In this document: one piece after another, positions 1 to 64,000 of the stretch
Position numbering within the stretch: position 1 is the stretch's first letter
Layout of the letters: each line of letters starts with the position of its first letter
Origin: a virus
Virus record (IMG/VR): IMGVR_UViG_3300021476_000002
Span: 16,578 to 80,577 of that record
Strand: one strand, 5' to 3'
DNA: 64,000 nucleotides
The notes under the pieces: model-generated
Told to the model about the DNA's origin: nothing
Databases searched by the model: none
Seen by the model: the letters and a program-made list of their open reading frames with translations, nothing else
Position numbers and translations under genes: made by a program

Positions 1-1
1 T

Positions 2-1615
2 GATCCACCGTTCGGGGATAACTCTGAAGACCCACGGCAGATGTGGTCTATACCCCTCCCAGACACCCCAAACCCATTAGGGGGTGATGTTAACCTCTTG
101 GACGTGATGTATGACGTTATCACGGAAGACAGGTCGTTGCTTGGCCTTGATAAATCCATCATAGACTTTAATACATGGATTATTGCGAGGCGGTATACAC
201 AAAACATAGGACTGTTTGGGTCACCGTATTTCGATAAGGTGAATGGGGCCTTGTCGTATATGCAAAGACTTTTGGAAATCTATGATGGATATTTGGTTCC
301 AAGTCAGGGGGTAATTCGGTTTGGGGCGCGTCAGCCTCTTTTCGTTGGGACAGAGATTTCATTCCCAGATTTCCAATGGGGCCAGTTGCCACAAGTGAGT
401 AAGCAGGCTCTTCGGGACACTAAAAACAGGGTGGTTATTCAGTATACCAACCGATTCAACGATTACAACCAAGCCGGTGTCAAACTGGATAATGACATTG
501 ATATTCGGTCTACAACTGAAAGGATAGATCAGGTTGATATGACTGACATTTGTTCTGAATCGGTGGCGGCCCTTGTGTGCAGCCGAAGGTTTTTGTATAT
601 GTCAACGCCGAAACTGATGGTGCGTCACGGCCTTGAACCTAAATGGGGACTGACGGACGCCGGAGATCATTATGTTTTGGACGCTGCCGGTGTGGACATT
701 CTCGATACGGCTTTTCAGATCGAAAGCATCGAGGAGGACGAGAATTATGGTCTTGCTATCATTGCTATTGAGGACCCGTTGGCAATTCCTCCGTTCATTC
801 CTGTGTTTGGAACGCAGGCACCCGTTAACCCCGGCGAATCCCCGCCGTTGAGTAATTTCCTTGGAGAAGCCCTTGGGTTTGTTGTAGAGACGCCAAGAGA
901 CATTGCGGGAACAGGGAATCTGGTTCTTCAAACGTTCTCGGCTCTCCTTGGGTCGAATTGGGTTGGCACGATTGTGTTTGTCAGCCGAGACGGGACTAAC
1001 TACGCCAAGGTTGGTGTGATTTCTAATCCGACTCAAGCGGGGTTCCTAACTGAAGACTTTGAGGTTTTGCCTGATGCCACCGAACAGTCGGAGGGGATTG
1101 ACTGTTCTGAGTCTGGCGCTGCCCTGGTATCTATCAACGCTGATGGGTTTTTTGCGCTACAGAGTCTCTTGATTGCTGGTCTTGTGGCGGCAACACCGAC
1201 TACCCCGGCTGTTCAGCCAAACACGGCTGAATGGATTGCATGGAAGAATGCTACGTTGGTTTCTGGGGAAAGGTTTATATTAGACACATTCATTCGTGGA
1301 TTGTTCCATACGGAACCGAACGATTGGCCAAAGGGGACGCAATCCGTGATTCCTTCGAGCGCGGGCGGTGCGTCTGTTTTGATTCCATTCTCACAGTCTG
1401 ATATTGGCAGGCCGATTTACATAAAATTCCAGGCTATGTGGGTTGCGGGGGGCGTGTCTGTTACGTCAGACCCGACATTCCTAGTGATTACTCCGCAGGG
1501 ATTGGCGGTTGACCCTGAGCCGGTTTCGGGATTGACAGTTGTGAACCCGGAGGGTGTACGGTTTGGCGTAGGAGATTTTTCAGGGGAGACAGCGGACAAT
1601 GCCATTAGTTTCTAA
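2..1615 (+). CDS. Phage tail (tip/host-specificity, Phage-tail_3-like) protein, 5'-truncated
   Basis: Frame is open from base 2. NRVVIQYTNRFNDYNQ...ICSESVAALV...L..GD pattern resembles tail-tip proteins, and it heads a structural gene run. Confidence 0.7.
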   Translation, partial: DPPFGDNSEDPRQMWSIPLPDTPNPLGGDVNLLDVMYDVITEDRSLLGLDKSIIDFNTWIIARRYTQNIGLFGSPYFDKVNGALSYMQRLLEIYDGYLVPSQGVIRFGARQPLFVGTEISFPDFQWGQLPQVSKQALRDTKNRVVIQYTNRFNDYNQAGVKLDNDIDIRSTTERIDQVDMTDICSESVAALVCSRRFLYMSTPKLMVRHGLEPKWGLTDAGDHYVLDAAGVDILDTAFQIESIEEDENYGLAIIAIEDPLAIPPFIPVFGTQAPVNPGESPPLSNFLGEALGFVVETPRDIAGTGNLVLQTFSALLGSNWVGTIVFVSRDGTNYAKVGVISNPTQAGFLTEDFEVLPDATEQSEGIDCSESGAALVSINADGFFALQSLLIAGLVAATPTTPAVQPNTAEWIAWKNATLVSGERFILDTFIRGLFHTEPNDWPKGTQSVIPSSAGGASVLIPFSQSDIGRPIYIKFQAMWVAGGVSVTSDPTFLVITPQGLAVDPEPVSGLTVVNPEGVRFGVGDFSGETADNAISF

Positions 1616-2033
1616 TTCTCACGCACATCCCTACGAACAGGCCGGTGGGGGGTACGTCGCTAACGCCCTTGCAACCCCCTATGAGGCGCAGTTGTCTTTA
1701 GGTGCCCATAACGTGACGCTCTTGTGGACGTATGCGCGGTTTGGAAATATAGATACGTTTACATTGGTTCAAAACGATGAAGATACAACTCATGCGGCGG
1801 ATTTTGCGGGCTACAGGGTAGATGTTTATACGGGGACCAGTTTTGGTAGCCTAACACTAAGGAGAAGTGTATTCCCGATTCTGGTTGAGTCATTTACGTA
1901 TTACGAGACAGACAACATTTCTGATTCAGGTGGCGCTGGTTTTCAGAGGTTTATGAGATTCGATGTGTTTATAAAAGACACGCACGGTAATACATCGGTC
2001 GTGAAGACAGCGTTTGTGAATGTAGTGCGATAG
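1599..2033 (+). CDS. Tail-associated virion protein
   Basis: Overlaps the stop of the tail gene; beta-rich composition; structural context. Confidence 0.5.
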   Translation: MPLVSNSHAHPYEQAGGGYVANALATPYEAQLSLGAHNVTLLWTYARFGNIDTFTLVQNDEDTTHAADFAGYRVDVYTGTSFGSLTLRRSVFPILVESFTYYETDNISDSGGAGFQRFMRFDVFIKDTHGNTSVVKTAFVNVVR

Positions 2034-2045
2034 GAGGAGAGAAAG

Positions 2046-2954
2046 ATGGGGGAAGAATTTACCAAGCATATGAACCTCGCTGAGCCGGATGAGAATGCCA
2101 TCAACCGGTTCGAGGATTACAATACCGATATGGACAAGATTGAACAGGGGTATCAAATTCTTGCTATTGCGGGTGAGCCGATTGCTCAGTTCGCGGCTGT
2201 AAGATTCAATAACTCGGATGGGAAAATCTACAATGCTCTAGACACTAATGAGGTATTGGGAATTGCTAAGATCGCCGCGACGACTGGCGCAACGATTTAT
2301 GTGGGTACATGGGGCGTTCTTACGAATCCCGCATGGACGTGGACGACCGGAGATGTGTATGTGTCCCATTCGGTTGGTGGTGCCTTAACGCAAACACCAA
2401 CAGCCGTCCGAATCGGAAAGGCTTTGTCTGCTACGGAGGTATTGGTTCTAACGCTTGGCAGGTCTAGTAGCGGGGCCTATACGGTTTTGGATGCTATTGG
2501 AAAAGTGTTATCGGTTAGCAATACCTTAGAGCAAACCGTTTTGATGTACAGCGTTCCGGGGAATACGATATTTGCTCATGGTCGGCTAAGATTTCGAGGG
2601 GAAGTGCAGTTGAATGGTGCTGTTATGTTTACGTTGAGAGTGTATTTTGGTGGGTTTTTGTGGGTGTCAGATGTAATATCCCCAGGAGGGAATGAGGCTT
2701 ACCATGTTGATATGGAAATTTTTAACGAAGGTTTAACAAACCTGAATGGCATATGGTATCGCAGGGACTCGGGGACACCAACGTCGTCTACGCCACCATA
2801 TATCCCCGCTACCGTGAGCGAAATTGAAGCATTATTGCAAGATCAGGCCATTGATACCACCATGACACAAACGTTTCAAGTGACAATTCAAATGAGCGTA
2901 GCGGCGGCGTGGGCATGGCTGAATGGAATTCTGGAGGTTGAGGCACACTCGTAA
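2046..2954 (+). CDS. Tail fibre/virion structural protein (DUF2190-like segment)
   Basis: GGAGGAG RBS; AGEPIAQFAAV...VLGIA...GDVYVS...RIGKALS segment typical of virion decoration/fibre proteins. Confidence 0.55.
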   Translation: MGEEFTKHMNLAEPDENAINRFEDYNTDMDKIEQGYQILAIAGEPIAQFAAVRFNNSDGKIYNALDTNEVLGIAKIAATTGATIYVGTWGVLTNPAWTWTTGDVYVSHSVGGALTQTPTAVRIGKALSATEVLVLTLGRSSSGAYTVLDAIGKVLSVSNTLEQTVLMYSVPGNTIFAHGRLRFRGEVQLNGAVMFTLRVYFGGFLWVSDVISPGGNEAYHVDMEIFNEGLTNLNGIWYRRDSGTPTSSTPPYIPATVSEIEALLQDQAIDTTMTQTFQVTIQMSVAAAWAWLNGILEVEAHS

Positions 2955-2985
2955 AATAAGGTAAAAGTAATACGGAGAGTATACG

Positions 2986-3732
2986 ATGGGCGATTGGCCA
3001 ATTACCGGTGACGGGATAACGAGCAGCAACCCTGGTCTCCAGTTAGAGGCATGGTACTCTGGGGCCGGGGCACCATCCGTTTCTACCCTTGTGGCGGGTA
3101 CGTACAATGTTGGCGATAGGTATTGGGACACCGCCAATAAAGTTGATTATGAATGTGACACTTCTGGAAGTGCATCTACAAGCACCTGGACAAAGATAGG
3201 GCCGAGCGGCTCCTCGCCGATTACGAAACTATACTACGCGGACGACATTTATATCCTGTCGAACACGGAGACGACTATTTTTTCATTCTCTCTGCCTGCG
3301 AATACCCTGACAGACGTGGCATCGAAGGCCATGCACGTCATCATGCGCGGGGCCATGCAGAACGGAGACGGGGGCCAGATAACGCTTCGCGCCTACATCG
3401 GAACGGCTAAAATCTTCGACACGGGGGCGGTCAGTCCGCCGCAGGCCGTCGCAAATCCCAACCTCGATATGGATTGGTGGTCTGGGGTATCCACGGCGGC
3501 GGCCACGAAATATTGGTTCAATACCTGGGAGATGAGGTGGGGTGGAGGGGCCATCGCCCTAAACGTAACACAGACCCCTACTAGTTCCACGACGCTCTAT
3601 AAGGGCGTTGGTATTTGGGATCAGGCTCACCTTGACTGGACTGTCCCACAGACCGTCAAGGTGACCGTGCAAGGGTCTGGTGTGAATGAAGGTTGGACCG
3701 GTTTTGTTATCGTGTATCTCGAAGGTCAGTAG
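2986..3732 (+). CDS. Virion structural/fibre protein
   Basis: GAPSVSTL...GDRYWDTANKVDYEC...WTKI motif common in fibre proteins; its C-terminal half resembles that of 2046..2954. Confidence 0.5.
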   Translation: MGDWPITGDGITSSNPGLQLEAWYSGAGAPSVSTLVAGTYNVGDRYWDTANKVDYECDTSGSASTSTWTKIGPSGSSPITKLYYADDIYILSNTETTIFSFSLPANTLTDVASKAMHVIMRGAMQNGDGGQITLRAYIGTAKIFDTGAVSPPQAVANPNLDMDWWSGVSTAAATKYWFNTWEMRWGGGAIALNVTQTPTSSTTLYKGVGIWDQAHLDWTVPQTVKVTVQGSGVNEGWTGFVIVYLEGQ

Positions 3733-3744
3733 GAGGGATTATAA

Positions 3745-4077
3745 ATGCCTGAGTCTCCAACAATCATAGCGGAAGGCACGCAGGCCGCGACGGTCGGAAC
3801 AGAGCACACACTCGATGAAGAAACCACGGCGCATACGTATGTGCTGGTGGTGGATGCTAGTAATTTGGCATCTGGAGACGTACTGGAATTGAGGCTGTAC
3901 TCGAAAGTGCGTGCAGCAAGCACCCAGAACGTTGCATATTACGCTACATTCTCGGGAGCGCAGTCGCAACCGAATAAATATAGCGTACCAATCCCTATCA
4001 CAGAAGATGTTAAAGCAACTCTGAAACAGACAGCGGGGGTAGGAAGATCATTTGATTGGCAACTCCTTGCGTTGTAA
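3745..4077 (+). CDS. Small virion structural protein
   Basis: GGAGG RBS; beta-strand-rich; structural cluster. Confidence 0.5.
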   Translation: MPESPTIIAEGTQAATVGTEHTLDEETTAHTYVLVVDASNLASGDVLELRLYSKVRAASTQNVAYYATFSGAQSQPNKYSVPIPITEDVKATLKQTAGVGRSFDWQLLAL

Positions 4078-4122
4078 AAAATCGGGTAAAAATATCAAGG
4101 AGAGTTAAGAGGAGGGTATTAA

Positions 4123-4863
4123 ATGTCCATAACATCCGCTGAACTGATCGCTTACGGCGCGGCTAATAAGCCCCAGGATGATGTGTCTGCGGATGGCGGG
4201 GCCATTGACGCTACCTATAGGCCAGTTTTCACGCAGTTAGGGGCTAACGACACCCTAGATTACGTATCAAGCAACAACGCTGACATGATGAATATTACCG
4301 CTGAGGGTCGGGACCCGACCGGCGCTTTGGTATTCGAGACGGTTGCCCTGAATGGAACCACGACCGTTCACGGCGTACAGGTCTTCGAGAGAGTTTTGAA
4401 GGTAAGCCTCGCGTCGGCGGCAGCGGGTACAGTCACCGTGACGGCGCACACAGCAGCCATTACGGTTGGGACGATTCCGCCCGGTGAGATTGGCTTCTAT
4501 GCTTTGTTTATCGGCTCATTTTCTTCGTCTGTGGAAGAGATTCGGTACGAGAAGATTTTCTGGAAGAATACCGATGGGTCACTGACCCTTACGTCGTCTC
4601 AGGTTACCTTAACGGCGGACCCCGAGAGCGTAATCAATATTGGATTGGCGGCAGCGGTGAATGACTCCGTTTCGGTCGCAAACCGCTTCACGGCTCCTGC
4701 GGGCGTAACGTTCGTGGGGGTTGGTGTGGCGCAGAACGTTCCGGGCGGCGGAAACCTTGCGGCAGGGTCCGCAATCGGCACATGGATTAAGCAGGACTTG
4801 CCGATTGCACACGCAGCATTCAAGGATACCTTTACCACTCAGTTGAGCGGGTTGACCACGTAA
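4123..4863 (+). CDS. Virion structural protein
   Basis: Strong RBS; Ala/Thr/Gly/Val-rich; structural cluster. Confidence 0.55.
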   Translation: MSITSAELIAYGAANKPQDDVSADGGAIDATYRPVFTQLGANDTLDYVSSNNADMMNITAEGRDPTGALVFETVALNGTTTVHGVQVFERVLKVSLASAAAGTVTVTAHTAAITVGTIPPGEIGFYALFIGSFSSSVEEIRYEKIFWKNTDGSLTLTSSQVTLTADPESVINIGLAAAVNDSVSVANRFTAPAGVTFVGVGVAQNVPGGGNLAAGSAIGTWIKQDLPIAHAAFKDTFTTQLSGLTT

Positions 4864-4871
4864 GGAGAAGC

Positions 4872-5297
4872 GTGGTCTCAGAAACAGAGCATCGAACAAA
4901 CGTTCGGGCAGTACAACGGTGGTGCAGAGGCCCCGTTGTGCTGCCTGTTCCTTTATATGAAGCGTGGTGGGAGAGGGTTCGAGAACACCGGCGCACAGGA
5001 ACACCAATAGATCGAACAGAGGTTCGAGAAGCCATTGATGATGTCATAAAGTCGGAGATGGAATTGTCCGGTCGAAGCCGGGAGCATGTCGCTGCTAGAT
5101 TGAACATCACGGCTGCCGATTATTTCAACCTGTTAATTCGTGTAATTGACGTGCATTCTGGGGATGTTGGGCGGCCATGTGGCTACGATGTAAACGACAT
5201 GATTCTAAAATATCCTCCAGACGGTAAGCATTACGAAGAGAAATGCCCTCGCTGTGGAAATCGAATTGACTTCATTACAGCCGTCTACCCAGACTGA
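4872..5297 (+). CDS. Hypothetical protein with C-terminal CxxC
   Basis: AAGGAG RBS before GTG; CPRCG motif. Confidence 0.55.
   Translation: MVSETEHRTNVRAVQRWCRGPVVLPVPLYEAWWERVREHRRTGTPIDRTEVREAIDDVIKSEMELSGRSREHVAARLNITAADYFNLLIRVIDVHSGDVGRPCGYDVNDMILKYPPDGKHYEEKCPRCGNRIDFITAVYPD
4893..4906. promoter_or_regulatory. SOS-box-like palindrome CGAAC-AAAC-GTTCG
   Basis: Perfect match to the Gram-positive/actinobacterial LexA box pattern, read directly from the sequence. Confidence 0.5.
5012..5027. promoter_or_regulatory. SOS-box-like palindrome TCGAAC-AGAG-GTTCGA
   Basis: Perfect TCGAAC-N4-GTTCGA, about 120 bp from another perfect box. Confidence 0.55.
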
Positions 5298-5562
5298 ACA
5301 CAATGGCTTGGTTCAATTACGGGGTATATGTTTACGAAGCCCTGGACTTCAGGCTGTGGTGGGGGCACGGATTACCATTCGGGACGGACTACGAGAGATT
5401 AAGAGTTGTACCACCGACCGAACAGGAGAATTTAGAGTCTACCTTCCGCCCGGTAATTACACCATTGTGGCCACCGCGAACGGACTGGCAACATCCGAAT
5501 TGCCTGCGATGGTCTATGCCCCTTTACGAGTGGACTTCTTGATGAGGAGAAGGGCATGGTAG
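5254..5562 (+). CDS. Carboxypeptidase-regulatory-like (Ig/transthyretin-like) domain protein; start uncertain (TTG 5308 possible)
   Basis: VVGARITI...TTDRTGEFRVYLPPGNYTIVATANG matches the CarboxypepD_reg pattern. Confidence 0.6.
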   Translation: MEIELTSLQPSTQTEHNGLVQLRGICLRSPGLQAVVGARITIRDGLREIKSCTTDRTGEFRVYLPPGNYTIVATANGLATSELPAMVYAPLRVDFLMRRRAW

Positions 5563-5789
5563 TATATATTCGCACTATCGTAACATTGAAGGCAATTGTT
5601 GTTTTGACGGCTGTGTTCGAGTCTCTGTGGGCCGTTTTGCACAATTGGGATGCCTCAAGGCTTGCGGTTGTTTGTGGTCAGTTACTCGGAGGCATTGGTG
5701 CCCACGTGTGGCATGATGTTAACATGAGGAATGGAAATGGGAGCGATAGTCCAAACGGTAATGGTGGCGGGGGCGGGGAGACATCGTGA
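5556..5789 (+). CDS. Holin candidate
   Basis: Small protein with two hydrophobic segments, immediately upstream of and overlapping the amidase. Confidence 0.55.
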   Translation: MVVYIRTIVTLKAIVVLTAVFESLWAVLHNWDASRLAVVCGQLLGGIGAHVWHDVNMRNGNGSDSPNGNGGGGGETS

Positions 5790-6358
5790 GCGCAAATCCA
5801 CCTGCGTCGTCTGGTCTTGGAACTGTTTGGATTCCGGCAGCCGAAGGAAATTTCGAGCGCGGCAGAGTAGGGTATAACATTCTGGCAATAGTAAACCATA
5901 TCATGGCCGGGTCTCTTGTAGGAACTGATGCGTGGTTTCAGAATCCAACAAGTAAGGTTTCGGCCCACTTTGGAATTGGTAAAGCGGGTCAAATTCACCA
6001 GTATGTACAACTGACCGACACGGCATATCATGCGGGAGTTGTAAACGGTGCTACGGCGAAAATAATTGGTGAAAACCCCGGAGTTAATCCAAACTATTTT
6101 TGCATAGGCATCGAGCACGAAGGTCAAAGCGGCGATGTATTGACAGAGGAACAATACCAAAGTAGCATATTTGTACACAGGATGCTGATTGTGAAATTCG
6201 GGATTCCGGCGGATTGGGACCACATCATAGCCCATAGTACGATCAATAGCCTTCATTCTGGTTGTCCGGGCATCGGGTTCCCGTGGGCGCGGCTCATTAA
6301 CGACCTAGACGACTTTATAAACGATCAAGCCAAGGTGGGAGGAGCAATTCTGCCATGA
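5786..6358 (+). CDS. Endolysin, N-acetylmuramoyl-L-alanine amidase (Amidase_2)
   Basis: IVNHIMAG...VSAHFGIG...IHQYV...AYHAG...IGIEHEG...IIAHS...CPG: Zn-binding His/His/Cys pattern. Confidence 0.92.
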   Translation: MSANPPASSGLGTVWIPAAEGNFERGRVGYNILAIVNHIMAGSLVGTDAWFQNPTSKVSAHFGIGKAGQIHQYVQLTDTAYHAGVVNGATAKIIGENPGVNPNYFCIGIEHEGQSGDVLTEEQYQSSIFVHRMLIVKFGIPADWDHIIAHSTINSLHSGCPGIGFPWARLINDLDDFINDQAKVGGAILP

Positions 6359-7134
6359 CACCTAAGATACGAGGGTTTTTCAGCGCCGTCGCTCCAAACA
6401 TCCAACAAGTCCTCGTTGGGTCATTGGTTGTGATGTTGGCATTTATCGGTTGGCAGAACGTTCAGATTCGGAATCTTACACTTGAATTGCGTAATGCCTT
6501 GGTGGCGAATCAGATTCTCGAAAAGGCTCAGCACGGAGGCGGTACGGTCACAACTGTGGTCCCAGGCACAGGGGAGAGGATACCAGTAGTGGTGTCGCCC
6601 CAGGGTCCGAACGGGCAGGTTGTGGTTACGGCCCCCTCCGCGCCGAGATGCAAGACCGACGAAGAGTGCAAACGTGTCTACGGGGCCGCGCCGCAGCACA
6701 TTCACACGGTAGCCGACATTCCGCCAGGAACAATCGTGGCGGTTTGCTTAGACGCGGCAGGACACAAAGGGGCGTGTCCTGAAGGTAAAGAGGCCAACCT
6801 TCCTCTAAGCAAATCTCTCCACTTCACGATTGACCATGTATTGACGGAGCGTGGAGTCTTCACAACGGTTCAGGCCCCAGGAAGCGCGGCAGAGGTTACG
6901 CAGATCGTAACGACCACGGAGGCCGCGCCGCCGGTCCCAGGGCAGATTCCGTCCTACCACATAGGGGTTGGCGCTACTGTGATGGGCGTTGGGTTCAATT
7001 TTATGGCCGTGGCAGGCCCGGAGTACCAGGGTCTTGCCATGGGAGGTATCTACAGGGTCACGGCGGGCTACGGCTGTGATGTTCATGGTTGTGGGTACGG
7101 CGGGGCTATAAACTGGACCCTGCCGTTATTCTAA
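6355..7134 (+). CDS. Spanin-like lysis accessory protein
   Basis: Follows the endolysin; N-terminal TM helix, then a coiled-coil stretch, then C-terminal amphipathic beta strands ending in Phe. Confidence 0.5.
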   Translation: MTPKIRGFFSAVAPNIQQVLVGSLVVMLAFIGWQNVQIRNLTLELRNALVANQILEKAQHGGGTVTTVVPGTGERIPVVVSPQGPNGQVVVTAPSAPRCKTDEECKRVYGAAPQHIHTVADIPPGTIVAVCLDAAGHKGACPEGKEANLPLSKSLHFTIDHVLTERGVFTTVQAPGSAAEVTQIVTTTEAAPPVPGQIPSYHIGVGATVMGVGFNFMAVAGPEYQGLAMGGIYRVTAGYGCDVHGCGYGGAINWTLPLF

Positions 7135-7136
7135 AA

Positions 7137-7319
7137 ATGCGAGACGGCTACTTTGAGGTAGAGCAGACGGACGAGGAGCGTGCAGAGGACTTGATAGCAA
7201 CGGTTGAGTTCGAGGCACTCAAGGCTGACATTGCTGAGGCTCTCGCGGGTGGACAATTAGCGTTTCTTGGTAAGATGTGGTCTCATATCCTGTCCGAAGG
7301 CAGGCGACGAGAAGTATAA
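7137..7319 (+). CDS. Hypothetical protein
   Basis: ATG directly after the previous stop; protein-like composition. Confidence 0.45.
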   Translation: MRDGYFEVEQTDEERAEDLIATVEFEALKADIAEALAGGQLAFLGKMWSHILSEGRRREV

Positions 7320-7323
7320 TCAA

Positions 7324-7343
7324 GGCGTCCCGAAAGGGATGCC
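7324..7343 (+). terminator. 8-bp GAAA-tetraloop hairpin (terminator or processing site)
   Basis: GGCGTCCC-GAAA-GGGATGCC, intergenic, after the lysis cassette. Confidence 0.45.
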
Positions 7344-7351
7344 GAGGAGGG

Positions 7352-7516
7352 ATGATCGAAGCGTTGATGCGGTGCGACGGATGTGGACGTAGATTCCGCG
7401 AACTGAGAAGTCGGTCGGACGGAGATTTCTGCCCTAATTGTTGGGAGCGAGGAGACTTGGTGATTGAGGATGAAGAGCAGCAGATTGAAGAGGAGCCTTC
7501 GGAAGCACGTAAGTAA
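7352..7516 (+). CDS. Small zinc-ribbon protein
   Basis: GAGGAGG RBS; CxxC...CxxC; acidic tail. Confidence 0.55.
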   Translation: MIEALMRCDGCGRRFRELRSRSDGDFCPNCWERGDLVIEDEEQQIEEEPSEARK

Positions 7517-8198
7517 ACAAAAGTTTCAATGCGTTGTTTGCGAGTCACAGTTTGAGCGGTGGATAAAGGACGATCAGATTCCAGACCCATGTGTCTGCGA
7601 TTCTCTGTGTAGGTTACGCTATAACCGTAAGAAAGCCCATGAACGATACGAGGAACTGAGCGCACGGCGGTTCTATAAGTTTCCCAAGCCTGGAAAGAAC
7701 CCCGAGACAAGGTTATGGCGTTGTAGGGTCTGTAAGGCGGATATCCCCGCCAAGAGCAGGCGCACGTCGTTTTGCTCTGAAGGGTGTTCAAAGAGGTACT
7801 GGTTCTGTACATCTTCTGCGGCGCAGCGTGCAGCGGTCTTTGAGCGCGACCATGGGGTGTGTACTTATTGTGGCACCGACACAGTAGCGATCAAGGAACG
7901 TTTGGAGTCTATGCCGGGGTACAGAAAATACAATTGGGATATTGGTAGCACAGAGGCAGAACACGCCGAGTATGAGGCCGAGTTAGAGAAATTGGGATTG
8001 AAGGGTAGGATAATCGGCGCGGCGGGCGGTCATTTGTGGGAAGCACATCACAAAACTGCGGTTGCGGAAGGAGGTGGAGGAGAAATCACGGTGGATGATC
8101 TTGCTACTGCGTGCTGGAAATGCCACCCGAAACACACCAGCGAGACAATCCGCAGGCTCAGAAAAACCAAACGCCTATCCCAAACATACGTTCGATAG
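7464..8198 (+). CDS. HNH endonuclease with zinc-finger N-terminus
   Basis: RDHGVCTYCG...WEAHHKTAVAEGGG...LATACWKCHPKHT HNH motif. Confidence 0.85.
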   Translation: MRMKSSRLKRSLRKHVSKQKFQCVVCESQFERWIKDDQIPDPCVCDSLCRLRYNRKKAHERYEELSARRFYKFPKPGKNPETRLWRCRVCKADIPAKSRRTSFCSEGCSKRYWFCTSSAAQRAAVFERDHGVCTYCGTDTVAIKERLESMPGYRKYNWDIGSTEAEHAEYEAELEKLGLKGRIIGAAGGHLWEAHHKTAVAEGGGGEITVDDLATACWKCHPKHTSETIRRLRKTKRLSQTYVR

Positions 8199-8240
8199 TA
8201 GCCTCTTGACACCGCAGACAGTTAGTGCTACATTTGTGGT
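8181..8240 (+). promoter_or_regulatory. Sigma70-type promoter with SOS-like box and operator
   Basis: CAAAC-ATAC-GTTCG 8181-94; TTGACA 8206-11, 17 bp, TACATT; GCTACA-TT-TGTGGT 8227-40. Confidence 0.7.
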
Positions 8241-8255
8241 GGAGGTGGAAAGCAA

Positions 8256-8513
8256 ATGACGAAGGTGGAACTGGCAAAGACACTCCGAGAGGCAATCCGA
8301 CAGAACGACTATCACAACCGCAGAACCGAGGAAGAGAAAGCGCAGGACATCGCCCGGCTTGGTCACCCTGACGGGCGCAAGAGATACCATCTTGATAAGG
8401 GAGTACGAATCTTCATGAGCGAAGACGACGCCAGGACTCTCCTGGCGGAACTGGAAGCACACCCAGGAACCCTGCGCGGCTACACATCCGATACACCAGA
8501 CGGGAGGGAATAG
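8256..8513 (+). CDS. Hypothetical early protein
   Basis: GGAGGT RBS directly after the promoter. Confidence 0.65.
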   Translation: MTKVELAKTLREAIRQNDYHNRRTEEEKAQDIARLGHPDGRKRYHLDKGVRIFMSEDDARTLLAELEAHPGTLRGYTSDTPDGRE

Positions 8514-8514
8514 C

Positions 8515-8718
8515 ATGGGCGTGGCAGACGTGAGAATCGAGAATCACGGAAGCCTCTTCCTGGTCCGGCCCCAGAACTCAACGGCTCGTGAATGGATTGA
8601 CGACAATGTGAGCGTAGATGGCCCCTGGCAATGGTTTGGCGGGGCGCTGGCGGTTGAGGGCCGGTACGTCGTTGATCTCGTCAACGGAATGCGGCAGGAT
8701 GGTCTGGTGGTGCGGTAA
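8515..8718 (+). CDS. Conserved small phage hypothetical protein
   Basis: GGGAGG RBS; tightly packed operon. Confidence 0.65.
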   Translation: MGVADVRIENHGSLFLVRPQNSTAREWIDDNVSVDGPWQWFGGALAVEGRYVVDLVNGMRQDGLVVR

Positions 8719-8913
8719 ATGAAAGTCTACGTCGCGGTCTGCTCACGATGCGAGTACGCGGAATCATTCGATCACTTCTCCCAGGCCGAGAGGGCAGCAG
8801 ATGAGCACAACGCTGCGGCCCCGCACGAGACGACGATCTGGGAGGGTTACGACGGTCCACACGGTATCGAAATCAGGAAGGAGATTCTTACTCCCGAGAG
8901 GAGGGACGGATAA
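8719..8913 (+). CDS. Hypothetical protein (CxxC/His)
   Basis: Abuts its neighbours; CSRC...H motif. Confidence 0.6.
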   Translation: MKVYVAVCSRCEYAESFDHFSQAERAADEHNAAAPHETTIWEGYDGPHGIEIRKEILTPERRDG

Positions 8914-9539
8914 TGAGCACTAAGAGCGCAACCGCCCCGGAGATTCTAGCGCGGAGCAATCATGGATACATCTCGGCCCCAGACACGGCGATTCTGGTTC
9001 GTGCGGCTCTGAAGCGGGCGTTCCCGAATGTGAAATTCCGGGTCCGCACTAGCCAGTACAGCATGGGGGCCAGCATCCATGTTGGATGGACGGACGGCCC
9101 GACATCCAAGCAGGTTCAGGCCGTGACCGACCAGTTTGTCGGCGGTCGGTTCGACGGGATGATTGATCTGGCGTACAGCGTGGAGCACTATCTGACCGAC
9201 GACGGGAAGGCGGTTCTCGCGCACAGTCCCGGAACAGTCGGGTCTCGCGGTGTGGACCCAGGATACGAGAACCCTGACTTCAAGGGCATCCTGCCTACGG
9301 TTCACTTCGGCGCGGACCACATCTTCGCCGACCGGACGTACTCGAACGAGGGGCAATTGAAGGCTGATATCGAGGCTTACCTGGAGAAGAACCTGTCGCT
9401 GCCCCCGTGGGAGCCGAACGCAACATATGCGTGGCCGCAGAATTACGTCTGGCAGATCATGAGCAGCATGGACTTCCTCGCCGGGGACACGATTGAGAAG
9501 GCGTTTCGGCGAGAGGTTCTGAGGGAGGAGCAGAAGTGA
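8913..9539 (+). CDS. LPD29 (large polyvalent protein-associated domain 29) family protein
   Basis: VRAALKRAFPNVKFRVRTSQYSMGASIHVGWTDGPT...FDGMIDL signature. Confidence 0.75.
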   Translation: MSTKSATAPEILARSNHGYISAPDTAILVRAALKRAFPNVKFRVRTSQYSMGASIHVGWTDGPTSKQVQAVTDQFVGGRFDGMIDLAYSVEHYLTDDGKAVLAHSPGTVGSRGVDPGYENPDFKGILPTVHFGADHIFADRTYSNEGQLKADIEAYLEKNLSLPPWEPNATYAWPQNYVWQIMSSMDFLAGDTIEKAFRREVLREEQK

Positions 9540-9727
9540 GCCAGCGGCGCGTTCTGTCTATCCCGGAATTCGTCAGGAAACTCCGTGCATTGGCGGAAGA
9601 CGCCGAACACGGAAGGAGCCTAACTCTCCCTAATGGAGCGTTGGTGTCGGCCCTCTTGGGAGGGATTGCCAACGATCTTGAATTGATGCACGAGAAAAGA
9701 CGGCTTCCATCTGGGGAGTGGACGTGA
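9536..9727 (+). CDS. Hypothetical protein
   Basis: GTGA overlap, GGAGGAG RBS. Confidence 0.55.
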   Translation: MSQRRVLSIPEFVRKLRALAEDAEHGRSLTLPNGALVSALLGGIANDLELMHEKRRLPSGEWT

Positions 9728-9781
9728 AGAACAAGCGTTCGGGTATACCCCTTGACAGGGCTACTACGGATGTGGTACGAT
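9728..9781 (+). promoter_or_regulatory. Sigma70-type promoter with SOS box and operator
   Basis: AGAAC-AAGC-GTTCG 9728-41; TTGACA 9752-57, 18 bp, TACGAT; ACTACG-GA-TGTGGT 9763-76. Confidence 0.7.
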
Positions 9782-9809
9782 TAAGGCGGGGAAAGAGAGG
9801 AGGAACCAA

Positions 9810-10406
9810 ATGGCGGTCGTGAGGCACGACGGAACCCGCGAGTACGAAGGGGCAGTCCTGACAACCCGAGAGCGGAATTATCATGACGACAGCGATTTTT
9901 ACGCTGTGGTGTGGAACGGCAAGGCTCTGCGCGAGGTAGAGTACGACACTACACGGTTTGGCGGTGGCGGAACGGCGGAAGTGGATGCCACCGAGGAGAC
10001 CAAAGCAGCGGCGCGGGAATGGCTATACCTGTGGGCGCTGAAGTGGGTTCGGCGAGACGACTTCCTGGAGGTTCGGAGGTTTGCAAAGGGTAAGCGGGTT
10101 CGGTTCGCCGGAGACTTCAAGGGCCGCAAGCAGGGGTTTGTGGCCAACGGCACAGAGGGGACAATCATCTGGACCGGCCCGTCGTACCGGTATCGTGGGT
10201 ATCGGAACAACGTTGATTCGGTCGCGGGTGTGAAACTGGACGGCGGTGATCGTGTGGTCTTCGTGGACATGCTGAAACTGGAGATCATAGGGACCCGCCA
10301 ACTCCGCAAGAAGCCTGAGCAGGTTCGGGAGATGGCGAAGCGGTTGTCCAATGCGGAGATGTGGCACGCGCCGTTCTCCTACGGGCATGGATTGGTGGTT
10401 GTGTGA
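9810..10406 (+). CDS. Hypothetical early protein (possible SH3/KOW-like C-terminus)
   Basis: GAGGAGG RBS; GKRVRF...GTEGTIIW...AGVKLD pattern. Confidence 0.65.
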   Translation: MAVVRHDGTREYEGAVLTTRERNYHDDSDFYAVVWNGKALREVEYDTTRFGGGGTAEVDATEETKAAAREWLYLWALKWVRRDDFLEVRRFAKGKRVRFAGDFKGRKQGFVANGTEGTIIWTGPSYRYRGYRNNVDSVAGVKLDGGDRVVFVDMLKLEIIGTRQLRKKPEQVREMAKRLSNAEMWHAPFSYGHGLVVV

Positions 10407-10609
10407 TGAGCCGGTTCTCTGGCGCTACGGAATTCGTAAAGGTAGCCCTTATCCGTGACGATGCACCGATTGGTCAGACTGCGCCGATGCACTTGGAATG
10501 CCTGTGCGGCGCGGAGGTTCCTGTTCACGGTTCCGAAAACACGTGCGAAAAGTGTGGACGGGTCTATAGCGGCAGCGGATGGATTCTGGGCACACAGGAG
10601 CGTGAGTGA
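10406..10609 (+). CDS. Small zinc-ribbon protein
   Basis: TGATG coupling; CLCG...CEKCG. Confidence 0.55.
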   Translation: MSRFSGATEFVKVALIRDDAPIGQTAPMHLECLCGAEVPVHGSENTCEKCGRVYSGSGWILGTQERE

Positions 10610-10610
10610 G

Positions 10611-10796
10611 ATGGCAACCGCGTTTAAGTCAATAAAGGCTCAGACCTGGAATGAGCGTACCAAGATAGTCAACTTCCTGGTGGCGCGTGGGTACGCGGTA
10701 GAGGTTGTGGAGGGTTATGAATACTACACAATCTTCTACTACGATTCCGGCAAACCTGGAGTTGTTGTTACGCCACCGAACAAGGAAGGAGACTGA
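10611..10796 (+). CDS. Hypothetical protein
   Basis: RBS plus ATG; operon packing. Confidence 0.5.
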   Translation: MATAFKSIKAQTWNERTKIVNFLVARGYAVEVVEGYEYYTIFYYDSGKPGVVVTPPNKEGD

Positions 10797-10797
10797 C

Positions 10798-11040
10798 GTG
10801 GCAACGACTAGGAAAATGTCAACTGTTACGATTCGGGCGGACATCACGCTGTCTTACAGCGCGTGGGAGAAGATCGTGCGGCGGGCAGAGTCGGTTGACC
10901 AGTACGTGACAGACTTACTCTCAAGGGCGCGGAAGTTAGAAGTTCACCGGCTGACCGACGCGGAAGAAAAGCACGAAAAGCAGGTTCGAGATGCGTTTCT
11001 GAGAGGCAAAATTCTTGGCAAGACGGCGGCAAGGCGATGA
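10798..11040 (+). CDS. Hypothetical protein
   Basis: AAGGAG RBS plus GTG; operon packing. Confidence 0.5.
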   Translation: MATTRKMSTVTIRADITLSYSAWEKIVRRAESVDQYVTDLLSRARKLEVHRLTDAEEKHEKQVRDAFLRGKILGKTAARR

Positions 11041-11270
11041 ATGGCTACAGCGGAACCTGTCTTTATTGCGGGAAGCCTGTTGAATTTGCGCCGCGCCCAG
11101 GGTCTTCTCAGCCGCATTGGGCGCACGTTGGAGGAACCCTCTATCTTCGGCGGTGTAGGGAATGTGGGTGGGAAGGGCCTGATGAATATGGTTCAACCTG
11201 CCCGCAATGCGATACAAAATCCCTGGTGGACGATCATGCAGCGTCCCCAGACAGGAGGAAACTGAGATGA
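11037..11270 (+). CDS. Zinc-finger protein
   Basis: CLYCG...H; CRECG...CPQCD. Confidence 0.55.
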   Translation: MNGYSGTCLYCGKPVEFAPRPGSSQPHWAHVGGTLYLRRCRECGWEGPDEYGSTCPQCDTKSLVDDHAASPDRRKLR

Positions 11271-11482
11271 GCAAGGCGCTGAGCACGTTGGCTCTGGTGT
11301 CGTTCATGTTCTTCGCGGTGTTCAAGGGCGCAGAGAACCCGGCGGTGGATGGTGGCGTTCTCTACATGGGCATGGGGCCGTTTGCATCGAAGAATAAGTG
11401 TGAAGTCATTGCATCCGTTCTTGCCAGCATGGAATCCATGTCCGAGTTCCAGTATGTCGGCTGCAAGAGCGTAAACTTTTAG
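11267..11482 (+). CDS. Small membrane-anchored/secreted protein with GPFxSxxxC...C motif
   Basis: AGGAGG RBS; N-terminal hydrophobic helix. Confidence 0.55.
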   Translation: MSKALSTLALVSFMFFAVFKGAENPAVDGGVLYMGMGPFASKNKCEVIASVLASMESMSEFQYVGCKSVNF

Positions 11483-11557
11483 CAGCCATGGGAGCGCATA
11501 GGGCCGGTGTTTATCCGGCCCCTTGCGGTCCTAAAGGGACCAGGGAGGTAAAAGAAC

Positions 11558-11836
11558 ATGGAACCTATTAGCGGGCTAGTGATCTTCGTTCTCGTGGTGG
11601 CTTTGTACTTCTTGCCGAGCATCGTGGCGGCATATCGTGGCGTTATGATCTCGCGCAGGAATGCCATTCAGGTTATAAACCTGTTCTTTGGGTGGACGTT
11701 AATCGGTTGGCTGATTGCCTTGGTCATGGCATTTGAGGCCAAGACAACGAAAGAGTACGAGCGTCATGAGGCCGCAGAAGAGGCCATGATCGAGATGGCG
11801 CAGGCCATGAAGGCACAGGCGGGCTTGCAGAAGTAG
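11558..11836 (+). CDS. imm: Superinfection immunity protein (T4 Imm family)
   Basis: LYFLPSIVAAYRG...IQVINLFFGWTLIGWLIALVMA signature. Confidence 0.88.
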   Translation: MEPISGLVIFVLVVALYFLPSIVAAYRGVMISRRNAIQVINLFFGWTLIGWLIALVMAFEAKTTKEYERHEAAEEAMIEMAQAMKAQAGLQK

Positions 11837-11853
11837 GCAGGGTGTGATATACT
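11825..11853 (+). promoter_or_regulatory. Sigma70-type promoter
   Basis: TTGCAG-17-TATACT with a TGTG extended -10. Confidence 0.55.
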
Positions 11854-11859
11854 TCAGAG

Positions 11860-12030
11860 CGTCGTCTGGGAGGCCGCTTCTTGTTGGCAGAAGAAGCGGC
11901 ACAACGGGGTTCTGCCATGCTCCGAGTCAATAAAGGCTTCAGGCGACTGATTGTTTGAAGGGTCTGGGGATTCTGTTCACACTGTAATCTGTAATTTTGT
12001 TAACACTAAAAAAACCCAGACCCTTGAACT
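11860..12030 (+). ncRNA. Candidate structured RNA/leader (pseudoknot plus long inverted repeat)
   Basis: GCCGCTTC/GAAGCGGC stem whose loop GGCAGAA can pair with TTCTGCC at 11910-16; 11-bp inverted repeat 11958-68/12015-25. Confidence 0.35.
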
Positions 12031-12090
12031 TATACTATCCATGTGCGCCAAGTTATACGTTTCGTACACACCAGTACCAGGGAGGGCACG

Positions 12091-12711
12091 ATGCGGTATT
12101 TCGCAGCGGCAGTCCTGTTCCTGATGGCGTGGCACGTAAATACAATAGACGGTTTCACAATGGATACAATGCCATCAGGGTTACGTCACGTGGATGTGTT
12201 GGCGACAGGCTACAACGCCAACGATGGACAAGAACCGTGTCACACTGTTAGCGGTAAGTGGGTGTGTGGTGATAGGGTGTACGACGGGACGGGTGCCCCA
12301 TACGTTGGGACGATTGCGGTATCCCACGATATGATTCAGTTGATGGGGCACTACGTTTGGGTGAACGGATGGAAGTATGTGGTGCGCGACCTGATGCCGA
12401 ACGCATGGATGGGTCAGGTCTACAGGCACCGCATTGATATCTACTTCGGAACACCGCAGGCCGCAATACGGTGGGGCCAGAAGAAAGTAACGATGTTCAT
12501 TGAGGAAACTCTGTATTCGGGGGCGATGTTTTATGGACAAAATTATCGAGCGGTGGAGGGAACGCCGACTCCAGGAATACCTTGCTTCGATTCGGTCATG
12601 GGACTGGAAGAGCATTCTGTCGGACGCGGAGGCGCAAGGGTCCTGCTTTCTGGGAACTGTGTTCCAACTGGCTCCTTCAGGCAAGTATTGGACCCAATGG
12701 GCACACAGTAA
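12091..12711 (+). CDS. 3D (Asp-Asp-Asp) domain cell-wall-binding/lytic transglycosylase-like protein with signal peptide
   Basis: ATGY...HTVSG...GTIAV...VVRD...RIDIYF...AIRWGQKKV; N-terminal signal sequence. Confidence 0.75.
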   Translation: MRYFAAAVLFLMAWHVNTIDGFTMDTMPSGLRHVDVLATGYNANDGQEPCHTVSGKWVCGDRVYDGTGAPYVGTIAVSHDMIQLMGHYVWVNGWKYVVRDLMPNAWMGQVYRHRIDIYFGTPQAAIRWGQKKVTMFIEETLYSGAMFYGQNYRAVEGTPTPGIPCFDSVMGLEEHSVGRGGARVLLSGNCVPTGSFRQVLDPMGTQ

Positions 12712-12862
12712 TGTCAACCGAGTAGAAGCCGAGAAGGATTCTCTTTACTATGAGGCCCTTGAGTTGGTAGCGGAGGAGCACGGACTTTCCATAACGTCAG
12801 GCGAGGGCGACCCGTGCGACGTATTTGCCTTTCTGTACGATGTCACGCCGGGGCCGGAGTAA
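12533..12862 (+). CDS. Conserved phage hypothetical protein
   Basis: Coherent globular sequence (LAPSGKYW...EALE...GEGDPCDVF) overlapping the tail of the 3D ORF. Confidence 0.55.
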   Translation: MDKIIERWRERRLQEYLASIRSWDWKSILSDAEAQGSCFLGTVFQLAPSGKYWTQWAHSNVNRVEAEKDSLYYEALELVAEEHGLSITSGEGDPCDVFAFLYDVTPGPE

Positions 12863-12865
12863 GAG

Positions 12866-13258
12866 ATGTCGGACACACAGGACACAATCAACGGGAGCGC
12901 CGTCGTGCCGGGCGAGATCATTCCCGAAAAAAAGACGAAACGGCGACCCCCAAGCCGTCCGCAGCGGTGGGCAGAGGCAGTAACGGAGGCGCGGAAGGCG
13001 TTTGATGATATTCATGAGGTACGTGAGGCTCTCTCGCAGGCGTTGGGAGAGTTGCGGAGTATTCAGGAAGAGTACGAATCGTGGCGCGATAACATGCAGG
13101 GGACGAACCTGGAGAATTCTCCGACTTACGAGAAACTGGAGGAAGTGTGTAACATTGACATTGAGGGCGTGGTGGATTCGTCCGACTTGGACGACATCGA
13201 GAATGTCCTGGGAGAAGCGGAAGGTGCTGATCTTCCGCGTGGATTCGGGAACGACTGA
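12866..13258 (+). CDS. Helical acidic hypothetical protein
   Basis: SRPQRW...LRSIQEEYESWRDN...LEEV, coiled-coil-like. Confidence 0.65.
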   Translation: MSDTQDTINGSAVVPGEIIPEKKTKRRPPSRPQRWAEAVTEARKAFDDIHEVREALSQALGELRSIQEEYESWRDNMQGTNLENSPTYEKLEEVCNIDIEGVVDSSDLDDIENVLGEAEGADLPRGFGND

Positions 13259-13358
13259 GGAGGAATGGCGATGGTGCTGCCATGGTTGCCAGGGTGGGTA
13301 GCGGGTGCGATGTACGGCGCACTCTTCGGCGCATTAAAATCAGCGGGCTTGATCTAAT

Positions 13359-13435
13359 CGGGCGGTAGCGCAGTTTGGTAGCGCACATGCCTTGGGCGCA
13401 TGGGGTCACAGGTTCAAATCCTGTCCGCCCGACCA
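13359..13435 (+). tRNA. tRNA-Pro (anticodon UGG)
   Basis: Full cloverleaf: CGGGCGG/CCGCCCG acceptor, GCGC D-stem, CATGC/GCATG with CT-TGG-GC loop, ACAGG-TTCAAAT-CCTGT, ACCA end. Confidence 0.97.
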
Positions 13436-13447
13436 TCCACACTAGCC

Positions 13448-13494
13448 CAAACGTATGTTCGCCTATTGACCGTATACTACACCTGTGGTATGAT
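13448..13494 (+). promoter_or_regulatory. Sigma70-type promoter with SOS-like box and operator
   Basis: CAAAC-GTAT-GTTCG 13448-61; TTGACC-17-TATGAT; ACTACA-CC-TGTGGT 13476-89. Confidence 0.75.
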
Positions 13495-13545
13495 AGGGCT
13501 AACAGCGGAATACTCCCGCTGAATCTGAGGGAGGTGGCTTCAAAG

Positions 13546-13893
13546 ATGCGATACGTGCTTGGAGTTCTGGGAGCGGCAGTCATTCTGTCGCTGAGCGTGA
13601 TTGGCGGATTTGCCGATAGTCGCGGACAGGCGGTTCCTGCCCCGGCTGCCCAACTGCCGAATTGCAGCACGGTGGCGGTTGGAGTCCCGTGTCAGTACAC
13701 TGGTCCCGTTGTGTTGAACGGTATCCCGGTGGTAACCACCACGAACGCGAATGGCGGGAGCGGCAGCACGGGAAGTACTGGTTCGAGCGGCAGCACGGGT
13801 GGCACCAGCGGCAGCGGTAGCGGTAACGGTGGCAAGGGTGGCCGCGATGGCGACGGCAAGGGCCACGACGGCGACGGCAAGGGCAAGGGATAG
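13546..13893 (+). CDS. Secreted Gly/Ser-rich low-complexity protein
   Basis: GGGAGGT RBS; signal peptide, Cys pair, GS-rich linker, GDGKG repeats. Confidence 0.7.
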   Translation: MRYVLGVLGAAVILSLSVIGGFADSRGQAVPAPAAQLPNCSTVAVGVPCQYTGPVVLNGIPVVTTTNANGGSGSTGSTGSSGSTGGTSGSGSGNGGKGGRDGDGKGHDGDGKGKG

Positions 13894-13916
13894 AGGTTTG
13901 GTCTCCGTAGTGCGTA

Positions 13917-13940
13917 GGGGCGGGAAATACCCGCCCTCTC
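13917..13940 (+). terminator. GC-rich hairpin after the Gly-rich gene
   Basis: GGGCGGG-AAATA-CCCGCCC. Confidence 0.5.
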
Positions 13941-14042
13941 GCGGTACGAGACAAAAACGAAACAAGGAGGCGCAATCATGACTCGTGACTATATCCTGAG
14001 TACCCTGATGATCGCCAACACCATCGCTCTGATGTACCTGGG

Positions 14043-14273
14043 GTGGGTGTTGACTACGCTGGCGCACAGGTAATCCCTGTGCTTGGAATCTGTGACAGGT
14101 GTGGCGGGCGGTGGAATGGCGACCCCGAGAAGGTGTTGGACCTTCTCAGCAACCACGAATGCGACCCTGCTAAAGCCAAGGCTGAGCGCGAAAAGGCTGC
14201 GTTATCACGCAAGCAGGAGCAGGCCATGACGGGCGGATACACCAAAAAGAGACGGGGAGTGTTTGGGCGATGA
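14043..14273 (+). CDS. Hypothetical protein (CxxC...HxC zinc finger)
   Basis: CDRCG...NHEC; the true start is probably downstream. Confidence 0.5.
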   Translation: MGVDYAGAQVIPVLGICDRCGGRWNGDPEKVLDLLSNHECDPAKAKAEREKAALSRKQEQAMTGGYTKKRRGVFGR

Positions 14274-14656
14274 TGGATTCCAATTTCTGTATCTGTGGGC
14301 GGGGAATTCGCTGGTATGGCGGGACGGGTGTGTGTTCCCCAACACATGGCGGGTGCGGAATCGAGCCAAACAAATGCTCATGCCTCCCGTCTAGTTTAAC
14401 GATGGTAGCCGAATCCAAGGCGCGGGCTAGGGTTTCCAAAAACCCTATACTAAATACTGGCAACGGCGAGTACACCTATGTTATCAATACCGAGTGTGAG
14501 GGCGCATGGGCGCATGGCAATGAGGTACACGCCGATGAACCAAAACTGTCGGAGATACTTGGGGGGCCGGAGCCAGATGTAGAATTTGTTCCTTTTCCTC
14601 AATGGGGTGAGTACGTCGAAAACTCTGGAGACGGACAGGGAGGGAAACTCGAATGA
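14270..14656 (+). CDS. Hypothetical protein (Cys-rich N-terminus)
   Basis: ATGA coupling to its neighbours. Confidence 0.5.
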   Translation: MMDSNFCICGRGIRWYGGTGVCSPTHGGCGIEPNKCSCLPSSLTMVAESKARARVSKNPILNTGNGEYTYVINTECEGAWAHGNEVHADEPKLSEILGGPEPDVEFVPFPQWGEYVENSGDGQGGKLE

Positions 14657-14880
14657 ATCGGGCGTACCTAGTAAAGAAGTTCGAGCAGCGGAATAGCCGA
14701 TGGGTTTGGACCGGCGAGTATGGCATTTTATGTGCTCCCTGCATCCACGAGGAAAAGGTGAAGGGTGCGAAGCGGGCTACCCGGTCTCAGTTGCAGGCGC
14801 AGTTTGTGCCAGCGCATGTGGTCTCTAAGAGTAACCCTGCTTACTGCGACCAGTGTTGCGAAGCGGTATATGCGGGGTGA
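14653..14880 (+). CDS. Hypothetical protein (two CxxC)
   Basis: GGGAGG RBS; CAPC...CDQC. Confidence 0.55.
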   Translation: MNRAYLVKKFEQRNSRWVWTGEYGILCAPCIHEEKVKGAKRATRSQLQAQFVPAHVVSKSNPAYCDQCCEAVYAG

Positions 14881-14886
14881 AGTAGA

Positions 14887-15195
14887 ATGTGGTTTCTGAT
14901 TATTTTTGCGCTGGCCGTAAAAGTGGGCACGTTGTTCGACACGAACACATGGTTTGGTCCGCCAGTTAACGCGCCCGGTGGTGACGTTGTTGCGGAGCAA
15001 TTGAAGGATTGCCCATGGGGGAATGAGGTGCGGGTGGATGAACAGGGGGTCTGGCATTGCATGGACTACACCAAGCATCATTGGAATACGATCTATCCTC
15101 ACCCAATGACTTGTCCGGGAAGAGAAACGGACGTTACCTGTGTGCCGGGTGGCGGACCAAGGTTTGACGAGGGCCGCGAACATGGCGGACATTAA
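14887..15195 (+). CDS. Secreted Cys-containing hypothetical protein
   Basis: N-terminal hydrophobic signal; four Cys. Confidence 0.5.
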   Translation: MWFLIIFALAVKVGTLFDTNTWFGPPVNAPGGDVVAEQLKDCPWGNEVRVDEQGVWHCMDYTKHHWNTIYPHPMTCPGRETDVTCVPGGGPRFDEGREHGGH

Positions 15196-15496
15196 CTACG
15201 GCAAGCCCGTGGACGGTAGAAAGCCTGTCCTGGCTTTCTGGCATGATCTTGCCGGTGAGGAGAGGCTGTACCTTGCCTGCCTGGGCCAAGTCAAGCGTTG
15301 GAGCAGGTGGGTTGATCTATACGAAGTTCTGGAGGGTGATTTCGCGCATAGGCTGTGCCCTGTCGATGGGGACATGATGCGACACACGCGAGACGCCTTT
15401 CCGTTCATTCGGTGTTATCGGTGCGGGTTTGAGGATGAAGTTTTGGTGTATCTCTGGACTGGAGGGCGTACTGAAGAGGGGGCGTCTTCCTCTTGA
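15182..15496 (+). CDS. Hypothetical protein (CxxD/CxxC)
   Basis: Operon packing. Confidence 0.45.
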   Translation: MADINYGKPVDGRKPVLAFWHDLAGEERLYLACLGQVKRWSRWVDLYEVLEGDFAHRLCPVDGDMMRHTRDAFPFIRCYRCGFEDEVLVYLWTGGRTEEGASSS

Positions 15497-15527
15497 CAGG
15501 GATGTAAATAAAGGCTACAATAGTGGC
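15493..15527 (+). promoter_or_regulatory. Sigma70-type promoter for ku, with degenerate operator
   Basis: TTGACA-17-TACAAT; GCTACA-AT-AGTGGC 15514-27. Confidence 0.65.
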
Positions 15528-16335
15528 AATTGATTTGGGGGGAGTTGGTGTTGTGGCAATGAGGGGGATGAAGGCCGTTCTTACGTTTGGGATGATGGCT
15601 TTTCCGGTGCGTGTTTACGCGGCGACCGAGGAGCATAACATTCCAAAGAAACTGCTTCATGCACCTTGCGGAAACCCCATCAAGGCACCAAGAACATGCC
15701 CCGTCTGTCAAGTAGAGGTATCCTCCTTCGACACGGTATATGGCGTGAAAGTTGGAGATGGATACGTAACACTGACGGAAGACGACCTAGACGCGGGCGA
15801 CGTTGACAAGACCGTGGCTATCGAAGGATTTGCGCCCTTAAGTGTGGTTCCAATCATGCAGAGACAGAAAGTGTACTACCTTGGCCCAGAGCAAGGGGCA
15901 GAGAAGCAGTACGCCCTACTTGCGCGTGTTCTGGCCGAGAAAGGTGTTGTGGGTGTCGGGAAGCGGTACGCGGGTGGCAAGGAGGGTCTGGTCTCAATAG
16001 AGACAGGCCCGAACGGTGTCCTGGTTCTTTGGCACCTGTTCTACTCGGACGAGATGCGTGAGACGGTGGATATCCCACGGTTTCCCGTTGTGCAGTCTGT
16101 TGAAATCTCCGACAAGGAAATGAGCCTTGCGAAGAAACTCTTGGCGGCGTTGCGGCTTGAGCGCCCAATCAAAAAGATCACAGATGAAACAGAGCGACGA
16201 TTGCAGCGTATCATCACAGCGAAGTCGGGTTCAGCCGCAAAGCCAATCGAAGGGCCACGTCCAACGCTGCCAGGAATGGTGGAGTTAGCGGAACAATTGC
16301 AGGCCGCCCTGAAGAATGCGGAGGCACCGATTTGA
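15523..16335 (+). CDS. ku: Ku DNA end-binding protein (NHEJ Ku70/80 homolog)
   Basis: LTFGMMAFPVRVYAATE...CPVC..EV...G....YVTLTEDDL...YYLGP...YALLARVL...LWHLFYSDEMR matches bacterial/phage Ku. Confidence 0.9.
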   Translation: MAIDLGGVGVVAMRGMKAVLTFGMMAFPVRVYAATEEHNIPKKLLHAPCGNPIKAPRTCPVCQVEVSSFDTVYGVKVGDGYVTLTEDDLDAGDVDKTVAIEGFAPLSVVPIMQRQKVYYLGPEQGAEKQYALLARVLAEKGVVGVGKRYAGGKEGLVSIETGPNGVLVLWHLFYSDEMRETVDIPRFPVVQSVEISDKEMSLAKKLLAALRLERPIKKITDETERRLQRIITAKSGSAAKPIEGPRPTLPGMVELAEQLQAALKNAEAPI

Positions 16336-16652
16336 GCGCGGGCGACCCCAGAGGGGTAATGGAGAATGGCATCGGTCATTCTCCCGCCCGTGCGGTTACG
16401 AAGAGAGAGGTTTGTCAGAAATTCGGGGTTAGCCCCGATACGGTAGTGAATTGGATAATCAAGAAGGGAATTCAGTCGGTGGGCGAAAGAAGGTTACGTC
16501 ACGGGCAACGCGCACTACTGTACGACATGAAATTGTTTGATGGCATACAAACAAGGAGGTTGGGTCGGAAAGATAATCCCGTCACAGACGAAACGTGGCG
16601 GCGTTTCAATCAAGTGTGGGATAAAATCTGCAAGGCGGGGGAGGTTTACTGA
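16332..16652 (+). CDS. HTH DNA-binding protein (excisionase/MerR-like)
   Basis: TKREVCQKFGVSPDTVVNWIIKKG. Confidence 0.65.
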   Translation: MSAGDPRGVMENGIGHSPARAVTKREVCQKFGVSPDTVVNWIIKKGIQSVGERRLRHGQRALLYDMKLFDGIQTRRLGRKDNPVTDETWRRFNQVWDKICKAGEVY

Positions 16653-16653
16653 C

Positions 16654-16971
16654 ATGCGAAGTGTGCTAGGTTTTGTTTTGGCAATTCTGGTGTTCGTCAG
16701 TTTCGGAACGGCGTGGGCCGATGTGCCGACAACCACCCAATGCCTCACTGTGGCTACATGCCCTGACCATAACGGCGGTGGCAATGGAGTGAGCGGCGGC
16801 AGCAACGGTGGTTCTGGGGGTTCTGGTGGCGGCGATAACGGCGGTGGCCATCATCACCACAAGGGTCACGACAGGGACCGCGACCGCGACCGCGACAGAG
16901 ACCACAAGGGTCATGATAGGGACCGCGACAGGGACCGTGGAGACGATCACGGCAACGGTCGGGGCGAGTAG
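16654..16971 (+). CDS. Secreted Gly-rich protein with His/Asp-Arg repeat tail
   Basis: Signal peptide ending AWA, Cys pair, G/S linker, HHHH and (DR)n repeats. Confidence 0.7.
   Translation: MRSVLGFVLAILVFVSFGTAWADVPTTTQCLTVATCPDHNGGGNGVSGGSNGGSGGSGGGDNGGGHHHHKGHDRDRDRDRDRDHKGHDRDRDRDRGDDHGNGRGE
16858..16940 (+). repeat. Coding tandem repeats (GACCGC)n and a duplicated CACAAGGGTCAYGAYAGGGACCGCGAC unit
   Basis: Seen directly; encodes HKGHDRDRDRD twice. Confidence 0.8.
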
Positions 16972-16991
16972 TTTTCCAGAACGCAGCGCGT

Positions 16992-17021
16992 TGGGCCGAG
17001 TTAATCACGCACGACTCGGCC
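16992..17021 (+). terminator. GC-rich hairpin
   Basis: GGGCCGAGT...ACTCGGCCC inverted repeat after the Gly-rich gene. Confidence 0.5.
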
Positions 17022-17056
17022 CCTCGTGGTACGGTCAGGAGGATTAGGAGGATACC

Positions 17057-17320
17057 ATGGGGAAGAATGTAGTTATGACAAAGAGACGTGAAGACACAGG
17101 GGAGAAAATCCGACCCGCGCTTACAAAAGCCGAGGCGGACATGCTTCATACTCTAGAAGAGTTCTTTAAGGACAATGGGCACGCTCCGACAATTCGTGAG
17201 TTAGGCGCGGCCTATAACCTTAAGTCCCCCGAGACGGCCCAAAAGTACGTCAAGCGGCTCAGGGATAAAGGGTATGTCTCATGGGAGTTAGGCAAGGCCA
17301 GGACTTTGATAGTGCTATGA
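17057..17320 (+). CDS. LexA-type winged-HTH DNA-binding domain only (no peptidase domain)
   Basis: LT..E..ML..LEEFFKDNGHAPTIRELGAAYNLKSP.T....V.RL..KGYV....KARTL. Confidence 0.88.
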   Translation: MGKNVVMTKRREDTGEKIRPALTKAEADMLHTLEEFFKDNGHAPTIRELGAAYNLKSPETAQKYVKRLRDKGYVSWELGKARTLIVL

Positions 17321-17459
17321 AGACATCGTTGCATTTCAAACTTGCTGGTTATTTTGCTTTCCTTGGTGTTTTTATCGCCGGATTATTTATGGTCATGTGG
17401 GTGATTTTTGTCATAACGGTGGCTATACATTTCGTAACAAAATTCTGGTGAGGTGAACA

Positions 17460-17975
17460 ATGAGACCGACTGGTTTGAAGGAATGGGCGAAGATGGAGAA
17501 GGATCGCTATAACTTGATGGGAGAAAACCTTATGTGGGCAGCGTCATGGTTTTCGGAAAAATTTTCTTATGACGCTGAAGCGGTAAAAGTTGACCAGGAA
17601 GTAGACGTGTATCTCTACACTGACGGTTACGGCGAAATCTCTGCTTCAGTTGTGCCTCATTATAGTTTCAAATTTAGTCATGAATCCCTGACTTCAGTTC
17701 GTAGGATTCTTGGTATCAGTGAAGCCGTGCGAGAGTTTTCCAAATCAATCGGGGAATTTCGGTATGTAGCCAATGTACTTGTGCCAGGACTAATCAAACC
17801 CGTAAAAATTACAATTGGAACAGTTGAGTCTCCTGTGAATTGCAAGGTAACTCGCGTAGAAAAAACCGTGACGTACTGCGAGTATGCCTCGGACTGCAAA
17901 CCGATAGAGGAGGATGGAAATGTCCCACGAGTCGAAGCATCCGTTGTCAGGCAAGACGGTTCTTCTCAAGGTTAA
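17460..17975 (+). CDS. Hypothetical protein
   Basis: GAGGT RBS; 171-aa ORF. Confidence 0.55.
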   Translation: MRPTGLKEWAKMEKDRYNLMGENLMWAASWFSEKFSYDAEAVKVDQEVDVYLYTDGYGEISASVVPHYSFKFSHESLTSVRRILGISEAVREFSKSIGEFRYVANVLVPGLIKPVKITIGTVESPVNCKVTRVEKTVTYCEYASDCKPIEEDGNVPRVEASVVRQDGSSQG

Positions 17976-18204
17976 CGACGACAAGGAACTGGTAGGCAAG
18001 GAGTACAGAATCGAAGACTGGTGGGACCGTGTATCCGGCAAATCATGGATGTGGGCGCAGGGTAATCCGGCGGCCATGAAGTATGCCATTCGTCAGGCAT
18101 TCACAAACCCTCCCGCTCCAGCCGACGATGAGGTTGTATACGGCCATGTTGACGGTTATGGTCACCTGATTCACGAGAGCGAATTGGGAGAGGTAGTACG
18201 ATGA
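17914..18204 (+). CDS. Conserved phage hypothetical protein
   Basis: GAGGAGG RBS; YRIEDWWDRVSGKSW...VYGHV...HLIHESEL. Confidence 0.65.
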   Translation: MEMSHESKHPLSGKTVLLKVNDDKELVGKEYRIEDWWDRVSGKSWMWAQGNPAAMKYAIRQAFTNPPAPADDEVVYGHVDGYGHLIHESELGEVVR

Positions 18205-18229
18205 ATCTACGACCGGGGGTGAGGCAGGG

Positions 18230-18403
18230 GTGAAGACGTTTAAGGTATACTTCGGGGAGCACCATATGCTAGGCCGGTCGGCAGAGGTGAGCGCCGAAAA
18301 CAAGGAGGTTGCGATAAAACTGGCGTGGGATTCCTTACCGGACGCCGACAAGAAGGATGTCCTGAACCTGATGGCTAAGGTGTACGAGAAGGTGTGGCCG
18401 TGA
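18230..18403 (+). CDS. Small hypothetical protein, paralog of 38096..38281 (below the ORF-track cutoff)
   Basis: Hand-translated, 57 aa; shares T.KV..G..H...EVSAE...AW.SL...VL...Y.K.WP. Confidence 0.65.
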   Translation: MKTFKVYFGEHHMLGRSAEVSAENKEVAIKLAWDSLPDADKKDVLNLMAKVYEKVWP

Positions 18404-18690
18404 GGTTGCCGTGGCAGATGGGCAGGCGGTGGAGGTTTATTGCCAGCGGCGCATACGCCCCGGACAGAGACTTCAGGGGGTATGCGTACATCCGCGAGAT
18501 GGTCGGGTACTACGTGAACGGCGAGGGGCACCGGTGGATTGAGGGGACGAACGATATACCCGACGAGAACGACAAGACAGGATGGTTCGCAGGGTCTGCC
18601 GAAGATAAGGTGGCTATTGTCGCAGGGCCAAACAGGGGATTCACCAATTGGCCAGGGGACGGGCCTGTGGGTGTCGGGCGTGCCGGATAA
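18394..18690 (+). CDS. Hypothetical protein
   Basis: Overlaps the previous stop. Confidence 0.45.
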   Translation: MAVRLPWQMGRRWRFIASGAYAPDRDFRGYAYIREMVGYYVNGEGHRWIEGTNDIPDENDKTGWFAGSAEDKVAIVAGPNRGFTNWPGDGPVGVGRAG

Positions 18691-18711
18691 TCCGACCGAG
18701 GTTGCAGTACG

Positions 18712-18912
18712 ATGAATTTACTTAACCCACGTGTAGAACCCAATGTTGTGTGGGTAATGACTGCTTGGCACGAGGGTACAGGAAAAGATATTGTTGTAGT
18801 TTACCATCTAGAGAAAGACGCGACCGAACGCTATCAAAGAGAGGTGGATAAGGCCAGCGCGGTTGGTGACAGAGTGTACGGTGGTGTCTACAGGAGAATT
18901 GTGCGATGGTGA
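18712..18912 (+). CDS. Hypothetical protein
   Basis: GAGG RBS plus ATG. Confidence 0.45.
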   Translation: MNLLNPRVEPNVVWVMTAWHEGTGKDIVVVYHLEKDATERYQREVDKASAVGDRVYGGVYRRIVRW

Positions 18913-19066
18913 ACCCAAGTCGTAAGGTTATTGTCTTGTTAAAACGAGTCGGAACAGAGCAATGCTTAGTTGTTAAACGGGGCGATATGTCTTCTGTTTA
19001 TGCAATCTTTGCGGACTCTATCAAAATCGAAGACTTACGTAAAACAGAGGCAAAGGGGACGAAAAA

Positions 19067-19453
19067 GTGACACAGTGTATGTGGCCAATGGGTGCTAAGC
19101 CGGAAGACGAAAACCGGTGTAAGAACAAAGCCACAAACGATCTTCAGGCTACCGCGAGGGGCAAGGCTCTTAGTACAGACCCGAAAGGGAATCCCGTCAA
19201 GATTCCCATAATGGGTAAGGTCCGCATGTTTGTGTGCGACGAACACCTTGAAGGCTCTAAGGCTCAGTACGGCGTAACGCCGTTCGGTCCAAACGTGGAA
19301 GACGTAATCATTGATGTTATTGTGGGGCCGTGGCCCCCGCGTCAGTATCGGGAAGACCAGCGAGTCGTGATTGGAAACCCGGCGGACGAGTACAGCGAAA
19401 AGTATGAAAACCCGGATGAGCCTTTCATACGTGGTGGGAAGGGTTGGAGATAA
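19067..19453 (+). CDS. Hypothetical protein (Cys/His)
   Basis: C...C...CDEH motif. Confidence 0.55.
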   Translation: MTQCMWPMGAKPEDENRCKNKATNDLQATARGKALSTDPKGNPVKIPIMGKVRMFVCDEHLEGSKAQYGVTPFGPNVEDVIIDVIVGPWPPRQYREDQRVVIGNPADEYSEKYENPDEPFIRGGKGWR

Positions 19454-19457
19454 GTCG

Positions 19458-20585
19458 GTGACAATCGAAACCCTGCGGTCTTATTTTCCTCGCATTGGTC
19501 GAATTGGTATGGGGTTCATGACCGACACGAAAGCAGATGGTACGAAGGCTAAGCGTCCGTTTCCTGCCCGTACAGAGACGTTTGTATTCCATGCTGACGA
19601 CGAAGACCGTGCCAAAGAGGTTGCGCGTGTTTTTGGTGGCGATGTAGCCGAGGCTATCAGCCGAGACGAAGAGGGCGGGCGCTGGCGAGTTATCACGAAG
19701 GCCAAGGAAATCGAATTCTTTCTTCCAACAGACGATGAGCGGTCGGTGGACTTTTGGATGGAGAAGTGGAACAACCTAGGGGTCGTGCGCCGATGCACCG
19801 GCAATGTGTGCGTCATGGCCGTCGTGGATAGCAAGCCTGACCCACAGACAGGAGAAGTGGTTAAGCAGACGATTCGCAACGTGCCATGTCTGTGCGAACA
19901 GGAGAACGCGCACGGTGAAGACGCCTGCGATACCACTACCAGGATGAACGTTGTGATTCCTGTCCTTAAGGATGCGCCGGGGCTAGGGGTCTGGCAGGTG
20001 CAATCCCGTGGGCGTGGCACGTGTCAAGCCATTAAGGGGTCTATCGAACTGCTTCAGGCGCTTCGGGGGAGTATTGCTCTGACTCCCCTTATTCTCGTGG
20101 CGGGCATGAAGCGCGTGCAGTACGAGGAAGACGGGCAAACCAAGAGCATGAGCGTGCCGCAGATGAGCATTGACACAACACGCTCTATGGGGCAGTACGT
20201 GGAAGAGAAGCGGTCGGCCAGGGCGTTGATTGATGTTCCCGACGTAGACCGAAATCAGCCTGTGATTGGGGCATTACCAGCACCAAAGGCTAAAGAATCT
20301 ACGGAGGTCCCGACCGGAGCGGTGAATGGAGACGCTGACGGTTCGCAGCCTAGGCCAACCGCGCTGGCTCCGGCGGACCCTATTCCCAACGATCAAACCG
20401 CTACTACGGAGCAGCGGTCAAGGTTGTGGGAATACGCTAAGGGACTTGGGATTACAAAGGATGAAGCGCGTTATATTGTAAAAACTCATTTCAACAAACC
20501 AAGCACAGAGGGCATGACTGTCGCGCAACTGGCGCAGGTCAAGGATATCATCACGAAGTTTGCGAGTGGGAGGGAAAAGAAATGA
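19458..20585 (+). CDS. Gp3-like / recombination directionality factor-like protein (phiC31 gp3 family)
   Basis: FPRIGRIGMG...RRCTG...CLCEQ...C...MNVVIP...GLGVWQVQSRG pattern; ERF-like C-terminal tail. Confidence 0.7.
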   Translation: MTIETLRSYFPRIGRIGMGFMTDTKADGTKAKRPFPARTETFVFHADDEDRAKEVARVFGGDVAEAISRDEEGGRWRVITKAKEIEFFLPTDDERSVDFWMEKWNNLGVVRRCTGNVCVMAVVDSKPDPQTGEVVKQTIRNVPCLCEQENAHGEDACDTTTRMNVVIPVLKDAPGLGVWQVQSRGRGTCQAIKGSIELLQALRGSIALTPLILVAGMKRVQYEEDGQTKSMSVPQMSIDTTRSMGQYVEEKRSARALIDVPDVDRNQPVIGALPAPKAKESTEVPTGAVNGDADGSQPRPTALAPADPIPNDQTATTEQRSRLWEYAKGLGITKDEARYIVKTHFNKPSTEGMTVAQLAQVKDIITKFASGREKK

Positions 20586-20689
20586 CAGGAAAGGCTAAAA
20601 AATGCACAACAGGAAAGGCTAAAACTTTCACGCGGGTGATGGGTGGCAGATGGGTGACGGTCAGCGGTCGGCGGGTGTACCTGTCGTGA
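20582..20689 (+). CDS. 35-aa mini-protein carrying the WVTVxGxxVY tag
   Basis: MTGKAKKCTTGKAKTFTRVMGGRWVTVSGRRVYLS; GGGAGG RBS; ATGA overlap upstream and GTGA overlap downstream. Confidence 0.65.
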   Translation: MTGKAKKCTTGKAKTFTRVMGGRWVTVSGRRVYLS

Positions 20690-20946
20690 AGGTGCCTGTT
20701 TTCGTGACGCAAAAGGATATTGACACCGGCGTGAGATTTGAACCGGCTAGGTGTCCAATTGCTCTGGCGGTGCGGCGTGCGGTGGACCCGAAGGCAAAGG
20801 TATACGCCCGCAGGATTGAATGGCGTGGTGTTGGTCTCGGTCTTTGTGGTGCGATAATGCGCGACGAGTTGGAGGAATGGCGGCGTGCGTTCGATCACGG
20901 CGACAAGGTGAAGCCAATTAAGTTCTACCTGGAGGTGCCGGAGTGA
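20686..20946 (+). CDS. Conserved phage hypothetical protein
   Basis: VTQKDID.G....CPIALAVRR...FDHG..VKP..F motif. Confidence 0.6.
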   Translation: MKVPVFVTQKDIDTGVRFEPARCPIALAVRRAVDPKAKVYARRIEWRGVGLGLCGAIMRDELEEWRRAFDHGDKVKPIKFYLEVPE

Positions 20947-21308
20947 ATAAGTCCTTGGAACAGGAACGTGAACGCCTCACAAACCACATGGCGTATATCA
21001 TGGACCGATTTGATTTCAACAGGGTGGCCATGGTTATGTCTATGTTGGGTTGGAAGTGGGTTCAGGAAGGAAAGCCAGACGCCGATGTTCCCAATCTCGG
21101 GCAAATCAAAGCCTCAGCGGCAGACTTGATGAATTATATCATTAAGGATTACGAAGGTGTGGCAATCGGAGTAGGCTCCGGTGGTTTTTATGCAAGCATT
21201 TGGATTGACCTAGAGAGCCGAAGACCGGTTCTAGATTTGAAGTTTGAATTGGAACAGTTAGACTCGTTGATGGCGGATTATTGGGATTCCCAAAAGAAAA
21301 AGTTCTGA
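20943..21308 (+). CDS. Conserved phage hypothetical protein
   Basis: IMDRFDFNRVAMVM..LGWKW...GSGGF motif; GGAGGT RBS. Confidence 0.65.
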   Translation: MNKSLEQERERLTNHMAYIMDRFDFNRVAMVMSMLGWKWVQEGKPDADVPNLGQIKASAADLMNYIIKDYEGVAIGVGSGGFYASIWIDLESRRPVLDLKFELEQLDSLMADYWDSQKKKF

Positions 21309-21467
21309 AAAGAAGGAATCCGCCCAAAAAACGTAGAAGTAGTTATGTGTTGTCCTGTAAGAAATAAAGAGAGGAACAGAGGGAAAGGAGAGGAGATTCG
21401 TAAGAGGGGAACCATTGGGAGACTCGTCGCAACGCGATCAGTTCATTTTATTAGTCTTTCGTAAGCC

Positions 21468-21495
21468 TTGACTGTAACCCTAGATAGGGTAATAT
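21468..21495 (+). promoter_or_regulatory. Sigma70-type promoter for the replication operon
   Basis: TTGACT-16-TAATAT in a ~220-bp intergenic gap. Confidence 0.5.
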
Positions 21496-21528
21496 AGAAC
21501 GCACTAATCCTTTACCGGGGGCAATTAA

Positions 21529-22266
21529 ATGCCGCGTCTTCTCCACGAGAAGATTCTCGCTAGTGAAACATTATCCGAATTGTCCGAAGGTGCCCAAAGT
21601 TTGTGGTGGAGGCTGATCGCTGCGGCTGATAATTTTGGACGGTTCCCTGCGGCAGCATCTGAGATTGTTTTGCTTTGCTATCGGTCCAATCGGTATAAAG
21701 AAATAACCGTTGCGGCGTATATGGTTGAGGAAGCGACAAAATGGCTTCGTGAGATGGAATTAGTTGGAGCAGTTGAGATATACGAGGTAGATGGTCGGAA
21801 ATATGGTCGGTTTGTGAATTGGCGTGAGTACCAGCGTGTGACTCGGAAAACTCTAGGTTTATATCCTCCGTCGCCGAGTGAGCCTGCCGCAAGAGGACCC
21901 GCAAAAGGAAAGAGTCCCCAGGCTCCAAAGGTTCTCCACCCCGTTTGCAAGTTGGATTTTGAGACATGGACATTTAAGATTGACCCTGCTTTGCTGGACA
22001 GGTGGGATAAAACGTTTGTTTATGTGGACCCGAAACAATGTATTAAGAAGGCTGAGGAGTGGGTCCAAAGGAAATGGCCAGCGTCTCGCAAGAAAGATTG
22101 GGAAGGATTTTTGGTTAAATGGATTTCTAGGGACGATATGAAAGTTATGGAATCCGGGGCGAAGCCTAGGCATGGTCATGAAGTCCCAAAGAAATTACCC
22201 GACCATGTACAGCGGTGGGTAGATAGTGCTAAAAAGCAATACCAAAAGGAGGAAGAGGGATGGTAG
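21529..22266 (+). CDS. Phage replication initiator (replisome organizer/DnaD-like)
   Basis: LSELS..AQSLWWRLIAAADNFGRF...YEVDGRKYGRFVNW..YQ wHTH N-terminus; directly upstream of DnaB. Confidence 0.75.
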   Translation: MPRLLHEKILASETLSELSEGAQSLWWRLIAAADNFGRFPAAASEIVLLCYRSNRYKEITVAAYMVEEATKWLREMELVGAVEIYEVDGRKYGRFVNWREYQRVTRKTLGLYPPSPSEPAARGPAKGKSPQAPKVLHPVCKLDFETWTFKIDPALLDRWDKTFVYVDPKQCIKKAEEWVQRKWPASRKKDWEGFLVKWISRDDMKVMESGAKPRHGHEVPKKLPDHVQRWVDSAKKQYQKEEEGW

Positions 22267-23651
22267 ATCGTACACCGAGGAATGATTTGGCTGAGCAGGC
22301 GGTTCTTGGTGGTCTCATGCTTGAGGGTGAGTTAGTAAAGACGGTTCGGCCTTTCTTGAGCGAGGTTTCATTTTACTCATCTAAACATCAGGAAATTTTC
22401 GGGGCTATTACATGGCTTGACGATCACGGTCAGCCGATTGATCTTTTGTCTGTAACGGACGTGCTTCGCAAGACAGGCAAATTGGACGATATAGGCGTGT
22501 TGTATATCACGTCTTTACCGAACACAATCCCAACGACCGAGAATTTGGACTATTATGTTCAATTGGTTCAGGATGCCGAGAATCAGCGTCAGACGATTCG
22601 GTTGGGGCAGGAATTGCAAATACTTGGGCGGGACGGCCTTATGACCCCAGAGGAGCGGTACACAAAGGCTAACGAGTTGCTGAAGGCTGCGATGGGGTCT
22701 GTGCGGTCTAAGAGTAGGATTGTGGGGGCCGCTGAAGGTGTGCAGTCAGCATTAACGGAATTGGGGCGTGCCATGACTACTAAACCAGGAGATGTGCCGG
22801 GGGTTCCCTTTCCGTTTGTTTTGCCGGTTCTGAATGGTGCAACGGGCGGTCAGTTGCCTTCCGAGGTGAGCGTTGTTCAGGCTCGAACAGGCGAAGGCAA
22901 AAGTGTTTTTATTGGTCAATGCCTTGAGCAAGCCGCGAAGTCTCGTGGGCATTCTCTTTTATGCTCGAATGAGATGAACCACGAACATTATTGGGCGCGA
23001 ATCCTTGCGGGAAATGCTCAGGTGAATAGCATGGTGTTTCGCAATGGGCAGGTTATGCCAGGGGACCGCGAGAAGATTTTCTTAGCCGCCAAGGTATTTA
23101 ATGACATTCCGATTTGGGTGAGCGATAAGTGCTACACCATGACGGATGTGAGGGCGTCGGCTTACGAATTGGCTGATCGTGTGGCGGACCATGGTGGAAT
23201 CAAGTGGATTGGAATTGACTGGCTTCAGTTGATGCACGGTACTGGTCGTAAGTATTCTAATAAGACATCGGAGTTGGACGAGATTTTGCAGGGGTTGAAA
23301 GAATTGGCAGCCGAATTGAATGTTCCAATTATGATAAACAGTCAGCCGAAGGTGGCGGATTATAAGTCGCAGTTGACCGCCGTGAGTGGACGTGATAGCG
23401 GTATGGTTGGATTCTTTGCAGATAACGTAATTTCTATTGAGCCGTGGCCGGAGTATGAGGGATTGAGGGTTGATGATGGGTGGGCCGCGAAGATTACTCT
23501 GACGAAGGTGCGGTCTGGCTCTGCGAAGTTACCACAGGAAGCATGGTTTGATGGGCCGCACGCGCAGTTTATTGCAATGGACGTATGGCACCAGCGGCAA
23601 AAACCCAAGTGGATACCCAATGGTAAGACAGACCAAGACGAAACCATCTAA
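22260..23651 (+). CDS. dnaB: Replicative DNA helicase DnaB
   Basis: AEQAVLGGLM...FY..KHQEIF N-domain; Walker A ARTGEGKS; SNEM; IDWLQLM; LKELAAELNVPI. Confidence 0.95.
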   Translation: MVDRTPRNDLAEQAVLGGLMLEGELVKTVRPFLSEVSFYSSKHQEIFGAITWLDDHGQPIDLLSVTDVLRKTGKLDDIGVLYITSLPNTIPTTENLDYYVQLVQDAENQRQTIRLGQELQILGRDGLMTPEERYTKANELLKAAMGSVRSKSRIVGAAEGVQSALTELGRAMTTKPGDVPGVPFPFVLPVLNGATGGQLPSEVSVVQARTGEGKSVFIGQCLEQAAKSRGHSLLCSNEMNHEHYWARILAGNAQVNSMVFRNGQVMPGDREKIFLAAKVFNDIPIWVSDKCYTMTDVRASAYELADRVADHGGIKWIGIDWLQLMHGTGRKYSNKTSELDEILQGLKELAAELNVPIMINSQPKVADYKSQLTAVSGRDSGMVGFFADNVISIEPWPEYEGLRVDDGWAAKITLTKVRSGSAKLPQEAWFDGPHAQFIAMDVWHQRQKPKWIPNGKTDQDETI

Positions 23652-23967
23652 GTCCGCGCAGGATGATTCCTGGAAGCGGAGAATAAGAGACCCTGTACAC
23701 TACGCTGAGAAATTGTGGCAGACCAAGACGGTTGAGCGAAGAGTTATAACGAGGTCCGGGAAGGTAGAGCGCAAGTCCGTTGAGGCTGAGCAATGGAGGT
23801 TGAAGGAATTGGTGCCAGTAGAAAAGCCATCAAGGCCGTGTGGATTGTGCCGGTCGGAAACATTTTGGGCGCGTGACAAGCGTGGTCCGTGGATATGTCC
23901 TGTATGCCACCCGCCACATCCGTACCTAAAGGCCGTGAAGTTGGAATGGTATGAGGTGCCATTTTGA
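23620..23967 (+). CDS. Zinc-finger hypothetical protein
   Basis: CGLC...FW....GPWICPVCHPP motif. Confidence 0.55.
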   Translation: MVRQTKTKPSKSAQDDSWKRRIRDPVHYAEKLWQTKTVERRVITRSGKVERKSVEAEQWRLKELVPVEKPSRPCGLCRSETFWARDKRGPWICPVCHPPHPYLKAVKLEWYEVPF

Positions 23968-24191
23968 GTATGTTGCCCGGTGAGGGATATCCGCCAGATT
24001 GGAAGCCCTCGTGGCTCTGGGAGGGGTATAACGTTCGGTTTGATGGAGAGTTTTATTATTTGGTGTTTGGGTCTGAGGAAATTGTGGCGCAGGTCTCAAA
24101 GGATAGTCCTTTGATTCGGGAATCGTTGATTAAGAAGATGCGTTCGCACCAGGAATTTCGAGAGAATTGGGCGAAGATGGTGTCGCGGTGA
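23964..24191 (+). CDS. Hypothetical protein
   Basis: Coupled to its neighbours. Confidence 0.5.
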   Translation: MSMLPGEGYPPDWKPSWLWEGYNVRFDGEFYYLVFGSEEIVAQVSKDSPLIRESLIKKMRSHQEFRENWAKMVSR

Positions 24192-25213
24192 TTGTTGAGA
24201 AGATCAACGCTTACTTAGAGAATACCGGCAAATCCATTACGGACGAGGCCAGGAAGGCTCTTGATATAGCCGTTGAGCAGTTTGGCTATAAAACCCGAAA
24301 GCAGTTTCTTTACGACCGTGAGAACAGGCCAGGGCATCTATATGCTACAGCCTTGACTCATCCTTGTTCCCGCAAAGCAGCGTATAACTATTTTGGATTT
24401 AAGCCCGATGAGGAATTGACCGCGAGGGTGATCTTTAACTTTTGGATAGGAGATACCGTTGAGTTGGGTGTTCTTCTTGTAGCGAGATTAGCCGGGTGTG
24501 ATGTTGGGGTCCCAAGTGACTTTTTGAAAATGACTGGTCCGTGGGAACAGCGCGAGAAGATGAAGGTGAAGTGGAACGACGTGGAGTTGGTTTGTTACCC
24601 TGATGGTGTCGTGCGTGCGGGAGTCGGCAAGGATGAGGTGTATAACAACCTTGAAGTGAAGAAAATGTCTGAGTTTGCTTTCGATCAAATGGAACGCACA
24701 GGCGAGTTAGACGACGCTTGGGGCTACAAGTCTCAGGTTATGTTGGAGGTTCTTGCCTGGAGGCAATTAGGGATTAACGTAACAGGTACGCAGTTCGTAG
24801 CCTGCCGTGGACTAACAGGGAAGTTGGGTGAATGGCATATTCCGTTTGAAACGTCCTATGTTGGGAAAGTTTTCGAGCGTCATACCATAGTGACGAATGC
24901 AACACCGGATAAACTTCCCGACAGGGCGTTTGTTCCTGTGTTGGTGAAACCCAAGCGGAAGGGTGGGGAATACCGAGAGAAGTTGGCTTTGCAATGTTCA
25001 TATTGTCCAATGAAGCGGACGTGTTGGAATGCTGATGGGCGTACAGTCGTAACGGAGATGGAGAGGCAAAAGCCGGTTTTCTATTTGGAGTCTGTTGAGA
25101 AGCAGAAGTTGTCTCTTGAGAATATGGAAACCGTAATGGATAGCGGTCAGAGTCATATAATGAAACCGGGGATGGGGTCTATTAACGACGATGAAGATAC
25201 TGGCGGTTGGTGA
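24167..25213 (+). CDS. Cas4/RecB-like PD-(D/E)XK exonuclease with Fe-S cluster
   Basis: HPCSRK; YPDG; LEVKK; YKSQV; CSYCPMKRTCW (1+3 Cys arrangement). Confidence 0.85.
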   Translation: MGEDGVAVIVEKINAYLENTGKSITDEARKALDIAVEQFGYKTRKQFLYDRENRPGHLYATALTHPCSRKAAYNYFGFKPDEELTARVIFNFWIGDTVELGVLLVARLAGCDVGVPSDFLKMTGPWEQREKMKVKWNDVELVCYPDGVVRAGVGKDEVYNNLEVKKMSEFAFDQMERTGELDDAWGYKSQVMLEVLAWRQLGINVTGTQFVACRGLTGKLGEWHIPFETSYVGKVFERHTIVTNATPDKLPDRAFVPVLVKPKRKGGEYREKLALQCSYCPMKRTCWNADGRTVVTEMERQKPVFYLESVEKQKLSLENMETVMDSGQSHIMKPGMGSINDDEDTGGW

Positions 25214-25401
25214 TGCCTACGTTTTCCTGTGCTGCGTGTAATGGAAAAGTAGAGTCTCAATCAGACCAGTTGTGGTGTACGGGATACACAGGGAAACATC
25301 ACCCCATTACCGAAATGTACATTGTGAAGATGTCTGCTTCGCAGCCTACTAAGGGGAGGGAGAAATATGGGCGCACATCAGGGAAAACCAAGGCAAAGTA
25401 G
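25207..25401 (+). CDS. Small Cys/His hypothetical protein
   Basis: CAAC...C...H. Confidence 0.45.
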   Translation: MVMPTFSCAACNGKVESQSDQLWCTGYTGKHHPITEMYIVKMSASQPTKGREKYGRTSGKTKAK

Positions 25402-26074
25402 GGCGTTGGTTTTGAATCGAGAGCCGGAAGCACCAACCAACGTATCACCAGACAAGGCGAAGATTGCTCATGAACTACATACCGATTTATTGGAGCGTAA
25501 GAACAGGATTACGGCTGAGAGTTTTGCTGTAGCCGCTATTCTTAAGCGTATCCGTGATGAGAGATTCTATGAAGCGTTAGGATACGCGCACTTCCAGGAT
25601 TACGCTCGATCTGTTTTTTCGACAGAGGCTACGGCGCACAAACTCATCTCGGTGTATGAGACCTACTACATACGGAAGCCCCCGATGTTGCCTGAGAATA
25701 CAGACTTGAGTGGGATTGATTATGACAAATTGTATATGGTTCGTCCGATGTTGGACCCAAAGAAGCCGGAAGAATCTGCTGAGTGGGTTGAGAAGGCGCG
25801 GCAGTTGTCTCGAAATGACCTGCGTGAAGTAATGGCTGAGGAGCGTAGGAAGCGTACTGGTCAGTCTGAACCCGAGGTGCAAACCGGTGGTAACGGGGAC
25901 CCCTTTAAGGAGATAAACCGTAAACTCATGCTGTTGGTGGGCAAGGTTATCAATTCCGTGAAGGTTGACAGGGATAGCAGTCTTGTTTTGGTGGCCGAGA
26001 AGACCCGGTTGCGGGTTAGGCCCGATGGGGATTTGATTGACATTCGCGTGACGGAATGGCAAAATGATAAGTAG
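25367..26074 (+). CDS. Hypothetical DNA-binding protein (DUF3102-like)
   Basis: AILKRIRDERFYEALGYAHFQDY...AHKLISVY...IDYDKLY...EWVEKA..LSRNDL pattern. Confidence 0.5.
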   Translation: MGAHQGKPRQSRALVLNREPEAPTNVSPDKAKIAHELHTDLLERKNRITAESFAVAAILKRIRDERFYEALGYAHFQDYARSVFSTEATAHKLISVYETYYIRKPPMLPENTDLSGIDYDKLYMVRPMLDPKKPEESAEWVEKARQLSRNDLREVMAEERRKRTGQSEPEVQTGGNGDPFKEINRKLMLLVGKVINSVKVDRDSSLVLVAEKTRLRVRPDGDLIDIRVTEWQNDK

Positions 26075-26084
26075 TTTAGGAGGG

Positions 26085-26263
26085 TGGGCGGGCTTCATGC
26101 GCCTGACCGGGCGACCGGAAAAAGCCGTGTATCGTAAACAGAACCGTCAAGAAAGATATGTTCCCTGTTAATGTTGGCGGCTCGGTGGCAGGGCGATCAC
26201 GGTGGGTCCCGTTCCGAGTAAAGCAGAGTTGATCGCCTGTCGGAGACTCGGATGGCCTGCCCC
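26085..26263 (+). ncRNA. Candidate structured ncRNA with pseudoknot
   Basis: Closing stem 26085-93/26255-63; CCGG-GCGA-CCGG hairpin; interleaved stems 26187-99/26230-41 and 26213-19/26246-52. Confidence 0.5.
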
Positions 26264-26286
26264 ATAAATTCGTTGAGGAGACTGAT

Positions 26287-26790
26287 TTGAAAGAGCGTGA
26301 TTTCTTGTCTCAGATGCACAAGAGTGCTGAGGAGCAGGGTTATAATCTGTTTAAGATTCCTGACCCCTCTCGCGCCATGTTTAGAAAGAATGGTGGCGCT
26401 AGGTATGTTCAGAAATTGCCGTATGACGCTATTTTCACTGGCCCAGGTAGGGTATTCGCAGTCATAGAGGCTAAGGTTGTGAAGCCGGGCGGGCGGCTTG
26501 AGTTGCGTCCCCACCAGTACACTAACTTAATGCGAGAATACGAATGGGGGAATGGTGCTTGGATTTTAGTTCGTAAAGAGGAACGGAAACCTCCGGCGAC
26601 TGTTTGGGCTGTTCCGATTCATTGGTTTAAGCGTGCTCTCGTAGAAGGGAATGGTAAGTACGTTCAGTACGCGAAGGTCGAAGTCATTGGGTTACCGTTA
26701 AGGAAGATCAAAGGCGGGTGGGATGTGACGCGGCTTACTGCGATGCCTGGAGGTTACTATGGAGGAGGAATGGACTCCACTCAGAATTAG
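26287..26790 (+). CDS. Holliday junction resolvase (RecU-like PD-(D/E)XK)
   Basis: FKIPD...KLPYDAIF...AVIEAKVV...LRPHQ...L. Confidence 0.7.
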   Translation: MKERDFLSQMHKSAEEQGYNLFKIPDPSRAMFRKNGGARYVQKLPYDAIFTGPGRVFAVIEAKVVKPGGRLELRPHQYTNLMREYEWGNGAWILVRKEERKPPATVWAVPIHWFKRALVEGNGKYVQYAKVEVIGLPLRKIKGGWDVTRLTAMPGGYYGGGMDSTQN

Positions 26791-27016
26791 GCAGGTAAAT
26801 GACCGCGAATGGTTGGTTGAGAGCCAAACGCGGGCAGGGGTAAGATACACAGTCACGCTTGAGAAGAATGTTTTGAAGTGTGACTGCGAAGGATATCACT
26901 ACCGACAGAAGTGTACGCACGTGCAAGTGGTTGAGCCGGAAGTTCCGGCATATCTATACGAGGAGGTAGCAGACGATGTTTGGAAATCGGAAGGAGGGGA
27001 CAGGAGTGACCAGTAA
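26759..27016 (+). CDS. SWIM zinc-finger protein
   Basis: YTVTL...CDCEGY.YRQKCTHV (CxCxnCxH). Confidence 0.8.
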   Translation: MEEEWTPLRIRQVNDREWLVESQTRAGVRYTVTLEKNVLKCDCEGYHYRQKCTHVQVVEPEVPAYLYEEVADDVWKSEGGDRSDQ

Positions 27017-27455
27017 CGCGGGGTTGCCACAGGAGTCTAGCGGTCTAGTGCATAAGGCTGACGTGGAGTATGACGATACCGCCTGGGAAGACATGATGGA
27101 GGCCAAATTGGACCGGATTGAGAAGGCGCTGGAGGGTCTAACAAGGCATCTGGGCGTCCGTCAAGGAGGGCCGCGTCGGTCGTTTGTCGCTAGGGATGTC
27201 CAACGGCGCGACCACGCTTCCTCGAAGCCAGAAGACCAGAAGGAGTATGCCCCCGGTGCGCGGTTTACAGGCGTCGTACAGACGTTCGATAAGGGGTGGG
27301 GGTGGATTGATTGTAAGGAAGAGAAGCGGTCTTTCTTTGTTCACCGTGAGAACGTAGAGGACCGTGATGAGTTATCCCCAGGGGATAACGTGGAATTCTC
27401 TGTGGGGAACTCTAAGGACGGGCGGCAGCGTGCTGTGGAGGTAAAGAGGGCATGA
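27006..27455 (+). CDS. Cold-shock-domain (CSD) protein with N-terminal extension
   Basis: TGVVQTFDKGWGWI...FFVHRENV...L.PGDNVEFSV...RAVEV. Confidence 0.85.
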   Translation: MTSNAGLPQESSGLVHKADVEYDDTAWEDMMEAKLDRIEKALEGLTRHLGVRQGGPRRSFVARDVQRRDHASSKPEDQKEYAPGARFTGVVQTFDKGWGWIDCKEEKRSFFVHRENVEDRDELSPGDNVEFSVGNSKDGRQRAVEVKRA

Positions 27456-27516
27456 GTTGGTCTGACGTTGTAGCCCTCGCTGTTATCATTGCGTTTCTGT
27501 ATCTGTTGGTACGCGG

Positions 27517-28338
27517 ATGAGAGGCGCACCGTTAACACAGGCTGAACAGAAACGATCAAGCGTTGTCCTGTCGTGCATGTGGGCTTCTTTGGTGGCGTTG
27601 TTGACTATTATGGTGGTGTTGTCCAACTTTGGCAACAAGGCCATTTTAGGCAACTCTCCCCAACGACGAGAGGATAGTGTCTTCCTTGTCCTGATCGTGA
27701 ATAAATTGGGATTCGCGGTCGGGTCAGGGACAGGGTTCTTTTTGACTCAAGATGGTCTGGCCATGACGGATAGTCATGTGACATGGTATCCCGTGCATGA
27801 GCCAGGATTATATCGTGTCGTAGCAATCTACAAGAACGAGTTTTATGATGTGAATGTTTTGTGTTCCTCGGATTTGGATGCAGTACCAAATGGTAATGCT
27901 GTGCATCTCCAAAGGGACTTGGCGTTTCTTCGTGTGACGCCGGAGTCAAATTGGGATGGGGAGCCGATTGTTAACGATCAGGAACGATATCTTCCTGGGT
28001 CACAGACTATCTTTCCAGGTGTCCCCCTTATTGAGAGACCGGAAAATGGTGAACTCGTGACTGTGATTGGTTTTCCTGGAGGGCACAATCAAGTCGTAGA
28101 TTTTGAGGGTAGGGTTGTTGGGATAAAAAGTATCAAAGGTGGAGAGGGCGAGTATATTGATTTTGCTGGAGATCGTCCTGGGCCGGGGGCAAGCGGTGGG
28201 CTTGTTGTTGGGCAAGACGGTGCTGCGGTGGGTATTTGGACGTGGCATTTTAATGCAAGCCATATGGGTGTAGCCCAGATTCTCCCTTCGTTTCTGTCTG
28301 GACAAAAGGATGTGCCGTTGGGAGAGTGGTGCCATTGA
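27517..28338 (+). CDS. Membrane-anchored trypsin-like serine protease
   Basis: N-terminal TM; GSGTGFF, TDSHV (His), DLAFL (Asp), GASGG (Ser). Confidence 0.88.
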   Translation: MRGAPLTQAEQKRSSVVLSCMWASLVALLTIMVVLSNFGNKAILGNSPQRREDSVFLVLIVNKLGFAVGSGTGFFLTQDGLAMTDSHVTWYPVHEPGLYRVVAIYKNEFYDVNVLCSSDLDAVPNGNAVHLQRDLAFLRVTPESNWDGEPIVNDQERYLPGSQTIFPGVPLIERPENGELVTVIGFPGGHNQVVDFEGRVVGIKSIKGGEGEYIDFAGDRPGPGASGGLVVGQDGAAVGIWTWHFNASHMGVAQILPSFLSGQKDVPLGEWCH

Positions 28339-28736
28339 GAAACGGTGAGGAAGAAAACCAGGGCCAAGAACCAAGTGTGCTTGTAGTATCTCCAGATAAT
28401 ATCGAAAATTACAGACAAAACAAAGCATCTCTTATCATAGGGGATGCAAAGCAATTGTTTGGCGCTGATGAATACAAAATGGCCAAGGTATTGATGAGCC
28501 GTGGAGTCATGAAATGGTTCGCTGTTCGACGAGACCTTATTCGCTTGAAGGATATTTGGCGGGCGCGGCTTCGTGAGTTATATCCTAGGCAGGGCGTAAG
28601 ATCACCAGAGGAGCGCGGCTATTGGAAAGGGTACATCAAGGCTCTGGAGGAATGCCGAAAGGAAGTCCGCGCCTTGTGTCATAGTTCTCGTTGGAGAATC
28701 CCCGACAACGACGAGGAGGTAGGAAAATGGCTATGA
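28326..28736 (+). CDS. Hypothetical protein
   Basis: Operon packing; helical. Confidence 0.5.
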   Translation: MVPLRNGEEENQGQEPSVLVVSPDNIENYRQNKASLIIGDAKQLFGADEYKMAKVLMSRGVMKWFAVRRDLIRLKDIWRARLRELYPRQGVRSPEERGYWKGYIKALEECRKEVRALCHSSRWRIPDNDEEVGKWL

Positions 28737-29104
28737 ATGAGCCTACGTTTAACGCTGACGGATATCCGACCGAGGATACGCTAAAAGAAATTGAAACGTG
28801 GGATTACAGGCGTGGTTTTCATGGTCTGATGAAGTTTGTTCAAAAGGCGTGGAATTATCCTAATTATTGGAGCGAAGAGGAAGAGTGGTATGATGCCATC
28901 AAGCCTGATGGTAGCATGTGGAAGAGACAGAAGACTCTCTATCGGATTTCTACTGGTGGGTGGAGCGGCAACGGAATGCTTATTGAAGCCATGGAGGGCA
29001 ATTGGATGTTCTGGAATTTGTGTTGGGTTTCAAGCAGGAGGGGTGGCCATTATGAATTTGATGTTAGAGTCATTGAGACTGCGGGGGTCAATCCATATGA
29101 ATGA
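28727..29104 (+). CDS. Conserved phage hypothetical protein
   Basis: DGYPTE..L..I..W...STGGWSGN...SSRRGGHYEF; GAGGAGGT RBS. Confidence 0.7.
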   Translation: MAMNEPTFNADGYPTEDTLKEIETWDYRRGFHGLMKFVQKAWNYPNYWSEEEEWYDAIKPDGSMWKRQKTLYRISTGGWSGNGMLIEAMEGNWMFWNLCWVSSRRGGHYEFDVRVIETAGVNPYE

Positions 29105-29351
29105 AGAGCAGATTGAAAAGTGGAAGGCAATGGGCGGAAAGTTTGTCGCGGTTCTGATTCGCAAGGGCGAGGATTATACTGCCCATGAGAGTACGATCAA
29201 TCATCTTCGGTGGGCGGGGTTTCGGGTCTTGACTGTGACTGAGGAATTGCTTGAGGACAACCCGGAACTTTTCGGGAAGATTTTTGCTGAAAAAGCCCTG
29301 AAGGATTTCGCGCAGCCAGCGGAGAACACTTCAACAGACGGGAAGGGGTAA
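29097..29351 (+). CDS. Hypothetical protein
   Basis: Coupled ATG; last + gene before the inverted island. Confidence 0.5.
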   Translation: MNEEQIEKWKAMGGKFVAVLIRKGEDYTAHESTINHLRWAGFRVLTVTEELLEDNPELFGKIFAEKALKDFAQPAENTSTDGKG

Positions 29352-29364
29352 GACTAAATCGAAC

Positions 29365-29440
29365 AACCTCCTTCCCGGAGGCTTCTGGCATTAGCCAGGG
29401 GTCTGCCAGCGTGGAACCTCCCCCGGACACGCTGGCTTCT
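29365..29440. terminator. Three hairpins at a convergent junction (bidirectional terminator candidate)
   Basis: CCTCC/GGAGG, CTGGC/GCCAG and GCCAGCGTG/CACGCTGGC inverted repeats. Confidence 0.55.
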
Positions 29441-29442
29441 CT

Positions 29443-29709
29443 TTATGCGAACGGAGATAGTTGGTCTTCTCGTGGGTTTTCGTCGGTTCGGTGGGCTTTG
29501 CATTCCCCGCAGTATGTGTGTCCATCGGGAGAGATGTAGGCTGTAGGGCCTGCCATGTTGATTCCGCAGTCCGTACACGCTACCACTATGGGGATACCCA
29601 GGTTTTCAACGATTGCGCCGGGGATTATGCCTTCGTACTGTTCGAGGTTGATTCTCGCCTGGGCGGCCCGTTCGCGCAGGACTTCCATGCCTTCTCGGAA
29701 GTATGCCAT
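29443..29709 (-). CDS. Zinc-ribbon hypothetical protein
   Basis: CTDC...CGEC; GGAGGT RBS on the minus strand. Confidence 0.65.
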   Translation of the reverse strand: MAYFREGMEVLRERAAQARINLEQYEGIIPGAIVENLGIPIVVACTDCGINMAGPTAYISPDGHTYCGECKAHRTDENPREDQLSPFA

Positions 29710-29903
29710 TAGTGTAGTACCTCCTTTCTTTTCATGGTGTTTTGGATTACGTCAATGACCACATCTCCACGTGTGCAGGAATGCGTTAGTGCCCACAGGT
29801 TGACTTCTTTCCATGAGCCGGATGTCCATGTATCGCAACTGTGACAATGGGCGTTGTAGCGCCAGTTTTCGGCGGGTGTGTACTCAGTTGGATTCAGCGG
29901 CAT
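29709..29903 (-). CDS. Hypothetical protein (CxxC...HxC)
   Basis: Coupled within the minus-strand operon. Confidence 0.55.
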   Translation of the reverse strand: MPLNPTEYTPAENWRYNAHCHSCDTWTSGSWKEVNLWALTHSCTRGDVVIDVIQNTMKRKEVLH

Positions 29904-30564
29904 GTCCGTATTGCTCCCTGAAGATCATACCGTTTACGGCATCAATGAATTCCAGGAGAGCGGCGATTCTCTTCTTGTGGGTCTTGAGTCCCGCGTCGTG
30001 CGAGAGACGACGCTTCCATTCCTGGTATTGGCTGTAAGGGCCGTAGAATTCGTCGTTGGAAATCCACGCTCCCTGGGCCTTCTTTTCCAGGATGGTCTTG
30101 ATAAGAGGCTGTTGGGCCAATTCCTTGAGCCTCTTTTCCGCTTCGTAGAGGTACGTGAGGAATTCGAGGGCTTGGGTGCGGAGGCCCTTGGCTTCCCTTT
30201 GGCTTCTCTCGTTCATTTGGACGGCGAATTTCTCTGTGCCCTCGATTCGAGTATACCGAATGACGTAGCCGGTTCCGTGATTGGGTCCCCCGCAATGGCA
30301 GTCGCAGATTGGGCCACGTGCGTAGATGCACCGATCATCGCAGGCTGCCTTGGCGTGGTCCGTGACGATGTTGGAGCGGTGGACCCGGCCCATAACCTCA
30401 ACCCTTTCGGCGGGGGCATCGCAGTAGGGGCACGGGTACGGTGATTGTGTGTGCGTCCAAGCCTTGCGGAATTCCGGGTTATCAACCGCCATGATTCCGA
30501 GGCAGTTGAGGCATCGGAAGTAGAATCGGTTGGGTGGTTCTGTTGGATTAGTAATCATCGCCAA
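29884..30564 (-). CDS. Cys-rich metal-binding hypothetical protein
   Basis: CLNC, CPYC, CDDRC..ARG..CDCHCGGPNHG. Confidence 0.7.
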   Translation of the reverse strand: MAMITNPTEPPNRFYFRCLNCLGIMAVDNPEFRKAWTHTQSPYPCPYCDAPAERVEVMGRVHRSNIVTDHAKAACDDRCIYARGPICDCHCGGPNHGTGYVIRYTRIEGTEKFAVQMNERSQREAKGLRTQALEFLTYLYEAEKRLKELAQQPLIKTILEKKAQGAWISNDEFYGPYSQYQEWKRRLSHDAGLKTHKKRIAALLEFIDAVNGMIFREQYGHAAESN

Positions 30565-30886
30565 ACCTCAGATAGCGGTTGTACTCTTCGGCGACTGCGG
30601 CTTCCTCACCGAAGGTATTGCGGATGAAGCGGTCGTTTTCGTAGTCGCGCACGCCCTGATTGTACTCGGCCTGGGCCGCACGCTGTTCTGGTGTTCCACC
30701 GGCAGCCGAGGCGCAGAGTGGATGATGGGCGGTGGCACGTTCGCTGGAGTCGCTGGAGAACATCACGATGGTGTCACCCTTGCGGATACTGCCTCCACAC
30801 TCGCCGCACGTGTCGTTGTACTTGGCGGTGAACGGGCGGGAGGGTTTGCCTGTCTCGTACCGTCTCGGTCTTGCTGTGTACCTCAT
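30548..30886 (-). CDS. Zinc-finger (PARP-ZnF-like) hypothetical protein
   Basis: AKYNDTCGECGGSIRKGD...H..C; GGAGGTGAGG RBS. Confidence 0.65.
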   Translation of the reverse strand: MRYTARPRRYETGKPSRPFTAKYNDTCGECGGSIRKGDTIVMFSSDSSERATAHHPLCASAAGGTPEQRAAQAEYNQGVRDYENDRFIRNTFGEEAAVAEEYNRYLRFGDDY

Positions 30887-30907
30887 CGGGTCCTCACCTC
30901 CAATCCA

Positions 30908-31012
30908 AGGATACTACAAATGTAGCCAATAGTCAAGGGGAGGGATGCAAACATCTGTTCGGTATAGCGTTTTCTCGGATGGGTTGACCCAAGGGTACAA
31001 ACGTGGTATGAT
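30908..31012. promoter_or_regulatory. Divergent promoter pair with operators and a central SOS-like box
   Basis: Minus: TTGACT-17-TATCCT with ACTACA-AA-TGTAGC 30913-26; CAAAC-ATCT-GTTCG 30948-61; plus: TTGACC-17-TATGAT with GGTACA-AA-CGTGGT. Confidence 0.75.
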
Positions 31013-31038
31013 TCAGATGGAGGAAGGAGGCAAGACCG

Positions 31039-33262
31039 GTGAAACTGAAGGGTCTGACCGAGAAGGCCGCAGCCGAAGAGGAAGCCTACATGGTTGAGGC
31101 CGGTAGGCAGCGGGCGCAAGCGGTTGCTAATAAACTTCGGGCGATGCCTGATTCTCCAGGAGCGCGGTCAATCGGGATGTATCTAGCGAAGAGTATGAGC
31201 GCGGGACGTGCGCTGCGGCGCGGCAGGAGATGCCGGTGATTCGGACTCATAGACACCCTAAGAACCGAATTTTCTTGGACCGGTGTGAGCGAATCGCAAA
31301 GGCTCACCCTGATTGGGATGTCGCAAAGGTTATGGCCCGCGCTACCCTAGAAGGTTTAGTGGTCAACCAGAGCGAATGTATCTGCAATAATCCTGAGTCC
31401 TGGGGTTATAAGTGTCCGGTTCATCTAGTAGTTTGCGGAGCGGAGGTTTCAAAGCGATGAGCGAGACTTGGTATTGTGACTGCTGCGAACTACCGTTTTG
31501 TTCTCAGGAAGATCGCAACGGACATATGGAGTACCTATCGGCTGTACAGAACAATGCTGATAGGTGGGTGCCTGCGTGTGGCGGGCGCGAGAGGCCCTTT
31601 ACGGCGCGAAACGGTCTTCGTCTTCTGTACTGCTATAACCCGTCGCAGAATCGTCACGCCTACATCAATGTAGACACGGACATGGAAATTGACGGCTATG
31701 CCCTAGTGGGAGCCGGGTTATGAACCGAAAGGGTGACAAACGGCGAGTTGGAATAGTGTATGGTTCACCTGACTTTAACATCATTGAGGAGTTTGATGGT
31801 AAGAAATGGGTCCGGTTATCTCCAGAAGACTCTGCTATAATCATCAAACATTGGAATAAGTCGCCTATAATCACTAAGCAGCGTTGGAATGAGTCGCTGC
31901 GAAGAATGGATACCAGATGAAGCGGATTTGGTTAGGATTGTTGATTACGGTGGTTTTGTTAACCCTGGCGTTTTTTGGACCGGCGCGTCAGGTAGTTGAC
32001 GATCCAATGAAGGATATGTGTTTCGTTAAGGGTCATGTAGTGTTGTGCAAAGACCAGGAAACTAGCGGGTCGTTTCATTCGGATGGTGGTTTATGGAAGA
32101 ACTGAAAACAAGACCCGTTAAGGGTAAGATTCGGTGTCACAAGCGGAGTTATGAGGGTCGCTTTTCGGCTCAATGTATTCACGATGCTACTGTTGAGATT
32201 GCGTATAATACACGCTGGCCCGCTAGTAAGGTGGGAGTAGAATGGAGGCCGGTGTGTAAGGCTCATCTTCATGGCGAGAAGATGAGCAGAAAGAATACTG
32301 AAGAGAGGAATAGAAAGTGGAAGGAGCATGATGCGCGTACCAAGGCTGCCGAGAGGGCCGCTAAAAAGTGGTCTAAGATTCTCGGGGTTAGTGTTAAGGT
32401 GGATTACGGAATTAACGGGGTAGCGTTGCTTGATAGTTTTGTGTTGAGTGGGGAGGCTCTTGAGGAATTGCATAACGTCATAATCTATAGGGAGTGATGG
32501 TTGTGGCAACTGCCAAGGAAATGCGTAAGCAGATGGAAAAAGAGATGGAGGAAGTTGGCACCAGCAAGACGGGCCGAGTTGCCGGTAAAGAGCGCCAGAA
32601 GAGCGATGCTGTTCTGTTGATTTACGGTCCAACGAACAAGAAGAAAATGTTCAAAACCCGGAAGGCGATGGAGCAGTTTCTTCTTACTCTACCTTACTGA
32701 AAAGGGGGTTTCTTGAATGGACGGTCATACGGTAATGTGGTTTATGTTGGTGCTGGCTTTTATTCTGTCCATTGGGGCTTTTCAGGGGGAGGGAAGGTCA
32801 TGAGCGACATCATTCAGGCTATGGCTGTGATTTTTGCAATCGTTGTGGTGGTTTCAGCCATTGGGGACCCGAGGGTTATGAAGGAATGCCAACCCAAAAA
32901 TCAACTGAAGCGGGGGGATGAAGATGGGGACTAACTTTTACGTACAGTCGGAGTCGTTTCAGGCGCACATCGGAAAGTCTAGCGCGGGGTGGCGTTTTAC
33001 GTTTCGTGCATACCCCGAAAAGAAGAACATTCTTGGCGTGATTCGTTCAGCGCGTGATTGGCGTGAGGCTTTTCGGTTCCTTCGGGAAATTCGGGAACCC
33101 TTTCAGATTGTGGATGAGTACGATCATCCACATTCTGAATCTGATTTCTGGTTCATGGTGGCTGTGAAACAGCGGAGTAAGATGCCCGATGAAAAGCCAA
33201 CGGAAGATAGCGAATACGAAGACGCCGATGGGTTTATTATGCAGGGGAGGGATTTTTCATGA
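31039..33262 (+). other. Run of about 10 small coupled hypothetical CDSs (31039-31239, 31230-31460, 31457-31723, 31720-31920, 31917-32105, 32093-32497, 32494-32700, ~32800-32934, 32918-33262)
   Basis: Overlapping start/stop codons and RBSs; no functional family recognised. Confidence 0.6.
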
Positions 33263-33651
33263 AGGTTTACGTTGGTAAGCGGGAATCCAATAACGAGTCT
33301 GGAATGGAGGCACGTGTGTACGTGCAGGATTCGGATGGTAAAAACCGGAGACTCCTTCAACAGTTGTTCTATCATTCCCCGACAGGATTTGAATGGGGTT
33401 ACGGAGGTTCCGGCCCCGCTGATCTTGCCATTGCTATTCTCGCAGATTTCTTCGGTGAGACTGAGACAATGCCGTCGTATGTGATGAGGAAATACCACCC
33501 GAAGAATCATGTCTTGATTGAACAGACTCGTGCCTGGAGGCTCCATCAGGAATTCAAATGGGCGGTGATTGCTAATCAGCCGAATGGTGGTTTCAGGATT
33601 GACGAAGACGACATTCGTGAATGGCTGAAGAGCGTGGAGGCCAAGCCTTGA
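33259..33651 (+). CDS. DUF6166-family protein
   Basis: HSPTGFEWGYGGSGPADLAIAILAD...FKW.VIA signature. Confidence 0.75.
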   Translation: MKVYVGKRESNNESGMEARVYVQDSDGKNRRLLQQLFYHSPTGFEWGYGGSGPADLAIAILADFFGETETMPSYVMRKYHPKNHVLIEQTRAWRLHQEFKWAVIANQPNGGFRIDEDDIREWLKSVEAKP

Positions 33652-33950
33652 ATCGAATTTTGGTGCTTGATGAGGCATTGCACCGGTTTGCTACGCGGCT
33701 CCCTAATTACGGGTACGAGGTTGTGTGCCTTCCTGATAGTATTACGGATGAGGAGATAGTAGCCAGGGCAGCCGAGTGGAATGCTGTGATTGTGACTGAG
33801 GATAAGCGGTTTGCGGAGTTAACAAAATTTCAAGTAAGGTACGACAGGGGGCGTGGGTTTCCTCATTTGCTTATTGACTTGGAAAGGTTTTACAACCCAG
33901 GGCTTCCGGTTGTAGCGGTAGTGAGGGAAACGGATGCTAGTGCGATGTGA
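33648..33950 (+). CDS. DUF5615/VapC45-like PIN-domain protein
   Basis: LVLDEAL...DEEIVARA...AVIVTEDKRF acidic PIN pattern. Confidence 0.7.
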   Translation: MNRILVLDEALHRFATRLPNYGYEVVCLPDSITDEEIVARAAEWNAVIVTEDKRFAELTKFQVRYDRGRGFPHLLIDLERFYNPGLPVVAVVRETDASAM

Positions 33951-34039
33951 GGATTGCGGTCAAAGGCAGCGGGCAGACGAAGGGGATTTGCGGACCAAGC
34001 AAGCGTATTGCCGGATTTGCGGGAATCCGCTAGATTTGT

Positions 34040-34381
34040 TTGATGAAGATTTGGACGACAGCGATGAACAAGAAGAATAAGATTCGCGTATTCTTCGAGC
34101 GCGTGATCTCCCCGTACTTCATGTATGATGTTGTTAGAAACTACCAGTTGGGATATCCTGATGGGTGGGAAGACGTGGAGGTAGAGACTGTGGACGAAGG
34201 CATGACGGCTGTTGGCTATCCATGTCCTGAATGTGGGAGTCAGGGGCCGCACTACGTCATGAGAATGACGAAATTAGGCGGTATGCGGCTTCATTGTATG
34301 CAATGCGAGAAGACGTGGCAGGCTACGGAAGGTAGGGAGCAGGAGCCTCCGTCTCCTCCCCCAACATGGGGTCGCGCTTGA
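34040..34381 (+). CDS. Zinc-ribbon hypothetical protein
   Basis: CPECG...CMQC. Confidence 0.5.
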   Translation: MMKIWTTAMNKKNKIRVFFERVISPYFMYDVVRNYQLGYPDGWEDVEVETVDEGMTAVGYPCPECGSQGPHYVMRMTKLGGMRLHCMQCEKTWQATEGREQEPPSPPPTWGRA

Positions 34382-34425
34382 GTAACTCATTTGACATTTC
34401 TGCAAAGGAGTGTAAGAATTGAGCC

Positions 34426-35136
34426 ATGACTGAGGAAGAGAAGCGCGGCGTAGGACGACCTCATGTACTTGAAGGGCACAAGTACAGGCAGCAGATTGAA
34501 GACCTGCTGATTGGAGGATATACGCCTGGGCGCGTGAATCAGTCGTTGGGAAAGATGTACCCTGATTATATCGCACCGGCTCTCAAGACATTGTATGACT
34601 GGCGGGAAGAGCGCCTGAAGGAGCGCGTCAGGGTACGCAAGGAATTTGAGCGCGTGCTTGCCGAAGAACAGTTCATGACCGATGTGCTTCAGGACTTGTC
34701 TGTTCAGATCGAATTGCAGCGCGGTCGTGTTCAGAGGATTCTAGATATCGAGAAGGAAAAGGGTCCCGGCAAGATGATCGCGGAGATTGGGTTTGAAACT
34801 GACCGCCTTGTCAACTACCTGATGAAGTACCGCGAGGTTTTCAACGAAGAGTTTGGGTCAAAGTCCAAGGCGGGAACGCCGGTAAACCTCGTGGTTGGTC
34901 AGCAGGTTATTGGCGCGAAGGAGTACATGGAGCAGGTGATGGCAGGCATGTCCGAGGAAGCCAAACAGAAGATTGGTGACATCATGAGGCAAGAGCGGTT
35001 AGTTAGGGAAGAGGCTGAGGTTGAGGTGGCGAGAAAGTCAATGCTGCCTGCGCCAACGGAGGATTCCAAGCGTCAGACGGAAATGGACAACCGGCCAGTA
35101 GCAGAGAACCTGCCTCATGGTATCGCGGTGGCGTGA
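34426..35136 (+). CDS. Putative terminase small subunit (DUF3486/Mu gp27-like)
   Basis: N-terminal GRP...RQQIEDLL..GYT HTH-like region followed by a long coiled coil; has an upstream TTGACA promoter. Confidence 0.45.
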   Translation: MTEEEKRGVGRPHVLEGHKYRQQIEDLLIGGYTPGRVNQSLGKMYPDYIAPALKTLYDWREERLKERVRVRKEFERVLAEEQFMTDVLQDLSVQIELQRGRVQRILDIEKEKGPGKMIAEIGFETDRLVNYLMKYREVFNEEFGSKSKAGTPVNLVVGQQVIGAKEYMEQVMAGMSEEAKQKIGDIMRQERLVREEAEVEVARKSMLPAPTEDSKRQTEMDNRPVAENLPHGIAVA

Positions 35137-36088
35137 AATGAAGAAAATCTACATTTCGGTTTGCCATAATACGATTCGCCGGAACATCCATTTGTCTCCG
35201 GCGCAACGTAAACCGCCGTTGCGAGTGAGCCATGGGAAGTACGGAAAGCCTTCTTACTACTACGACTATTTGATTTACAGTAAGGTTCGAGTAGTGTACG
35301 ACCCAGAGAACCCTTTGCCATGTGGCGCGAGGGCATGGGTGGAGGCTGATGATGATGGGGTTAGTTAAGCACCAATGGCAAAGAATGTTCAGATGTCAGA
35401 ATGGTCACATCAGGCAGGATTATACTGACGGGGTGTGTGGCGAGTGTGGTGACGACACAACCCCAGAGCATATCGTAGCGCGTAAGGTTACAAGGGAATC
35501 TTTTTTCAGTTGGCCGTATGTGTGGCATGTGCGGTACGAAGTTAAGGGGGATGAGGAGGATAGCGATGTCTCCTGATGCTATGGATATGTACAACCGAGT
35601 GGACGCGGATGGTAATTTCAAGATGGATATTTGGCTTTTGTGGACTATGAACACGGACGGGCGGACATATCTTCGTGGTGTGGCGACTAGCGAGGATTTG
35701 GTAAAGAAGTGGAAGAGGGTTACGGAGTGTGAGCCAACGTGCATTCGTGCGTTTGCTGAAAGGAGTAGAGGGAATCATTTGTATGGTTCTATGGCTATTC
35801 GATACGATTACGACTTCAACAAGGTTGATACCGAAACGGCAACGAGGAGGAAGGTGAAGCGTCATGGGCGATAGGTATTTTCTAACCGTGAAGTGTTCTG
35901 AGTGTGGTATGCTCGATGGCGATGTGTACTATGCCCCGACGTGCGGCATAGTAGACGCGAAGTGTCCTCAATGCGGACACGTGACCAACCTGGAGGAGTA
36001 CACAGGTATCACGTATGAGGATGCGTCTAACGCCAAGGAATTGAAGGCTCTTGCGGAAAGTATTGTGAGGGCGCACGGTCGTGGGTAA
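35117..36088 (+). other. Small hypothetical CDSs (35117-35368, 35322-35576, 35518-35874, 35864-36088)
   Basis: Coupled ORFs; several CxxC; VVYDPENPLPCGARAWVE motif. Confidence 0.55.
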
Positions 36089-36205
36089 GCGAATGGCAGA
36101 TAGGAGAAAGAAGCGTAGCGAGAAGGCTCATGGTCGGACAAAGAGAAAGAGTATGAGTCGAAAACTCGCTGATGCTGTCGTGTTGTTTTTGAAGAGCGAT
36201 AGCCG

Positions 36206-36457
36206 ATGAAGGGTGAACTGATTCCGTTGGGCGTTGTAGTGAAGCCTTACGGTAAGGTTGGCGCTGTTATGGTTATAAGTGGTGAGCGGTATTATTTTTT
36301 GGTAGATCGTCGCGGCGGTGTGGCTATGATGCCTGCTGATGTAATCGAATCGCGGCGGCGTAGTTCAATGGTAGAATCCGACTCTTATAAAGCCGGGACG
36401 CTGGTTCGATTCCAGACGCCGCCACCAGCAGAGAAGACATCATTTACGAGCAAGTAG
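36206..36457 (+). CDS. Hypothetical protein whose 3' third overlaps a tRNA
   Basis: ORF track; the frame runs through the tRNA. Confidence 0.45.
   Translation: MKGELIPLGVVVKPYGKVGAVMVISGERYYFLVDRRGGVAMMPADVIESRRRSSMVESDSYKAGTLVRFQTPPPAEKTSFTSK
36354..36427 (+). tRNA. tRNA-Ile (anticodon UAU)
   Basis: GGCGGCG/CGCCGCC acceptor plus ACCA; GTTC-AATGGTA-GAAT D-arm; CGACT/AGCCG with CT-TAT-AA loop; GCTGG-TTCGATT-CCAGA T-arm; two stem mismatches. Confidence 0.85.
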
Positions 36458-38095
36458 CGCCGGAATGGTTGATGGTTGAATGTCCGTATTGTGGACAAGA
36501 TATCAAAGTCTTAACGGATGGGATGTTTCAGGACCCGCCAAGCCCATCTGGGTTAAGTGATGGGCGGTGGAGTATTGTGTGCTGGAAATGCGGAAAGACA
36601 TTTGTGATTGACGAAGAGGGTCATTCATGGGAGGCTTGGGAGGGTTATCCTGCATGTGGGCAGGGAACCGTTATGTGGCCGAAGAGGTAGGCTCATGGTA
36701 GGGACTAACGCTGGAACGGGTTATCCGATAACTTTTAGGTGTTCGATGTGTCGTCGTGGCAGATACGTGCATTCCTTTATGACTATTGGTAAGGATGCTT
36801 TGAATGTTGTTCGGACTGGTCGGACGCGGCCAATTCCGAAGGGGCAGCGTAGCGGGTGGAGGTCTACTGTTGTTTCACAACAACACGAGTATAGGTGTCT
36901 GGATTGTGGGCATGTCGGTTGGACAAAGAACCCAGACGTTTTAATGGTGTCCGTGAGTAAGAACAAGCGTGGTTACATAGACACGGAGTACCGGAGGGGT
37001 GGGGCATGAGTCGCCCGTGCGGTTCGTGCGGAGTAGAACGTCCGTTCGGTGGTGGGCCGTGCCCGCATTGTGGTTTTAGGCCCCCGATGGGGTCGGCATT
37101 GACTGAAGGCAACAAAAGTGGTAGAATAGCCTTAACGACAAGAGTAGTATCTACAGGATTGCTAGTGAGTGAGGTTCAGGGTCTTGTGATGCGTTTGAAC
37201 AATGCCCTGAAGGCTTACTCGGAGGAATTGAAGCAGCCGGGGCTAGATGGGGTGGTGGAGGTTATGGCAGTCCTGGAGTTGGGGTTGCTTCTCTTGAAGG
37301 CTGCGAACAGTCAGACCAACGGGATGTTCTACGATGAGGTCCTAGATATGGGGGACCTTATCGAAAGAGCGGAAGGGCGATTTGTCGCGGGGGAGAAAAA
37401 CGATGAGAATTAGGACTCTGAAGGAAGTTCTGAGGCCGTACATGGACGGCGGGTACGACATGATTGCGTCCGCGACCCCAGACTTCTTGACAACGAAAAA
37501 CGGTCTCCTGGGCGATGGTCCCGGAATCATTACGTTTCTTCTCTTCAACAGGACGTTGGGAAAGTACGCTCGTGTTGTGTTTGAGTTGCCGGTTGTGGCG
37601 TATGAATACACGCCCCATCTGGAGAGTCCACGATGAGCGGCAACCTTCCACCTGGAGTAACCGAAGGCATGATTCCCGGCAATCGGCCCGAGGATGCCGA
37701 GTACGAGAAGTGGGCCGAGAAAGCCTATGACGATCTTTCCAAGATTCTCCCACAGTCGGTTTTTGAGAATGATGAAATCATGGACCGCATTATTGATAAG
37801 ATGTGGGAGCGCGAGTTGGCTGCATTCAATCGTGGATGGGATGAGCATAGGGCAGAGGTTCATTTGGTTAGGGAACGTCTTGAGGAAGAGTTAGACAATC
37901 TTCCTGGGGTAGAGTGATGTGGTTCATTCTGTGGGCATTGCTGTCTGGAGCAATCATGGCGCAGGGTAACGTGCCTGTTCAATTGGGTGGACAGGCAGAA
38001 ATTGTGCCTAATCCGAAGAATCCATGTGCGTTACAATATTGCAAGCCATCGTTTCAATGGAACGGAGTGTACAGCGATTGGGGGTACGGGCGGCA

Positions 38096-38281
38096 ATGAT
38101 TCGTCGTACCTGGAAGGTGGACATAGGGCCTGAGAATCATTTTTGCACGGCGCACGTAGAAGTAAGCGCCGAAAGCGTTGATGAAGCCTTGATAAATGCC
38201 TGGGCGTCCTTGAAGGAGGATGTGAGGCTTGAGGTATTGAGAGTGGTCTCCAGGGCATATATGAAGATGTGGCCGTCATGA
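38096..38281 (+). CDS. Small hypothetical protein, paralog of 18230..18403
   Basis: MIRRTWKVDIGPENH...EVSAES...AWASL...VL...YMKMWP. Confidence 0.6.
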   Translation: MIRRTWKVDIGPENHFCTAHVEVSAESVDEALINAWASLKEDVRLEVLRVVSRAYMKMWPS

Positions 38282-41200
38282 AAATGGGCGAGTTTTACAT
38301 GACCGTGGACAAAGAGAAGAATGAAGTGATAATTCAAGGCGTTGATTTTGGCCCCGGTCCATATGCACTCATTGAGATTCGAGAGGATTACGTAGCATTT
38401 CGAGTAAAAGGTTACCCGACGTGGGACGGTATTGGGAGGCCGCAGCGTTATGTCCCTGCTAGATTTCATATTGTGCGTTGGGTGAGTAAAGCCAACTCTA
38501 CGGCTGAGGAGATTGTCGGTTTTGATGTACGTGCTCAGGTGCGTCAATCATGACAAGCGAATGGCGCTGCCCTAATTGTGGTAAGGTGTTCTTTGACCAC
38601 CGCGATGAGTTTGGTGGTGTCTACGATGCTCTTTGCCCAGACTGTGAAGACGAAGAGGAATTTGGGCCTGAGCCGGAGGAGGAAGAGGATGAGGCTTTCT
38701 GAGATATTTAGGGTTGTGTTGACACAGGAAGATCGAATCAATGAGTTGAAGTATGCTCTTCGTGACCTCATTAACGCTGTTGATTTGGACATTAGTAGGA
38801 CGGGAAGGATAGATGATGCCGTGAATAGAAACGTTGATAGAGCCTTGAGGGAGGCTACGGCTATTTATACCAAATCGGGGGTGGGCGCTAATGAGCCTGA
38901 AGGCACCGATAGCGGCAGTTGACCCGCTAGAAGCCCATTACGTTACGTCTGTTAAGGTTGCGGAACCGGCGGACGAGTGCTTGGAGTTTTTCAACGACGC
39001 CATGAAGAAGACAGAAAAACTATTGGTTGTTCATTTCAAGGATTCTCCTCGGAAGCAGCGCATGACCCTGGAGGAGTGGAGGTCTTGGGCGTCACCGGAA
39101 GTCCCAATGAATCCCGAGGGATTGCGTATATGGGATGAGCGATGGGGCTTGGGGTGGCGGGAGCGGAAGGCGCTTTCCTGGAAGAATGAGGCGGCCCGCG
39201 AGAAGTTGCGCCGCAACAAGAAGGATGCGTGGTATCAGATGCGGAAGGAGAAGCAGCGGTGAGCACGTTGAAAGATTTCCCGACCAGCATGGTTCTCTAT
39301 AAGTGTCCGTATTGCACGAAATACGCGGCGCAGCAGTCTCTTGACGACGACCCTGTAGTCAAAGGGACCGGCAAGGATTGGGCGTCTTGTCGGTTCTGTG
39401 GGTGGCGATTCAGGATTGATAACACGATGAGACCGGTGCCCTTCAAGGAATTTCCGATTGTAAAGCCGAAGTTTTTTGCTGAGGGACGATAGCAATGAAG
39501 AGCGGGTACATGCGTGTCAACAAGCCTAAGAAATTGGACGCTGATTTTAAGCGTCTTATTGATGATCTTCAGCGCACAAAGGATAGCGTAGATGTTTTTG
39601 ACATTGTATGGCGATTACTTGGAATGGCTCAGGATGCTGTTTACGTTGCGTGGAAAGAGTATGATAAACAAGGGGGCAAAAGCGGTGATGAGCGAAAGAA
39701 GTAACAGGGTTGCGTTTTTTCTCGGACTTCTCATGATGGAGTCTTCATTGTATGTGATTGGCGGATTGAGGTCTGTTGCGTGGGGAATCCTGTTTCTTGG
39801 CATCGCTGTTATGTGGGGTGCGTTGGTTGGTGACATTAAGAGGGAAGAGAAAGAACAAAAAGCAACAGAGGAAAGGAGGTTACATTGATGAACGGAGAAG
39901 GATGTAATGGCGGTCATTGTTGGCACATCCATCGTGGTCCGTTTTGGATGGTTGTACCAGACGGTCATGTACTTGTGTCGTGTTGTAGGTGCCACAGAAC
40001 AATAACTATGCACGCAGACCATTTCGATGAGGTGCGGAATGGACGACACTACACAGAAACAAATCCCGGTCGTCGTTACTATTCGTACTCGGCACGCTGA
40101 GCGGTTCATGAAGGCCATGGGTTGCCCGACAATTGAGGCAGCCATGGCTTTGTGGATGTGGTATAGGTTGAACGTTCAGAAAGACGACGAGTACCTTGTT
40201 GCGGACGTGAAGGTTGGTTGAATTGTTGGGGGCGACACTGGCATGTGCGCCGTTCCTTGTGGTTGCGGCTTTATTGATACGGTTTATGCCTTTGACTGGT
40301 AGAAGTTGTACACACTACAAGGATTGCCAATGCCGTGTGTGTAGGAGGATTAGGTAATGCGGATGGCGAATTTCCCTGAAAGGAAGCGGCAGAGGCAGAT
40401 TCGGGCATGGCAGAGGGAGCAGGCTGCCTTGACAGCAGATACCCCAGAGGCTCCGTTACCAGATCATCTTGTTATGGAAAAGCGTGGCGTTCGGACAGCG
40501 AAGAGGCGCATGACTAAGCGCGGAAAGAAGGGGGAATAAGCGATGGATTTTTTGGCGCATAATTGGGGTGGTTTGCTTTTGCTGGCCGTGGGCATTTGGC
40601 TTATCCGGCGGCAAAAGTAATGGCCGGGGAATTGTGGCACGCATGGGTTAGATACAAGGATAGTTGCGGCGTCTGGCATTTTGGTTCTGTCCTTTCTCAG
40701 CACGAAGAGGGGTCCTATACTGTTTTTCACATGAGAGATGGTCGGTCCATCAAGATCAATACAGGCACCATTCAGGAATTGACCATTCGGAAGATGTCAG
40801 AGGAAGAACGCAAGCAGGTAGAAGGCAAGAAGAACCCACCGAAAATCATTCGCCCTATCCCGGAGAAACAAGATGAGTGATCTGGAGTATCAGGGAGAGA
40901 ATTTTCCGGTAACGGAAAACATGACAACGCTTGAGGACATCGCAGAGGAATTCAAGAAGTCTCGCGGTGGCAAATCTCTTGAGATTTTTATTCAAAGGTA
41001 TGGTGTTCGATTGTTAGCGTTGGCTCTTATTTGGAAGGAGCGGGCCAATATTTCCTCACAGGAATCATGCTCAATGAACTGGACAGGCGTGACCGAAGGA
41101 GAGATTCGTCAGAAGATCGCGGAGTTGCGCGGAAAGGATGTAGACAATGGGTAATTTGTTTCGTATTGACCCGGAGTGGGTTGAGACGCCATGGCAAAAG

Positions 41201-42450
41201 AAGGTTTGGTTGGCCGCAAGGGTGGTAGGTGTTGCGCTTTTTACGGCGCTTTTGGCCATGAGGGCCGATCAATGGATTGGCGGTATAAATGGTCACATTG
41301 TAGCCGTTTCGATTTGTTTGGCAGCGGTTGGACTAATCTCTAGCATGGAGGCGTAAAATGCCAGAGCAGGGCGGCGAAAATATGTTCCCTGAGCAGGAAA
41401 TGATTGACGATCAAGGGCCGATTGTTCCAGAGTATATTGTTGGTCAAATTGATGATGAGATTCGTCGGGCTAATGCGAAATGGCGTGTGCCTGGACGAGA
41501 GGGCATCGAGCGTCAGTACAATTTCTGGGCACCGCATTTGATTCTCCTTGAGGAGAAATTGAGCCGCATTCGGATGCGGTGGTACAACAGTCACGACGAA
41601 GAAGAGATGTATGCTGAGGTTGTGAAGATTGCGGCTATTGCCATTCGGGCGTTGATGGAGGTTGGTTCGACGAAGACCACTGATGTCGCTGCGGCAACTG
41701 AGGCTTTCCGTTCAACTCTTCAGAAGGCGTTGAATTTAGGAAACAAGGCTGCGGACGAAGACGACGAATTGGAATCTAAGCGTGCTGAAATTGAGCGTAG
41801 GATGGCCGATAAAGAAACTGACTACAATCCCCCTATGGGGTGGGTTGCGTGGAAGTCAACGGAAGGAAATTGGCACGCTCAGACTGTAGAGGAATACAAG
41901 GAAAGGAATCGTAGTGCACCATTGGCGGGCCACGATGCTATTAAGTAAATACGTCTTTTGGATTCTTCTGATATGGTTTCTTATCATGGTGGTGGCGTAT
42001 CCGTTCATGATGGTGATTGGAATTGTCCTTATCTATTTGGGGATTGCGACGATTGCTGTGTTTTTTGTGCGGTTTATATCTATTCTGGTGTATCTGAATC
42101 TCCCGAAGCAGACTCAATGGGCGATAGACGATTTTATGTTGGCTCCGCACGGCGGTAGTCGTTGGGAGTGGGAGCAATACTCGGAGACGATGCGTAAAAA
42201 GTGGGAGAAGAGACGTGCTGAAAATCCCGAGTATTTTGAACAGGAGGGATAACAAATGGGAGTAGGGGAATCTGGCAAGCCATTTTCACAGAGAATTTTG
42301 GGGAAGTTCACGTATATGTCTGTTGAGAAGGGTCAGGAGAATGGCGATGATTGGTTTCAGGACCTTGCGATGGCAGTAAAGAATACTGAGGCGTATGCCT
42401 CTGATAACGGCGGCCCGGTAGTGATTTTGAAGGTGGTAGCCGTAATAGAG

Positions 42451-42510
42451 AATAAGCCAGCAACGACGTTTAACCGTGAGAATAGGCCAGTAACGACGAT
42501 TAACCGTGAC
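42451..42510 (+). repeat. 30-bp imperfect tandem duplication in a CDS 3' end
   Basis: AATAAGCCAGCAACGACGTTTAACCGTGAG / AATAGGCCAGTAACGACGATTAACCGTGAC. Confidence 0.8.
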
Positions 42511-43934
42511 TCCTAACGATCTCTCGGGTTGTTCAGATGAATGGGAGGCCGGGTGTCAGTCGTCTCTGGTTGATAAGTTTCAGCGTACATATTGTGGAGG
42601 GGTGACGGATTACCGTGAAATGGACCCCCGAAGACACGTTCATTTTCGTGTGGGTTTTTATCGTTCTGTGGGCCATGCAGTTTATGACAGGAGGTTCCAT
42701 TTTTTCTAGGTCGCGGCGAGGATTGGTGTATCGCAAGAAGTCTAGCAACGAATGCGAGACATGCTTGACTAAATTGACTGAGCAGGAAATAAAAAAGGGG
42801 CCGTGTCACGACGGACTTGTTTATTGCTCCAAATGTAAGCGTGAGAGTAAGTGTGGATGCGGGAAGGAGAAAGAGATATGATGTTTGTGGTGATTGTTTT
42901 GGGCGTTGCCGTTGTGGTGCTGGCGGCTACGTTGCATACCATTAAGGCGTCTAAGGGCAATCGTCTTTATTGGCGGTTCATGGGTTACAAAGCGATTGAC
43001 GAAGCGGTGAGCAGGGCTTTTGCGACTTACGGCGAAAGGAATATCATGCAGTTGCGTGTTGTGATGTGGATGAAAGTGGAGAAGGGCGTTGTTGAAGAGA
43101 CGATCTTTAGTACGGTTGGTAGGCCATGACTACGACTGACGAAAAGAAATTGGGGTATCTTGGTTTGACAAGGTACGAAATGGATGTGCTCATCAAGGCT
43201 CTTGGTGTGGCTATTGAGCACAAGGAAGAACTTGACGACCTTATGGCTACGCAGGGTATACTTGTAGCGTTGACGAATGGAAGTCAAACGCTTAAACGGG
43301 GGAGGGATTGAGATGTTTCAGTTTTTGGGGAAGGCTGTGATTTTTCTTGGTCTGGTTGCGATTGCCATTTTGGCAGGGATTTTGGTGGTCAGCGCAGGGT
43401 ACTATTTGGTTGAGGAGCCTCACCGTGAAGCCGTGCAGTACAGCGCAGGGCAGGCCACGGCAGAGAAGGCTCAGTACGAGAAGTGCGAGAAGGCAAAGGC
43501 GGGAATGCGGAAGTACATGCAGTTGGCGGTTGACGCGGCTAGTAACAAGGATGGATTCGATTCTGAAGTCGTAACTATGTACTTAAATTTCTCTCTCGCT
43601 GAGGGTCAGGTTGCGCTGGTTGAATGCCAGAGGTAAACCCCGTAGGGGTTTCTATCCATTACCGAATTACCAAACCCCATAAGCGGGGGTGTAATGCTGT
43701 TCGTTATGTGGCGGAAGGAAAATGGCCTCATCCGTGGTTCTATAGGTTTTATAAGGGGAATGACTTTAAGCATGGGTTGAGTAGTGGAGAAAATTGCTTT
43801 GAGCGATGCGATAAGAACGGTCGTAGGATGCACAAGCATGGAAATTACTGGTTGGCGGTGCGGTGTAACTGTACCGACTGCCCGGCTGAAATGTTGATTT
43901 GCTTGGACGATCTTTTGAAACTGGTGCCACCAGC

Positions 43935-44330
43935 ATGAGAGTTCTCGTGACCGGTGGCCGTAATTGGACGGACGAGACGGCCATTTACGATGCGCTGAAG
44001 GAGTTAGTGGAGGTTGCCCAAAGGTTCGGTGGGGAAAAAATCGTTGTTGTTCATGGCGGTGCGCGTGGCGCGGACATGGGTGCTGGAATCGCTGCTATAC
44101 GGCTTGGTCTTGATACTGAAACACATCCTATTATTGATGAGGATTGGGAGCAAAAAGGTCTTGCGGCGGGGCCGATTAGAAACCGAAAGATGTTAGATAC
44201 TCTTGACCCAAAGCGTGATGTAGTTATAGCGTTTCCTACGAAGGAATCCAAGGGTACGTGGGATACCGTTGAGGAAGCGCGTCGTCGAAAGATTCATGTT
44301 ATTATTCACGCTGAGCCGGGGTCCAAATGA
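43935..44330 (+). CDS. SLOG-family (DUF2493/YspA-like) nucleotide-binding protein
   Basis: MRVLVTGGRNW...VVHGGARGAD...AAGPIRNRKML...VIAFP...GTWDT. Confidence 0.88.
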   Translation: MRVLVTGGRNWTDETAIYDALKELVEVAQRFGGEKIVVVHGGARGADMGAGIAAIRLGLDTETHPIIDEDWEQKGLAAGPIRNRKMLDTLDPKRDVVIAFPTKESKGTWDTVEEARRRKIHVIIHAEPGSK

Positions 44331-44542
44331 AATCGGCAGCCATAATCGTTCCATTCAACAGCAACGTGACGTATGATGTCACGGCGAAGAATCCGTTTCC
44401 TGGTGTTCTAACAATTGAAGCACCAACGGAAGCCGCCCTCCTAGATGAGTTGTCATTTTTAATGACACAGATTTCAATTACGTTTGAGGACATTTCCAAA
44501 AATAGACTAAGAAAGTATCAGGATGGAGGAGCGGGATGCTAA
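44327..44542 (+). CDS. Hypothetical protein
   Basis: ATGA coupling. Confidence 0.45.
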   Translation: MKSAAIIVPFNSNVTYDVTAKNPFPGVLTIEAPTEAALLDELSFLMTQISITFEDISKNRLRKYQDGGAGC

Positions 44543-44928
44543 ACAGAATCATACTGATAGGTAGGCTAACGCGGGACCCGGAACTGCGGTACGTTCCTAG
44601 CGGTGCGCCCGTTGTGAATTTCACGCTGGCCGTAGATCGTCCGTTCAAGAATGCCAACGGCGAAAAGGATGTGGATTTTATTGACGTGCAGGCGTGGCGA
44701 AAATTGGCTGAGTTGGTCAGTCAGTATACATACAAGGGCATGATGGTGGCTGTTGAGGGTAGGCTCCAGATTAGGTCTTGGGAGGCACAGGACGGTCAGA
44801 AGCGGAAGTCCACAGAGGTTGTGGCCGATGGCGTCAGGTTCCTTGGTGGTAAAAAGAAAGGTGACGCTGAACCCGAGTCTGAGCCGGTAGAGGCCGAGAA
44901 GCCTCTTGACGAAGATGTCCCATTTTGA
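44536..44928 (+). CDS. ssb: Single-stranded DNA-binding protein
   Basis: MLNRIILIGRLTRDPELRY...VEGRLQIRSW...TEVVAD; C-terminal EDVPF. Confidence 0.98.
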   Translation: MLNRIILIGRLTRDPELRYVPSGAPVVNFTLAVDRPFKNANGEKDVDFIDVQAWRKLAELVSQYTYKGMMVAVEGRLQIRSWEAQDGQKRKSTEVVADGVRFLGGKKKGDAEPESEPVEAEKPLDEDVPF

Positions 44929-44945
44929 TATACTACACAAGTAGT
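44906..44945 (+). promoter_or_regulatory. Sigma70-type promoter inside the ssb 3' end, with degenerate operator
   Basis: TTGACG-17-TATACT; ACTACA-CA-AGTAGT 44932-45. Confidence 0.7.
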
Positions 44946-45170
44946 CCCGTAAAAATACGGGCATGAAGCCTGTTCTTCCGAGCGCGGAAGGGCCGTCGTG
45001 AGCCGACGATACGGCACTTGCCCGTAGGAATTATAAATCCGGGATAGCGTGACGGCGCGAGACGGCAGGCGGGAACTAAGGTGAGGCAGGGACACTTCCT
45101 CGGCATGTGTCTTTCCTGTCTAATCGGGTAGTCCGAGGTAATCCGAACGCCTAGCCTGCCTTCCCGGAGG
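44940..45170 (+). ncRNA. Candidate ~230-nt two-domain structured ncRNA
   Basis: Domain I closed by ACGGGCA/TGCCCGT with two internal hairpins; domain II closed by CCGGGA/TCCCGG and GGCAGGC/GCCTGCC with a 12-bp internal hairpin. Confidence 0.6.
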
Positions 45171-45199
45171 CATCATATTACAAGGTGGAGGGGAGAAAC

Positions 45200-45523
45200 A
45201 TGAGGTTGGTCGCTGCAATGACTGTGGTTGTGGTTTGTTTTGTGTTCTCGGGTGTTCGCCCGGCGCACGCAGAGTACGCTGATGAGGCGACGTGCGACAT
45301 GGTTAATGGTTTGGGTCAGTCGTCAGGCCATGATGCCCTAGAGGTTCGGACGGCATTCATGGTGCAGGAAGCATTTCTGACGGGTTATGCGTTGGCGTTT
45401 GTTGCGCTGCACCCGTCTCCCACTTCGCTAAACGTTGGTGACATCGCTAAGAGAATCAAGGAAAACTGCGCGGCGAATCCATCCGAGAAGATTTTGGACG
45501 CCGCGAGTGATTCCCAGAACTGA
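45200..45523 (+). CDS. Secreted protein, HdeA/HdeB-like Cys pattern
   Basis: Signal peptide ending AHA; TC...FLTGY...CAANP..KILDAA. Confidence 0.5.
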   Translation: MRLVAAMTVVVVCFVFSGVRPAHAEYADEATCDMVNGLGQSSGHDALEVRTAFMVQEAFLTGYALAFVALHPSPTSLNVGDIAKRIKENCAANPSEKILDAASDSQN

Positions 45524-45725
45524 TGGATGAGCAAAAAGAGAACGCGACAGTTTGGGCTTCTCTCTGGGAAGCGTGGGAAGTCCTTACTGTCGTTGTTTTT
45601 TGTCTTGCGATGATAGTAGCATTGATAGGGCAGTTTAACCCTGACGTGTTCCAGACATATACGACCGCTACGCAGTCGGAAGGATACTGACTTTTCGCTG
45701 CGGAATCATATTTGATGTACAAGAT

Positions 45726-46796
45726 ATGACTCGGAAGGGTACGTTTGACGTACAAGATATAACTCGGGAGGGCGCGATGCCTGAAGAGACAGTTGCAAAC
45801 ATTAGTGATTTTGCCGGGGACGCTCAAATCTCTGAGCAGGGTGAGGTTGGAGAGTCCAAAGAGAATAAGGTTAAGCGGGCGTTGACGGCGGGTGGCCAGA
45901 TTTGTCAATGGTCCGCATACGGGGCCGATGCGTGGATGCCTTGCGCTGACACCAAGGTAACGCTTCCTAATGGTGTATACACGATTGAGTCCACAAGGAA
46001 TGATGGAATTGTGTTCGTGAAGCACGCCCTTGTTGTGGATAACATCATTGAATTTCCTGATTCTCAGAGTGCGAAGGTTGTGGATGAGATCGAGCGGTTC
46101 TGGGACGCGGGTGAGAGGTTCGTCGGTCTTGGATTCGCGCACCGACGTGGATACTTGCTCTATGGTCCTCAAGGTTCTGGAAAAACTTCCCTTGTGATGA
46201 TGGCGATGCACAGGGTTGCAAAGCGTGGCGGCATTGTGTTCTTGATGAACAATGAGCCTGAGTTGTTTACTCGTGGTTTGGAGTTGTTCAGAAGGATTGA
46301 GCCTGTGCGCCCGGCGCTGTGCGTGTTCGAGGATGTAGACGCTATTCTTCGGAGGCATAATACATCTTTGGTGTTGGCTCTGTTGGATGGTGAATCTCGC
46401 ATTGACCACGTACTCAATGTCGCTACGACGAATTATCCTGAGATGCTAGACAAGCGAATTGTGGCGCGGCCACGTCGGTTTGATCGTGTTATCAAAATTG
46501 GAATGCCTCCGTATCATGTAAGGCTCTTGTATCTTCAGAAGAAGGGGTTGGACGATGCTCATGCCGAGAGGTTGTCCAAGAGTACGGAGGGTTTGAGTCT
46601 TGCGGCGTTGGCGGAAATCCTGGTGTCCTCGAAGGCTTTGAATATTACGGAAGAGGAAGCCATTAAGGCCATGAGGGATATGGCCACGGCTGAGCCTTCG
46701 AGTGAGAAGTTTGGTAAGGAGGGCAGGAGGATTGGTATTGGGGGAAGAATACCTGCCTATACTGGAAAAGTAGAAGACCCAGAAGATGATGAGTAA
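45726..46796 (+). CDS. AAA+ ATPase (classic AAA clade)
   Basis: RGYLLYGPQGSGKT; FEDVD Walker B; TTNYPEMLD...RPRRFD second region of homology. Confidence 0.93.
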   Translation: MTRKGTFDVQDITREGAMPEETVANISDFAGDAQISEQGEVGESKENKVKRALTAGGQICQWSAYGADAWMPCADTKVTLPNGVYTIESTRNDGIVFVKHALVVDNIIEFPDSQSAKVVDEIERFWDAGERFVGLGFAHRRGYLLYGPQGSGKTSLVMMAMHRVAKRGGIVFLMNNEPELFTRGLELFRRIEPVRPALCVFEDVDAILRRHNTSLVLALLDGESRIDHVLNVATTNYPEMLDKRIVARPRRFDRVIKIGMPPYHVRLLYLQKKGLDDAHAERLSKSTEGLSLAALAEILVSSKALNITEEEAIKAMRDMATAEPSSEKFGKEGRRIGIGGRIPAYTGKVEDPEDDE

Positions 46797-46836
46797 AGGG
46801 CTAGAAACAAATAACCGGGGGAGGAGGAAAAACCAA

Positions 46837-47019
46837 ATGGGCGTCAAGAAGTCGTCCGCTAAGAATCGGAGCAGAACGCGGAAGGGCGTCTCGAAGGCAC
46901 CGCAGGCGCGGACATCGCGGAAGGGGACTACCTCTTCGCGGCGGTCGTCTCAGCCGCAGGTGACGAATTTCGAGCAGCCAATGAGAGATACAGGCGTAGG
47001 CACAGGCCCCGGATTCTAG
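46837..47019 (+). CDS. Small highly basic (K/R/S) protein
   Basis: GGAGGAGG RBS; KKSSAKNRSRTRK...SSRRSS. Confidence 0.6.
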   Translation: MGVKKSSAKNRSRTRKGVSKAPQARTSRKGTTSSRRSSQPQVTNFEQPMRDTGVGTGPGF

Positions 47020-47041
47020 GGACATCCTGACCTGCGTGAAT

Positions 47042-47085
47042 GGGGCGGGATGTCTGCCTGGGCACCCCGCCCCTGTCGTCTTTAT
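47042..47085 (+). terminator. Intrinsic terminator-like hairpin
   Basis: GGGGCGGG...CCCGCCCC followed by a T-rich stretch. Confidence 0.6.
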
Positions 47086-47113
47086 ACATCCCTTAGTACA
47101 GGGAGGCTAAATT

Positions 47114-47365
47114 GTGGCTAAGAAGCACAGGAAACCAAGAGAGAAGAAGACTGAGGCCAAGGTTCGTATGACTGTTTTTGCCGAAGCCACAGGGCCAAGG
47201 GTTGGTAAGGTGATTTTTCAGTTGCACGTTCCCGGTCATTTCACAGGTCAGATTGCTTGGGGGTCAGACGAAGCCAGGGCAATCGCCGGTAGGGTTTTGG
47301 ATGCCGCAATGCTTGCCGATAAGATTGCAATGGCAAGGGCGGCGGACATCGTTAAGGAGGGGTAG
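47114..47365 (+). CDS. Hypothetical protein
   Basis: GGGAGG RBS plus GTG. Confidence 0.55.
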   Translation: MAKKHRKPREKKTEAKVRMTVFAEATGPRVGKVIFQLHVPGHFTGQIAWGSDEARAIAGRVLDAAMLADKIAMARAADIVKEG

Positions 47366-47366
47366 C

Positions 47367-47948
47367 GTGGACATAGAAAGAGATGTGACTGAGCAGGTTT
47401 TGGAGGCCATGGGTGAAAATGTTCCAAAGGAAAAGCCTGATTATCCAATTTGGGAGATCGAGAAAGATTTAGCAAACGATACACTCTTGAAGGATTCGAC
47501 AATGCCGGGGACGTTGGTTACTGGCAGCGCCGTGTTTCACCAAAAAGCGCATGAGTATGTTCAGCAGTTAGTTAACCGCGTGAAGATTTTGGAGACGCAG
47601 CAGGACAGGCTTCTTCTTGAGGAATGGCCCGTTAGGTATCAGGTTGAGCGGTTCGCAAGGAACATGGAGGCTATGCTACGTCGTAAGGATTGGAAGAGTG
47701 GGTGGGAGAATGTAGACCCGGCTCGATTGTTCATGTACTTAGCCCTTGAGATGGATGAATTGCGGGAGGAATTTTTGAAGGCAGATAAGGCATCTCGGAA
47801 CTCTGAGATGCGCGAGGTGCTTAGCAATAACATCGCTGAAGAGACGGCTGATGTGGCAAACTTCGCTATGATGCTATGGGAAGTGATGTCTAGTGTTGAG
47901 TTAAGCGGAGGCATTGATCGTGGCGCTACCGAGGATTCGGGTGCCTGA
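47367..47948 (+). CDS. MazG-like/all-alpha NTP pyrophosphohydrolase domain protein
   Basis: LALEMDELREE...EETADVANFAMML ExxE/ExxD motif. Confidence 0.7.
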   Translation: MDIERDVTEQVLEAMGENVPKEKPDYPIWEIEKDLANDTLLKDSTMPGTLVTGSAVFHQKAHEYVQQLVNRVKILETQQDRLLLEEWPVRYQVERFARNMEAMLRRKDWKSGWENVDPARLFMYLALEMDELREEFLKADKASRNSEMREVLSNNIAEETADVANFAMMLWEVMSSVELSGGIDRGATEDSGA

Positions 47949-48217
47949 TCGTGTTTGCGAATGCGGGCATTTTGAAATTGAGCATCGCCCTATTTACGGT
48001 TGCTTTGCTATTAGTTTGTTCCATGCTATATGTTGTGGATGCAAGGAATTTCGTGAGAAGCGGCGTAGTAGAACTAACCGCCGACCAGTACGCAGCGATA
48101 ATGCGCGATCAGCCAAGCGGGTCAAGGATATGGCGACTCGGACCTTTTAGGAACCTCGAAGACTGTGAGAGGGCCGCGCAGGCCCTACATACGACGTTGA
48201 AGTGTACAAATTTGTAG
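47914..48217 (+). CDS. Two overlapping small ORFs (47914-48150 Cys/His finger; 47951-48217 with GPF..C motif)
   Basis: CECGH...H...C...CCGC..F in one frame; WRLGPFRNLEDCERA in another. Confidence 0.4.
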
Positions 48218-48274
48218 TCGTGGTACTACAAAACAGTAGTAGTTGTTGACTTTGGTAAAGCGGATTGATATATT
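48211..48274 (+). promoter_or_regulatory. Sigma70-type promoter with upstream inverted repeat
   Basis: TTTGTAGT-N6-ACTACAAA 48211-32; TTGACT-17-TATATT. Confidence 0.65.
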
Positions 48275-48280
48275 AAGCAT

Positions 48281-48408
48281 GTCAGTTATGGCTGAAAGAC
48301 GGGGACGCTGGCTCTAGCGGGCAATAACAGAGCAGGCGTCCCATAAAGATTGGGGCACCGGGGGATGGTAATGCGCCGTGCGCGTTGCCGTCCCCTAAAT
48401 CTTTTTAA
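48281..48408 (+). ncRNA. Structured leader/sRNA ending in a terminator-like hairpin
   Basis: GGGACGC..GCTCT/AGAGC..GCGTCCC hairpin; 16-bp hairpin 48361-95 with three G-U pairs followed by TCTTTTT. Confidence 0.5.
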
Positions 48409-48424
48409 GAAAGGAGGGAAAAAT

Positions 48425-48553
48425 ATGGTGCATTTCCTGGTTCATGATCTTCCTTGGATTGCTGTTGGTTTTGTTGTTGGTGGTTTCTTTCCCGCTTGGG
48501 CATTGGCAGCCGCGAAGTGGGTTGCCGCCGAGTGGAGTCAGTACGTTCATTAG
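48425..48553 (+). CDS. 42-aa hydrophobic membrane peptide
   Basis: AAGGAGG RBS; MVHFLVHDLPWIAVGFVVGGFFPAWALAAAKWVAAEWSQYVH. Confidence 0.6.
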   Translation: MVHFLVHDLPWIAVGFVVGGFFPAWALAAAKWVAAEWSQYVH

Positions 48554-48719
48554 TAATCCCTGCCAACCGCCGGAATGGCGGAAGGATGGGGTTGAGGTAA
48601 GGTCGGGCAGTCCCACGTGGGCATGGCGCTACGACCGGGCCGGAGCGGGGTGGGGGCGACCGGTATGTTGAGGAGGTGCAATATGATGTGGTTAAGATGG
48701 TTTTTGACCGGGGGAAGCC

Positions 48720-49397
48720 ATGGAGGAACAAATGGCCCACCCCCAAGCGAAAAAGTTATCGGCTAAAAAAGAAGCCGTAGCGTTAGAGCGGTACAAGAAA
48801 CACGAGCGACTTGCCATCAAACTTGCCCGCGATATGGCAGCCAAGTCACGCCGTATGGATGAGTTGGAAGACTTGATTCAGGAGGCTAGGATTGGTTTGT
48901 GGACAGCGGCCATTCGGTTCAAGGAATCGGCGGGCGTTAAGTTCTGGACGTATGCAAATTGGTATGTCTCTGGAAGTCTTCAGCATTGGATGAGGGACAA
49001 GGCGTGGGTAGTGAGAAGTCCGAGAATCGGGGCAGATGGTAAGCCGCTACCTTCAGGTAAGCGTTGGGAGTTTCAGCCAACGTCGCTTGAAAATAGCGAT
49101 GGGTTGTCTGAGCAAGTCGTAGACCCGAACTGGAATGATGGATACGAAGAGGTTGAGAATAATATCGCCAAGGCACAGGCGTTGCAAGTGACAGGTTTGA
49201 CCTTGAGGCAGCGTCAGTTTCTTAATGAGGTGCGTATCGCCGAGTTGGAGGGAAAGACTAATTTAAGGGACGTGTTGAAGCGCATGAAGATGAAGGGTGG
49301 CAGCGCGTCCCGGATATGGAAGACAATCGAGCAGGCCATTTCAGATAAGAATAGACTGAATGGAAGCGGAGACCATGGTAACTGTTCAATGCGGTAA
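48720..49397 (+). CDS. Phage RNA polymerase sigma factor (sigma-70 family, SigB/F-like region 2)
   Basis: LAIKLAR...EDLIQEARIGLWTAAIRF...KFWTYA...G.L....RDKAWVVRSPR; degenerate region 4. Confidence 0.9.
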   Translation: MEEQMAHPQAKKLSAKKEAVALERYKKHERLAIKLARDMAAKSRRMDELEDLIQEARIGLWTAAIRFKESAGVKFWTYANWYVSGSLQHWMRDKAWVVRSPRIGADGKPLPSGKRWEFQPTSLENSDGLSEQVVDPNWNDGYEEVENNIAKAQALQVTGLTLRQRQFLNEVRIAELEGKTNLRDVLKRMKMKGGSASRIWKTIEQAISDKNRLNGSGDHGNCSMR

Positions 49398-49620
49398 GGC
49401 GGGTTGTACGCACGAGGCGATCTATGGAGTTTACTGCAAGACCAAGGATACAGGGATGTTTCCTGTTCACCTCCGTGGAAAGGTTGTGGCTACCCCAATT
49501 TGCGCTGAACACTTGTGTGATGTGTGCAATGAAGGTATGAAACAGGGCGCGTCGGTCTCAATTCTTTTCCTCGATACATTAGTTCCAGCATTAGCAAAAC
49601 AGGCGGCGTTTAATCACTAA
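49360..49620 (+). CDS. Cys-rich hypothetical protein
   Basis: C...C.H...C...C.EHLC..C; abuts terL. Confidence 0.5.
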   Translation: MEAETMVTVQCGKAGCTHEAIYGVYCKTKDTGMFPVHLRGKVVATPICAEHLCDVCNEGMKQGASVSILFLDTLVPALAKQAAFNH

Positions 49621-51428
49621 TGTCTGACATCGTAGTCCCAACAGACCTGGAACCATTTTTAACCGGAGACTCTGATAATTTCATTGAGCCTCCCGTTACC
49701 ATTGGAACGTTTATCGTTGGGGAAAAGTATTGCAACATGAAGGAGAGAATTTGGCCCGCTGTTCTGATGGAGTTGGTAAATATTTTCGGTAAGGACCCAT
49801 ACAAATTCGAGAATGAAGAGGCTGTGATTATCGCGGGGTTTGGTTCTGGTAAATCCTATTTGGTCTCAATGGCATTTACGTACATGCTGTACTGGCTCTT
49901 GAACATGAGGAACCCTCATAAGTATTTGCGTACAGGGTTGTCTCCTGGGTCCACGATCATGCTTGTTAACCAAGCCCTTCGGGAAGATCAGGCGCGGAAG
50001 ATTATTTTCCAGGACGTTGCGAACCTCGTTGGGGATGCGCCGTGGTTTGCGAATCACAATATGTTACCCGTGAAAAATGTCACCAGCGAATTGAGATTTC
50101 CCAAGAATATCGTTTTGTTTCCCGGTACGTCGTCAATGACGTTTCCTCAAGGGTACAATATGTTCGCTGGTGCGATTGATGAGGCTGCATTGTTCCAGGA
50201 GCGCACCATAGCAGGGGAGTTTGAAAAGACTGACCCCGCAGAGAAAATCCATGAGACCATGAAGGCTCGTAAGTTTTCTCGGTTTGGTAATAGGGGAATG
50301 ATCTTGGTGATTTCTTCTCCGACACACTTGGATGCTTTTATTGAAAGGCGCTATCGGTTTATTTTGGCCGGTGACCCCGATAGGGGTATTCCTAAGCCTA
50401 AGCGGTCGTTTGCGGATAGAAAAGCGCATTGGGAGATGAAGCCTGGGCCAGAAAAGGATGTAAATGGCCGATGGGTTCCGTGGCATTTCGTACCGTTTCG
50501 TCAGGTAAAGTATAATCCCGATGGTACTGAGGGTGATGTGTTTGAGTTGATGGTGCCTGATGTAATGATTACAGACTTTGAGGCAAACCCTGAAGCGTAC
50601 AAGCGAGACTATGCCTGTATTGTTGGCCGCACGGGCATGGGTTTCTTCTGGGACCCAGATGTTGTAACGAGGCCATCTAGCGGTATTGGACTCCCAGGGT
50701 TCAACCCGAATCATTTGTCACCTCTTATGGTTAATGGACAAATTGACACGAGACTGCGTTGGTCTGATATGAACTCAAACACTCGATGCTATGGACATTT
50801 TGACTTGGCATTAGCACGTGACGCCGTAGGTGTTTGCATTGGTCATATATCAGGCGAGACTGTGGTTCATGGTGAGCGTAAACCAGTTATTTATACTGAC
50901 CTGATGATGGAGATTAAAACTACTCCAGGGAATCAAATAGATTTTGCCAGCGTGCGTCAAATTGTTTGGGATTTCAAGGGACGTGGTTATCCAATAGCAG
51001 GCGTAACATTTGACCAATTCCAGTCAATCGAGGGGATTCAGCAGTTGAACAAGCGCGGTATGGCGGCGTCCGTTTTATCAGTAGATAAAGACACTTCGGC
51101 TTACGATATCATGAAGGAGTGTATCAACGAGGGGCGATTGGATTATTACAAGTACGAGCCATTTGAGGAATGTATCCGGTCTTTGGTTTTGGTTAACGTT
51201 GGTGGAAGGGCTAAGGTAGAGCACACCAAGACAGGCAAGAAGGACGTATCGGATGCCGTGGCGGCTGTGTGTTGGGTTTTAACAAGGTTATGGATGGGTG
51301 GCGAAGAATTCCTTCCATATGGCTCAGGTATAGGGACCATAACGATTCCAAGCCAGTTCGGAAGTCAATGGGGTAATGTAGCCGTGGCGGGACAGAGAGC
51401 GCCCAAGCGGGCAATCGTGGGAGGGTGA
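49620..51428 (+). CDS. terL: Terminase large subunit
   Basis: Walker A IAGFGSGKS; Walker B GAIDEA; ISSP coupling motif; RNase H nuclease GHFDLA...DAVG...FDQFQS...KDVSDAVA. Confidence 0.93.
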   Translation: MSDIVVPTDLEPFLTGDSDNFIEPPVTIGTFIVGEKYCNMKERIWPAVLMELVNIFGKDPYKFENEEAVIIAGFGSGKSYLVSMAFTYMLYWLLNMRNPHKYLRTGLSPGSTIMLVNQALREDQARKIIFQDVANLVGDAPWFANHNMLPVKNVTSELRFPKNIVLFPGTSSMTFPQGYNMFAGAIDEAALFQERTIAGEFEKTDPAEKIHETMKARKFSRFGNRGMILVISSPTHLDAFIERRYRFILAGDPDRGIPKPKRSFADRKAHWEMKPGPEKDVNGRWVPWHFVPFRQVKYNPDGTEGDVFELMVPDVMITDFEANPEAYKRDYACIVGRTGMGFFWDPDVVTRPSSGIGLPGFNPNHLSPLMVNGQIDTRLRWSDMNSNTRCYGHFDLALARDAVGVCIGHISGETVVHGERKPVIYTDLMMEIKTTPGNQIDFASVRQIVWDFKGRGYPIAGVTFDQFQSIEGIQQLNKRGMAASVLSVDKDTSAYDIMKECINEGRLDYYKYEPFEECIRSLVLVNVGGRAKVEHTKTGKKDVSDAVAAVCWVLTRLWMGGEEFLPYGSGIGTITIPSQFGSQWGNVAVAGQRAPKRAIVGG

Positions 51429-52138
51429 TGGATATGAAGGCCATCGCGGCGTTATTCACTGTTTTGGCTCTTATTTCTGGGCCAGTAAATTTGGCTTATT
51501 CACAAAATTTGGATGTGACTCAGAACAAAATGCACATGCTGGAATCGAGCGTATGGATTCAGAATGGTGACGGTGTATGCGGTGGGACGTACTTTACTTC
51601 TCAGAAACTTATCACGGCTGCTCATTGTGTGAATGGCGTTGCTCCCGATGGGCGAGTGATTGTACATACATACCAAGGGAGTTCTTTGATGGGTGTTGTT
51701 GAAAGGCGTAACGTTGAATTGGATTTGGCTATCGTTGTGACAACCAACAGGCCGGATGGACAGCCATATATTCAGTTGGGAGATTCTGTTAACGTGTTCG
51801 ATGAGGTGTGGGGTATCGGCGCACCTCTCGGGGAACCATTTATTGTGTCTCATGGGTATATCTCGAAGATCGTGATTGACAGTTTCGAGAACTGCGATAA
51901 GAACGACAAGGGCGGGACTGGTCAGCAGCAGATTTTGACAATTGATATAATGGCTTTTGGTGGCGATAGCGGCGGCGGTGTGTTTGATGCGAACGGACGT
52001 TTGGTAGGTGTGTGGGTTCGTCAGATTCAGGTAGGATGGACCTGTGAGAACCAGAACGGCGTTGCTGTTCCGTTGTGGGGGTTTGCTGTTGGCATTGATA
52101 CCGTGAAGGGATTTTTAGGTCAGGAGGCGAATCAATGA
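51425..52138 (+). CDS. Secreted trypsin-like serine protease
   Basis: Signal peptide; ITAAHC (His), DLAIV (Asp), GGDSGGGVF (Ser). Confidence 0.92.
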   Translation: MMDMKAIAALFTVLALISGPVNLAYSQNLDVTQNKMHMLESSVWIQNGDGVCGGTYFTSQKLITAAHCVNGVAPDGRVIVHTYQGSSLMGVVERRNVELDLAIVVTTNRPDGQPYIQLGDSVNVFDEVWGIGAPLGEPFIVSHGYISKIVIDSFENCDKNDKGGTGQQQILTIDIMAFGGDSGGGVFDANGRLVGVWVRQIQVGWTCENQNGVAVPLWGFAVGIDTVKGFLGQEANQ

Positions 52139-53716
52139 GTATGTGGCAATGGGTGCAATGGGCCTTTGGGATAGTTGTGGTTATTGCTGTAATGCTTGGA
52201 ATCATTGATGGTATTGCGTGGATTATCAATAGGTTTGGTGCTTGGACGGAATGGATTATTGTTCCGGGTGTAATTGTTGCAGTCCTGGCGATTGGTGTGT
52301 TATTCTTTATGGGGTTAGTTGGAGAATTTTTCGGGAGGGACCAATGAAACTTGGTTGGGCCGGTTGGGATGAGGTTATGAAGTCGGGGGACAAAAACAGT
52401 CAACTGTATCACGTGAACAGCGGTGACATGAAGGATGTTCCTGTTCGGGCACCGAAGAATAATCCGAACGTTGCGTTCTTGGTTGCGGTGATTTTATATC
52501 ACCCAGAATCTCTTGGGGCAATCGCTGAGGTTATTGAGGATACAGAGGAGGGTCGTCGGGAAGGAAACCAGATGTATGTTTCAACTCACTGGCTAACAAC
52601 CGAGTACCAAAAAATCGAGAAGGAGGAGTCTAATGCTTCTGCGTGAAGGTACTATCGTTCATTACGTTATTCGCGGTCAGGACAACGAGAACCCGATGGT
52701 GGAGCGTCCCGCGATTATTACTCGTGTATACAGCAGGGATACTCGCGTGGTGAATCTGTGGGTGGTTCCAGACGTTGGGGAAGAGGCGTCCCACAGATCG
52801 TCTGTTGAGCCTGATATGGGACTTCAGCCTGCAACCGGAACTTGGCATTGGGCGTAGTTCGATGATTTGCCCGGTGTGTCAGGAAGACAAACTGCGGGTG
52901 ATTTACAGCGCGAAACGCGGGTGGGCTTGCCCGGAGTGCCGGGATAAGGAAAAGCCTGTTAATCCGAACAAGAGGGAATCCCCGGTAATTATAATTCCAC
53001 CGTCGTTTCGCACGTAATGCCCTTTAAGTGTTGGATTTGTAGTGATTGGGCGTTTGACCCGAAACCTGGGCGTACAGATATTGGTGAGGTAGTATGTCGT
53101 GTTGTATGCGACTCGTGTTGCGAGGGATGGAGTAGCGCAAGTCTAACTCTCTTATACGAGGGATTTGCTGCGTGGAGACGGGGTGAATTGGAGTGAAGAG
53201 AGGTGTTTTGTTTGCTGTTCTTATAGGCGTGCTAATAGGGTGGCTTATCGTTACGCAGTATTCTCTCTTCGTTCATAAACCTCAATGGATTTTGATTATG
53301 AAGGACGACGATGATTTCACGTGGATTGCTATTACGAGGCAAACGCTGGCAACGTCAAGCAAGTCTGATATGCGGAATCTGCGATTATCGTATGATACCA
53401 AGGAGGATTGTTTGCACAAGGGATTGCGGGTGCTAGTTGAGGAGTCCGATACTGTAGCGACGTGCGTGAGGATTCCCTGATGCCTCTGACCCTAGAGGGA
53501 CGGGAAAGGATTGCTGAGGCGCAGCGCAGAGCGTGGCTTGACCCTCTTAAGAGACAGGCCAGGATTTCGGCCATCAAAGGAACATACAGACGACGCAAAG
53601 CGTATAAAGCAAAGTGGGAAGCCTATAAGCGCGGCGAAGTTCCGCCAGACTTTGGGCTTCTTCTGCGAGAGGGCATTCAAAATTTTCTACTCGATAAGGG
53701 GATGAAACCGGTATGA
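52135..53716 (+). other. Small hypothetical CDSs (52135-52347 membrane, ~52344-52646, 52633-52857 SH3-like, ~52862-53017 zinc ribbon, 53193-53480 membrane, 53480-53716)
   Basis: Coupled ORFs with RBSs. Confidence 0.55.
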
Positions 53717-54303
53717 GGCATATCTCTTTGGACATTGAAACGGCGGGGAGTCGTCCCGGTTCTGCGGTTTTGAGTATCGCGGCTGTAGATTTTTGGCCGC
53801 AGACACCCGAGAATCCAATTGCCAAAAGGTTCTTTAGGGTTATTGATCTGTGGGATTCATTGATGGTTGGTTTGACTGTTGACCAAGATACGCTTAACTG
53901 GTGGATGCAGCAGGACAAGCGGGCGCGTGATCGAGCACAAACAGACAGGGGTAGGGTCTCGGTATTTGAGGCCCTACAAGATTTTGAGGCGTACCTTGGT
54001 GGCACGGCTAGTAAGGACACACGTATCTGGGCAAAAGGACCGGATTTCGATGTTGTCATGATGGCTGAGGTGTATAGAAAGACGGGGCGAAGGATTCCAT
54101 GGTCATACCGGCGAGTTCGTGACGTGCGAACGATCATGGCTCTAACCGGCGGGCAGGTCAAGGAAGATAAGGCCAACCGAATTGAGCACGATGCTCTGGA
54201 TGATGCTTTGATGCAGGCCGAGGCTGTAGTAAAGGCTTACAGCCTACTTGGCTTGAGCCTGGAAAACGATGGTTATAAAGAAGACGACCAGAAAACTTCT
54301 TGA
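53713..54303 (+). CDS. 3'-5' exoribonuclease (DEDDh, Rv2179c/RNase AS-like)
   Basis: ISLDIET...WAKGPDFD...PWSYRRVRDVRT...HDALDDA..QA. Confidence 0.92.
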   Translation: MRHISLDIETAGSRPGSAVLSIAAVDFWPQTPENPIAKRFFRVIDLWDSLMVGLTVDQDTLNWWMQQDKRARDRAQTDRGRVSVFEALQDFEAYLGGTASKDTRIWAKGPDFDVVMMAEVYRKTGRRIPWSYRRVRDVRTIMALTGGQVKEDKANRIEHDALDDALMQAEAVVKAYSLLGLSLENDGYKEDDQKTS

Positions 54304-54328
54304 CAGCGCCCATACATTTGTGGTAAGG
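54300..54328 (+). promoter_or_regulatory. Sigma70-type promoter with operator
   Basis: TTGACA-17-TAAGGT; CATACA-TT-TGTGGT 54310-23. Confidence 0.65.
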
Positions 54329-54335
54329 TTGTGGT

Positions 54336-55469
54336 ATGTCTAGGATTAAGAAACTCCCGACTGAATGGGCGATGGAGATTTATAAGGCAGCCTATGATGC
54401 CTATGCTGCCCCTCTTCCAAAAGATGATCTCTACACCGAAGAGACCGTAATGGAGGCTACAGAGCAGGTCTTGATGGCCCTTCTTGACAGGGTAGGTATG
54501 AAGCGGCTCTTGAAGGCTCTTGCGGAGGTTGGCAATGGCTACTAAGCGAGTTCTGTGTGTTTGTGGTTGTAAGCGGAGGTTGCCGAGACTGGCAATCCGC
54601 CATGGGGACCCGTATGCGACTACCGAATGCTGCAAGCGGGCGTTTGGTGTGCCGTTTCGTGAGTCTAGACAGGGACTTGCCCACAAGCCTGTTCGTCCGG
54701 GCATAATGGTGAGGCAGTCCAAGAATCAGATTTTTGTTGACCACGAATATCGTGACGACATCCTCAAGAAGTTTTTTACGGAGTCTTGATGAATTGGGGT
54801 CTTGCTTTTCGGGTGTGGTGCGAGTGGATGATGATGGGTGCTGTTCTGAATGCGTTTTGGATTTTGTGGAGCATGTGGCGTGGATACATCCGATAACCTT
54901 CAACCCACTGTTAAACTAACGCCTGGGATACGTGCTGTTCTTCAGGAGATGTCTAAGGGTGAGGAGTTGGTTTTTGAGACCGGCGGTGGTTGGTGGATTG
55001 GAGACCGGAGAACCAATGGAAGCATTGCGATGAAATTGCTTAGGTTTTGTCTTATAACTTCGGATTCATATAATGAGATTGATGAAGCGCGTGGGTATCT
55101 TGTAAGGTATTCGATCAACGAAGACGGTTTGGCTCTGCTTAATGACCCATACTACGTGCCACGTGTCGTGCGGGCGATGGCGGAAGTTAGTAAACGAAAG
55201 GGGGTATGACCATGGGACGCCTGACGGGAATTCGTCTTATTGATGATTCTAATGAGGAATGGTCGGTAGATATCGAGGCTATCCGCCTTGCTGTTACAAA
55301 GGCCATTCGGGATGTGGCTCAGTCTCCTGAGCATGTTGAGGTTAGTCAGGTTGAGGTTATTGGGAGGCCGCATGACGTGTTGCATATCAACGTGACGCTA
55401 AGCACGTCGGTGGCTATCCTCTCGGCTGAACCAGATGAGAAGACTAAGGCAGCGTTGAATCGTGGATGA
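54336..55469 (+). other. Small hypothetical CDSs (54336-54545, ~54535-54789, 54850-55209, 55206-55469)
   Basis: Coupled ORFs. Confidence 0.5.
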
Positions 55470-55833
55470 GTACCAAAGAATTTCCAGGGAAGAGGCGGTG
55501 TGGGAAATGAAGTTTGACGATTACCAAAGGCAAGCCAAGGAGACTGCGGTATATCCGAATCGAATGGGTTTGATGTATACGGCCCTCGGGCTTGCTGGTG
55601 AAGCGGGGGAAGTTGCCAACAAAGTAAAAAAGGTTATCCGCGACGAAGATGGGGTTTTAAGTGATGAGAAACGTCTTGAAATTGCGGACGAGTTAGGCGA
55701 TGTCCTTTGGTACGCTGCCGCAATGGCAACGGAATTGGGGTGGAGGCTTGAAGCCGTAGCAGACTACAACATCAAAAAACTTCTTCAGCGTAAATCACAG
55801 GAAGTTCTTAAAGGGTCAGGTGATAAGCGATGA
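55462..55833 (+). CDS. mazG: MazG-like nucleoside triphosphate pyrophosphohydrolase
   Basis: FDDYQ..A..TA.YP...LGLAGEAGEVANKVKK..RD...ELGDVLWY...NIKKL..R. Confidence 0.92.
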   Translation: MDEYQRISREEAVWEMKFDDYQRQAKETAVYPNRMGLMYTALGLAGEAGEVANKVKKVIRDEDGVLSDEKRLEIADELGDVLWYAAAMATELGWRLEAVADYNIKKLLQRKSQEVLKGSGDKR

Positions 55834-56204
55834 GTAAGGCTGTGTTGGGTACGAATCCCAAGGATTTAGTAGGGTCCGCTAAGGTTCCGCTGAGTTATGT
55901 GCCACCGGCTGCGTTGGTTTACACTGTTCTTGGAATGTGGGATGGAATCAAGAAGTATGGGAAATGGAATTGGAGGCACAATAAGGTTATTGCGTCTATC
56001 TACACGGACGCATTGTTCAGACATATCGAAGCATGGATAGACGGTGAGGATGATGCCCCAGACAGCGGGAGGCCACACCTTGCTCATGCGCTTGCGACAT
56101 TGGCAGTCCTTGTGGATGCCCTGGAGACGGGGAATCTTGTAGACGACCGGCCACCGGCAGGGTCTGCGGCTAGACTCTTGGAGAAGTGGAGGGTAAAGGA
56201 ATGA
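55830..56204 (+). CDS. dATP/dGTP diphosphohydrolase domain protein (DUF5664)
   Basis: NPKD..G..KVPLS.VP...G..KYG.WNWR...Y.DAL.RHI.AW.DGED..DSG.PHLAHA. Confidence 0.88.
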   Translation: MSKAVLGTNPKDLVGSAKVPLSYVPPAALVYTVLGMWDGIKKYGKWNWRHNKVIASIYTDALFRHIEAWIDGEDDAPDSGRPHLAHALATLAVLVDALETGNLVDDRPPAGSAARLLEKWRVKE

Positions 56205-56809
56205 AGATTATCTGCGACATAGATGGGGTTCTGGCTGATTTTGTTCTTGGGTTTACGAGAATAGCCAATGGTATGTTTGGGTCTCGGATTTATGGGACCG
56301 TAGATCAGCAAGAGTGGAATTTTGAGGATGGTGAGTTTACAAAGGCGCAGGTCTCGCAGGTCTGGGAGGAGATCAAGCGTAGTAATACTTATTGGGAAAT
56401 GCTTGAGCCAATACCAATGGAACCTGGGGTGTTTCGTGAATTGAACATGCGGAATCTGGTAGATGATTTATACTTTGTGACCAGTAGGGTTGGCGTAAAC
56501 GTTAAGTCCCAAACGGAAAGTTGGTTGATGAAACAGGGAATTTGGAATCCTACTGTTGTGATTTCTGATAAGAAGGGTGAAATTGCTAGTGCTGTTGAGG
56601 CTGACGCATTGCTTGATGATAAACCGGGAAATGTTTTGGCTGTACACTATCTTTCCAGAAAAACTGTTCCCTATCTCATAGACCGTAATTATAACCGATG
56701 GAATATGAAAGCAACAAGCGAAAGGATTGTTCGCGTAAAGTCTGTGACGGAGTTTTTGGGTTTTCTGATATTGCAGGGGAATGGCCAATTGCCCACGAAT
56801 GGAGTATAA
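56201..56809 (+). CDS. HAD-family 5'(3')-deoxyribonucleotidase
   Basis: DIDGVLADF; FVTSR; K...; LLDDK..N. Confidence 0.9.
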   Translation: MKIICDIDGVLADFVLGFTRIANGMFGSRIYGTVDQQEWNFEDGEFTKAQVSQVWEEIKRSNTYWEMLEPIPMEPGVFRELNMRNLVDDLYFVTSRVGVNVKSQTESWLMKQGIWNPTVVISDKKGEIASAVEADALLDDKPGNVLAVHYLSRKTVPYLIDRNYNRWNMKATSERIVRVKSVTEFLGFLILQGNGQLPTNGV

Positions 56810-56818
56810 AGACCATAT

Positions 56819-57316
56819 GTGATGGCGGGCAAGAATAGACTGCGGGAGGGTGGTCGGTTGTCTGAGCCAGCACTTTACGATCAACAAATTGACACAGAAC
56901 TAAAGCGTGTTCCCAAGGAGGAACGGCGCACCCCTAAACTTTCCCCGACACAAGCGGGGTTGACCAGAGACCATAGAGACCCCAAACATCAATGCAAGAC
57001 GTGCTGGCAATTCATTACCGATGGGCGCTGCGCTACAGTAGGACCGAAGGGCGTGAAGAATGCAATTAAACCATTTGGAACGTGTTCGCATTGGAAATTT
57101 GGAAAGCCGATGTCACCAGAGAATGCTGTTGAGAATGATGTGAAACTTGGGAAGATTGAAGCGCAGTATCAAGAGCGCGAGGATGGTTTTCAATGCGGGG
57201 GATGCAATAGGTATGGAGCCGAGAAAAAGCGTTGCGCTGTCGTGTGGTCAGAGATAGACCCACAGGATTGTTGTGATTTATGGTCAGACGGAAAGCCTTG
57301 GGTGAAGAAGTCATGA
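56819..57316 (+). CDS. Tandem HiPIP-like [4Fe-4S] domain protein
   Basis: Two copies of K..(Q/E)A.(Y)...C-x2-C..F/Y...C..V...I.P..C..W. Confidence 0.7.
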   Translation: MMAGKNRLREGGRLSEPALYDQQIDTELKRVPKEERRTPKLSPTQAGLTRDHRDPKHQCKTCWQFITDGRCATVGPKGVKNAIKPFGTCSHWKFGKPMSPENAVENDVKLGKIEAQYQEREDGFQCGGCNRYGAEKKRCAVVWSEIDPQDCCDLWSDGKPWVKKS

Positions 57317-57361
57317 TAAGGTGTATGTCCGCATAAGCAAAGCCCAAAGGAGAAGTGAGAT

Positions 57362-58135
57362 ATGATCGTACTCGATTACAGCGATGCAACTGAACCAGTA
57401 AGGGGATGGGCAACTGGCGATTGGCATAGGTGGTCAAAGTTTCATGCTGACCAAATGTTCGAGCGCCATCTCCAGCGTGCGCTTGATGAAGCGTGGTTTT
57501 TGATGCACGTTGGTGATGCCCTCGAAATGACGACGCCAACGAGCAAGGTTATGACTTCTGGTGCTATGCAGGACCAAACCGCAAACCCTGAAGATCAGCG
57601 CAAAGATTTGGTTCGGATTCTTCGTATGTTTAGGGATGCTGCCCCTGTAACACCGCAGGCCACAAAGAAGGGCGTTATCCTTGGAGGTAATCACGAGTTT
57701 CGAGTTGATAGCAAGACGGGACTGGACTTTATTGCATCTGTGACTGATGCTGTGGGTGATGCGATTGCACCGATGTCTATTCCTGGTATTATAGAAATTC
57801 GTGTTGGCCAGAATACGTGGTGGGGTTATATGCACCACGGTGAAGGGCCGGGCACGAACCCATTGACGCTGGCTGATCGAATTCAGAGAGACGTGCAGGG
57901 GATAGATTTCATTCTGAGTGGACACATTCACTGTGATACTTTTGACCCCGCAATGGTGGTAACGCCGCAGGGATACCAGAAGGTAACGAGGATTAGGTGT
58001 GGGCACTACCTGTTCAACCCTCCGTATCAGATGAGAAGGCCAACAACTCGCATGGCACCTCCTGGGTCGTGGCTGTTGACTCTGTACCCCGATAGGCCAA
58101 AGGAGCGGGCGGCTGAATGGACGTGGATGGATTAA
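57362..58135 (+). CDS. Calcineurin-like metallophosphoesterase
   Basis: GDWH, VGD, GNHE, HHG, SGHIH. Confidence 0.92.
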   Translation: MIVLDYSDATEPVRGWATGDWHRWSKFHADQMFERHLQRALDEAWFLMHVGDALEMTTPTSKVMTSGAMQDQTANPEDQRKDLVRILRMFRDAAPVTPQATKKGVILGGNHEFRVDSKTGLDFIASVTDAVGDAIAPMSIPGIIEIRVGQNTWWGYMHHGEGPGTNPLTLADRIQRDVQGIDFILSGHIHCDTFDPAMVVTPQGYQKVTRIRCGHYLFNPPYQMRRPTTRMAPPGSWLLTLYPDRPKERAAEWTWMD

Positions 58136-58596
58136 ACCAGGAGCAACCTGTTGAAGTTGTTCGTGATATACTTAAACGGTATGCGTTTGTAAGAACTATC
58201 TACCCAGAATACCAGAATGACGGGGTGTATTTGTGGTGGCACCTGCACGTAATCCTGAAGGGGCAGTACAGCGGCAAGTACATGGCCAGAGCCTTGTGGG
58301 CCATTTATGCTTTGAGCAGGCCCATGCAGGTTACGTGCGGTGTGACAAAGCGGTCCTGGAAGAAAGCGAAGGGCGTCAGGGGTTATGGGGTAGCGCCGTA
58401 TGTGTGTATAGCGTGGACCGGCAAGGGCGCTATTCCGATGTTGGATGCAATCGGTTGGAAGACCGGCAAGGAATCCCTAGACAAGAAGTTGCAAGGATAC
58501 AAGCGGTGGGTAGCCTATAGGGAGGCGGCGGGAGCATCATGGCGTCACGGCATTCATATCTTGTCCGAAAACTCTCTAGAGCCATCGAAGACGTAA
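58117..58596 (+). CDS. Hypothetical basic protein
   Basis: ORF coupled to its neighbours. Confidence 0.5.
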   Translation: MDVDGLNQEQPVEVVRDILKRYAFVRTIYPEYQNDGVYLWWHLHVILKGQYSGKYMARALWAIYALSRPMQVTCGVTKRSWKKAKGVRGYGVAPYVCIAWTGKGAIPMLDAIGWKTGKESLDKKLQGYKRWVAYREAAGASWRHGIHILSENSLEPSKT

Positions 58597-58886
58597 GTGT
58601 TGAGTTTCGTGGCCCATTGTATCGGGATGGTATTCGTTGTAAGGCTGTGTACGAAAACGATACGGTTGTGCTTGACCCTACCAATCACGATTCCTGGGAT
58701 GATCTTGTAGTCTCGTTTTTGCATGAGGCATTGCACCACGTAGATATCACTAGCGGCAAGGGTGATGAATGGTTGATTGACGAAGCGTTGGACCGCGTTG
58801 CGTTTACATCACCTAAACTACGATGGTTGGCTAGTCGTAAGATTGGGGACAAGAAATTCGGATACGTGAGGGAGAAGCAATCATGA
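58539..58886 (+). CDS. Small zincin-like metallopeptidase (HExxH)
   Basis: SFLHEALHH followed by E. Confidence 0.65.
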   Translation: MASRHSYLVRKLSRAIEDVSVEFRGPLYRDGIRCKAVYENDTVVLDPTNHDSWDDLVVSFLHEALHHVDITSGKGDEWLIDEALDRVAFTSPKLRWLASRKIGDKKFGYVREKQS

Positions 58887-59131
58887 GTAGCGGGTTAAGA
58901 AAGATGTCAAGGGTGATCGAGCGTGCGGCGCTGGACAGAGCCGTCAAGGAGGGTGGGCTTTCAGGTTTAACTGTCCGCATGGATGCCCTTGAGGTCAAGG
59001 TGGATAAGTTCGTGAAACTCTTCGAGCAGATTCTTCAGGCGATGCGGAAGGAGAAAGGGATTCCTGTTAAGACTAAAGCCGGTGTTGAACTGCCTCCTGG
59101 AGTAGATATCCCAGAGGCTATGAAGTCATAA
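58883..59131 (+). CDS. Coiled-coil hypothetical protein
   Basis: ATGA coupling. Confidence 0.5.
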   Translation: MSSGLRKMSRVIERAALDRAVKEGGLSGLTVRMDALEVKVDKFVKLFEQILQAMRKEKGIPVKTKAGVELPPGVDIPEAMKS

Positions 59132-59567
59132 ACTTGACGGACGATGTTTCCGTTGGCCAAACTTTTGTCGGCCCGTTGTAGACCGCAGTAGCGTAGGCCG
59201 ACCGTGCCCCACGATCTATGCTGAGTCCCCATTGGGTCAGGGCATCGTTCTCAAGCATCTGGAATGGCAGGCCGTGCCCGTAGTCATGGCCCTTGAGCCT
59301 AGCAATGACGTGGCAGGCTTCGTGGACAGTGTAGGCGATGGCAAAGTCTTCGCCTTGCGCGATTGCCCATTTAGGGATGCTGATGTTAGCGTACTTCAGC
59401 GGCGAGACCCAGAGGCCATGTTTGGGGTCATACTTTCGGGCGACGATGTTCCATATGACTGAAGCGTGGCCCCGGCTGCGTGTAAGACGCAGATGATACT
59501 TAGGAACGCGCCCTAAGCCCCATTGGAGGGTAGCGTTTATGACCGCTTTGATATCTTCGCGGTCCAT
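59118..59567 (-). CDS. SprT-like zinc metallopeptidase
   Basis: TVHEACHVI...GHGLPFQ. Confidence 0.75.
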   Translation of the reverse strand: MDREDIKAVINATLQWGLGRVPKYHLRLTRSRGHASVIWNIVARKYDPKHGLWVSPLKYANISIPKWAIAQGEDFAIAYTVHEACHVIARLKGHDYGHGLPFQMLENDALTQWGLSIDRGARSAYATAVYNGPTKVWPTETSSVKFMTS

Positions 59568-59568
59568 T

Positions 59569-59781
59569 TTACTCGCTCAGGCCCTCTTCGTGGCCGTCGA
59601 ATTCTGGGGTCTGTAGGTTGTAAGGAAGAGGGGGCATCTCGCGTCCTGCTCTGGTGGAGTCGAGCGAGGCGAGAGCGTCGGCGCGTAGTCCGAAGTCGTA
59701 GTCGGTGGATGGTTCGTTTATCGGGTTGACGCGAAGGAGGCCGTTTGTGGAGAGTCGGGATGGGTTCTTGAAGTGTCTCAT
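59569..59781 (-). CDS. Hypothetical protein
   Basis: AGGAGG RBS on the minus strand; inside the inverted operon. Confidence 0.55.
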   Translation of the reverse strand: MRHFKNPSRLSTNGLLRVNPINEPSTDYDFGLRADALASLDSTRAGREMPPLPYNLQTPEFDGHEEGLSE

Positions 59782-59791
59782 GATTTCCTCC

Positions 59792-60187
59792 TTAGTCCAT
59801 TCTGGAGTTGCTGTACGCCGTGATGCCTGCGCTGCGGAGAACCTCAGCGAAGGCGCGGGCGTAGGCTTCCTTGCGGGTCATGCTCTGGTTGTAGTGCCCT
59901 ACCCATATCGTAACACCGCCCGCGTAGGAATCGGTACGACCCTTGTTCGTTTTGCGGAGCCAGCGGGCGAAGGTGGATGTTCCAGGTCGAACGTTGACCC
60001 AGGCGAATCCGCACACCCCATCCATGACGGGGGGATAAACCTTCTTGATTGGAGAATTGTCGTCTAGTGGGTTGGTGTGTTCGACAACGTACATCGGCGC
60101 GACGGCAACGGAGTCACCGGCGTGGAGGCCAGCGAGATGAGCCTTATTGAAGAGGGCTTCGTACTCTTTCTCTTGGGTCTTTGTCAT
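59792..60187 (-). CDS. Conserved phage hypothetical protein
   Basis: GGAGGTGAGGAG RBS, ATG 60187; CGFAWVNVRP...GGVTIW...QSMTRKEAYARAFAEVL...SRMD. Confidence 0.75.
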   Translation of the reverse strand: MTKTQEKEYEALFNKAHLAGLHAGDSVAVAPMYVVEHTNPLDDNSPIKKVYPPVMDGVCGFAWVNVRPGTSTFARWLRKTNKGRTDSYAGGVTIWVGHYNQSMTRKEAYARAFAEVLRSAGITAYSNSRMD

Positions 60188-60206
60188 TCTCCTCACCTCC
60201 AATCTC

Positions 60207-60235
60207 ATCTTACCACAGATGTAGTCTAGTGTCAA
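60207..60235 (-). promoter_or_regulatory. Sigma70-type promoter with operator (minus strand)
   Basis: TTGACA-17-TAAGAT; ACCACA-GA-TGTAGT 60212-25. Confidence 0.75.
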
Positions 60236-60247
60236 GGGGGCGATAAA

Positions 60248-60568
60248 GTGGGTGGTTTCTGGGCTTACGACGATACAGTTGTAGAAGGCCCGTCTGGCGG
60301 GCGGTGTTATACCTGCGGCGTTGGGGCGGGGGTGAGTAAGATTCATGTGGATGTGTTCTGGCGGCCAGACCCTCACGAGGGACCACGGAAACTGATGCGA
60401 TCTTACGATGAAGACTTTAAGCACCAGAGCGAACGCCTGTTTGGCAATCCTCAGTTGTGCGAGGATTGTCTTGCATGGTCGCAGAGACACGGCGGGCTTG
60501 TCCTAAGCCTGAAGCGTGGCCAGCGTGGTAAGAGTAATGGGGATGGGCGACTTGAGGATTCCGACTAA
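60248..60568 (+). CDS. Zinc-finger hypothetical protein
   Basis: CYTC...CEDC. Confidence 0.5.
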   Translation: MGGFWAYDDTVVEGPSGGRCYTCGVGAGVSKIHVDVFWRPDPHEGPRKLMRSYDEDFKHQSERLFGNPQLCEDCLAWSQRHGGLVLSLKRGQRGKSNGDGRLEDSD

Positions 60569-61901
60569 GGTTCAAGAGGCCGCACGCGAGACGCGGGAGG
60601 GAGCCGATAGTGATGGCTACCATTGGGTGACTATTGCTGGAAATCCTGTAAAGATCAAAGATACTGGTCGGAAGTCTCAGATCGTAGCCCACAAAGATGA
60701 AGGTAAGATTGAATTTTTTGGTGGTCGTGGGTGGGCACAGTCACCTTCTGTTGTTGAGAAATTGGGCTTTGGACGAAGGGCATTTCGATTCTTGTATGAA
60801 CCGAAGTCTGGTACATTGGTTACCAATGCGCCTGCCGGTTATGATGTTTTGCATTCGTCAATGGTAAAGAACATGGGGTGGGGTTCAAAGTCTGAGGATG
60901 GATTGCTTCATGGAATGAGTTTTAGTTCTGGTGGAATTGGATTGTATGGATTTGAAGACGATAAAGAATTTGAGACAGCATCAGCGCGGTTTGCGCGTGA
61001 TGTTCTTGGGGCGATTCCAGGTTACAAGGGTATGCCGGTTGAGATGATTGGAAGGGGAAGTAAGTATGACTATTTAACTAAGGTTACGGTTCCCTCTACG
61101 GCATGGCAGCCGGTGCCACGTCGCGGGGTTTCATTGGGTAGTGTTGCTGGTTTGTCTCGTGAGTCAGCGCGTGAGGCTGAGTGGGACTCTGAGAAGCATC
61201 CGAGGGGTGAGCACGGCAAGTTTGCCTCCAAGGATGAACCGGCGCACAGCGCGGTAATACACGCAGTTATTGAGCCAGAGAATCGGCAGGCGTATGTACA
61301 GCACGTGGCTGAGGAGTTGGGTTGGCATGGGCCAGTAAGGTATGTGCATGGAGATGGGCCTAAGTTTACTCCTGGTCAAACTGCCACGGGTCCGCAAGAT
61401 GAAAACACTGAAGCGGCGCATTTCGATCCCCAGAAGAATGAATTGGTTTTCTATCAGGGCACATTTGAGGTCGGTGGTAAACCAGAGAGTATGCTTGCAA
61501 TTGAGGGAATCGTAGCGCATGAGGTTGAGCACGCAAAATTCCACCAATGGTTTAAGGATTCTCTTGCTGATGAAATGATGGCAAGTGCCGTAGCGTCCGA
61601 TAAGAATGTGCCGATGCGGGATGTCTTGACTAAAGAGGACCACCCGATTGCTTACGATAGACTTAATTCTTACGATAGAGCATATGGTGATTTGGAAAAA
61701 GAAGATGGGGTTACAGCGTATGATGGACAGTACTGGAAAATTGGCATAACCCAACGTGCGATTGATGAGGGGTTGGCAGAAATTAGTCGCACGCTTCACA
61801 AGGGCGATACGGTTGGATTTCGTATGTTAGGGGATAGCCACCCACAAATGATGAAATTGTGGAACATCGTAAAAGAATATACCAAGCAGCACCCGCTATG
61901 A
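60516..61901 (+). CDS. Polyvalent/internal-head-type multidomain protein with gluzincin-like peptidase
   Basis: HWVTIAGNPVKI tag; WDSEKHPRGEHGKF motif; AHEVEH...EGLAE. Confidence 0.75.
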   Translation: MASVVRVMGMGDLRIPTKVQEAARETREGADSDGYHWVTIAGNPVKIKDTGRKSQIVAHKDEGKIEFFGGRGWAQSPSVVEKLGFGRRAFRFLYEPKSGTLVTNAPAGYDVLHSSMVKNMGWGSKSEDGLLHGMSFSSGGIGLYGFEDDKEFETASARFARDVLGAIPGYKGMPVEMIGRGSKYDYLTKVTVPSTAWQPVPRRGVSLGSVAGLSRESAREAEWDSEKHPRGEHGKFASKDEPAHSAVIHAVIEPENRQAYVQHVAEELGWHGPVRYVHGDGPKFTPGQTATGPQDENTEAAHFDPQKNELVFYQGTFEVGGKPESMLAIEGIVAHEVEHAKFHQWFKDSLADEMMASAVASDKNVPMRDVLTKEDHPIAYDRLNSYDRAYGDLEKEDGVTAYDGQYWKIGITQRAIDEGLAEISRTLHKGDTVGFRMLGDSHPQMMKLWNIVKEYTKQHPL

Positions 61902-64000
61902 TTCGTAGATTGCCAGACAGGACAATAATCGCCTACCTGGACAGCGAGTGGAAGCCGGTAGAGCCGAATCAGGCTACGATCATTAAGGTGATCTATCCTG
62001 ACGGGCGTACTGTGTTTGCGCGGCCATCCGCACAGATGGTTGAGGTTGATAGTGATATTGATATGAAACGTTCTGTCACGCTTCTCACCAGGGACGATAA
62101 AAAAGATGATATGCGTTGGGTGACAATAAACGGAAGACATTTCAAATTGTGGGACGATCAAGGAAACCCACAGGCAATAGATAAGGCAAAAGAGCGCGGG
62201 GATAAACCGGATTACCAAGGTAACGAACCATTAGTTCAGGCTAAGTGGTTGTTGGACCCGAAGGGTATGGTATTCTTCCATACACGTATGCACCACACGA
62301 TTGTTGCGAGGGCGCTTGGGAATGACGACCCACTTCAGGATTCTGGAGGGACTATAGCAAACAATCACGTGTATCAAGATATGGGAGAAAGAAGCGATGA
62401 GACTAAGCGGCGAGTAGCATCTGAATGGACAAAGTTTCGTTCCATGGAATCTCGTGAGGCTGAAGTAGAAGATCAGCCTGTTCATTTTGTGACATGGATG
62501 GGGCATGTGATTCCCATTAAGGGAGCGAAGCCTCAGCCGGGTAGACCAATTCCGGGAGCCGAAGAGAAGGAATTACCAGAGGCGTTCGGTCCCCACAGGA
62601 CAAAAGAGGGTGTTGTAAAACTTCCAACCGGCGACACGTGGCGGTATTCGTATCGGAGGGAGTTTTCTGATGCTCCTCCAAGCGCAACCGTGACACCAGA
62701 TCAGGTAGATGGTGTTCATGAGGCGGCGGCTGTGCAGGCGGCGTTTGAGGCCGCTAGGATGTTTTGGACATCGGACGACCCTGATGCCAGGGCGTTGCGT
62801 GCGGCTGACAATGAACCACGGGAAGCGGCTGATTTGAGTAAAATGAAGGCGGACATGCACGTTATTTTTACGATGAATATGAAAGACTATGGCATGGGTT
62901 CCGCAGGGTATGGCGGTGGCAAGGTGTTCTGGGGGCCGTATTCCGTTCCAGATCGAGAAGCACGGTTGACTGCCCCTAATGGATATCATGCAGGGCAGTC
63001 TATCGGTGTAGACCCTATGTATGTAATGGGGCATGAATTGCATCATGCTTTTGGATATGGAAGCGAGTTTGATAAAAGCAGCGATGTGGTTGGAGTTGCA
63101 GCGCATATCATTTCAGGGCTTCAGCACAATCCTGCGGCGGCAACCGAACAGGTTCATATGTGGCTTGCGAATTACAGTTACGGCAGCAAGCCGCAATGGA
63201 GGAATAATTCTGGTAGATCGTTGCGATGGTTGAATAACCGTTGGCCTGACGCTATGGAGCATTTGGCTGTAATGTCGGGATACACACAGCAGCAATGGCA
63301 TGAAACTGTTGATAAGTTTAATCGGATTGGTAGGCATAAGGCCAAGGAATCTATGCGGTTGAAAGCCGACCAAATTGACTTAGATGGACATAAGCCCGAA
63401 GAGGTCTTGATGGTGTCGGTTGATAGGTTGCATCCTCGAATGGGTGGGACGGGGCATGGCCCTGAGCGCCCAGAAGAGGTGGCTCAAGCCATGAAGTCAG
63501 GCAAGATGAAGATGAAACCGTTGACTGCGATTAAGCGTGAGGATGGTGAATGGTGGATTGGAGACGGGCATCGTAGGTTTGGCGCGGCTGAGATTCTTGG
63601 TATTCCTAGATTGCCTGTTGTGGAAATCAGAGAGGTTGCTACTAAGGAGGCTTCGAGTACAATACAGGCAGTCCTGAGCCTACCGTCTCGTTATGACGAC
63701 CCCGGCCATTGGCGGATGGTTATGGGGCATCCAGTGTACATCAAGGATAAGGTTCCTGGGGCGGTGACGAAGTTTGACACACCGGAGGTTGTGGCGGCGC
63801 GTAAGGGTCAGTCTGAGATTCAACACACAAGCGATATCAAGACTCCAGAGCGTGCCCGTATGCGGGCGACGTGGGTTTCGGCAGAGACCGCAAGGTTGGT
63901 GGCTGATAACCCCGAAAAGGGCAGGCAGTTTTGGCTTGTACTAGGATTACCGGCCAGCGGCAAATCCGGTCAGGTGGCTGAACCATTAGCGCAGCGCGTG
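61898..64000 (+). CDS. Large polyvalent protein (3'-truncated, missing from the ORF track): zincin, ParB/Srx-like and Zeta-toxin-like P-loop kinase domains
   Basis: Hand-translated: 701 codons with no stop; ATGA overlap with the previous gene; GHELHH, IGDGHRR..AA..LG, VLGLPASGKS. Confidence 0.85.
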   Translation, partial: MIRRLPDRTIIAYLDSEWKPVEPNQATIIKVIYPDGRTVFARPSAQMVEVDSDIDMKRSVTLLTRDDKKDDMRWVTINGRHFKLWDDQGNPQAIDKAKERGDKPDYQGNEPLVQAKWLLDPKGMVFFHTRMHHTIVARALGNDDPLQDSGGTIANNHVYQDMGERSDETKRRVASEWTKFRSMESREAEVEDQPVHFVTWMGHVIPIKGAKPQPGRPIPGAEEKELPEAFGPHRTKEGVVKLPTGDTWRYSYRREFSDAPPSATVTPDQVDGVHEAAAVQAAFEAARMFWTSDDPDARALRAADNEPREAADLSKMKADMHVIFTMNMKDYGMGSAGYGGGKVFWGPYSVPDREARLTAPNGYHAGQSIGVDPMYVMGHELHHAFGYGSEFDKSSDVVGVAAHIISGLQHNPAAATEQVHMWLANYSYGSKPQWRNNSGRSLRWLNNRWPDAMEHLAVMSGYTQQQWHETVDKFNRIGRHKAKESMRLKADQIDLDGHKPEEVLMVSVDRLHPRMGGTGHGPERPEEVAQAMKSGKMKMKPLTAIKREDGEWWIGDGHRRFGAAEILGIPRLPVVEIREVATKEASSTIQAVLSLPSRYDDPGHWRMVMGHPVYIKDKVPGAVTKFDTPEVVAARKGQSEIQHTSDIKTPERARMRATWVSAETARLVADNPEKGRQFWLVLGLPASGKSGQVAEPLAQRV

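Follow-up and report, generated by a model that had tools for sequence, protein, structure and literature searches.

Location and gene signals of a 35-codon reading frame

The window, that is, the whole stretch of 64,000 nucleotides analysed here, corresponds to C1:16578-80577 of a 113,878-bp linear virus record that is estimated to be 87% complete and was assembled from a cave metagenome run. A reading frame of 35 codons on the plus strand (20582-20689), hereafter the mini-gene, sits in a replication/recombination operon alongside genes for Ku, a protein with a LexA-type DNA-binding domain, a Gp3-like protein, an initiator, and DnaB. The gene directly upstream (19371-20585, plus strand) belongs to the Gp3-like recombination directionality factor family (PF18897, E 3e-28), and its true start may lie further downstream than 19371. 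The gene directly downstream (20686-20946, plus strand) encodes an 86-aa protein of phrog_19191, a family of unknown function. Searches of IMG/VR and GTDB with the portal, the Gp3-like gene, and the downstream gene returned no relatives of this phage.

The mini-gene is preceded by a Shine-Dalgarno sequence, GGAGG, at 20569-20573 (plus strand), 8 nt 5' of the ATG and within the final codons of the upstream gene. Its duplex with the anti-Shine-Dalgarno sequence has a predicted energy of -10.9 kcal/mol, which falls in the top quartile of the 123 large genes of the genome and is matched by 2.7% of random ATGs. These values bear out the initial annotation, which had described a 35-codon frame with a strong ribosome-binding site that is coupled to its neighbours at both ends: the start overlaps the stop of the Gp3-like gene in an ATGA (20582-20585), and the stop overlaps the start of the downstream gene in a GTGA (20686-20689). 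Such 4-nt overlaps are a habit of this genome, given that NTGA endings occur in 51 of 122 large ORFs. Gene callers passed over the mini-gene and placed the start of the next gene at an overlapping ATG at 20650, which accounts for the absence of the peptide from protein collections; the exact 35-aa sequence was not found in the collection searched. The ATG at 20650 was judged an unlikely start, given that alignments with distant homologues of the downstream gene already begin at residues 1-7 of its GTG form. A start at Met20 of the mini-gene, which would give a 16-aa product, was rejected as it has no Shine-Dalgarno sequence. A single Logan contig from the source run, and hence from the same sample, covers the locus without a difference, and the locus is thus no artefact of assembly. 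Scans for promoters and terminators did not exceed chance. Taken from these sequence signals, translation of the mini-gene is highly probable.

The encoded peptide contains nine Lys/Arg residues and no Asp or Glu, with a pI of 11.6. The first half of the gene holds a 16-bp exact repeat on the plus strand, with copies at 20585-20600 and 20609-20624, that forms part of a 24-nt in-frame tandem duplication of codons 2-9 and 10-17; the repeat had been noted in the initial annotation and is confirmed here with a period of 24 nt. It is the longest exact direct repeat of the genome at a spacing of 16-30 nt, the 24-nt in-frame duplication is unique, and the genome has no third close copy of the 16-bp unit. 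A role as an operator or iteron was rejected on the absence of any further close copy. No homologues of the basic N-terminal half were found anywhere, and the peptide matches no Pfam or PHROG family and so carries no enzymatic or effector domain.

The peptide ends in the hairpin tag of head-region proteins

The last 15 residues of the peptide (G21-S35; 20642-20686, plus strand) correspond to a tag with the family pattern G-G-[HR]-W-[VI]-T-[IV]-x-G-x-[HPRK]-[VI]-[FLY]-[IL], of which the genome holds 14 native copies over seven head-region proteins, where the tag stands at the start or the end of modules. Within the window, one copy lies at 60621-60656 in a 461-aa polyvalent protein (60516-61901), and the first three of four copies in a 1285-aa polyvalent protein lie at 62114-62149, 62483-62518, and 63707-63742 (all plus strand). 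The larger protein runs from 61859 to beyond the window and includes ParB-like and zeta-like kinase modules. The C-terminus of the peptide had been proposed to match the tag found four times in these 60.5-64 kb proteins, where the tag Trp codons lie at 60624, 62117, 62486, and 63710, and this holds on closer comparison.

The peptide has the W-x-T-x-x-G-x-x-hydrophobic-x-hydrophobic motif above background, and an HMM built from the 14 native tags scores it at 15.4 bits (E=0.0024 against the six-frame genome), and the best background sequence reaches 7.4. By position matrix, the peptide has 21.9 bits where background peaks at 12.3, and this value falls inside the span of 8.6-35.7 that true tags show in leave-one-out scoring. 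When 1.84 billion representatives were searched, 96 tagged proteins were recovered, and 196 tags were drawn from the foreign ones. An HMM of these foreign tags scores the peptide at 19.5 bits (E=1e-4, rank 5 in the genome, best background 7.0), which is above 10 of the 14 native tags; the search program's own E value is 1.2e-5, and scores under the foreign profile span 19.5-22.7 bits. Against a score of 21.5 bits for the peptide itself, 5,000 shuffles of it reach at most 9.0 bits. The profile comparison that the initial annotation had called for thus places the peptide well above a background of at most 7.4 bits with native and foreign tags alike. AlphaFold2 predicts residues 1-22 to be disordered and residues 23-34 to form a beta-hairpin, with strands at 23-27 and 30-34 and a pLDDT of 87-89. 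A fold search with the predicted hairpin returned nothing below E 2, and a predicted co-fold of the peptide with two copies of the portal core scored 0.00, a value that speaks neither for nor against binding. The mini-gene is very likely to be a real gene, and it carries a complete tag.

The peptide has no cargo domain and is not encoded near terminase, portal, or head genes: the closest tagged gene is 40 kb away from the mini-gene, and the portal gene (C1:87395-89569) is 50 kb away. The probable head protease-scaffold and major capsid genes, identified by their position and by likeness to a gene of contig L119, run off the contig ends. In this genome and in contigs L119 and L155, the tag is often preceded by hydrophobic-x-Glu motifs, which are read as probable head-protease sites. 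Many hydrophobic-R-E and hydrophobic-x-E motifs lie between the modules of the head region (G000:C1:77093-113878, window 60516 onward), often just before the hairpin tag or before a second recurring motif, W-D-x-x-K-H-P-R.

Two further accounts of the frame can be weighed at this point. It could be a chance ORF, or a lone cell-wall-binding repeat of the TcdA CROP or choline-binding type that happens to resemble the tag. The clostridial repeats of TcdA (PF01473 type) do contain a superficially similar W-x-T-I-x-G hairpin, which the tag profile matches weakly (PDB matches at E 0.4 or worse), and the preference of gene callers for the ATG at 20650 is in keeping with a chance frame. However, CROP repeats work in tandem with paired aromatic residues, whereas the peptide has a single copy without such residues and no Pfam cell-wall-binding match at E up to 1. 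Two independent profiles place it far above background, a syntenic orthologue exists in contig L004 (below), and the downstream gene is better read from its GTG, as its distant homologues indicate. This account is already largely refuted and is very improbable.

The second account has ribosomes slip by -1 late in the Gp3-like gene, so that this recombination protein gains a basic linker and tag and becomes a head-loaded isoform with the shape of the C-terminally tagged enzymes. The mini-gene frame is indeed the -1 frame, has no stop for approximately 39 codons upstream of the ATG, and is approached by an A-AAG tetramer at 20576-20579. There is, however, no slippery heptamer, the Shine-Dalgarno sequence is too close to stimulate a -1 shift, and the nearest stem further along lies at a distance of 45 nt. 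Neither the approximately 90 tagged proteins nor 117 loci include a tagged Gp3-like homologue, and the strong Shine-Dalgarno sequence and ATGA overlap account for the layout without a shift; frameshifting is thus highly unlikely.

A cargo-bearing orthologue in the same slot

The only close homologue of the downstream gene (70% identity) is present on L004, an ENA contig of 1,184 bp. Directly upstream of it, and coupled by the same GTGA, is an acidic ORF of 96 aa whose first 16 codons are orthologous to codons M20-S35 of the mini-gene. The two tags share 10 of 16 residues, five of them with identical and five with synonymous codons, and their BLOSUM score of 57 exceeds those of the native tags, which are all below 40. 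The slot therefore holds a tag and 80 residues of cargo in L004 versus a tail and tag here, and the ATG of the mini-gene lies 19 codons upstream of the Met that is orthologous to the L004 start. The 96-aa protein has no homologue but itself, and no other phage turned up with this slot in cargo-less form. On the DNA level, a post hoc comparison matches the last codons of the L004 ORF to the 3' half of the mini-gene at 21 of 32 nt (p=0.0025 by shuffling). This likeness fits either a deletion in the present lineage or a duplication and insertion in L004, one homologue giving no direction.

The Gp3-like frame has a further 17 open codons past its stop (window 20586-20639), up to a TGA overlapping Met20. 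The resulting TGATG is the same junction that starts the L004 orthologue and is possibly a trace of an older gene boundary. Two low-depth contigs of the source run share the end of the downstream gene (window 20878-20951) and continue with a junction of the L004 type; these contigs come from related phages, and relatives of the mini-gene slot thus coexist in the source sample.

The mRNA of the mini-gene is predicted to form a hairpin at 20624-20693 (plus strand), with arms at 20624-20638 and 20678-20693, a stem of 15 pairs, and a z of -1.8, that buries the GTG of the downstream gene. The computed opening energy over this GTG is 16.6 kcal/mol, a value reached by two of 43 other coupled starts, against 9.0 in L004. 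It is suggestive only, on the basis of these folding predictions, that translation of the mini-gene opens the start of the next gene. Since ribosomes on the mini-gene would open the hairpin, the frame has a reason to persist whatever its peptide does.

The orthologue and the hairpin bear on the possibility that the mini-gene is a neutral remnant, in which a tag-headed gene like that of L004 lost its cargo by deletion and the ORF was kept for coupling while its peptide is idle. The alignment of the 3' half with the end of the L004 ORF is what a deletion between imperfect repeats would leave, the downstream start is buried unless the mini-gene is read, and only a single genome shows the cargo-less form. 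On the other hand, a deletion that joined within the tag would be expected to have damaged it, yet the tag-family profile gives the peptide 21.5 bits compared with 8.8 bits for the L004 copy, and this better match argues against a decaying relic. The same DNA pattern also fits the duplication and insertion in L004 set out above, the mini-gene has its own strong start upstream of an orthologous Met that lacks a Shine-Dalgarno sequence, and tag-only genes have arisen separately in at least five other phages. An idle remnant is thus held to be unlikely, though it is the strongest of the alternatives.

Tag-only genes in other phages

Scans of IMG/VR with DNA patterns identified 138 tag loci; patterns for the tag start gave chance matches only, and the first stop-anchored pattern gave zero matches. 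Five unrelated closed tag-only ORFs of 39-61 aa are present in other phages, all in terminase, portal, or cargo regions. One (L075) lies between the small and large terminase genes, one (L206) between terminase and portal, and two (L111 and L061/L129) downstream of terminase, and the fifth (L174) heads a gene run with two ADP-ribosyltransferase-like members upstream of a probable portal gene. Four of the five are basic (pI 10.1-10.9) and most have a strong Shine-Dalgarno sequence, although several of the contigs come from similar gut samples and are not fully independent. Basicity is not universal among them, given that the ORF of L206 is near neutral. The genome that contains the fifth ORF (G057, complete, 105 kb) has this mini-ORF as the sole tag found. 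The run in question (L174:171-4233; G057, about 41.5-46.3 kb) begins with the tag-only ORF of 49 aa and continues with approximately five genes of 240-250 aa that share a short Gly/Ser N-terminal leader and alternate with small basic ORFs, and two of its genes give ADP-ribosyltransferase matches.

In three phages, the tagged gene in the slot between terminase and portal is 193, 101, or 39 aa long, which, as read from sequence, is the same cargo-length series as that of the mini-gene slot here and in L004. Near-identical tag-ending ORFs of 44-52 aa in L070 (90-248 and 7934-8068) were not counted, as they lack a Shine-Dalgarno sequence. One of them lies in frame behind a lipase-like gene, and both are probably broken ends of C-terminally tagged enzymes.

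Nearly all of the 139 tag matches in 61 whole records cluster with head genes. An exception is genome G008 (L176:6941-7378; C1 about 11.3 kb), where a 145-aa tag-headed ORF directly follows the primase and DnaB genes, 62 kb from the other seven tags of that genome. These positions bear on the proposal in the initial annotation that the peptide could be a decoy or timer. On this reading, a free, monovalent tag made early would occupy the tag receptor and limit or delay cargo loading, or would titrate a host sensor or the receptor of a rival phage. If so, a phage-encoded competitor would set the effector cargo load, or would jam the receptor of a co-infecting phage or a tag-reading host sensor. 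The position in the replication/recombination operon was the sole basis of that proposal, and the complete tag, the absence of folded cargo, and the absence of Glu are compatible with it. Early position does not imply a decoy, however, because L004 has a cargo-bearing tagged gene in the same slot and G008 has one after the primase. The other tag-only genes are found in late regions, no receptor is known, and the internal-protein genes of phage T4 also lie outside the head cluster. A decoy or timing role is accordingly considered improbable.

Tagged C-termini and the link to the head interior

A free C-terminal tag is not confined to the mini-gene. A low-complexity linker, basic on average, and then the tag form the C-terminus of 76 distinct proteins longer than 150 aa, which include a GH108 muramidase, an M15 peptidase, and a lipase; most of their genomes are assigned to Gastranaerophilales. 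The Trp lies 12-13 residues from the end of these proteins, as it does in the mini-gene, a distance that was selected by the nearby stop required in the search pattern, and the set comes mostly from this one bacterial order. In this set from Melainabacteria, 48 of the 76 have in addition a helix resembling a copy of the tail of probable scaffold proteins, and the hairpin tag is absent from those scaffold proteins. The hairpin is therefore not simply a scaffold mimic, as the scaffold-tail helix is a separate element and the scaffolds lack the hairpin. It may serve retention or ejection rather than loading, and the scaffold-tail motif is the better candidate for loading in Melainabacteria. On GTDB contigs, mostly of Gastranaerophilales (L212-L330), the tag closes the members of a large family made up of GH108, M15 peptidase, lipase, and DUF6973 proteins, and approximately two thirds of these also bear the scaffold-tail helix, a two-part address.

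The tag is tied to the head interior by two further arrangements: it follows the portal domain in fusion proteins, and it starts a DUF2213 head protein of the cultured Acinetobacter phage phiAC-1. A published description of the tag was not found in the literature searched, which took in few subscription papers, and the tag, though recurrent in unrelated phages, seems not to have been described in print.

Proposed role and comparison with known systems

The mini-gene is probably an emptied tag-plus-cargo gene. The preferred reading, which is held tentatively, is that it is a translated, cargo-less member of a tag-plus-swappable-cargo family, that its tag takes the peptide into the head as a basic passenger, and that coupling is a side role. 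The tag would bind a component of the prohead interior, and the peptide would enter heads as other tagged proteins would. Since its disordered tail of charge +9 offers no Glu after which the probable head protease could cut, the peptide would stay whole. Inside the head, this small basic passenger would bind DNA or occupy vacant tag sites, and it might be ejected. As a second job, ribosomes on the mini-gene may unwind the mRNA hairpin and so relay translation through the replication operon. The gene signals, profile scores, predicted hairpin, L004 orthologue, sister mini-genes, C-terminal tags, and buried start are consistent with this reading. The comparative data agree best with a basic passenger, an option also raised in the initial annotation, since four of the five foreign tag-only ORFs are very basic and lie near terminase, portal, or cargo genes. 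Against it, this tag-only ORF is far from head genes, unlike all other tag-only ORFs.

The proteins from which the tag comes, with ParB-like, zeta-like kinase, and ADP-ribosyltransferase-like modules and genes located before the portal gene, resemble the polyvalent and MuF/portal-fused effectors (PMC5512222). Those proteins have two or more enzymatic or effector domains, whereas the mini-gene encodes no enzyme domain and sits in a replication operon, and the passages considered from Iyer et al. 2017 (PMC5512222) describe no such tag. The closest working parallel to the mini-gene is provided by the internal proteins IPI-III of phage T4 and their capsid-targeting signal, the CTS (PMC9026906, PMC9391042), although loading in the present phage is a proposal. 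T4 packs approximately 300-360 copies each of these small basic proteins via a 10-residue signal (PMC9026906). The likeness lies in small basic proteins and in a short (10-19 aa), portable peptide common to unrelated head-internal proteins. The T4 signal, however, is N-terminal, carries folded cargo, and is removed by the gp21 protease after a Glu, whereas the mini-gene has a C-terminal tag, a peptide without Glu, and no cargo. More broadly, the hairpin tag differs from the T4 signal in being a predicted beta-hairpin that occurs at N-termini, internally, and at C-termini across unrelated phages, and that stays on its module after the probable cut site. In size and charge (35 aa, pI 11.6), the peptide does share the feature of the T4 internal proteins. 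Adenovirus mu is likewise a short, very basic core peptide; such peptides are cut from precursors and have no shared address tag. The mini-peptide is similar in being short, very basic, and probably disordered, and could neutralise packaged DNA, with no sequence relation claimed.

Only for a few model phages, T4 and P1 among them, is it known how head proteins are chosen, retained, and ejected. The tag-only form, its cargo-bearing orthologue, and a small class of sister mini-genes are the new findings. A natural tag-only gene narrows the unit to approximately 15 residues and suggests that it works at a free C-terminus. The peptide offers a ready probe and competitor for finding the tag receptor, even if its own role may be modest. 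The tag is also testable in culture, because phiAC-1 is a cultured phage that bears it. The annotated start of gene 0041 in phiAC-1 (L331:5986-7641) seems to be too late, as the frame is open 95 codons earlier and there begins with the tag.

Follow-up and report, generated by a model that had tools for sequence, protein, structure and literature searches.

A clamped, pseudoknotted RNA element, predicted upstream of a phage resolvase gene, that may act as a nuclease-resistant leader

The stretch of DNA considered here (the window) comprises 64,000 nucleotides of a 113,878-nt IMG/VR phage record, IMGVR_UViG_3300021476_000002, which is 87% complete and derives from an uncultured 114-kb phage; all coordinates are those of the window. 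Among a series of genes for replication and recombination, all on the plus strand, lies a gap of 212 nt (26075-26286), bounded upstream by a gene for a 235-aa protein (25367-26074, plus strand) and downstream by a gene for a RecU-like Holliday-junction resolvase (phrog_843; its relatives carry PF03838). The resolvase gene, also on the plus strand, spans 26275-26790 with its ribosome-binding site (RBS, 26275-80) and is read from a TTG codon at 26287 to 26790, a start that agrees with those of its relatives in alignment. A zinc-finger gene also lies downstream, and the second gene beyond the resolvase encodes a cold-shock-domain protein; this protein, which has a long N-terminal extension, and a membrane-anchored trypsin-like protease are both encoded within 26976-28338. 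The two flanking proteins find only themselves as close matches among 5.8 billion proteins, and searches with the neighbouring genes found no close relatives. The element described below has a GC content of 59%, compared with 50% in both flanking genes. The nearest tRNA gene is 10 kb away; the tRNAs include a tRNA-Ile with the rare UAU anticodon (36354-36427) and a tRNA-Pro(UGG) (13359-13435).

The last codons of the upstream gene include a strong sigma-70-type promoter (26037-26065, plus strand) that is absent from the first-pass annotation of this DNA, with a perfect -35 element, a 17-nt spacer, an extended TG and a -10 element matching at 4/6 positions. The genome has 10 sites of such quality, where shuffled sequence has 0.26. 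Transcription is predicted to start at about 26071-26073, some 15 nt ahead of the element, and, since no intrinsic terminator is found in 24500-28000, the transcript should run into the resolvase gene, which should be the first gene that this promoter drives. An operator scan of the promoter found neither the phage operator nor a LexA box, whereas the operator is common to seven other promoter regions, and several promoters have a LexA box of the Gram-positive type. Most of the strong promoters have this operator, an imperfect palindrome of the form RCTAC, 3-6 nt, GTRG, on or close to them (8227, 9763, 13476, 15514, 30913, 44932 and 48225). The LexA boxes, at 8181, 9728, 13448, 30948 and 37035, would be consistent with a host that bears RNase J.

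Just behind the predicted start lies a Shine-Dalgarno-like hexamer (26078-26083, plus strand) that has no well-spaced start codon: the ATG at 26097 is 13 nt away, in the tail of the genome's distribution, with most genes having a spacing of 5-11. That ATG opens a frame of 24 codons (26097-26171, plus strand) which had been put forward in the first-pass annotation as the basis for possible attenuation. The frame exists, but its codon score of -3.4 equals the off-frame mean, only 1.3% of in-frame windows score so low and there is no terminator, so that it is probably not a gene and attenuation is unsupported. No similar peptide is encoded elsewhere in the genome. Apart from its single stop the frame is open for 56 codons (26097-26267), and codon scores are off-frame-like on either side of that stop. 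A type I toxin mRNA was rejected, the peptide being hydrophilic and a nearby antisense promoter absent, as was readthrough, frameshifting or bypass into the resolvase, whose TTG start matches those of the relatives and for which there is no slippery site. A mobile insertion with target duplication was likewise set aside, because the two Shine-Dalgarno sites account for the 9-nt near-repeat found at 26074 and 26272.

The gap is predicted to fold as a clamped RNA domain of 177 nt (26086-26262, plus strand), the clamp covering the gap almost exactly. The closing helix, P1 (26086-94/26254-62), has the nine base pairs originally described, but two of them, rather than one, are G-U and the terminal T-A pair once proposed does not exist, position 26263 being C. 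Its pair probability is 0.6 at 37 °C and 0.83-0.86 at 55-65 °C. Inside the clamp, a GNRA hairpin at 26107-26118 had been expected; it has a pair probability of about 0 and is disfavoured because it is excluded by a competing hairpin of 5 bp, P2 (26100-26113, plus strand; 26100-04/26109-13), which prevails at 0.5-0.75. There follows an irregular, weakly determined arm, P3 (26114-26186, plus strand), with an A-rich bulge and loop, an ambiguous register and a tested pair probability of no more than 0.26. The remainder of the domain is occupied by the interleaved helices that the first reading had recognised, and these would make up an H-type pseudoknot whose loops measure 13, 10 and 4 nt. Stem S1 (26187-26241, plus strand; 26187-99/26230-41) has 12 bp with G26193 bulged and would arise co-transcriptionally once position 26240 has been made; stem S2 (26213-26252, plus strand; 26213-19/26246-52) has 7 Watson-Crick pairs, with a probability of 0.98 in the nested ensemble, and can gain 3 bp beyond a bulged U at the price of two P1 pairs. 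The sequence thought to offer 26214-19 an alternative partner is indeed present at 26180-85, but its pair probability is about 0 and switching is unsupported. From the 3' end of the clamp to the resolvase RBS is 12 nt, and the one pairing predicted for the RBS is a weak local hairpin, gone at 55 °C; with the RBS outside the clamp and only weakly paired, there is no clear platform for a switch.

How far this fold exceeds expectation depends on the measure. The clamp and pseudoknot together are matched in 23 of 5000 dinucleotide shuffles (p about 0.005); 3 of 1516 genome windows score equally, and a coding window at 19874 equals the element on the same statistic. The pseudoknot alone is matched in 0 of 60 shuffles (z -3.2), or in 7 of 400 under looser scoring. 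These statistics were devised after the fold had been seen. On the minus strand the score is close to the average of the shuffles, and the G-U pairs of the element also favour the plus strand. Nested folding is unexceptional (z -1.6, and +0.4 on a 230-nt window), and in the nested ensemble S1 has a probability of only about 0.01. For the pseudoknotted form the energy is -66.7, to which S2 adds about -15 while no loop penalty has yet been applied, and the nested minimum is -73.7; allowing for that penalty, the model places the two at about the same level. S1 appears first during transcription, which provides a kinetic route to the knot. We conclude that this is probably, with good though not complete confidence, a real structured RNA element of the plus strand, of which one sequence is known.

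That the element belongs to none of the catalogued RNA families is supported by comparison with them. No Rfam 15 family reaches its gathering threshold (a search extended to E 10 gave nothing but two chance matches, the best at E 6.2), and, as the first reading had stated, the hallmarks of RNase P and SRP are absent: the CR-I and CR-V motifs that form P4 in RNase P were not found, and the likeness of S2, with its bulged U, to P4 is superficial. With regard to tmRNA the same reading holds in part. The T-arm, the D-loop motif and the tag are absent and ARAGORN is negative, but an acceptor-like stem can be read in 26088-94/26254-60, with a G-U pair at position 3 and C-CCA at 26261-64; the stem, however, runs two pairs further, and the discriminator is C, not A. 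So read, the element would resemble tmRNA and TLD in the G-U pair at position 3 of its closing helix and in the CCA; it has, like them, an internal short frame followed by a pseudoknot, and differs from them in having neither T-arm nor D-loop motif nor an alanine-ending tag before the stop; three-frame translation yields no tag frame of hydrophobic residues, Ala-Ala and stop. The core motifs of the hammerhead, HDV, twister, pistol, hairpin and glmS ribozymes and the hallmarks of group I and II introns are absent, only GAAA being present, and a permuted group I, twister or pistol core was rejected by inspection. In telomerase RNAs and DRT ncRNAs, the template-pseudoknot core runs from an enclosing helix through a hairpin, a weakly paired A-rich stretch and a pseudoknot back to the enclosing helix. 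The element has the same order of parts, a likeness that is topological only, and a search for the reverse transcriptase of a retron or DRT system found none in the 87%-complete genome.

Other comparisons concern function as well as form. With rnaC and rnaD of T4 (species 1 and 2, whose function is still unknown; PMC9697503), the element shares its character as a folded intergenic phage RNA, in the range of 120-190 nt, with paired ends and without a terminator of its own; it matches them in neither sequence nor model, does not lie in a tRNA cluster, unlike them, and has no counterpart of the T-arm-like hairpin of rnaC. For an attenuator or riboswitch platform, neither a terminator nor RBS sequestration was found. 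The features by which 5' mRNA stabilisers are recognised, a promoter-proximal Shine-Dalgarno sequence or strong 5' structure, are predicted here from sequence only. Like the stabilisers of Bacilli (STAB-SD of cryIIIA, the ermC leader; PMC3997798) and the exoribonuclease-resistant RNAs (xrRNAs; PMC5760640), the element combines a promoter-proximal Shine-Dalgarno sequence lacking a good start with strong structure and a pseudoknot before a coding sequence; in contrast to these, it is a clamped, multi-helix domain of 177 nt, itself a prediction, in which the ring-like geometry of xrRNAs is not seen. It also recalls the translational operator of T4 gene 32 (PMC3014915), where an H-type pseudoknot likewise stands ahead of the RBS in a gene of DNA metabolism, but its stems and loops are longer, a closing helix surrounds them, the A/U linker is short, the gene downstream is a resolvase and the leader is absent in relatives.

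The closest relatives of the resolvase have identities of 33-44%. At the syntenic locus L187, a homologue of the 235-aa gene (35% over 97 aa, E 8e-13) lies upstream and overlaps the start of the resolvase gene. L186 and L188 have a small gene overlapping that start, and two further contigs have gaps of 78 and 22 nt there; the long gap is absent before the resolvase in these four. L185 has 322 uncalled bases that do not resemble the element. Genes of 62-67 aa occupy the position of the element in relatives. The overlap of the flanking genes in L187, and the absence of such a leader in relatives, imply that the element is accessory rather than a conserved resolvase leader. Homologues were not found by blastn of phages and plasmids, and pattern scans of viral contigs, metagenomes and genomes gave matches that on inspection were all chance, coding or the end of an insertion sequence. 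A single-sequence covariance model, an insensitive tool, found nothing in the phage's own genome, in 56 loci or in 302 sampled genomes of two phyla. These scans also drew attention to hairpins that mark the ends of insertion sequences and lie immediately upstream of transposase-like genes, with no Rfam match where scanned (L020, L039, L042, L052, L058 and L078), and to near-identical metagenome stretches that by eye resemble part of a group I intron (L045, L088, L092, L102 and L106).

Kinship with an RNA near 45 kb, suggested earlier on the strength of an identical 3' closing strand, does not survive scrutiny: the shared 7-mer occurs 19 times on the two strands of the window, as by chance, the element model gives E 1.6 at that leader and its pseudoknot is matched in 22 of 60 shuffles. 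This leader, which follows ssb (45084-45138), may form a pseudoknot, not above chance by the same shuffles, and has in common with S1 the sequence of a 6-bp helix. Elsewhere, an H-type pseudoknot of 9 bp and 7 bp without a central loop (11873-11916; 0 of 60 shuffles, z -2.8) lies behind a promoter-like site near 11825 and is geometrically more classical than the element in the gap, and the leader at 48246-48480 has the strongest nested folding among 14 promoter-proximal regions (z -3.55).

The start-less Shine-Dalgarno sequence, the clamped pseudoknot and the want of a switch platform, taken with two precedents, lead us to favour, tentatively and at somewhat less than an even chance, a nuclease-resistant 5' domain that would stabilise the transcript of the resolvase and may persist after it as an RNA of about 190 nt. 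The precedents are that in Bacilli mRNA is stabilised by 5' roadblocks and by Shine-Dalgarno sequences that lack a start codon (PMC3997798) and that a pseudoknotted viral RNA blocks RNase J1 in vitro (PMC5760640); the pseudoknot at 11873-11916 has also been counted in favour. An internal sigma-70 promoter of an accessory expression unit would start the transcript, the first 190 nt or so of which would fold as a domain clamped 5' to 3' and pseudoknotted, and transcription would continue through the resolvase, zinc-finger and cold-shock-domain genes. The start-less Shine-Dalgarno sequence, closing helix and pseudoknot would together slow 5'-to-3' attack of the RNase J type and so stabilise the downstream message, and, once the message had decayed from its 3' side, the clamp would leave a stable RNA of about 190 nt. 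The analysis shows the promoter-like site, helices in excess of chance, the lack of a terminator, an RBS that lies beyond the clamp and the element's absence from syntenic relatives; we infer pseudoknot formation in vivo, the role as a barrier and the stable product. Against this reading, 177 nt is far more than a stabiliser requires, and the low probability of S1 in the nested ensemble, the pseudoknotted form being no better than about level in energy with the nested minimum, the coding window at 19874 and the lack of a homologue also count.

The favoured reading overlaps with one in which the product that matters is a discrete small RNA of 180-195 nt acting in trans, excised from a longer transcript in the manner of T4 rnaC/rnaD and serving as a decoy or scaffold for a host or phage protein, its proximity to the resolvase being incidental; the two differ in which product matters. 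We regard this as a minority possibility to be taken seriously: the ends are zipped as in processed stable RNAs, the element is accessory relative to its neighbours, the promoter, free of the operator found in seven other promoter regions, may fire while those are repressed, and the inner 7 bp of P1 are acceptor-stem-like, with the G-U at position 3 and then C-CCA at 26261-64. On the other hand, it has no terminator and no T-arm, its discriminator is C rather than A, the best antisense target in the genome is 12 nt and so a long one is absent, the 87%-complete genome has no reverse transcriptase and homologues were not found. A bolder form, which we consider decidedly unlikely, is a new class of small stable RNAs of phages, transcribed from a promoter that is not repressed and then matured, in which the clamp would mimic an alanine acceptor end, the pseudoknot would replace the T-arm and the RNA would act in trans as a decoy for host proteins that handle tRNA or tmRNA. 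That a GC-rich spacer, or the remains of a small gene, folds in this way by chance and is no more than the untranslated leader of an internal promoter is unlikely without being negligible. The ordinary nested energy, the post hoc choice of a statistic that some coding windows equal, the frame 26097-26267 open bar one stop and the 62-67-aa genes of relatives at the same position all suit it, but the joint p of about 0.005, a clamp spanning nearly the whole gap, the off-frame-like codon scores on both sides of the stop and a GC content 9 points above that of the flanking genes do not.

The remaining explanations give the element a regulatory or catalytic role. A translational operator of the gene 32 type, on which the resolvase, the cold-shock-domain protein or SSB would bind the pseudoknot or multi-way junction and spread across the A/U-rich stretch to the resolvase RBS, is quite improbable: the leader is absent in resolvase relatives, the unpaired linker is only 12 nt and the junction is not a perfect four-way one, against which stand a pseudoknot that stops 35 nt short of the start, followed by an A/U-rich linker, the cold-shock-domain gene two genes downstream, the use by T4 gp32 of a pseudoknot 67 nt upstream (PMC3014915) and a report of candidate RNAs that precede resolvase and RusA genes in phages (PMC10690425). 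Very unlikely is control by a leader peptide, whereby ribosomes on the 24-codon frame would open P1 and alter downstream expression. Promoter, Shine-Dalgarno sequence and ATG are ordered here as at other promoters of the phage and P1 covers the spacer between the latter two, but codon usage is off-frame, the spacing long, a terminator and a regulatory codon run are lacking, and the local fold of the resolvase RBS is unchanged under simulated ribosome footprints. A compact pseudoknot of about 66 nt beside a multi-way junction, set between two phage genes, could, finally, belong to a ribozyme, self-cleaving or splicing, whose class has yet to be recognised; with the hallmark motifs of the classes listed above absent and no Rfam match, we give this only a slight chance.

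The weight of the finding is limited for now by its resting on a single copy, in a phage for which close relatives were not found. Little is understood either of the natural pseudoknots that obstruct 5'-to-3' decay in bacteria or of the small stable RNAs that phages make, and a self-contained unit of 190 nt with its own promoter, as predicted here, is one that can easily be synthesised and tested.

Follow-up and report, generated by a model that had tools for sequence, protein, structure and literature searches.

The window analysed here is a stretch of 64,000 nucleotides and corresponds to bases 16578-80577 of a 113,878-bp IMG/VR virus record (IMGVR_UViG_3300021476_000002) of an uncultured phage, for which a completeness of 87% is estimated; positions given below are those of the window. 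The phage sequence is present in one public DNA run only, a cave metagenome which is probably its source, while no RNA run appears among those listed, and the contigs of this run carry the intergenic sequence described here without variants. The genes of the phage lie nearly all on the + strand. A tightly packed block of genes, in which a gene for a YAcAr/SLOG protein (43899-44330) precedes a 71-aa ORF, is closed by the ssb gene (44536-44928, + strand) encoding a protein of 130 aa (Pfam SSB, E=4e-37; PHROG 44, E=4e-53). Behind ssb lies a non-coding gap of 271 bp (44929-45199), followed on the + strand by a gene for an orphan protein of 107 aa whose N-terminus resembles a signal peptide (45200-45523) and a translationally coupled 55-aa ORF for a membrane peptide (45523-45690), and then by an AAA ATPase gene with an annotated ATG at 45726. 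Around this annotated start a tandem 33-bp duplication (45711-45772; 29-nt copies, 90% identical) spans the ATG. A good ribosome-binding site (GGGAGGG) is found behind the second copy alone, together with another ATG at 45778 from which translation of the AAA ATPase may in fact begin. Further downstream, just before TerL, a sigma-70 region-2 protein is encoded (48720-49397), which is the phage's own sigma factor that the original prediction had called upon. Since the SSB resembles those of Bacillales phages, which are its nearest counterparts in cultured phages with 50-53% identity, the host of the phage is probably a Firmicute.

The gap had been described as a stretch of ~270 bp behind a promoter, and it is non-coding on both strands. 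All three + frames of 44929-45199 contain several stops. With the long ORFs of the phage as training set, a codon-usage log-odds score stays negative in each of these frames (~44920-45150), giving no coding signal there, whereas ssb and the 107-aa gene (+0.33) have clearly positive values; the 55-aa gene reaches +0.28. On the minus strand of the gap there are ORFs of 57, 99 and 32 aa, and their scores of -0.37, -0.25 and -0.26, respectively, are like those of spurious ORFs (median -0.24). A 12-aa ORF at 44964 was considered as a hidden gene and rejected, as it has no ribosome-binding site. The gap is the second-longest stretch free of + strand ORFs in the 114-kb record, and its GC content of 0.555 is ordinary among such stretches.

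A promoter of the sigma-70/sigma-A type is located at the very end of ssb (44906-44934, + strand), consisting of TTGACG (44906-44911), a spacer of 17 nt and TATACT (44929-44934), and thus present exactly as the original prediction had it. It matches the consensus at 10 of 12 positions and has in addition an extended -10 TG (44926-44927), which is supplied by the stop codon of ssb, while the -35 hexamer is built from the codons for Leu-Asp-Glu in the tail of the SSB (PLDEDVPF). No other site between 43500 and 46500 reaches 10 of 12 positions, and the class of promoter pattern to which it belongs is enriched in the window, with 10 sites observed and 2.4 expected. Transcription is predicted to start near 44940-44942. 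Right over the -10 hexamer and the +1 position lies a palindromic operator of the form CTACA-N2-AGTAG (44931-44946, both strands), which fits CTACANNNGTRGTA with one mismatch on either strand. The predicted operator over +1 therefore exists as well, and it is a member of an enriched family of promoter-associated operators.

This operator motif has 14 matches at 11 sites in the window, compared with 0.83 expected, and none of 100 shuffled sequences reaches this number. Throughout the genome, a TTGAC is located at most 30 nt upstream of 10 of the 11 operator sites. Since the motif is enriched and is nearly always found at TTGAC promoters, the promoter at 44906 is credible. The approximately 11 operators follow the form CTACA-N2-TGTRG then TA and are located at 8228, 9764, 13477, 15515, 30912 (minus strand), 30995, 37110, 37136, 44933, 54312 and 60211 (minus strand). 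With its hexamers at 17-nt spacing, an extended -10 and an adjoining shared operator, the site at 44906 fits among the promoters of this regulon, and promoter and operator together look real and repressor-controlled. There are, however, two peculiarities. At nearly all other sites the operator sits inside the promoter spacer and contributes the beginning of the -10 hexamer, whereas at 44931 it lies on the -10 and +1 positions; and the distance from operator to gene start, which is mostly 28-69 nt elsewhere (54312 being an apparent exception), is 267 nt here. At the promoter at 37099 a second operator is found immediately downstream of the -10 hexamer. The promoter at 48246 has the extended -10 TTGATATAYT in common with that at 44906; upstream of it are two operator-like palindromes with wider half-site spacing (~48204-48219 and 48223-48242), and downstream of it is a terminator hairpin of 17 bp (48360-48396).

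No terminator-like site is found between 44935 and 45376. The closing stem of what was proposed as the second RNA domain is followed by 17 nt of mixed A/U and then by a strong Shine-Dalgarno sequence and start codon in the arrangement GGTGGAGGGGAG-N3-ATG (45185-45202, + strand), with the ATG of the 107-aa gene at 45200 and thus within about 30 nt of the stem. A discrete RNA of ~230 nt, as it had been proposed, would need a 3' end behind domain II, but neither a terminator nor any other such end is present there and the Shine-Dalgarno sequence and the gene follow directly. Since there is no terminator before the ATG, the RNA must run into the 107-aa gene unless it is processed, and the region thus reads as an mRNA leader rather than as a discrete RNA. 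The start, the end and any processing of this transcript are putative. In longer context the Shine-Dalgarno sequence is predicted to be ~50% paired with 45112-45121. Its sequestration by a pyrimidine tract was considered and rejected, as 28% of the shuffled leaders also reach the -17.8 kcal/mol of this duplex.

Behind the 107-aa gene, within the 55-aa ORF and close to its start, a long hairpin ending in six T (45537-45601, + strand; T-run at 45596-45601) is predicted with z=-5.07, a stability that none of 200 shuffled sequences attains, and in a scan of 75-nt windows it ranks with the most stable local folds of the genome. This hairpin is possibly a partial terminator or attenuator that overlaps coding sequence. 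If it terminates transcription, promoter, leader, 107-aa gene and hairpin could form a self-contained unit. In the 55-aa peptide, the T-run corresponds to Val-Val-Phe-Cys within the membrane segment. As for the 107-aa protein, a search among 5.8 billion proteins returned only the protein itself. Three remote matches are repeat proteins of 476-722 aa, each of which is matched in six separate stretches, and weak leads point to HdeA-, YmgD- or Rap1a-like proteins (feature score 0.86; TM-score 0.45-0.58).

The main claim of the original prediction was that the promoter drives a heavily paired RNA of two domains. Every one of the helices that it listed exists. The degree of pairing, however, is not exceptional. 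The 265-nt region folds on the + strand with -97.0 kcal/mol, compared with a mean of -90.4 kcal/mol for shuffled sequences (z=-1.37), and 16 of 200 shuffles are as stable; the minus strand, with -87.6 kcal/mol, z=-1.46 and 17 of 200 shuffles as stable, matches it in these statistics, and therefore nothing singles out the + strand as selected. Similarly, domain II (45038-45168, + strand) reaches -54.4 kcal/mol with z=-1.24, and 24 of 200 shuffles are as stable. Its predicted minimum free energy (MFE) fold is multi-branched with three inner hairpins, accounts for 0.6% of the ensemble and is poorly defined. Within the gap, domain I (44955-45027, 73 nt) alone exceeds shuffled sequence in folding stability, with -35.3 kcal/mol, z=-3.76 and no shuffle out of 200 as stable, although its boundaries were chosen after looking. 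It is predicted to form a three-way junction (44956-45026, + strand) with an outer stem of 8 bp and two inner hairpins, representing 46% of the ensemble.

How unusual such a module is was judged from a genome scan, in which 75-nt windows, moved along the + strand 5 nt at a time, were folded and their energies adjusted for GC content. The best window of domain I ranks 130 of 22,761, and 49 separate loci, many of them within genes, are at least as extreme. This amounts to about one locus per 2.3 kb, and therefore a stretch of 270 nt would hold one by chance in about one of eight cases. Other 75-nt windows of the genome that fold far better than expected from GC content, at 11459, 4874-4904, 13879-13899, 16319-16334 and 33064-33109 as well as at the genome positions that equal 83534-83544 in window numbering, have regression z values from -4.6 to -6.6 and all exceed anything in the gap. 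Moreover, the fold of the gap depends on its context. A hairpin close to the 5' end (44946-44961, + strand; 6 bp, 4-nt loop, -7.2 kcal/mol) excludes the outer stem of domain I, so that either 44946-51 pairs with 44956-61 or 44956-63 pairs with 45019-26. The best predicted fold shifts repeatedly as the transcript grows, and when the sequence is extended by the ribosome-binding site and 35 coding nt, the MFE fold rearranges and both domains dissolve. Apart from the modest 5' module, the two-domain, heavily paired RNA is thus not distinguishable from what base composition gives.

Known RNA families were searched at two levels of stringency. With Rfam 15 at the gathering score, the whole window gives two tRNAs only, neither of which lies inside the gap, and ARAGORN finds no tRNA or tmRNA in the gap. 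With permissive filters and E <= 10, the region 44800-45300 gives three meaningless matches (UCA1, SorX and snoR35, E=0.2-5), while the models for 6S (RF00013), ykkC, ydaO, T-box, ribozymes and Y-RNA are silent. The comparison with RF00013 had been suggested together with the idea that domain II recalls 6S RNA in having a closing stem, a bubble and a terminal stem, and that the phage might use it as a decoy sequestering the host RNA polymerase. Instead of a rod with a central bubble, domain II is predicted to be multi-branched, with a stability no higher than that of shuffled sequences, and as both the covariance model and the architecture failed, the decoy is unsupported.

No homolog of the gap was found in any of the collections searched. 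A blastn search against 50,697 phage records gave nothing, the phage genome contains no second copy, and none of the 20 loci in IMG/VR whose SSBs are most similar (45-65% identical) shows similarity to it. At most of these loci the spacing after ssb is -20 to 61 nt; one of them (L004) has a gap of 278 nt after ssb, which is unstructured (z=-0.23) and without Rfam match. Scans with patterns of domain I, describing either its outer stem or its loops and junctions, gave nothing in viral and metagenome contigs and a single chance match, inside a Rhodobacter gene, in genome contigs. The phage itself stands rather alone: its AAA ATPase and its TerL have no relatives in IMG/VR, the best homolog of the AAA ATPase among 5.8 billion proteins is 49% identical, and for TerL the best homolog is 50% identical and the best one in cultured phages 28% identical. 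In the contigs of two distant relatives that were examined (L024 and L025; TerL 47-48% identical) neither the gap sequence nor the operator motif was found. One of these, L024 (an ENA metagenome contig, 1-13363; TerL 47% identical), which is the one that extends upstream, keeps the order DnaB, YAcAr, sigma, small ORF, TerL and dGTP-diphosphohydrolase, but has no ssb, gap, 107-aa or AAA block. Instead, it carries genes for a methyltransferase, which directly follows the YAcAr gene, an endonuclease VII, a peptide deformylase and a trypsin-like protease. Since L024 lacks the ssb-gap-107-aa block, the region can be regarded as a variable module junction.

Taken together, we lean towards the gap being an untranslated mRNA leader of ~255-258 nt that is transcribed from an operator-controlled promoter at the end of ssb. 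A repressor of the phage would bind to the CTACA...GTAG operators and block RNA polymerase by covering the -10 and +1 positions. In the absence of the repressor, an mRNA would be made for the presumably secreted 107-aa protein and the coupled 55-aa membrane peptide, and beyond the hairpin and U-run at 45537-45601 it would probably cover the AAA ATPase as well. The GC-rich leader would fold like any other sequence of similar composition. If the 5' hairpin and the 73-nt three-way junction have a function, this would most plausibly be protection of the 5' end or tuning of translation, and it is unlikely that the 5' module acts as a separate RNA. In favor of the leader we count, besides the promoter with its operator, the non-coding gap, the missing terminator before the ATG, fold statistics that are ordinary outside domain I and the lack of an Rfam match, that the genes downstream look coding, that the fold depends on its context, and that the hairpin with a U-run after the 107-aa gene fits a self-contained mRNA unit. 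Against it we count that a leader of ~255 nt is an outlier asking for a reason, given the 28-69 nt elsewhere, that the gap is the second-largest stretch free of + strand ORFs and that domain I, taken by itself, has a well-defined fold.

The length, unusual for the operator regulon, would also be in line with the leader being a cis-regulatory RNA, such as a switch sensing a ligand, a protein or temperature. Such a switch could operate by the 5' hairpin competing with the outer stem of domain I, or by the pyrimidine tract at 45110-45122 pairing in turn with a purine tract upstream of it and with the Shine-Dalgarno sequence; taking both options jointly, we regard it as rather unlikely. The alternative pairing of 44946-51 with 44956-61 or of 44956-63 with 45019-26 would suit it, as would a Shine-Dalgarno sequence that is about half paired with 45112-45121 in longer context, but 28% of shuffles match the latter duplex, domain I counts among 49 loci of equal stability in the genome, no terminator is available as expression platform, and neither an Rfam aptamer match nor homologs showing conservation were found. 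The 5' hairpin and the competing 73-nt three-way junction, with its two stacked hairpins, might be a cis-acting RNA of an undescribed family from an unsampled phage lineage, either a switch or a put-like element allowing read-through of the hairpin at 45537-45601 into the AAA ATPase gene, which we consider improbable.

Quite unlikely, too, is that the gap acts at the level of DNA or is functionless beyond its promoter, being either a spacer that module shuffling left behind or an array of protein-binding sites. The variable module junction revealed by L024 fits this idea, and so do a near-palindrome of 14 bp (45027-45040) and three copies of CGWKACGGC (45007, 45048 and 45058), although such a 9-mer triple is found in 10% of shuffles and in ~20% of genome segments, there is neither an inflection of the GC skew nor an AT-rich unwinding element beyond 14 bp, and the promoter must transcribe the gap anyway. 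That a discrete stable non-coding RNA, including a 6S-like decoy, is released from the gap by processing appears very improbable to us. The dedicated promoter, the non-coding and GC-rich nature of the stretch, the phage's own sigma factor and the existence of the closing stems CCGGGA/TCCCGG and GGCAGGC/GCCTGCC would all be in line with it. However, a 3' terminator is missing and a ribosome-binding site with its gene lies directly behind, RF00013 and the other families are absent at E <= 10, the multi-branched domain II does not exceed shuffled sequence in stability, and the operator is identical in kind to that of ordinary gene promoters.

If the untranslated leader is the true explanation, the genes are organised as is routine in phages, and what is gained is another promoter placed on the map of a regulon that is controlled by operators in an orphan cave phage. 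Greater importance would attach to the region only if a function as RNA element were established for the 5' module. Compared with known systems, 6S RNA (RF00013) is similar in so far as its size is comparable in order of magnitude, a closing stem joins the 5' and 3' ends of domain II, and a decoy fits a phage with its own sigma factor. It differs in that the gap RNA has no covariance-model match at E <= 10 and no defined 3' end, and in that the interior of domain II is predicted to be a multi-branch loop in a fold no better than chance. A second comparison concerns the put RNAs of HK022, which are promoter-proximal RNAs that modify RNA polymerase in cis. Here the genome has a single such element, and the likeness is speculative: two adjacent hairpins just past the promoter and a terminator-like hairpin further downstream. 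Operator-controlled early promoters of temperate and virulent phages, at which the repressor binds in the spacer or over the -10 and +1 positions, are resembled by the palindromic operator that is common to ~10 promoters and lies here over the -10 and +1 positions. The other operators of this phage, in contrast, occupy the spacer and provide the first part of the -10 hexamer, neither of the two distant relatives examined showed the motif, and the repressor is putative. Finally, long 5' leaders with a stabilising stem-loop close to the 5' end are known from mRNAs of phages and Firmicutes, among them the ermC and aprE leaders and the early-RNA stabiliser of SP82 in Bacillus subtilis. Although the transcription start is only predicted here and the Firmicute host is guessed from SSB similarity, the gap resembles these leaders in having a stable hairpin within ~5 nt of the predicted start, a long untranslated stretch and a strong Shine-Dalgarno sequence.

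Follow-up and report, generated by a model that had tools for sequence, protein, structure and literature searches.

The window analysed here, a 64,000-nucleotide stretch, corresponds to bases 16578-80577 of a 113,878-bp IMG/VR virus record that is estimated to be 87% complete. The sole public run containing DNA of this phage is a cave metagenome, which is probably the source sample, and the contig present there is identical; no RNA run was matched. The + strand carries every long ORF, and GC skew is strongly positive across the record. The element under study consists of a probable promoter, a highly structured leader, a small ORF for a membrane peptide and a spacer, and it stands immediately before the gene of a sigma-70 family factor (Table 1). 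Genes for a DnaB-like helicase, an SSB and an AAA ATPase are found upstream of it, together with a 193-aa protein that is read as MazG-like, while the ORFs just upstream of the element, where a Q-family gene would normally be expected, matched no protein family. On its 3' side follow the sigma factor, an 81-aa Cys-rich protein, the large terminase and a trypsin-like protease. With the replication genes upstream and sigma and terL downstream, the element lies at a module boundary; exonuclease and nucleotide-hydrolase genes are located after the protease, so the downstream region is not purely structural.

Table 1. Features of the element and of its surroundings, with positions in the window
Feature	Positions	Strand	Description
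DnaB-like helicase gene	22260-23651		upstream of the element
SSB gene	44536-44928		upstream of the element
AAA ATPase gene	45777-46796		upstream of the element
Tandem repeats	48205-48246		two 22-bp repeats with nested palindromes, abutting the -35 box; candidate regulator sites (repeat search)
Probable promoter	48246-48274	+	extended -10, sigma-70/SigA type, TTGACT-17-TGaTATATT; score 10/12
H0	48282-48296	+	small 5'-terminal hairpin, 5 bp, -4 kcal/mol
H1	48302-48342	+	hairpin GGGACGCUGGCUCU / AGAGCAGGCGUCCC, -22.8 kcal/mol, loop with CAAUAACA
A-tract	48345-48351	+	AAAGAUU, complement of AAUCUUU (48398-48404); lower extension of H2
H2	48360-48396	+	17-bp hairpin, 3-nt loop, four G-U pairs, -31 kcal/mol; terminator-like
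Tail of H2	48397-48409	+	AAAUCUUUUUAAG; imperfect U-tract, three A next to the stem
RBS of the peptide ORF	48411-48419	+	AAGGAGGGA
Peptide ORF	48425-48553	+	42 aa, single-pass membrane peptide, GxxxG-like GFVVGG motif
H3	48492-48535	+	hairpin within the peptide ORF, -26.2 kcal/mol, z -2.2
Spacer	48554-48731	+	178 nt, G-rich; no coding signal in its open frame; structure at chance level
Sigma factor gene	48732-49397	+	221 aa, sigma-70 family; PF04542 1e-11; TIGR02937 56.6 bits against a cut-off of 42.9
H4	49267-49311	+	hairpin in the sigma ORF, closing base GGGACG...CGUCCC as in H1 and H2
81-aa protein gene	49375-49620	+	Cys-rich, no family; overlaps the sigma end and abuts terL
terL	49620-51428	+	large terminase subunit, 602 aa; phrog_2 at 1.7e-10

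The identification of the sigma and terL genes in the preliminary description holds, by PF04542 and TIGR02937 for the former and by phrog_2 for the latter. The 221-aa protein is the only clear sigma factor in the record, and its start, formerly placed at 48720, is more likely ATG 48732, which is preceded by GGAGG at 48722-26. TerL has 3,505 relatives at E-values up to 0.001. The best of them are 47-50% identical and lie on contigs of 3.5-3.7 kb; one has only small family-less genes upstream, and in the other BLASTP (E 4.8) indicates no relationship between sigma and the protein encoded upstream. A sigma-family gene is likewise not seen upstream of three TerL relatives with 38-40% identity. No relative of the phage was found by blastn against phage records, sigma and terL had no match in IMG/VR, and sigma matched only itself among 5.8 billion proteins and nothing in GTDB genomes. 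Its one match in metagenome contigs belongs to a bacterial dnaG-rpoD locus and is not a relative. A search of IMG/VR for the exact H2 pattern also returned nothing. The phage is thus an orphan, with no relative close enough for covariation in the collections searched.

Probable promoter and upstream repeats—The promoter claimed ahead of the leader was recovered as TTGACT-17-TATATT with a TG extension. Sites scoring at least 10/12 occur 14 times on the + strand and four times on the - strand of the genome, those that also carry the TG extension nine times and once, respectively, and most of the strong sites of this class sit in gaps directly before genes. Because of this genome-wide strand bias and of its position before genes, the promoter is probably real; in a local 9-kb scan, the number of promoter-like sites equals that in shuffles. 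Transcription would start near 48281, as judged from promoter spacing only. On the + strand between H2 and terL there is no sigma-70-type promoter of at least 9/12, and when intergenic gaps were screened with simple k-mers, no convincing late-promoter motif emerged. The tandem repeats contain the nested palindromes TACAAATTTGTA, TTTGTAGT-N6-ACTACAAA and ACTACA-AAAC-AGTAGT. It was observed post hoc that the last one, at 48225, corresponds to the RCTACA-NN-TGTRGY operator of this phage, which overlaps promoters elsewhere in the phage, except for a spacer of 4 nt; it is one of two such variant sites genome-wide.

Structure of the leader—The long hairpin described after the promoter corresponds to H1, which folds with the stability given in Table 1. 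The second hairpin, which had been reported with 16 bp and three G-U pairs, is present as H2, but its stem is formed by 17 bp, ten of which are G-C pairs as counted by a terminator scan, and its four G-U pairs include the closing one. When the + strand of the 114-kb genome is cut into 22,766 overlapping windows of 50 nt, H2 ranks first in stability, and no shuffle folds as well. After clustering of windows, H3 ranks 17, H1 ranks 45 and the hairpin just after the peptide ORF ranks 121, so that four of the top 121 clustered hairpins fall within 48294-48600, where about 0.3 would be expected. The whole 130-nt leader (48281-48410) folds at -62.6 kcal/mol on the + strand (z -5.69), whereas its reverse complement, the - strand, reaches -44.7 kcal/mol (z -3.21). 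The + strand fold is stabler because of the G-U pairs, and the two z values indicate that the structure is strand-specific at the RNA level; the use of G-U pairs as a sign of RNA-level structure in the preliminary description is therefore sound. Other leaders in the genome are much weaker, their best 50-nt folds ranging from -3 to -22 kcal/mol.

A closing base of the form GGGA(C/U)G...CGUCCC is common to H1, H2 and H4 and so appears three times in the sigma transcription unit, an observation made post hoc. The word CGTCCC occurs 12 times on the + strand of the genome, three of them here within 1 kb, and the pattern GGGA[CT]G-N8-45-C[GA]TCCC occurs four times against about one expected. The tail CGUCCC(C)(A)UAAA is common to H1 and H2.

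The tail right after the H2 stem (AAATCTTTTT) has three A and then six U in seven positions (AAAUCUUUUU), so the U-tract reported after the second hairpin is present in an imperfect form. T is found at six of the ten bases after the stem, a count that about 3% of positions reach by chance. Among the strongest hairpins of the genome, four of the top 20 have a T-rich tail, which is no overall enrichment (P 0.10). The stem followed by UCUUUUU fits the pattern used in the terminator scan, but termination may be weak since AAA, not U, is next to the stem. H2 is accordingly regarded as a probable, though not certain, terminator. Average intrinsic terminators have stems of 7-11 bp, and that of TerR from plasmid pLS20 has 15 bp; pLS20 is the only system studied, and there a stem of more than 14 bp makes a terminator resistant to processive antitermination, while TerR requires at least seven U in its tail for strength and resistance (PMC10325885). 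The stem of H2 is longer than this limit.

Membrane peptide and spacer—The RBS and single-TM peptide that had been described after the second hairpin were both recovered, and the RBS is a strong one. The RBS AAAGGAGGG is located 7 nt before ATG 48425, in a genome where GGAGG occurs 273 times on the + strand against 46 on the - strand and where most + strand copies precede a start codon. The peptide has one TM segment, LPWIAVGFVVGGFFPAWALAAA. Its coding character was evaluated by a codon-position likelihood score trained on 66 ORFs of at least 150 aa: the 42-codon ORF scores 9.7 in its frame, while real in-frame 42-codon pieces average 9.5, off-frame pieces score above 0 in 1-2% of cases, and 0.3% of shuffles or - strand pieces reach 9.7 (P ~0.003). 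The ORF was also called by the gene callers of two collections, which is not independent evidence. The peptide is probably a real small membrane protein that would be co-transcribed with sigma. It matched only itself in a protein search for homologues and families, and its Atlas scores are at chance level. Three other frames gave no coding signal: a 75-aa alternative frame (48444-48671), an upstream extension (48350-48424) and a 27-codon ORF (48683-48766), which lies in the spacer, has the RBS GAGGAGG and overlaps the sigma start. The gap between the peptide and sigma had been called hairpin-rich; the short repeats quoted for it are present, among them two copies of CGACCGG, but not the structure, as the spacer folds with a z of -0.31 and 72 of 200 shuffles fold as well.

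The peptide RBS has a predicted unpaired probability of 0.13, against a genome median of 0.45. A fold masking the RBS reaches only -8.5 kcal/mol (z +0.8 to +1.3 against shuffles), no better than chance, and masking by the U-tract or by CUUCCUU was rejected on the same ground. By sequence criterion only, no promoter of at least 9/12 occurs on the - strand between 48126 and 49158, so the antisense RNA suggested for this ORF has no promoter of that class over it. A possible antisense unit with a 9/12 promoter on the - strand at 49187 and a 5-bp terminator at 48777 was discarded, both parts being at the chance level of the scan.

Promoter-proximal terminator as a proposed gate—The preferred reading, to which a probability of about 0.4 is given, is that the element would be the regulatory head of the sigma-terL cluster, a promoter-proximal terminator gate comparable to lambda PR'-tR' that is either leaky or opened by a factor. 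RNA starting at 48281 would form H0, H1 and the 17-bp H2 as soon as it is made. Most RNA polymerases from this start would stop about 7-9 nt past H2 and by default release a two-hairpin RNA of about 125 nt, and the peptide, sigma and terL would be expressed only by the fraction that reads through. The level of read-through could be set by the imperfect U-tract, as a constitutive leak, or by a phage factor that makes the polymerase terminator-resistant. H2 might also halt read-through from the upstream replication module. The layout supports a transcriptional gate at the head of the cluster: a strong, near-consensus host-type promoter, about 80 nt, H2 with its U-rich tail, 14 nt and the peptide RBS, and then sigma, the 81-aa protein and terL.

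Another strong promoter of the genome, TTGACT-17-TATACT at L007:233, has a canonical terminator, GGGGCGGGCGTGGGCCGCCCC+UUUUUCUUUU, within about 50 nt. The -35 box and spacing of this second unit (L007:233-352) are identical to those of the promoter at 48246, and its terminator, GGGGCGGGCGTGGGCCGCCCC at L007:320-340, is the clearest of the genome, with the tail UUUUUCUUUU as opposed to the interrupted tail of H2. At 6140-44906 there are 11 further strong promoters, all with leaders that lack a terminator. This lone second combination of promoter and terminator and the promoter-free stretch from H2 to terL favour a deliberate design. The leaders of the two units have no significant likeness by local alignment (P ~0.06). 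The ORF behind the second unit, of at least 536 aa, has no PHROG or Pfam match and is therefore not called a head gene.

As to how such a gate might be opened, searches of the record, which is 87% complete, yielded neither a Q-family antiterminator (PF03589, PF06530) nor a NusG-like one. The first 20 transcribed bases show no good pause element of the -10-like type; the best candidate by eye, AGTTAT (48284-89), agrees with TATAAT at three of six positions and lacks the A at position 2. The resistance of stems longer than 14 bp to processive antitermination in pLS20 argues against factor-dependent read-through of the 17-bp H2. The failure to find a Q-family or NusG-like protein, the lack of a clear pause element and the long stem all point against the factor-dependent form of the gate.

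Possible stabilising or processing leader—The main rival to the gate, possible although somewhat unlikely, is that H0, H1 and H2 are 5'-UTR structures for stability or processing, and that the mRNA begun at the 48246 promoter simply continues through the peptide, sigma and terL. The role of the hairpins would be to shield the 5' end, or the 17-bp stem with its 7-bp lower stem would form an RNase III-type site, and any damping of upstream read-through by H2 would be incidental. Several observations agree with this. The AAA directly after the stem makes a poor U-tract, H0 is 1 nt from the 5' end placed by promoter spacing, and the lower stem AAAGAUU/AAUCUUU turns H2 into an interrupted duplex of 24 bp. 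Long structured leaders also follow the promoters at 26037 and 44906, and a hairpin followed directly by the RBS of the next gene recurs at window positions -16060 and 47038. However, a stem of -31 kcal/mol with UCUUUUU has the form of a terminator, and the other leaders of the genome do not come near its stability.

Possible small RNA—It is unlikely, but compatible with the gate, that the promoter and terminator form a stand-alone unit for a trans-acting phage small RNA, about 125 nt long, with a seed in the H1 loop (CAAUAACA) or in the linker, read-through being incidental. By analogy with StxS in Stx phages, the two could coexist. There is no RBS-led ORF between promoter and terminator, the H1 loop is predicted to be 80% unpaired in the terminated RNA, and such RNAs have a precedent (PMC7547250). 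The word CAATAACA occurs just three times on the + strand of the genome, with a second copy in the unpaired leader of the second unit, but this shared 8-mer is not significant when all possible shared words are considered, as in the local alignment above. The sole + strand complement, TGTTATTG, is inside a gene at 19315.

Possible hairpin-reading factor—It is doubtful that an RNA-binding factor reads the hairpins closed by GGGA(C/U)G...CGUCCC, controls read-through or processing at the unusually long-stemmed promoter-proximal terminator and thereby times sigma, in which case the second unit alongside would make a two-tier late switch.

Proposed RNA switch—The idea that an attenuator acts as the early-to-late switch has to be divided: a gate at the head of sigma-terL is supported by the layout, but the version in which the RNA itself switches is not supported. 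AAAGATT (48345-51), from the stretch that had been offered as an alternative partner (AAAGATTGGGG), is complementary to AATCTTT, yet this pairing lengthens the terminator stem instead of rivalling it; AAAGAUU/AAUCUUU stacks under H2 in every predicted fold, including the MFE and the centroid. A classical attenuator, in which an antiterminator fold or a mini-ORF (AUG 48279 or 48288 to UAG 48315) decides whether H2 forms, is very improbable. The arms can in principle be swapped, as GGGGACG (48301-07) is complementary to CGUCCCC (48389-95) and GGGAUG of H2 is a potential partner for the CGUCCC of H1, and an ORF of 9-12 codons with three Arg codons, read from the sequence, spans the 5' arm of H1. 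However, when the 3' arm of H2 is barred from pairing the best fold of the leader is -38.5 kcal/mol against -63.1 kcal/mol, and the best 2:3 duplex, in which the 3' side of H1 pairs with the 5' arm of H2, has -16.2 kcal/mol against -31 for H2. As no alternative fold comes near the stability of H2, an RNA-only switch is unlikely and the gate would not be an RNA switch. Moreover, the mini-ORF has no RBS and its first AUG is probably before the transcription start. The Rfam comparison proposed in the preliminary description gave no family at E<1; cmscan at the gathering threshold and at E<=10 returned only a chance mir-1281 match, with 17 bits against 70.

DNA element, chance or toxin—A DNA-level element, such as a packaging or protein-binding site by the terminase genes, or a functionless chance structure has very little probability. 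Closeness to terL and the two CGACCGG copies in the G-rich spacer would suit a DNA site, but four of the 17 H2 pairs are G-U, which makes the DNA palindrome imperfect, and the - strand folds 18 kcal/mol worse; the first rank of H2 and the lack of any shuffle that folds as well speak against chance. A role of the peptide as type I toxin or in the timing of lysis, with translation curbed by RNA structure or antisense RNA, is hardly credible, because beyond its small size, hydrophobicity and single TM segment and the low accessibility of its RBS nothing specific points to it, and masking better than chance, a - strand promoter of at least 9/12 over or beside the ORF, and homologues or families were all looked for and not found.

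As it stands, the element is a well-defined yet ordinary-looking regulatory module of a familiar kind in an orphan genome. If the gate is real, this uncultured phage would time its sigma cascade by termination and read-through besides promoter control and would do so without a known antiterminator family, and the behaviour of terminators with very long stems and imperfect U-tracts could be studied on the leader, a compact model of about 130 nt. For annotation, the gain is a promoter and its leader, the probable gene of the 42-aa peptide and a revised start of sigma.

Comparison with known systems—In having a sigma-family regulator gene immediately before terminase, the phage resembles Gram-positive phages and phage-like elements such as PBSX, in which sigma-like late regulators are encoded next to the packaging genes. 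For Xpf of PBSX (PMC4243946) and for RinA/ArpU-type activators (PMC3152322), control is described as acting at promoters through repressors or activators, and a promoter-proximal terminator and a micro-ORF in front of the regulator gene are absent from these descriptions. The tiny hairpin at the 5' end and the stable hairpins before a strong RBS are similar to 5' stabiliser stem-loops and structured leaders in mRNAs of Firmicutes and of phages, from which the element differs in that H2 is far stronger than other leader structures in the genome and has a terminator-like tail.

TerR of pLS20 (PMC10325885) shares with H2 an overlong stem (17 bp here, 15 bp in TerR), an A-rich segment upstream that is complementary to the tail, and a location where a long block of co-directional genes ends. 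TerR requires at least seven U, whereas the phage tail is AAAUCUUUUU, and the A-tract of the phage is 8 nt off the stem. [quoted passage not shown]

In the lambdoid PR'-tR' system, transcription starts constitutively at the promoter and stops a short way on if there is no antitermination, and the short default RNA can itself become a regulatory small RNA (PMC7547250). The element is like the lambdoid arrangement of PR', 6S/StxS RNA, tR' and Q (PMC7547250; PMC6606751) in that a host-type promoter is placed right after the last upstream gene, a terminator follows about 100-200 nt downstream with a short RNA as the default product, and late or packaging genes are behind it. It differs in that no Q-family gene and no clear sigma-dependent pause element were found here, and in its terminator, which combines a 17-bp stem with a U-tract broken up by A. 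In this phage, the putative gate is followed first by genes for a membrane micro-protein and a sigma factor, instead of a holin or a terminase.

The promoter at 48246, which lies ahead of the 42-codon peptide ORF, the sigma gene and terL, is not the only one of its design in this phage, and a second promoter-terminator unit is found outside the window, on the genome piece L007. In this unit, a TTGACT-17-TATACT promoter precedes, in order, a small hairpin with a UUCG loop, the unpaired segment ACAAUAACAAG and a canonical terminator formed by GGGGCGGGCGTGGGCCGCCCC and TTTTTCTTTT. Downstream of the terminator is an ORF, 536 aa or longer, which has a long acidic region and matches no family in Pfam or PHROG; the record stops within it. 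The + strand of the 114-kb genome has just three copies of the word CAATAACA, two of them within unpaired segments of the leaders of the two promoter-terminator units; its sharing between these leaders does not reach significance (P about 0.06).

Features of the promoter-sigma region and related sites (bare coordinates are window positions)
Feature	Position	Strand	Remarks
Second promoter-terminator unit	L007:233-352 (genome 112132-112251)		Same design as 48246 unit
CAATAACA copies	48322-48329; 47825-47832; L007:302-309	+
Stable hairpins closed by GGGA(C/U)G...CGUCCC	48302-48342; 48360-48396; 49267-49311	+
Other very stable hairpins	47038-47077; 4905-4947; genome 518-551		Short T-rich tails
Two 22-bp tandem repeats	48205-48246		Nested palindromes; abut upstream side of the -35 of the 48246 promoter
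27-codon ORF with RBS	48670-48766		Strong RBS (GAGGAGG, 6 nt, ATGATG)
Cys-rich protein, 81 aa	49375-49620		CAEHLCDVC; overlaps sigma gene end by 23 nt; adjoins terL
Upstream ORF	47920-48150		GGAGG RBS; CxCGH...CCGC motif, then Arg/Lys-rich tail
Upstream ORF	47951-48217		TM segment; frame picked by gene callers

Three stable hairpins, two in the leader and one inside the sigma ORF, share their closing base, and 3 of the 12 + strand copies of CGTCCC in the genome fall within the 1 kb that holds them. A factor or an RNase may recognise these hairpins, or they may be products of duplication. The three T-tailed hairpins found elsewhere are located within co-directional gene strings, directly ahead of the RBS of the next gene or just within an ORF, and this recurrence suggests that the phage operons are punctuated by partial terminators or processing hairpins.

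The tandem repeats contain ACTACA-AAAC-AGTAGT, a variant with a 4-nt spacer of the phage operator RCTACA-NN-TGTRGY, and their location would fit an activator site rather than a repressor site. The G-rich spacer at 48598-48670 has two copies of CGACCGG separated by 25 nt and also GGGGGCGACCGG, which resembles the lambda cohesive-end sequence GGGCGGCGACCT. A role of this spacer, next to terL, as a packaging site is conceivable. The 27-codon ORF overlaps the sigma RBS and start by 35 nt. Coding signal is absent from it, but it could nonetheless couple or modulate sigma translation.

No family was matched for the Cys-rich protein, which could act as an anti-sigma partner that binds zinc or as a small subunit for packaging. 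An intein (Pfam Intein_splicing) is present in one of the two nearest relatives of the neighbouring TerL (50% identity), an 800-aa protein encoded at L002:657-3059 on a contig of 3.7 kb from NCBI assembly GCA_964468115.1. On the other side of the promoter, two overlapping ORFs, both with weak coding signal, occupy 47914-48217. One or the other of these two ORFs would be the gene directly upstream of the promoter, where lambda carries Q.

Follow-up and report, generated by a model that had tools for sequence, protein, structure and literature searches.

The window analysed here is a stretch of 64,000 nucleotides from IMG/VR record IMGVR_UViG_3300021476_000002, the very divergent and about 87% complete genome of an uncultured long-tailed siphovirus. 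It leads into three polyvalent genes of 461, 1285 and 1030 aa that are coupled through ATGA overlaps and lie between the genes for the large terminase and the portal. The terminase gene occupies positions 49620-51428, 9 kb upstream of the polyvalent genes; the portal gene (L001:10818-12992) starts 2 kb 3' of the third polyvalent gene, and the tail genes are found at the start of the contig. An initial annotation, made from the window alone, had described two coupled ORFs, the second running off the window, and had assigned them to the polyvalent phage proteins. Both statements are borne out, since the ATGA overlap of ORF1 and ORF2 is seen at 61898-61901 and the genes sit in a head-gene region, with the portal and terminase genes nearby. 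The extension past position 64000 that it had proposed has been made and yields the rest of ORF2, which ends at position 65716 in window numbering, and a third coupled polyvalent gene, ORF3 (1030 aa, window-equivalent 65713-68805). The sole relative of the phage that was found is a contig of 5.2 kb. No DNA match to the phage was obtained among cultured phages, IMG/VR searches with ORF1 and with the portal revealed no close relatives of it, and word-indexed protein searches returned nothing beyond the query proteins themselves.

Two types of short tag recur in these proteins. The WVT tag has 12 residues with the consensus (D/E)xG(H/R)-W-V-T-I-x-G-x-(P/H)-V-F-I and is predicted to form a two-strand hairpin; the HPRG-type tag reads (W/F)(D/E)xxKHPRGxxGKF and is usually followed by a Gly-rich linker. 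The three ORFs carry nine WVT and three HPRG-type tags. The five motifs that had been reported at 60621, 61182, 62114, 62483 and 63707 are all present.

ORF1 (60516-61901, plus strand, as are all features given below) encodes 461 aa from a GTG codon, or 452 aa from the database start at 60543, nine residues later. An AARETREG run with [K/R]-E-[A/G] sites (60579-60602) lies 5' of WVT tag W1 (HWVTIAGNPVKI, 60621-60656, 29.9 bits with the tag HMM), for which AF2 draws strands at residues 35-40 and 43-49 with low pLDDT. The tag introduces domain A1 (60657-61154), of unknown fold, which has two paralogues in ORF3 (self-BLAST 6e-19), both of them also behind a WVT tag. No confident fold was obtained for domain A (AF2 pLDDT <50), and a protein-atlas feature search gave ART-like leads only. 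The module ends in a SRESAREAE run (61155-61181), directly followed by HPRG-type tag H1 (WDSEKHPRGEHGKF, 61182-61223) and by the C-terminal domain (61239-61892), which contains HEVEH at 61518-61532 (residues 335-339). With an AF2 pLDDT of about 90 over residues 250-350 and a VIA Z of 8.7 to a solved zincin, followed by many zincins (Z 8.7 to 4), this domain is modelled as a zincin fold with the HExxH helix and is a predicted metallopeptidase. Its homologues are found in P0012, L029, P0017 and P0109.

ORF2 starts at 61898, leaves the window at 64000 and has 1272-1285 aa. It carries WVT tag W2 (RWVTINGRHFKL, 62114-62149, 21.3 bits), an ESREAE end-of-module run (62447-62464) and WVT tag W3 (HFVTWMGHVIPI, 62483-62518, 21.7 bits). 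The latter precedes a module (62519-63349) with a HELHH motif at 63032-63046, a candidate second zincin by this motif only. A ParB/Srx-like domain follows (63350-63673, DGHRR at 63563-63577; phrog_1033, 3.3e-8); it is below threshold with Pfam ParB_N and 57% identical to a module of P0008, which is the nearest relative of ORF3. Homology to P0008 ends at the TKEAS site (63641-63655), and WVT tag W4 (HWRMVMGHPVYI, 63707-63742, 26.5 bits) then introduces a Zeta-toxin-like P-loop kinase, which starts at 63929 and runs past the window. The kinase has the Walker A motif GLPASGKS (63944-63967) and matches Pfam PF06414 Zeta_toxin above the cut-off (7.2e-15, residues 691-823). Of the cargo proposed at the outset, the Zeta kinase is confirmed by Pfam and one zincin by its fold; the ParB-like domain is recognised through PHROG, and the second zincin is a candidate by its HELHH motif.

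In terms of modules, ORF1 consists of domain A and the zincin, ORF2 of the HExxH module and the ParB-like, Zeta_toxin and ART-like modules, and ORF3 of two copies of domain A, a WHGS domain, an ART-like domain and a GNAT domain. The trio as a whole thus includes two ADP-ribosyltransferase-like domains, a GNAT acetyltransferase, a triplicated unknown domain and the unnamed 'WHGSPSGD' domain, which is very widespread. The GNAT fold is confirmed, with AF2 pLDDT >94 for the domain and 40-57 for its tag; a single large alignment for folding the whole of ORF3 was misaligned and was not used. In a Pfam scan of the three ORFs only Zeta_toxin/AAA_33 exceeded the cut-off, while DRAT and ParB_N were sub-threshold. 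The family-specific models ART-PolyVal, MPTase-PolyVal and LPDs gave no match in the three ORFs; ART-PolyVal does match WVT-tagged relatives.

The tag motifs exceed what is expected by chance. In the six-frame genome the tag HMM gives 10 matches of at least 8 bits, against none in reversed sequences (best 6.6 bits), and the matches of a six-frame regular expression are confined to the polyvalent ORFs and one mini-gene. This mini-gene, at 20582-20689, had been noted before as a tag-only gene, and the ORF is present. It is predicted to encode 35 aa with a Lys-rich N-terminus and a C-terminal WVT tag, RWVTVSGRRVYLS-stop (24.3 bits), and it has a GGGAGGG ribosome-binding-like site and overlaps the gene before it by ATGA. 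Analogous tag-only ORFs occur elsewhere (L043; L023/L030). Further WVT-like tags are found in proteins of 659, 282 and 504 aa encoded between the portal gene and the contig end. Tags W1 and W6 are identical at 14 of 18 positions, and only 5 of these 14 are encoded by identical codons; because residues are kept while synonymous sites have diverged, selection acts on the tags at the protein level, and a DNA-level repeat, a recent duplication or a recombination signal is ruled out. Nor is the tag a piece of the adjacent domain. Hundreds of other proteins contain GNAT-like or WHGS domains and no WVT tag, the domain being preceded by an HPRG-type tag or by nothing, and AF2 shows no packing of the tag against its domain, even though in the GNAT region the hairpin is drawn exactly on HWVTI/HSFPI despite low pLDDT. 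The earlier proposal that the tag is autonomous holds in this sense, that it is independent of neighbouring folds. An autoproteolytic site is unlikely: as H and T are replaced in the copies HFVTW, HWRMV, HWVEI and RWITK, the tag has no invariant nucleophile. Pfam searches with the tag segments gave only sub-threshold T2SSB matches (11-13 bits), no Pfam family models the WVT tag, and a literature search for its motif strings returned nothing relevant. The WVT tag has apparently not been described before.

It is not confined to its source phage. The tag is present in about 50 uncultured-virus contigs, and DNA patterns located it at 5 + 48 IMG/VR loci, 21 metagenome loci and 12 genome loci; short-query tblastn with both tag types against cultured phages gave no credible matches. 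Portals, belonging to three Pfam families, account for 13 of 60 non-redundant WVT-tagged ORFs; in the 11 of these whose domain coordinates were inspected the tag is always C-terminal to the portal domain. The tagged ORFs also include portal-tag-ART fusions, MuF proteins (L051, L016), an S78 prohead protease, ADP-ribosyltransferases, Zeta and GNAT proteins. Outside the source phage, the tag is concentrated on proteins of the head interior, that is, portals, MuF, prohead protease fusions and ARTs. For 20 of 63 tags the position falls within residues 1-60 of the ORF, and N-terminal, internal and C-terminal tags all occur; an acidic D/E-rich run nearly always precedes the tag, and the consensus is the same across unrelated phages from several bacterial phyla. 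The tag also forms the end of bacterial chromosomal SLT-domain (lytic transglycosylase) proteins, which lack signal peptides and whose genes have TrkH, PheST, MgsA and PGM as chromosomal neighbours in Omnitrophota and Planctomycetia, and it heads actinobacterial membrane proteins. Its occurrence extends beyond phage heads.

The second tag type, found as a motif class at 62 IMG/VR loci, is exchangeable with the first. In the source phage and in P0012 the ORF1 zincin family follows an HPRG-type tag, in L029 a WVT tag. ORF3 is 67% identical to P0008 from ..EAYNPEQPRD.. to ..AHLQRLDK(A/T)(K/H)EA; past this shared block, ORF3 continues with an HPRG tag and an ART, and P0008 with a WVT tag and a different module. 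In the same way, homology of the ParB module ends at TKEAS/AQEAA. The idea that domains are introduced by tags is borne out by these breakpoints, with each tag paired to the module downstream of it, and the tags are portable and interchangeable and recombine together with that module. Each module is a cassette made up of a short tag, a domain and an end motif (S/T)(K/R)E(A/S).

The R-E runs AARETREG, SRESAREAE, ESREAE and TKEAS, to which attention had been drawn as possible cleavage sites, are all found. The three ORFs contain 13 matches to the pattern [STA][KR]E[ASG], where shuffled sequences give 1.25 +/- 1.1 (none of 2000 reaches 13); the whole proteome has 20 matches, including these 13. 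[S/T][K/R]E[A/S] sites are about 10-fold enriched and are placed exactly at module ends. A single end motif is present in the portal and likewise in the 659-aa protein, and none in the candidate capsid protein. Since K/R-E-A in part coincides with the start of the HPRG-type tag (KEAWDP.., QEAYNP..), end motifs and tags are not wholly independent. The cutting of these sites by a protease of the T4 gp21 or phiKZ gp175 type, as initially envisaged, is not supported: no S77, S78, ClpP or Mu-I protease was found in the genome, the gp21-family model PF03420 (S77) gave no match, and neither did MuF (PF04233) or an HK97-type capsid. These absences are weak evidence, given the strong divergence of the genome and its completeness of about 87%. 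The only stand-alone protease, an S1 protease beside TerL, is unlikely to be a maturation protease, as it has a signal-peptide-like start.

We propose, with a probability of about 0.4, that the three genes encode coupled cassette polyproteins in which the tags act as docking or address elements and between whose modules cleavage may occur. The tags would keep or place the cargo inside the procapsid, close to the portal, and the tagged enzymes would then be delivered together with the DNA. More tentatively, the E-A/S end motifs might be where the polyproteins are cleaved, by a head protease that escaped recognition or by the zincins of the polyproteins themselves. The original suggestion that the tag is a capsid-loading signal is plausible. 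It could further be imagined, by analogy with the way in which encapsulin cargo-loading peptides bind their shell, that the WVT hairpin, with HPRG in parallel, is a general address tag of tailed phages for a conserved portal-proximal site of the procapsid, so that any cassette acquiring it would be packaged and injected, with the polyproteins cut at lineage-specific E-A sites; so broad a role is rather doubtful. The bacterial carriers of the tag count against a loading role, and so does a portal with its own tag at the very C-terminus (L005/L028), which does not need an address label.

It is improbable, but worth considering, that the tags dock a processing protease, be it a head-maturation enzyme or the phage's own zincins, and direct cuts between modules rather than loading. 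The carriers of the tag are known substrate classes of prohead proteases (portal, MuF-like proteins, protease/scaffold fusions and internal proteins), and the conserved, enriched (S/T)(K/R)E(A/S) lies 0-30 residues 5' of most tags and fits the S/A/G-x-E rule reported for phiKZ-type proteases. Moreover, ORF1 has a zincin-fold domain and ORF2 an HExxH module, and autoprocessing is discussed in PMC5512222. On the other hand, besides the missing S77/S78/ClpP/Mu-I protease, no downstream part is left to release where the tag is the last element of the protein, as in portal L005, the SLT proteins and the mini-ORFs, and the end motif is lineage-specific, being absent 5' of the tag in other phages. 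The chances are similarly low that the tags are neutral-to-useful module boundaries, hairpins or linkers kept by shuffling or aiding folding without a specific partner. Module swaps falling exactly at tags, the position-independence of the tags and their presence in non-phage proteins, and the low AF2 confidence with tags unpacked against neighbouring domains would all agree with this; strong conservation of residues over diverged synonymous sites, a consensus common to unrelated phages, an invariant W-V-T-I-x-G core that is unexpected of a pure linker and the existence of stand-alone tag-only ORFs would not. Finally, a hairpin binding nucleic acid or a general ligand, by which tagged proteins would ride the packaged DNA out and which would serve another enzyme in bacteria, is very unlikely: the acidic D/E-rich run nearly always lies 5' of the tag and no DNA-binding family resembles it. 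In favour of such binding, basic residues are frequent at the turn and immediately before W (GR-WVTI-NGRR-VFI), the tags of the mini-gene and of the SLT proteins follow Lys-rich segments, and portal C-termini and MuF-type proteins adjoin DNA.

Phage proteins that are co-injected with the DNA act first and can disarm defences or seize the host before phage genes are expressed. To our knowledge, the choice of cargo for packaging is understood for a few model phages only, for example T4 and P1. If the tag marks cargo across unrelated phages, injected effectors would be predictable straight from sequence, there would be a means of getting foreign proteins into phage heads, and the assembly of polyvalent proteins would be explained by cassette exchange. 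The tags furthermore offer a simple rule for dividing large unannotated proteins into functional units.

Among the closest known systems are the polyvalent proteins, for which packaging and autoproteolytic release, with MPTase domains for autoprocessing, were proposed by Iyer et al. 2017 (PMC5512222). Polyvalent proteins have two to fifteen unrelated effector-type domains per polypeptide, a range into which the ORFs of the source phage fall, and the likeness includes several unrelated conflict-type domains in one chain (metallopeptidase, ART, ParB-like, Zeta-like kinase), genes beside portal and terminase, and portal and MuF fusions in relatives. Unlike the proteins treated there, the modules of the source phage are each bounded by one of two tags and an end motif, in three coupled genes; term searches of the main text of PMC5512222 gave no recurrent short junction motif. 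In the MuF polymorphic toxins of temperate phages (Jamet et al. 2017, PMC5576092), variable toxin modules are likewise borne by a conserved head protein, and some WVT-tagged proteins (L051, L016) contain MuF. The conserved element of these toxins is, however, a domain of 100 residues, as opposed to a tag of 12-14 residues in a phage in which MuF is not detectable, and a linker or junction motif is not mentioned in PMC5576092.

Targeting signals offer a further comparison. The internal proteins and Alt of T4 have capsid targeting sequences that are cut by gp21, and cleavage in T4 and phiKZ occurs after Glu. As in the present case, a short peptide is borne by unrelated proteins destined for the head interior, and the Glu cleavage resembles (S/T)(K/R)E-(A/S). 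A protease of the gp21 type removes the T4 signal, whereas none was found in the source genome. The cargo-loading peptides of encapsulins are short and portable, with a Gly-rich linker, and address unrelated enzymes into a shell of the HK97 fold. The P1 protein DarB has an N-terminal targeting region (PMC9024508). The signals of T4 and P1 are found at the N-terminus only, and each belongs to a single phage, in contrast to the WVT and HPRG tags, which occur at any position, many per protein, and are common to unrelated phages. With encapsulin peptides the tags share no sequence similarity, and they are often internal and multiple, so that the resemblance would be one of function, a short portable address on otherwise unrelated enzymes.

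All of the tag motifs (mostly WVT tags, hairpin-like peptides of 12 residues) and all of the R-E runs listed in the initial annotation are found in the sequence exactly where it had placed them. The two genes that carry them are indeed coupled, with ORF1 (461 aa) and ORF2 overlapping by ATGA, and ORF2, which runs off the window, has a total length of 1285 aa. Extension past position 64000 reveals a third polyvalent gene, ORF3 (1030 aa), ATGA-coupled to ORF2, and the portal gene begins about 2 kb downstream of it. The three ORFs are polyvalent proteins encoded in the head-gene region. Beyond the window ORF2 has one further WVT tag, RWITKGGVRFPI, while ORF3 has three, two of the form HWVTIAGH.. 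and HWVEIDGHPVKI, as well as two tags of a second, HPRG type ((W/F)(D/E)xxKHPRGxxGKF), namely QPRDPHGRWW and WDPERHPRGEHGHF. In a six-frame regex search, matches to the WVT pattern are confined to the three ORFs and a tag-only mini-gene at 20582, and an HMM built from the tag gives 10 matches of at least 8 bits, as against none in reversed sequences. The gene preceding the mini-gene (window 19371-20585) is Gp3-like, resembling recombination directionality factors (Pfam PF18897, 3e-28), and the mini-gene therefore lies in an early or recombination region and not in the head module.

The source is a single linear IMG/VR virus record of 113,878 bp, about 87% complete, of which the window takes in positions 16578-80577, with nearly all genes on the plus strand and a strong GC skew. 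PHROG and Pfam matches locate the large terminase (TerL) at window 49620-51428, the portal at window-equivalent 70818-72992 (coordinates continued past the window end), and, where the contig begins, the neck protein, the major tail protein, the tape measure and tail proteins. Because of these terminase, portal, neck and tail landmarks, the phage is regarded as a very divergent siphovirus; no DNA-level match was found among cultured phages, and IMG/VR yielded no close relative. Between the portal and the contig end, three more proteins contain WVT-like variants that are weaker or one residue longer: a 659-aa protein (HWVTVGNHHFWM), a 282-aa protein that begins with MAWATLGDGRHIFF and has a second copy, GWVTFGGHRFLI, and a 504-aa protein (HWITLQNGYHVRV and HFITYDGRVIPL). 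Across the 659- and 504-aa proteins and a neighbouring 389-aa protein there are also six copies in all of a third motif, (ES)MREDWxx(F/W)DxxR. These four basic, low-complexity proteins (659, 389, 282 and 504 aa; genome 105496-111606, L002:10919-17029) are encoded between the portal region and the contig end, the 389-aa protein being the only one without a WVT-like tag, and are possibly scaffold or internal-core proteins.

As to the cargo, the proposed Zeta-toxin-like kinase is clear (Zeta_toxin, 7e-15), and the ParB-like domain is borne out by a PHROG match (3e-8) and by 57% identity with a module of the related protein P0008. From the proposed pair of zincin peptidases, the C-terminal domain of ORF1 stands, being modelled with a pLDDT of about 90 and matching zincin peptidases, while the second is represented solely by a HELHH motif. 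The C-terminal domain of ORF3 has a GNAT fold (AlphaFold2, pLDDT above 94). ART-like domains form the ORF2 C-terminus and the central part of ORF3; they resemble each other (6e-11), and both match DRAT weakly. An unnamed domain, here called WHGS, occupies ORF3 residues 454-630 (window-equivalent 67072-67602, L001:7072-7602; WHGSPSGDLRGG..GLHVG) and matches no Pfam family. Of the 2803 representative clusters matched by ORF3 (E<=1e-3), the best 150 are mostly matched through this domain, typically with 45-60% identity and in proteins of up to 4564 aa; its conservation is striking.

The modules have a cassette layout, with a tag first, a domain next and an end motif last, the latter an (S/T)(K/R)E(A/S)-like run. 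ORF3 and P0008, its only close relative, share 67% identity from ..EAYNPEQPRD.. to ..AHLQRLDK(A/T)(K/H)EA, where similarity ends; beyond the break, an HPRG tag and an ART domain follow in ORF3, a WVT tag and a different module in P0008. Similarity of the ParB module likewise ends at TKEAS/AQEAA. Members of the ORF1 zincin family come after an HPRG-type tag in ORF1 itself and in P0012, but after a WVT tag at locus L029; the tag types are therefore interchangeable, each being part of the downstream cassette. Two WVT copies, W1 (in ORF1) and W6, agree at 14 of 18 residues, with identical codons at only 5 of these 14. Together this shows the tags to be portable and interchangeable elements under selection at the protein level.

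They also behave as the autonomous signals that they had been taken for, since many other proteins contain GNAT-like or WHGS domains and yet no WVT tag. In those proteins, the domain usually follows an HPRG-type motif and a Gly-rich linker or else begins the protein, and phage R4 has the acetyltransferase by itself. AlphaFold2 places a two-strand hairpin exactly at HWVTI/HSFPI in ORF3 (model residues 32-36 and 39-43, ORF3 831-842) and another at YHWVTI/NPVKIKD in ORF1. In these low-confidence models neither hairpin packs on its neighbour, and the tags do not appear to be buried in the adjacent domains. Several lineages have copies with a Cys pair flanking the motif, for example C-x-WVTIRGxPVC-I.

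Two back-translated DNA patterns of the WVT tag matched 5 (first pattern) and 48 (second) loci in IMG/VR, 21 in metagenome contigs and 12 in contigs of species-representative genomes. An acidic run, or G followed by H/R/K, precedes the motif in all matched ORFs except those of L040, L042 and L060; the patterns did not require this, which argues against chance matches, although the exceptions L040 (a response-regulator hairpin) and L042 do resemble chance hits. Among 60 non-redundant tag-bearing ORFs compared with Pfam, 13 are portals of three families (Phage_portal, Portal_Mu, Phage_portal_2), with the tag C-terminal to the portal domain in all 11 whose coordinates were inspected and portal-tag-ART fusions at L045 and L048. 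Other bearers are Phage_Mu_F, another MuF-like protein (L016, tagged twice), the S78 prohead protease of L054, and Zeta toxin, GNAT, histidine phosphatase and PI3/4-kinase-like domains. The tag lies within the first 60 residues in 20 of 63 cases, at the extreme C-terminus in 7, and internally in the remainder. The KHPRGxxGKF pattern alone matched 62 IMG/VR loci, in N-terminal, internal or C-terminal position. Pfam has no model of the WVT tag; such motifs are mentioned neither in the main text of Iyer et al. (PMC5512222) nor in Jamet et al. (PMC5576092). A full-text literature search with the motif strings gave nothing relevant, and short-query searches of cultured phages no convincing copy. 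On contigs of 114-192 kb from IMG/VR and metagenomes (L006, L007, L018), five adjacent large proteins contain up to three copies each of a further short motif, L-x-LGDVAGHxF(H/R)GNQY, and one of the five has a WVT tag as well. At L008, two WVT-tagged cargo proteins downstream of portal and MuF genes (L008:3375-4562 and 4838-6835) have a common extra N-terminal leader, ELIYRQLLAAGVAVD.ALA..

In the three ORFs the pattern [STA][KR]E[ASG] is found 13 times as against 1.25 expected from composition; the rest of the proteome, roughly 32,500 residues, has only 7. These R-E sites coincide with the ends of inter-module homology, which would fit a cut after Glu. Such a reading is weakened because K/Q-E-A residues directly adjoin the HPRG-type tags (KEAWDP, QEAYNP), because no end motif was seen upstream of the tag in other phages, and because no suitable protease was detected. 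The prohead-protease cutting originally proposed finds no support here: a protease of the S77, S78, ClpP or Mu-I type was not detectable, and a trypsin-like (S1) serine protease gene overlapping the 3' end of the TerL gene (window 51425-52138) starts with a signal-peptide-like sequence, unusual for that gene position, which suggests a secreted enzyme and not a head protease. The end motifs may be cleavage sites, though this is judged less likely than not. It is possible that the zincin domains process their own polyproteins, as was suggested for MPTase domains by Iyer et al. (PMC5512222). A rival reading takes the tags themselves to be protease-recognition elements.

Tags also occur outside phage heads. 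SLT-domain proteins without signal peptide make up six of the seven C-terminal cases (L011, L013, L017, L034, L035, L038; metagenome contigs and MAGs of Omnitrophota and Planctomycetia) and end with a Lys-rich segment and a Cys-flanked tag, ..C-TEG-HWVTIDGRPVFI-CD. In the five loci extending past the gene, a lipoprotein or membrane-protein gene follows, and neighbours, where readable, are ordinary chromosomal genes (TrkH, PheS/T, MgsA, phosphoglucomutase, toxin-antitoxin pairs). Actinobacterial membrane proteins have a Cys-flanked tag at their start; in Pseudonocardiaceae and Mycobacteriales MAGs (L032, L037, L041, L022) they begin with G-C-F-R-G-HWVTIDGNPVWI..C ahead of a transmembrane helix, and one such gene adjoins what by eye is a large-serine-recombinase-like gene. 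In one portal the tag forms the C-terminal end, with nothing beyond and the next gene separate. These chromosomal, membrane and portal-end tags are evidence against a purely capsid role. The tags might also be module boundaries without a partner or, less readily, DNA-binding hooks.

The preferred though tentative reading, given a probability of about 40%, is that the tags serve to dock cargo inside the procapsid, in its portal-proximal part. This function is a testable, unproven candidate. The tag finding itself is real, and richer and more general than first described. It falls within a class already known, that of polyvalent phage effectors, which are probably packaged.
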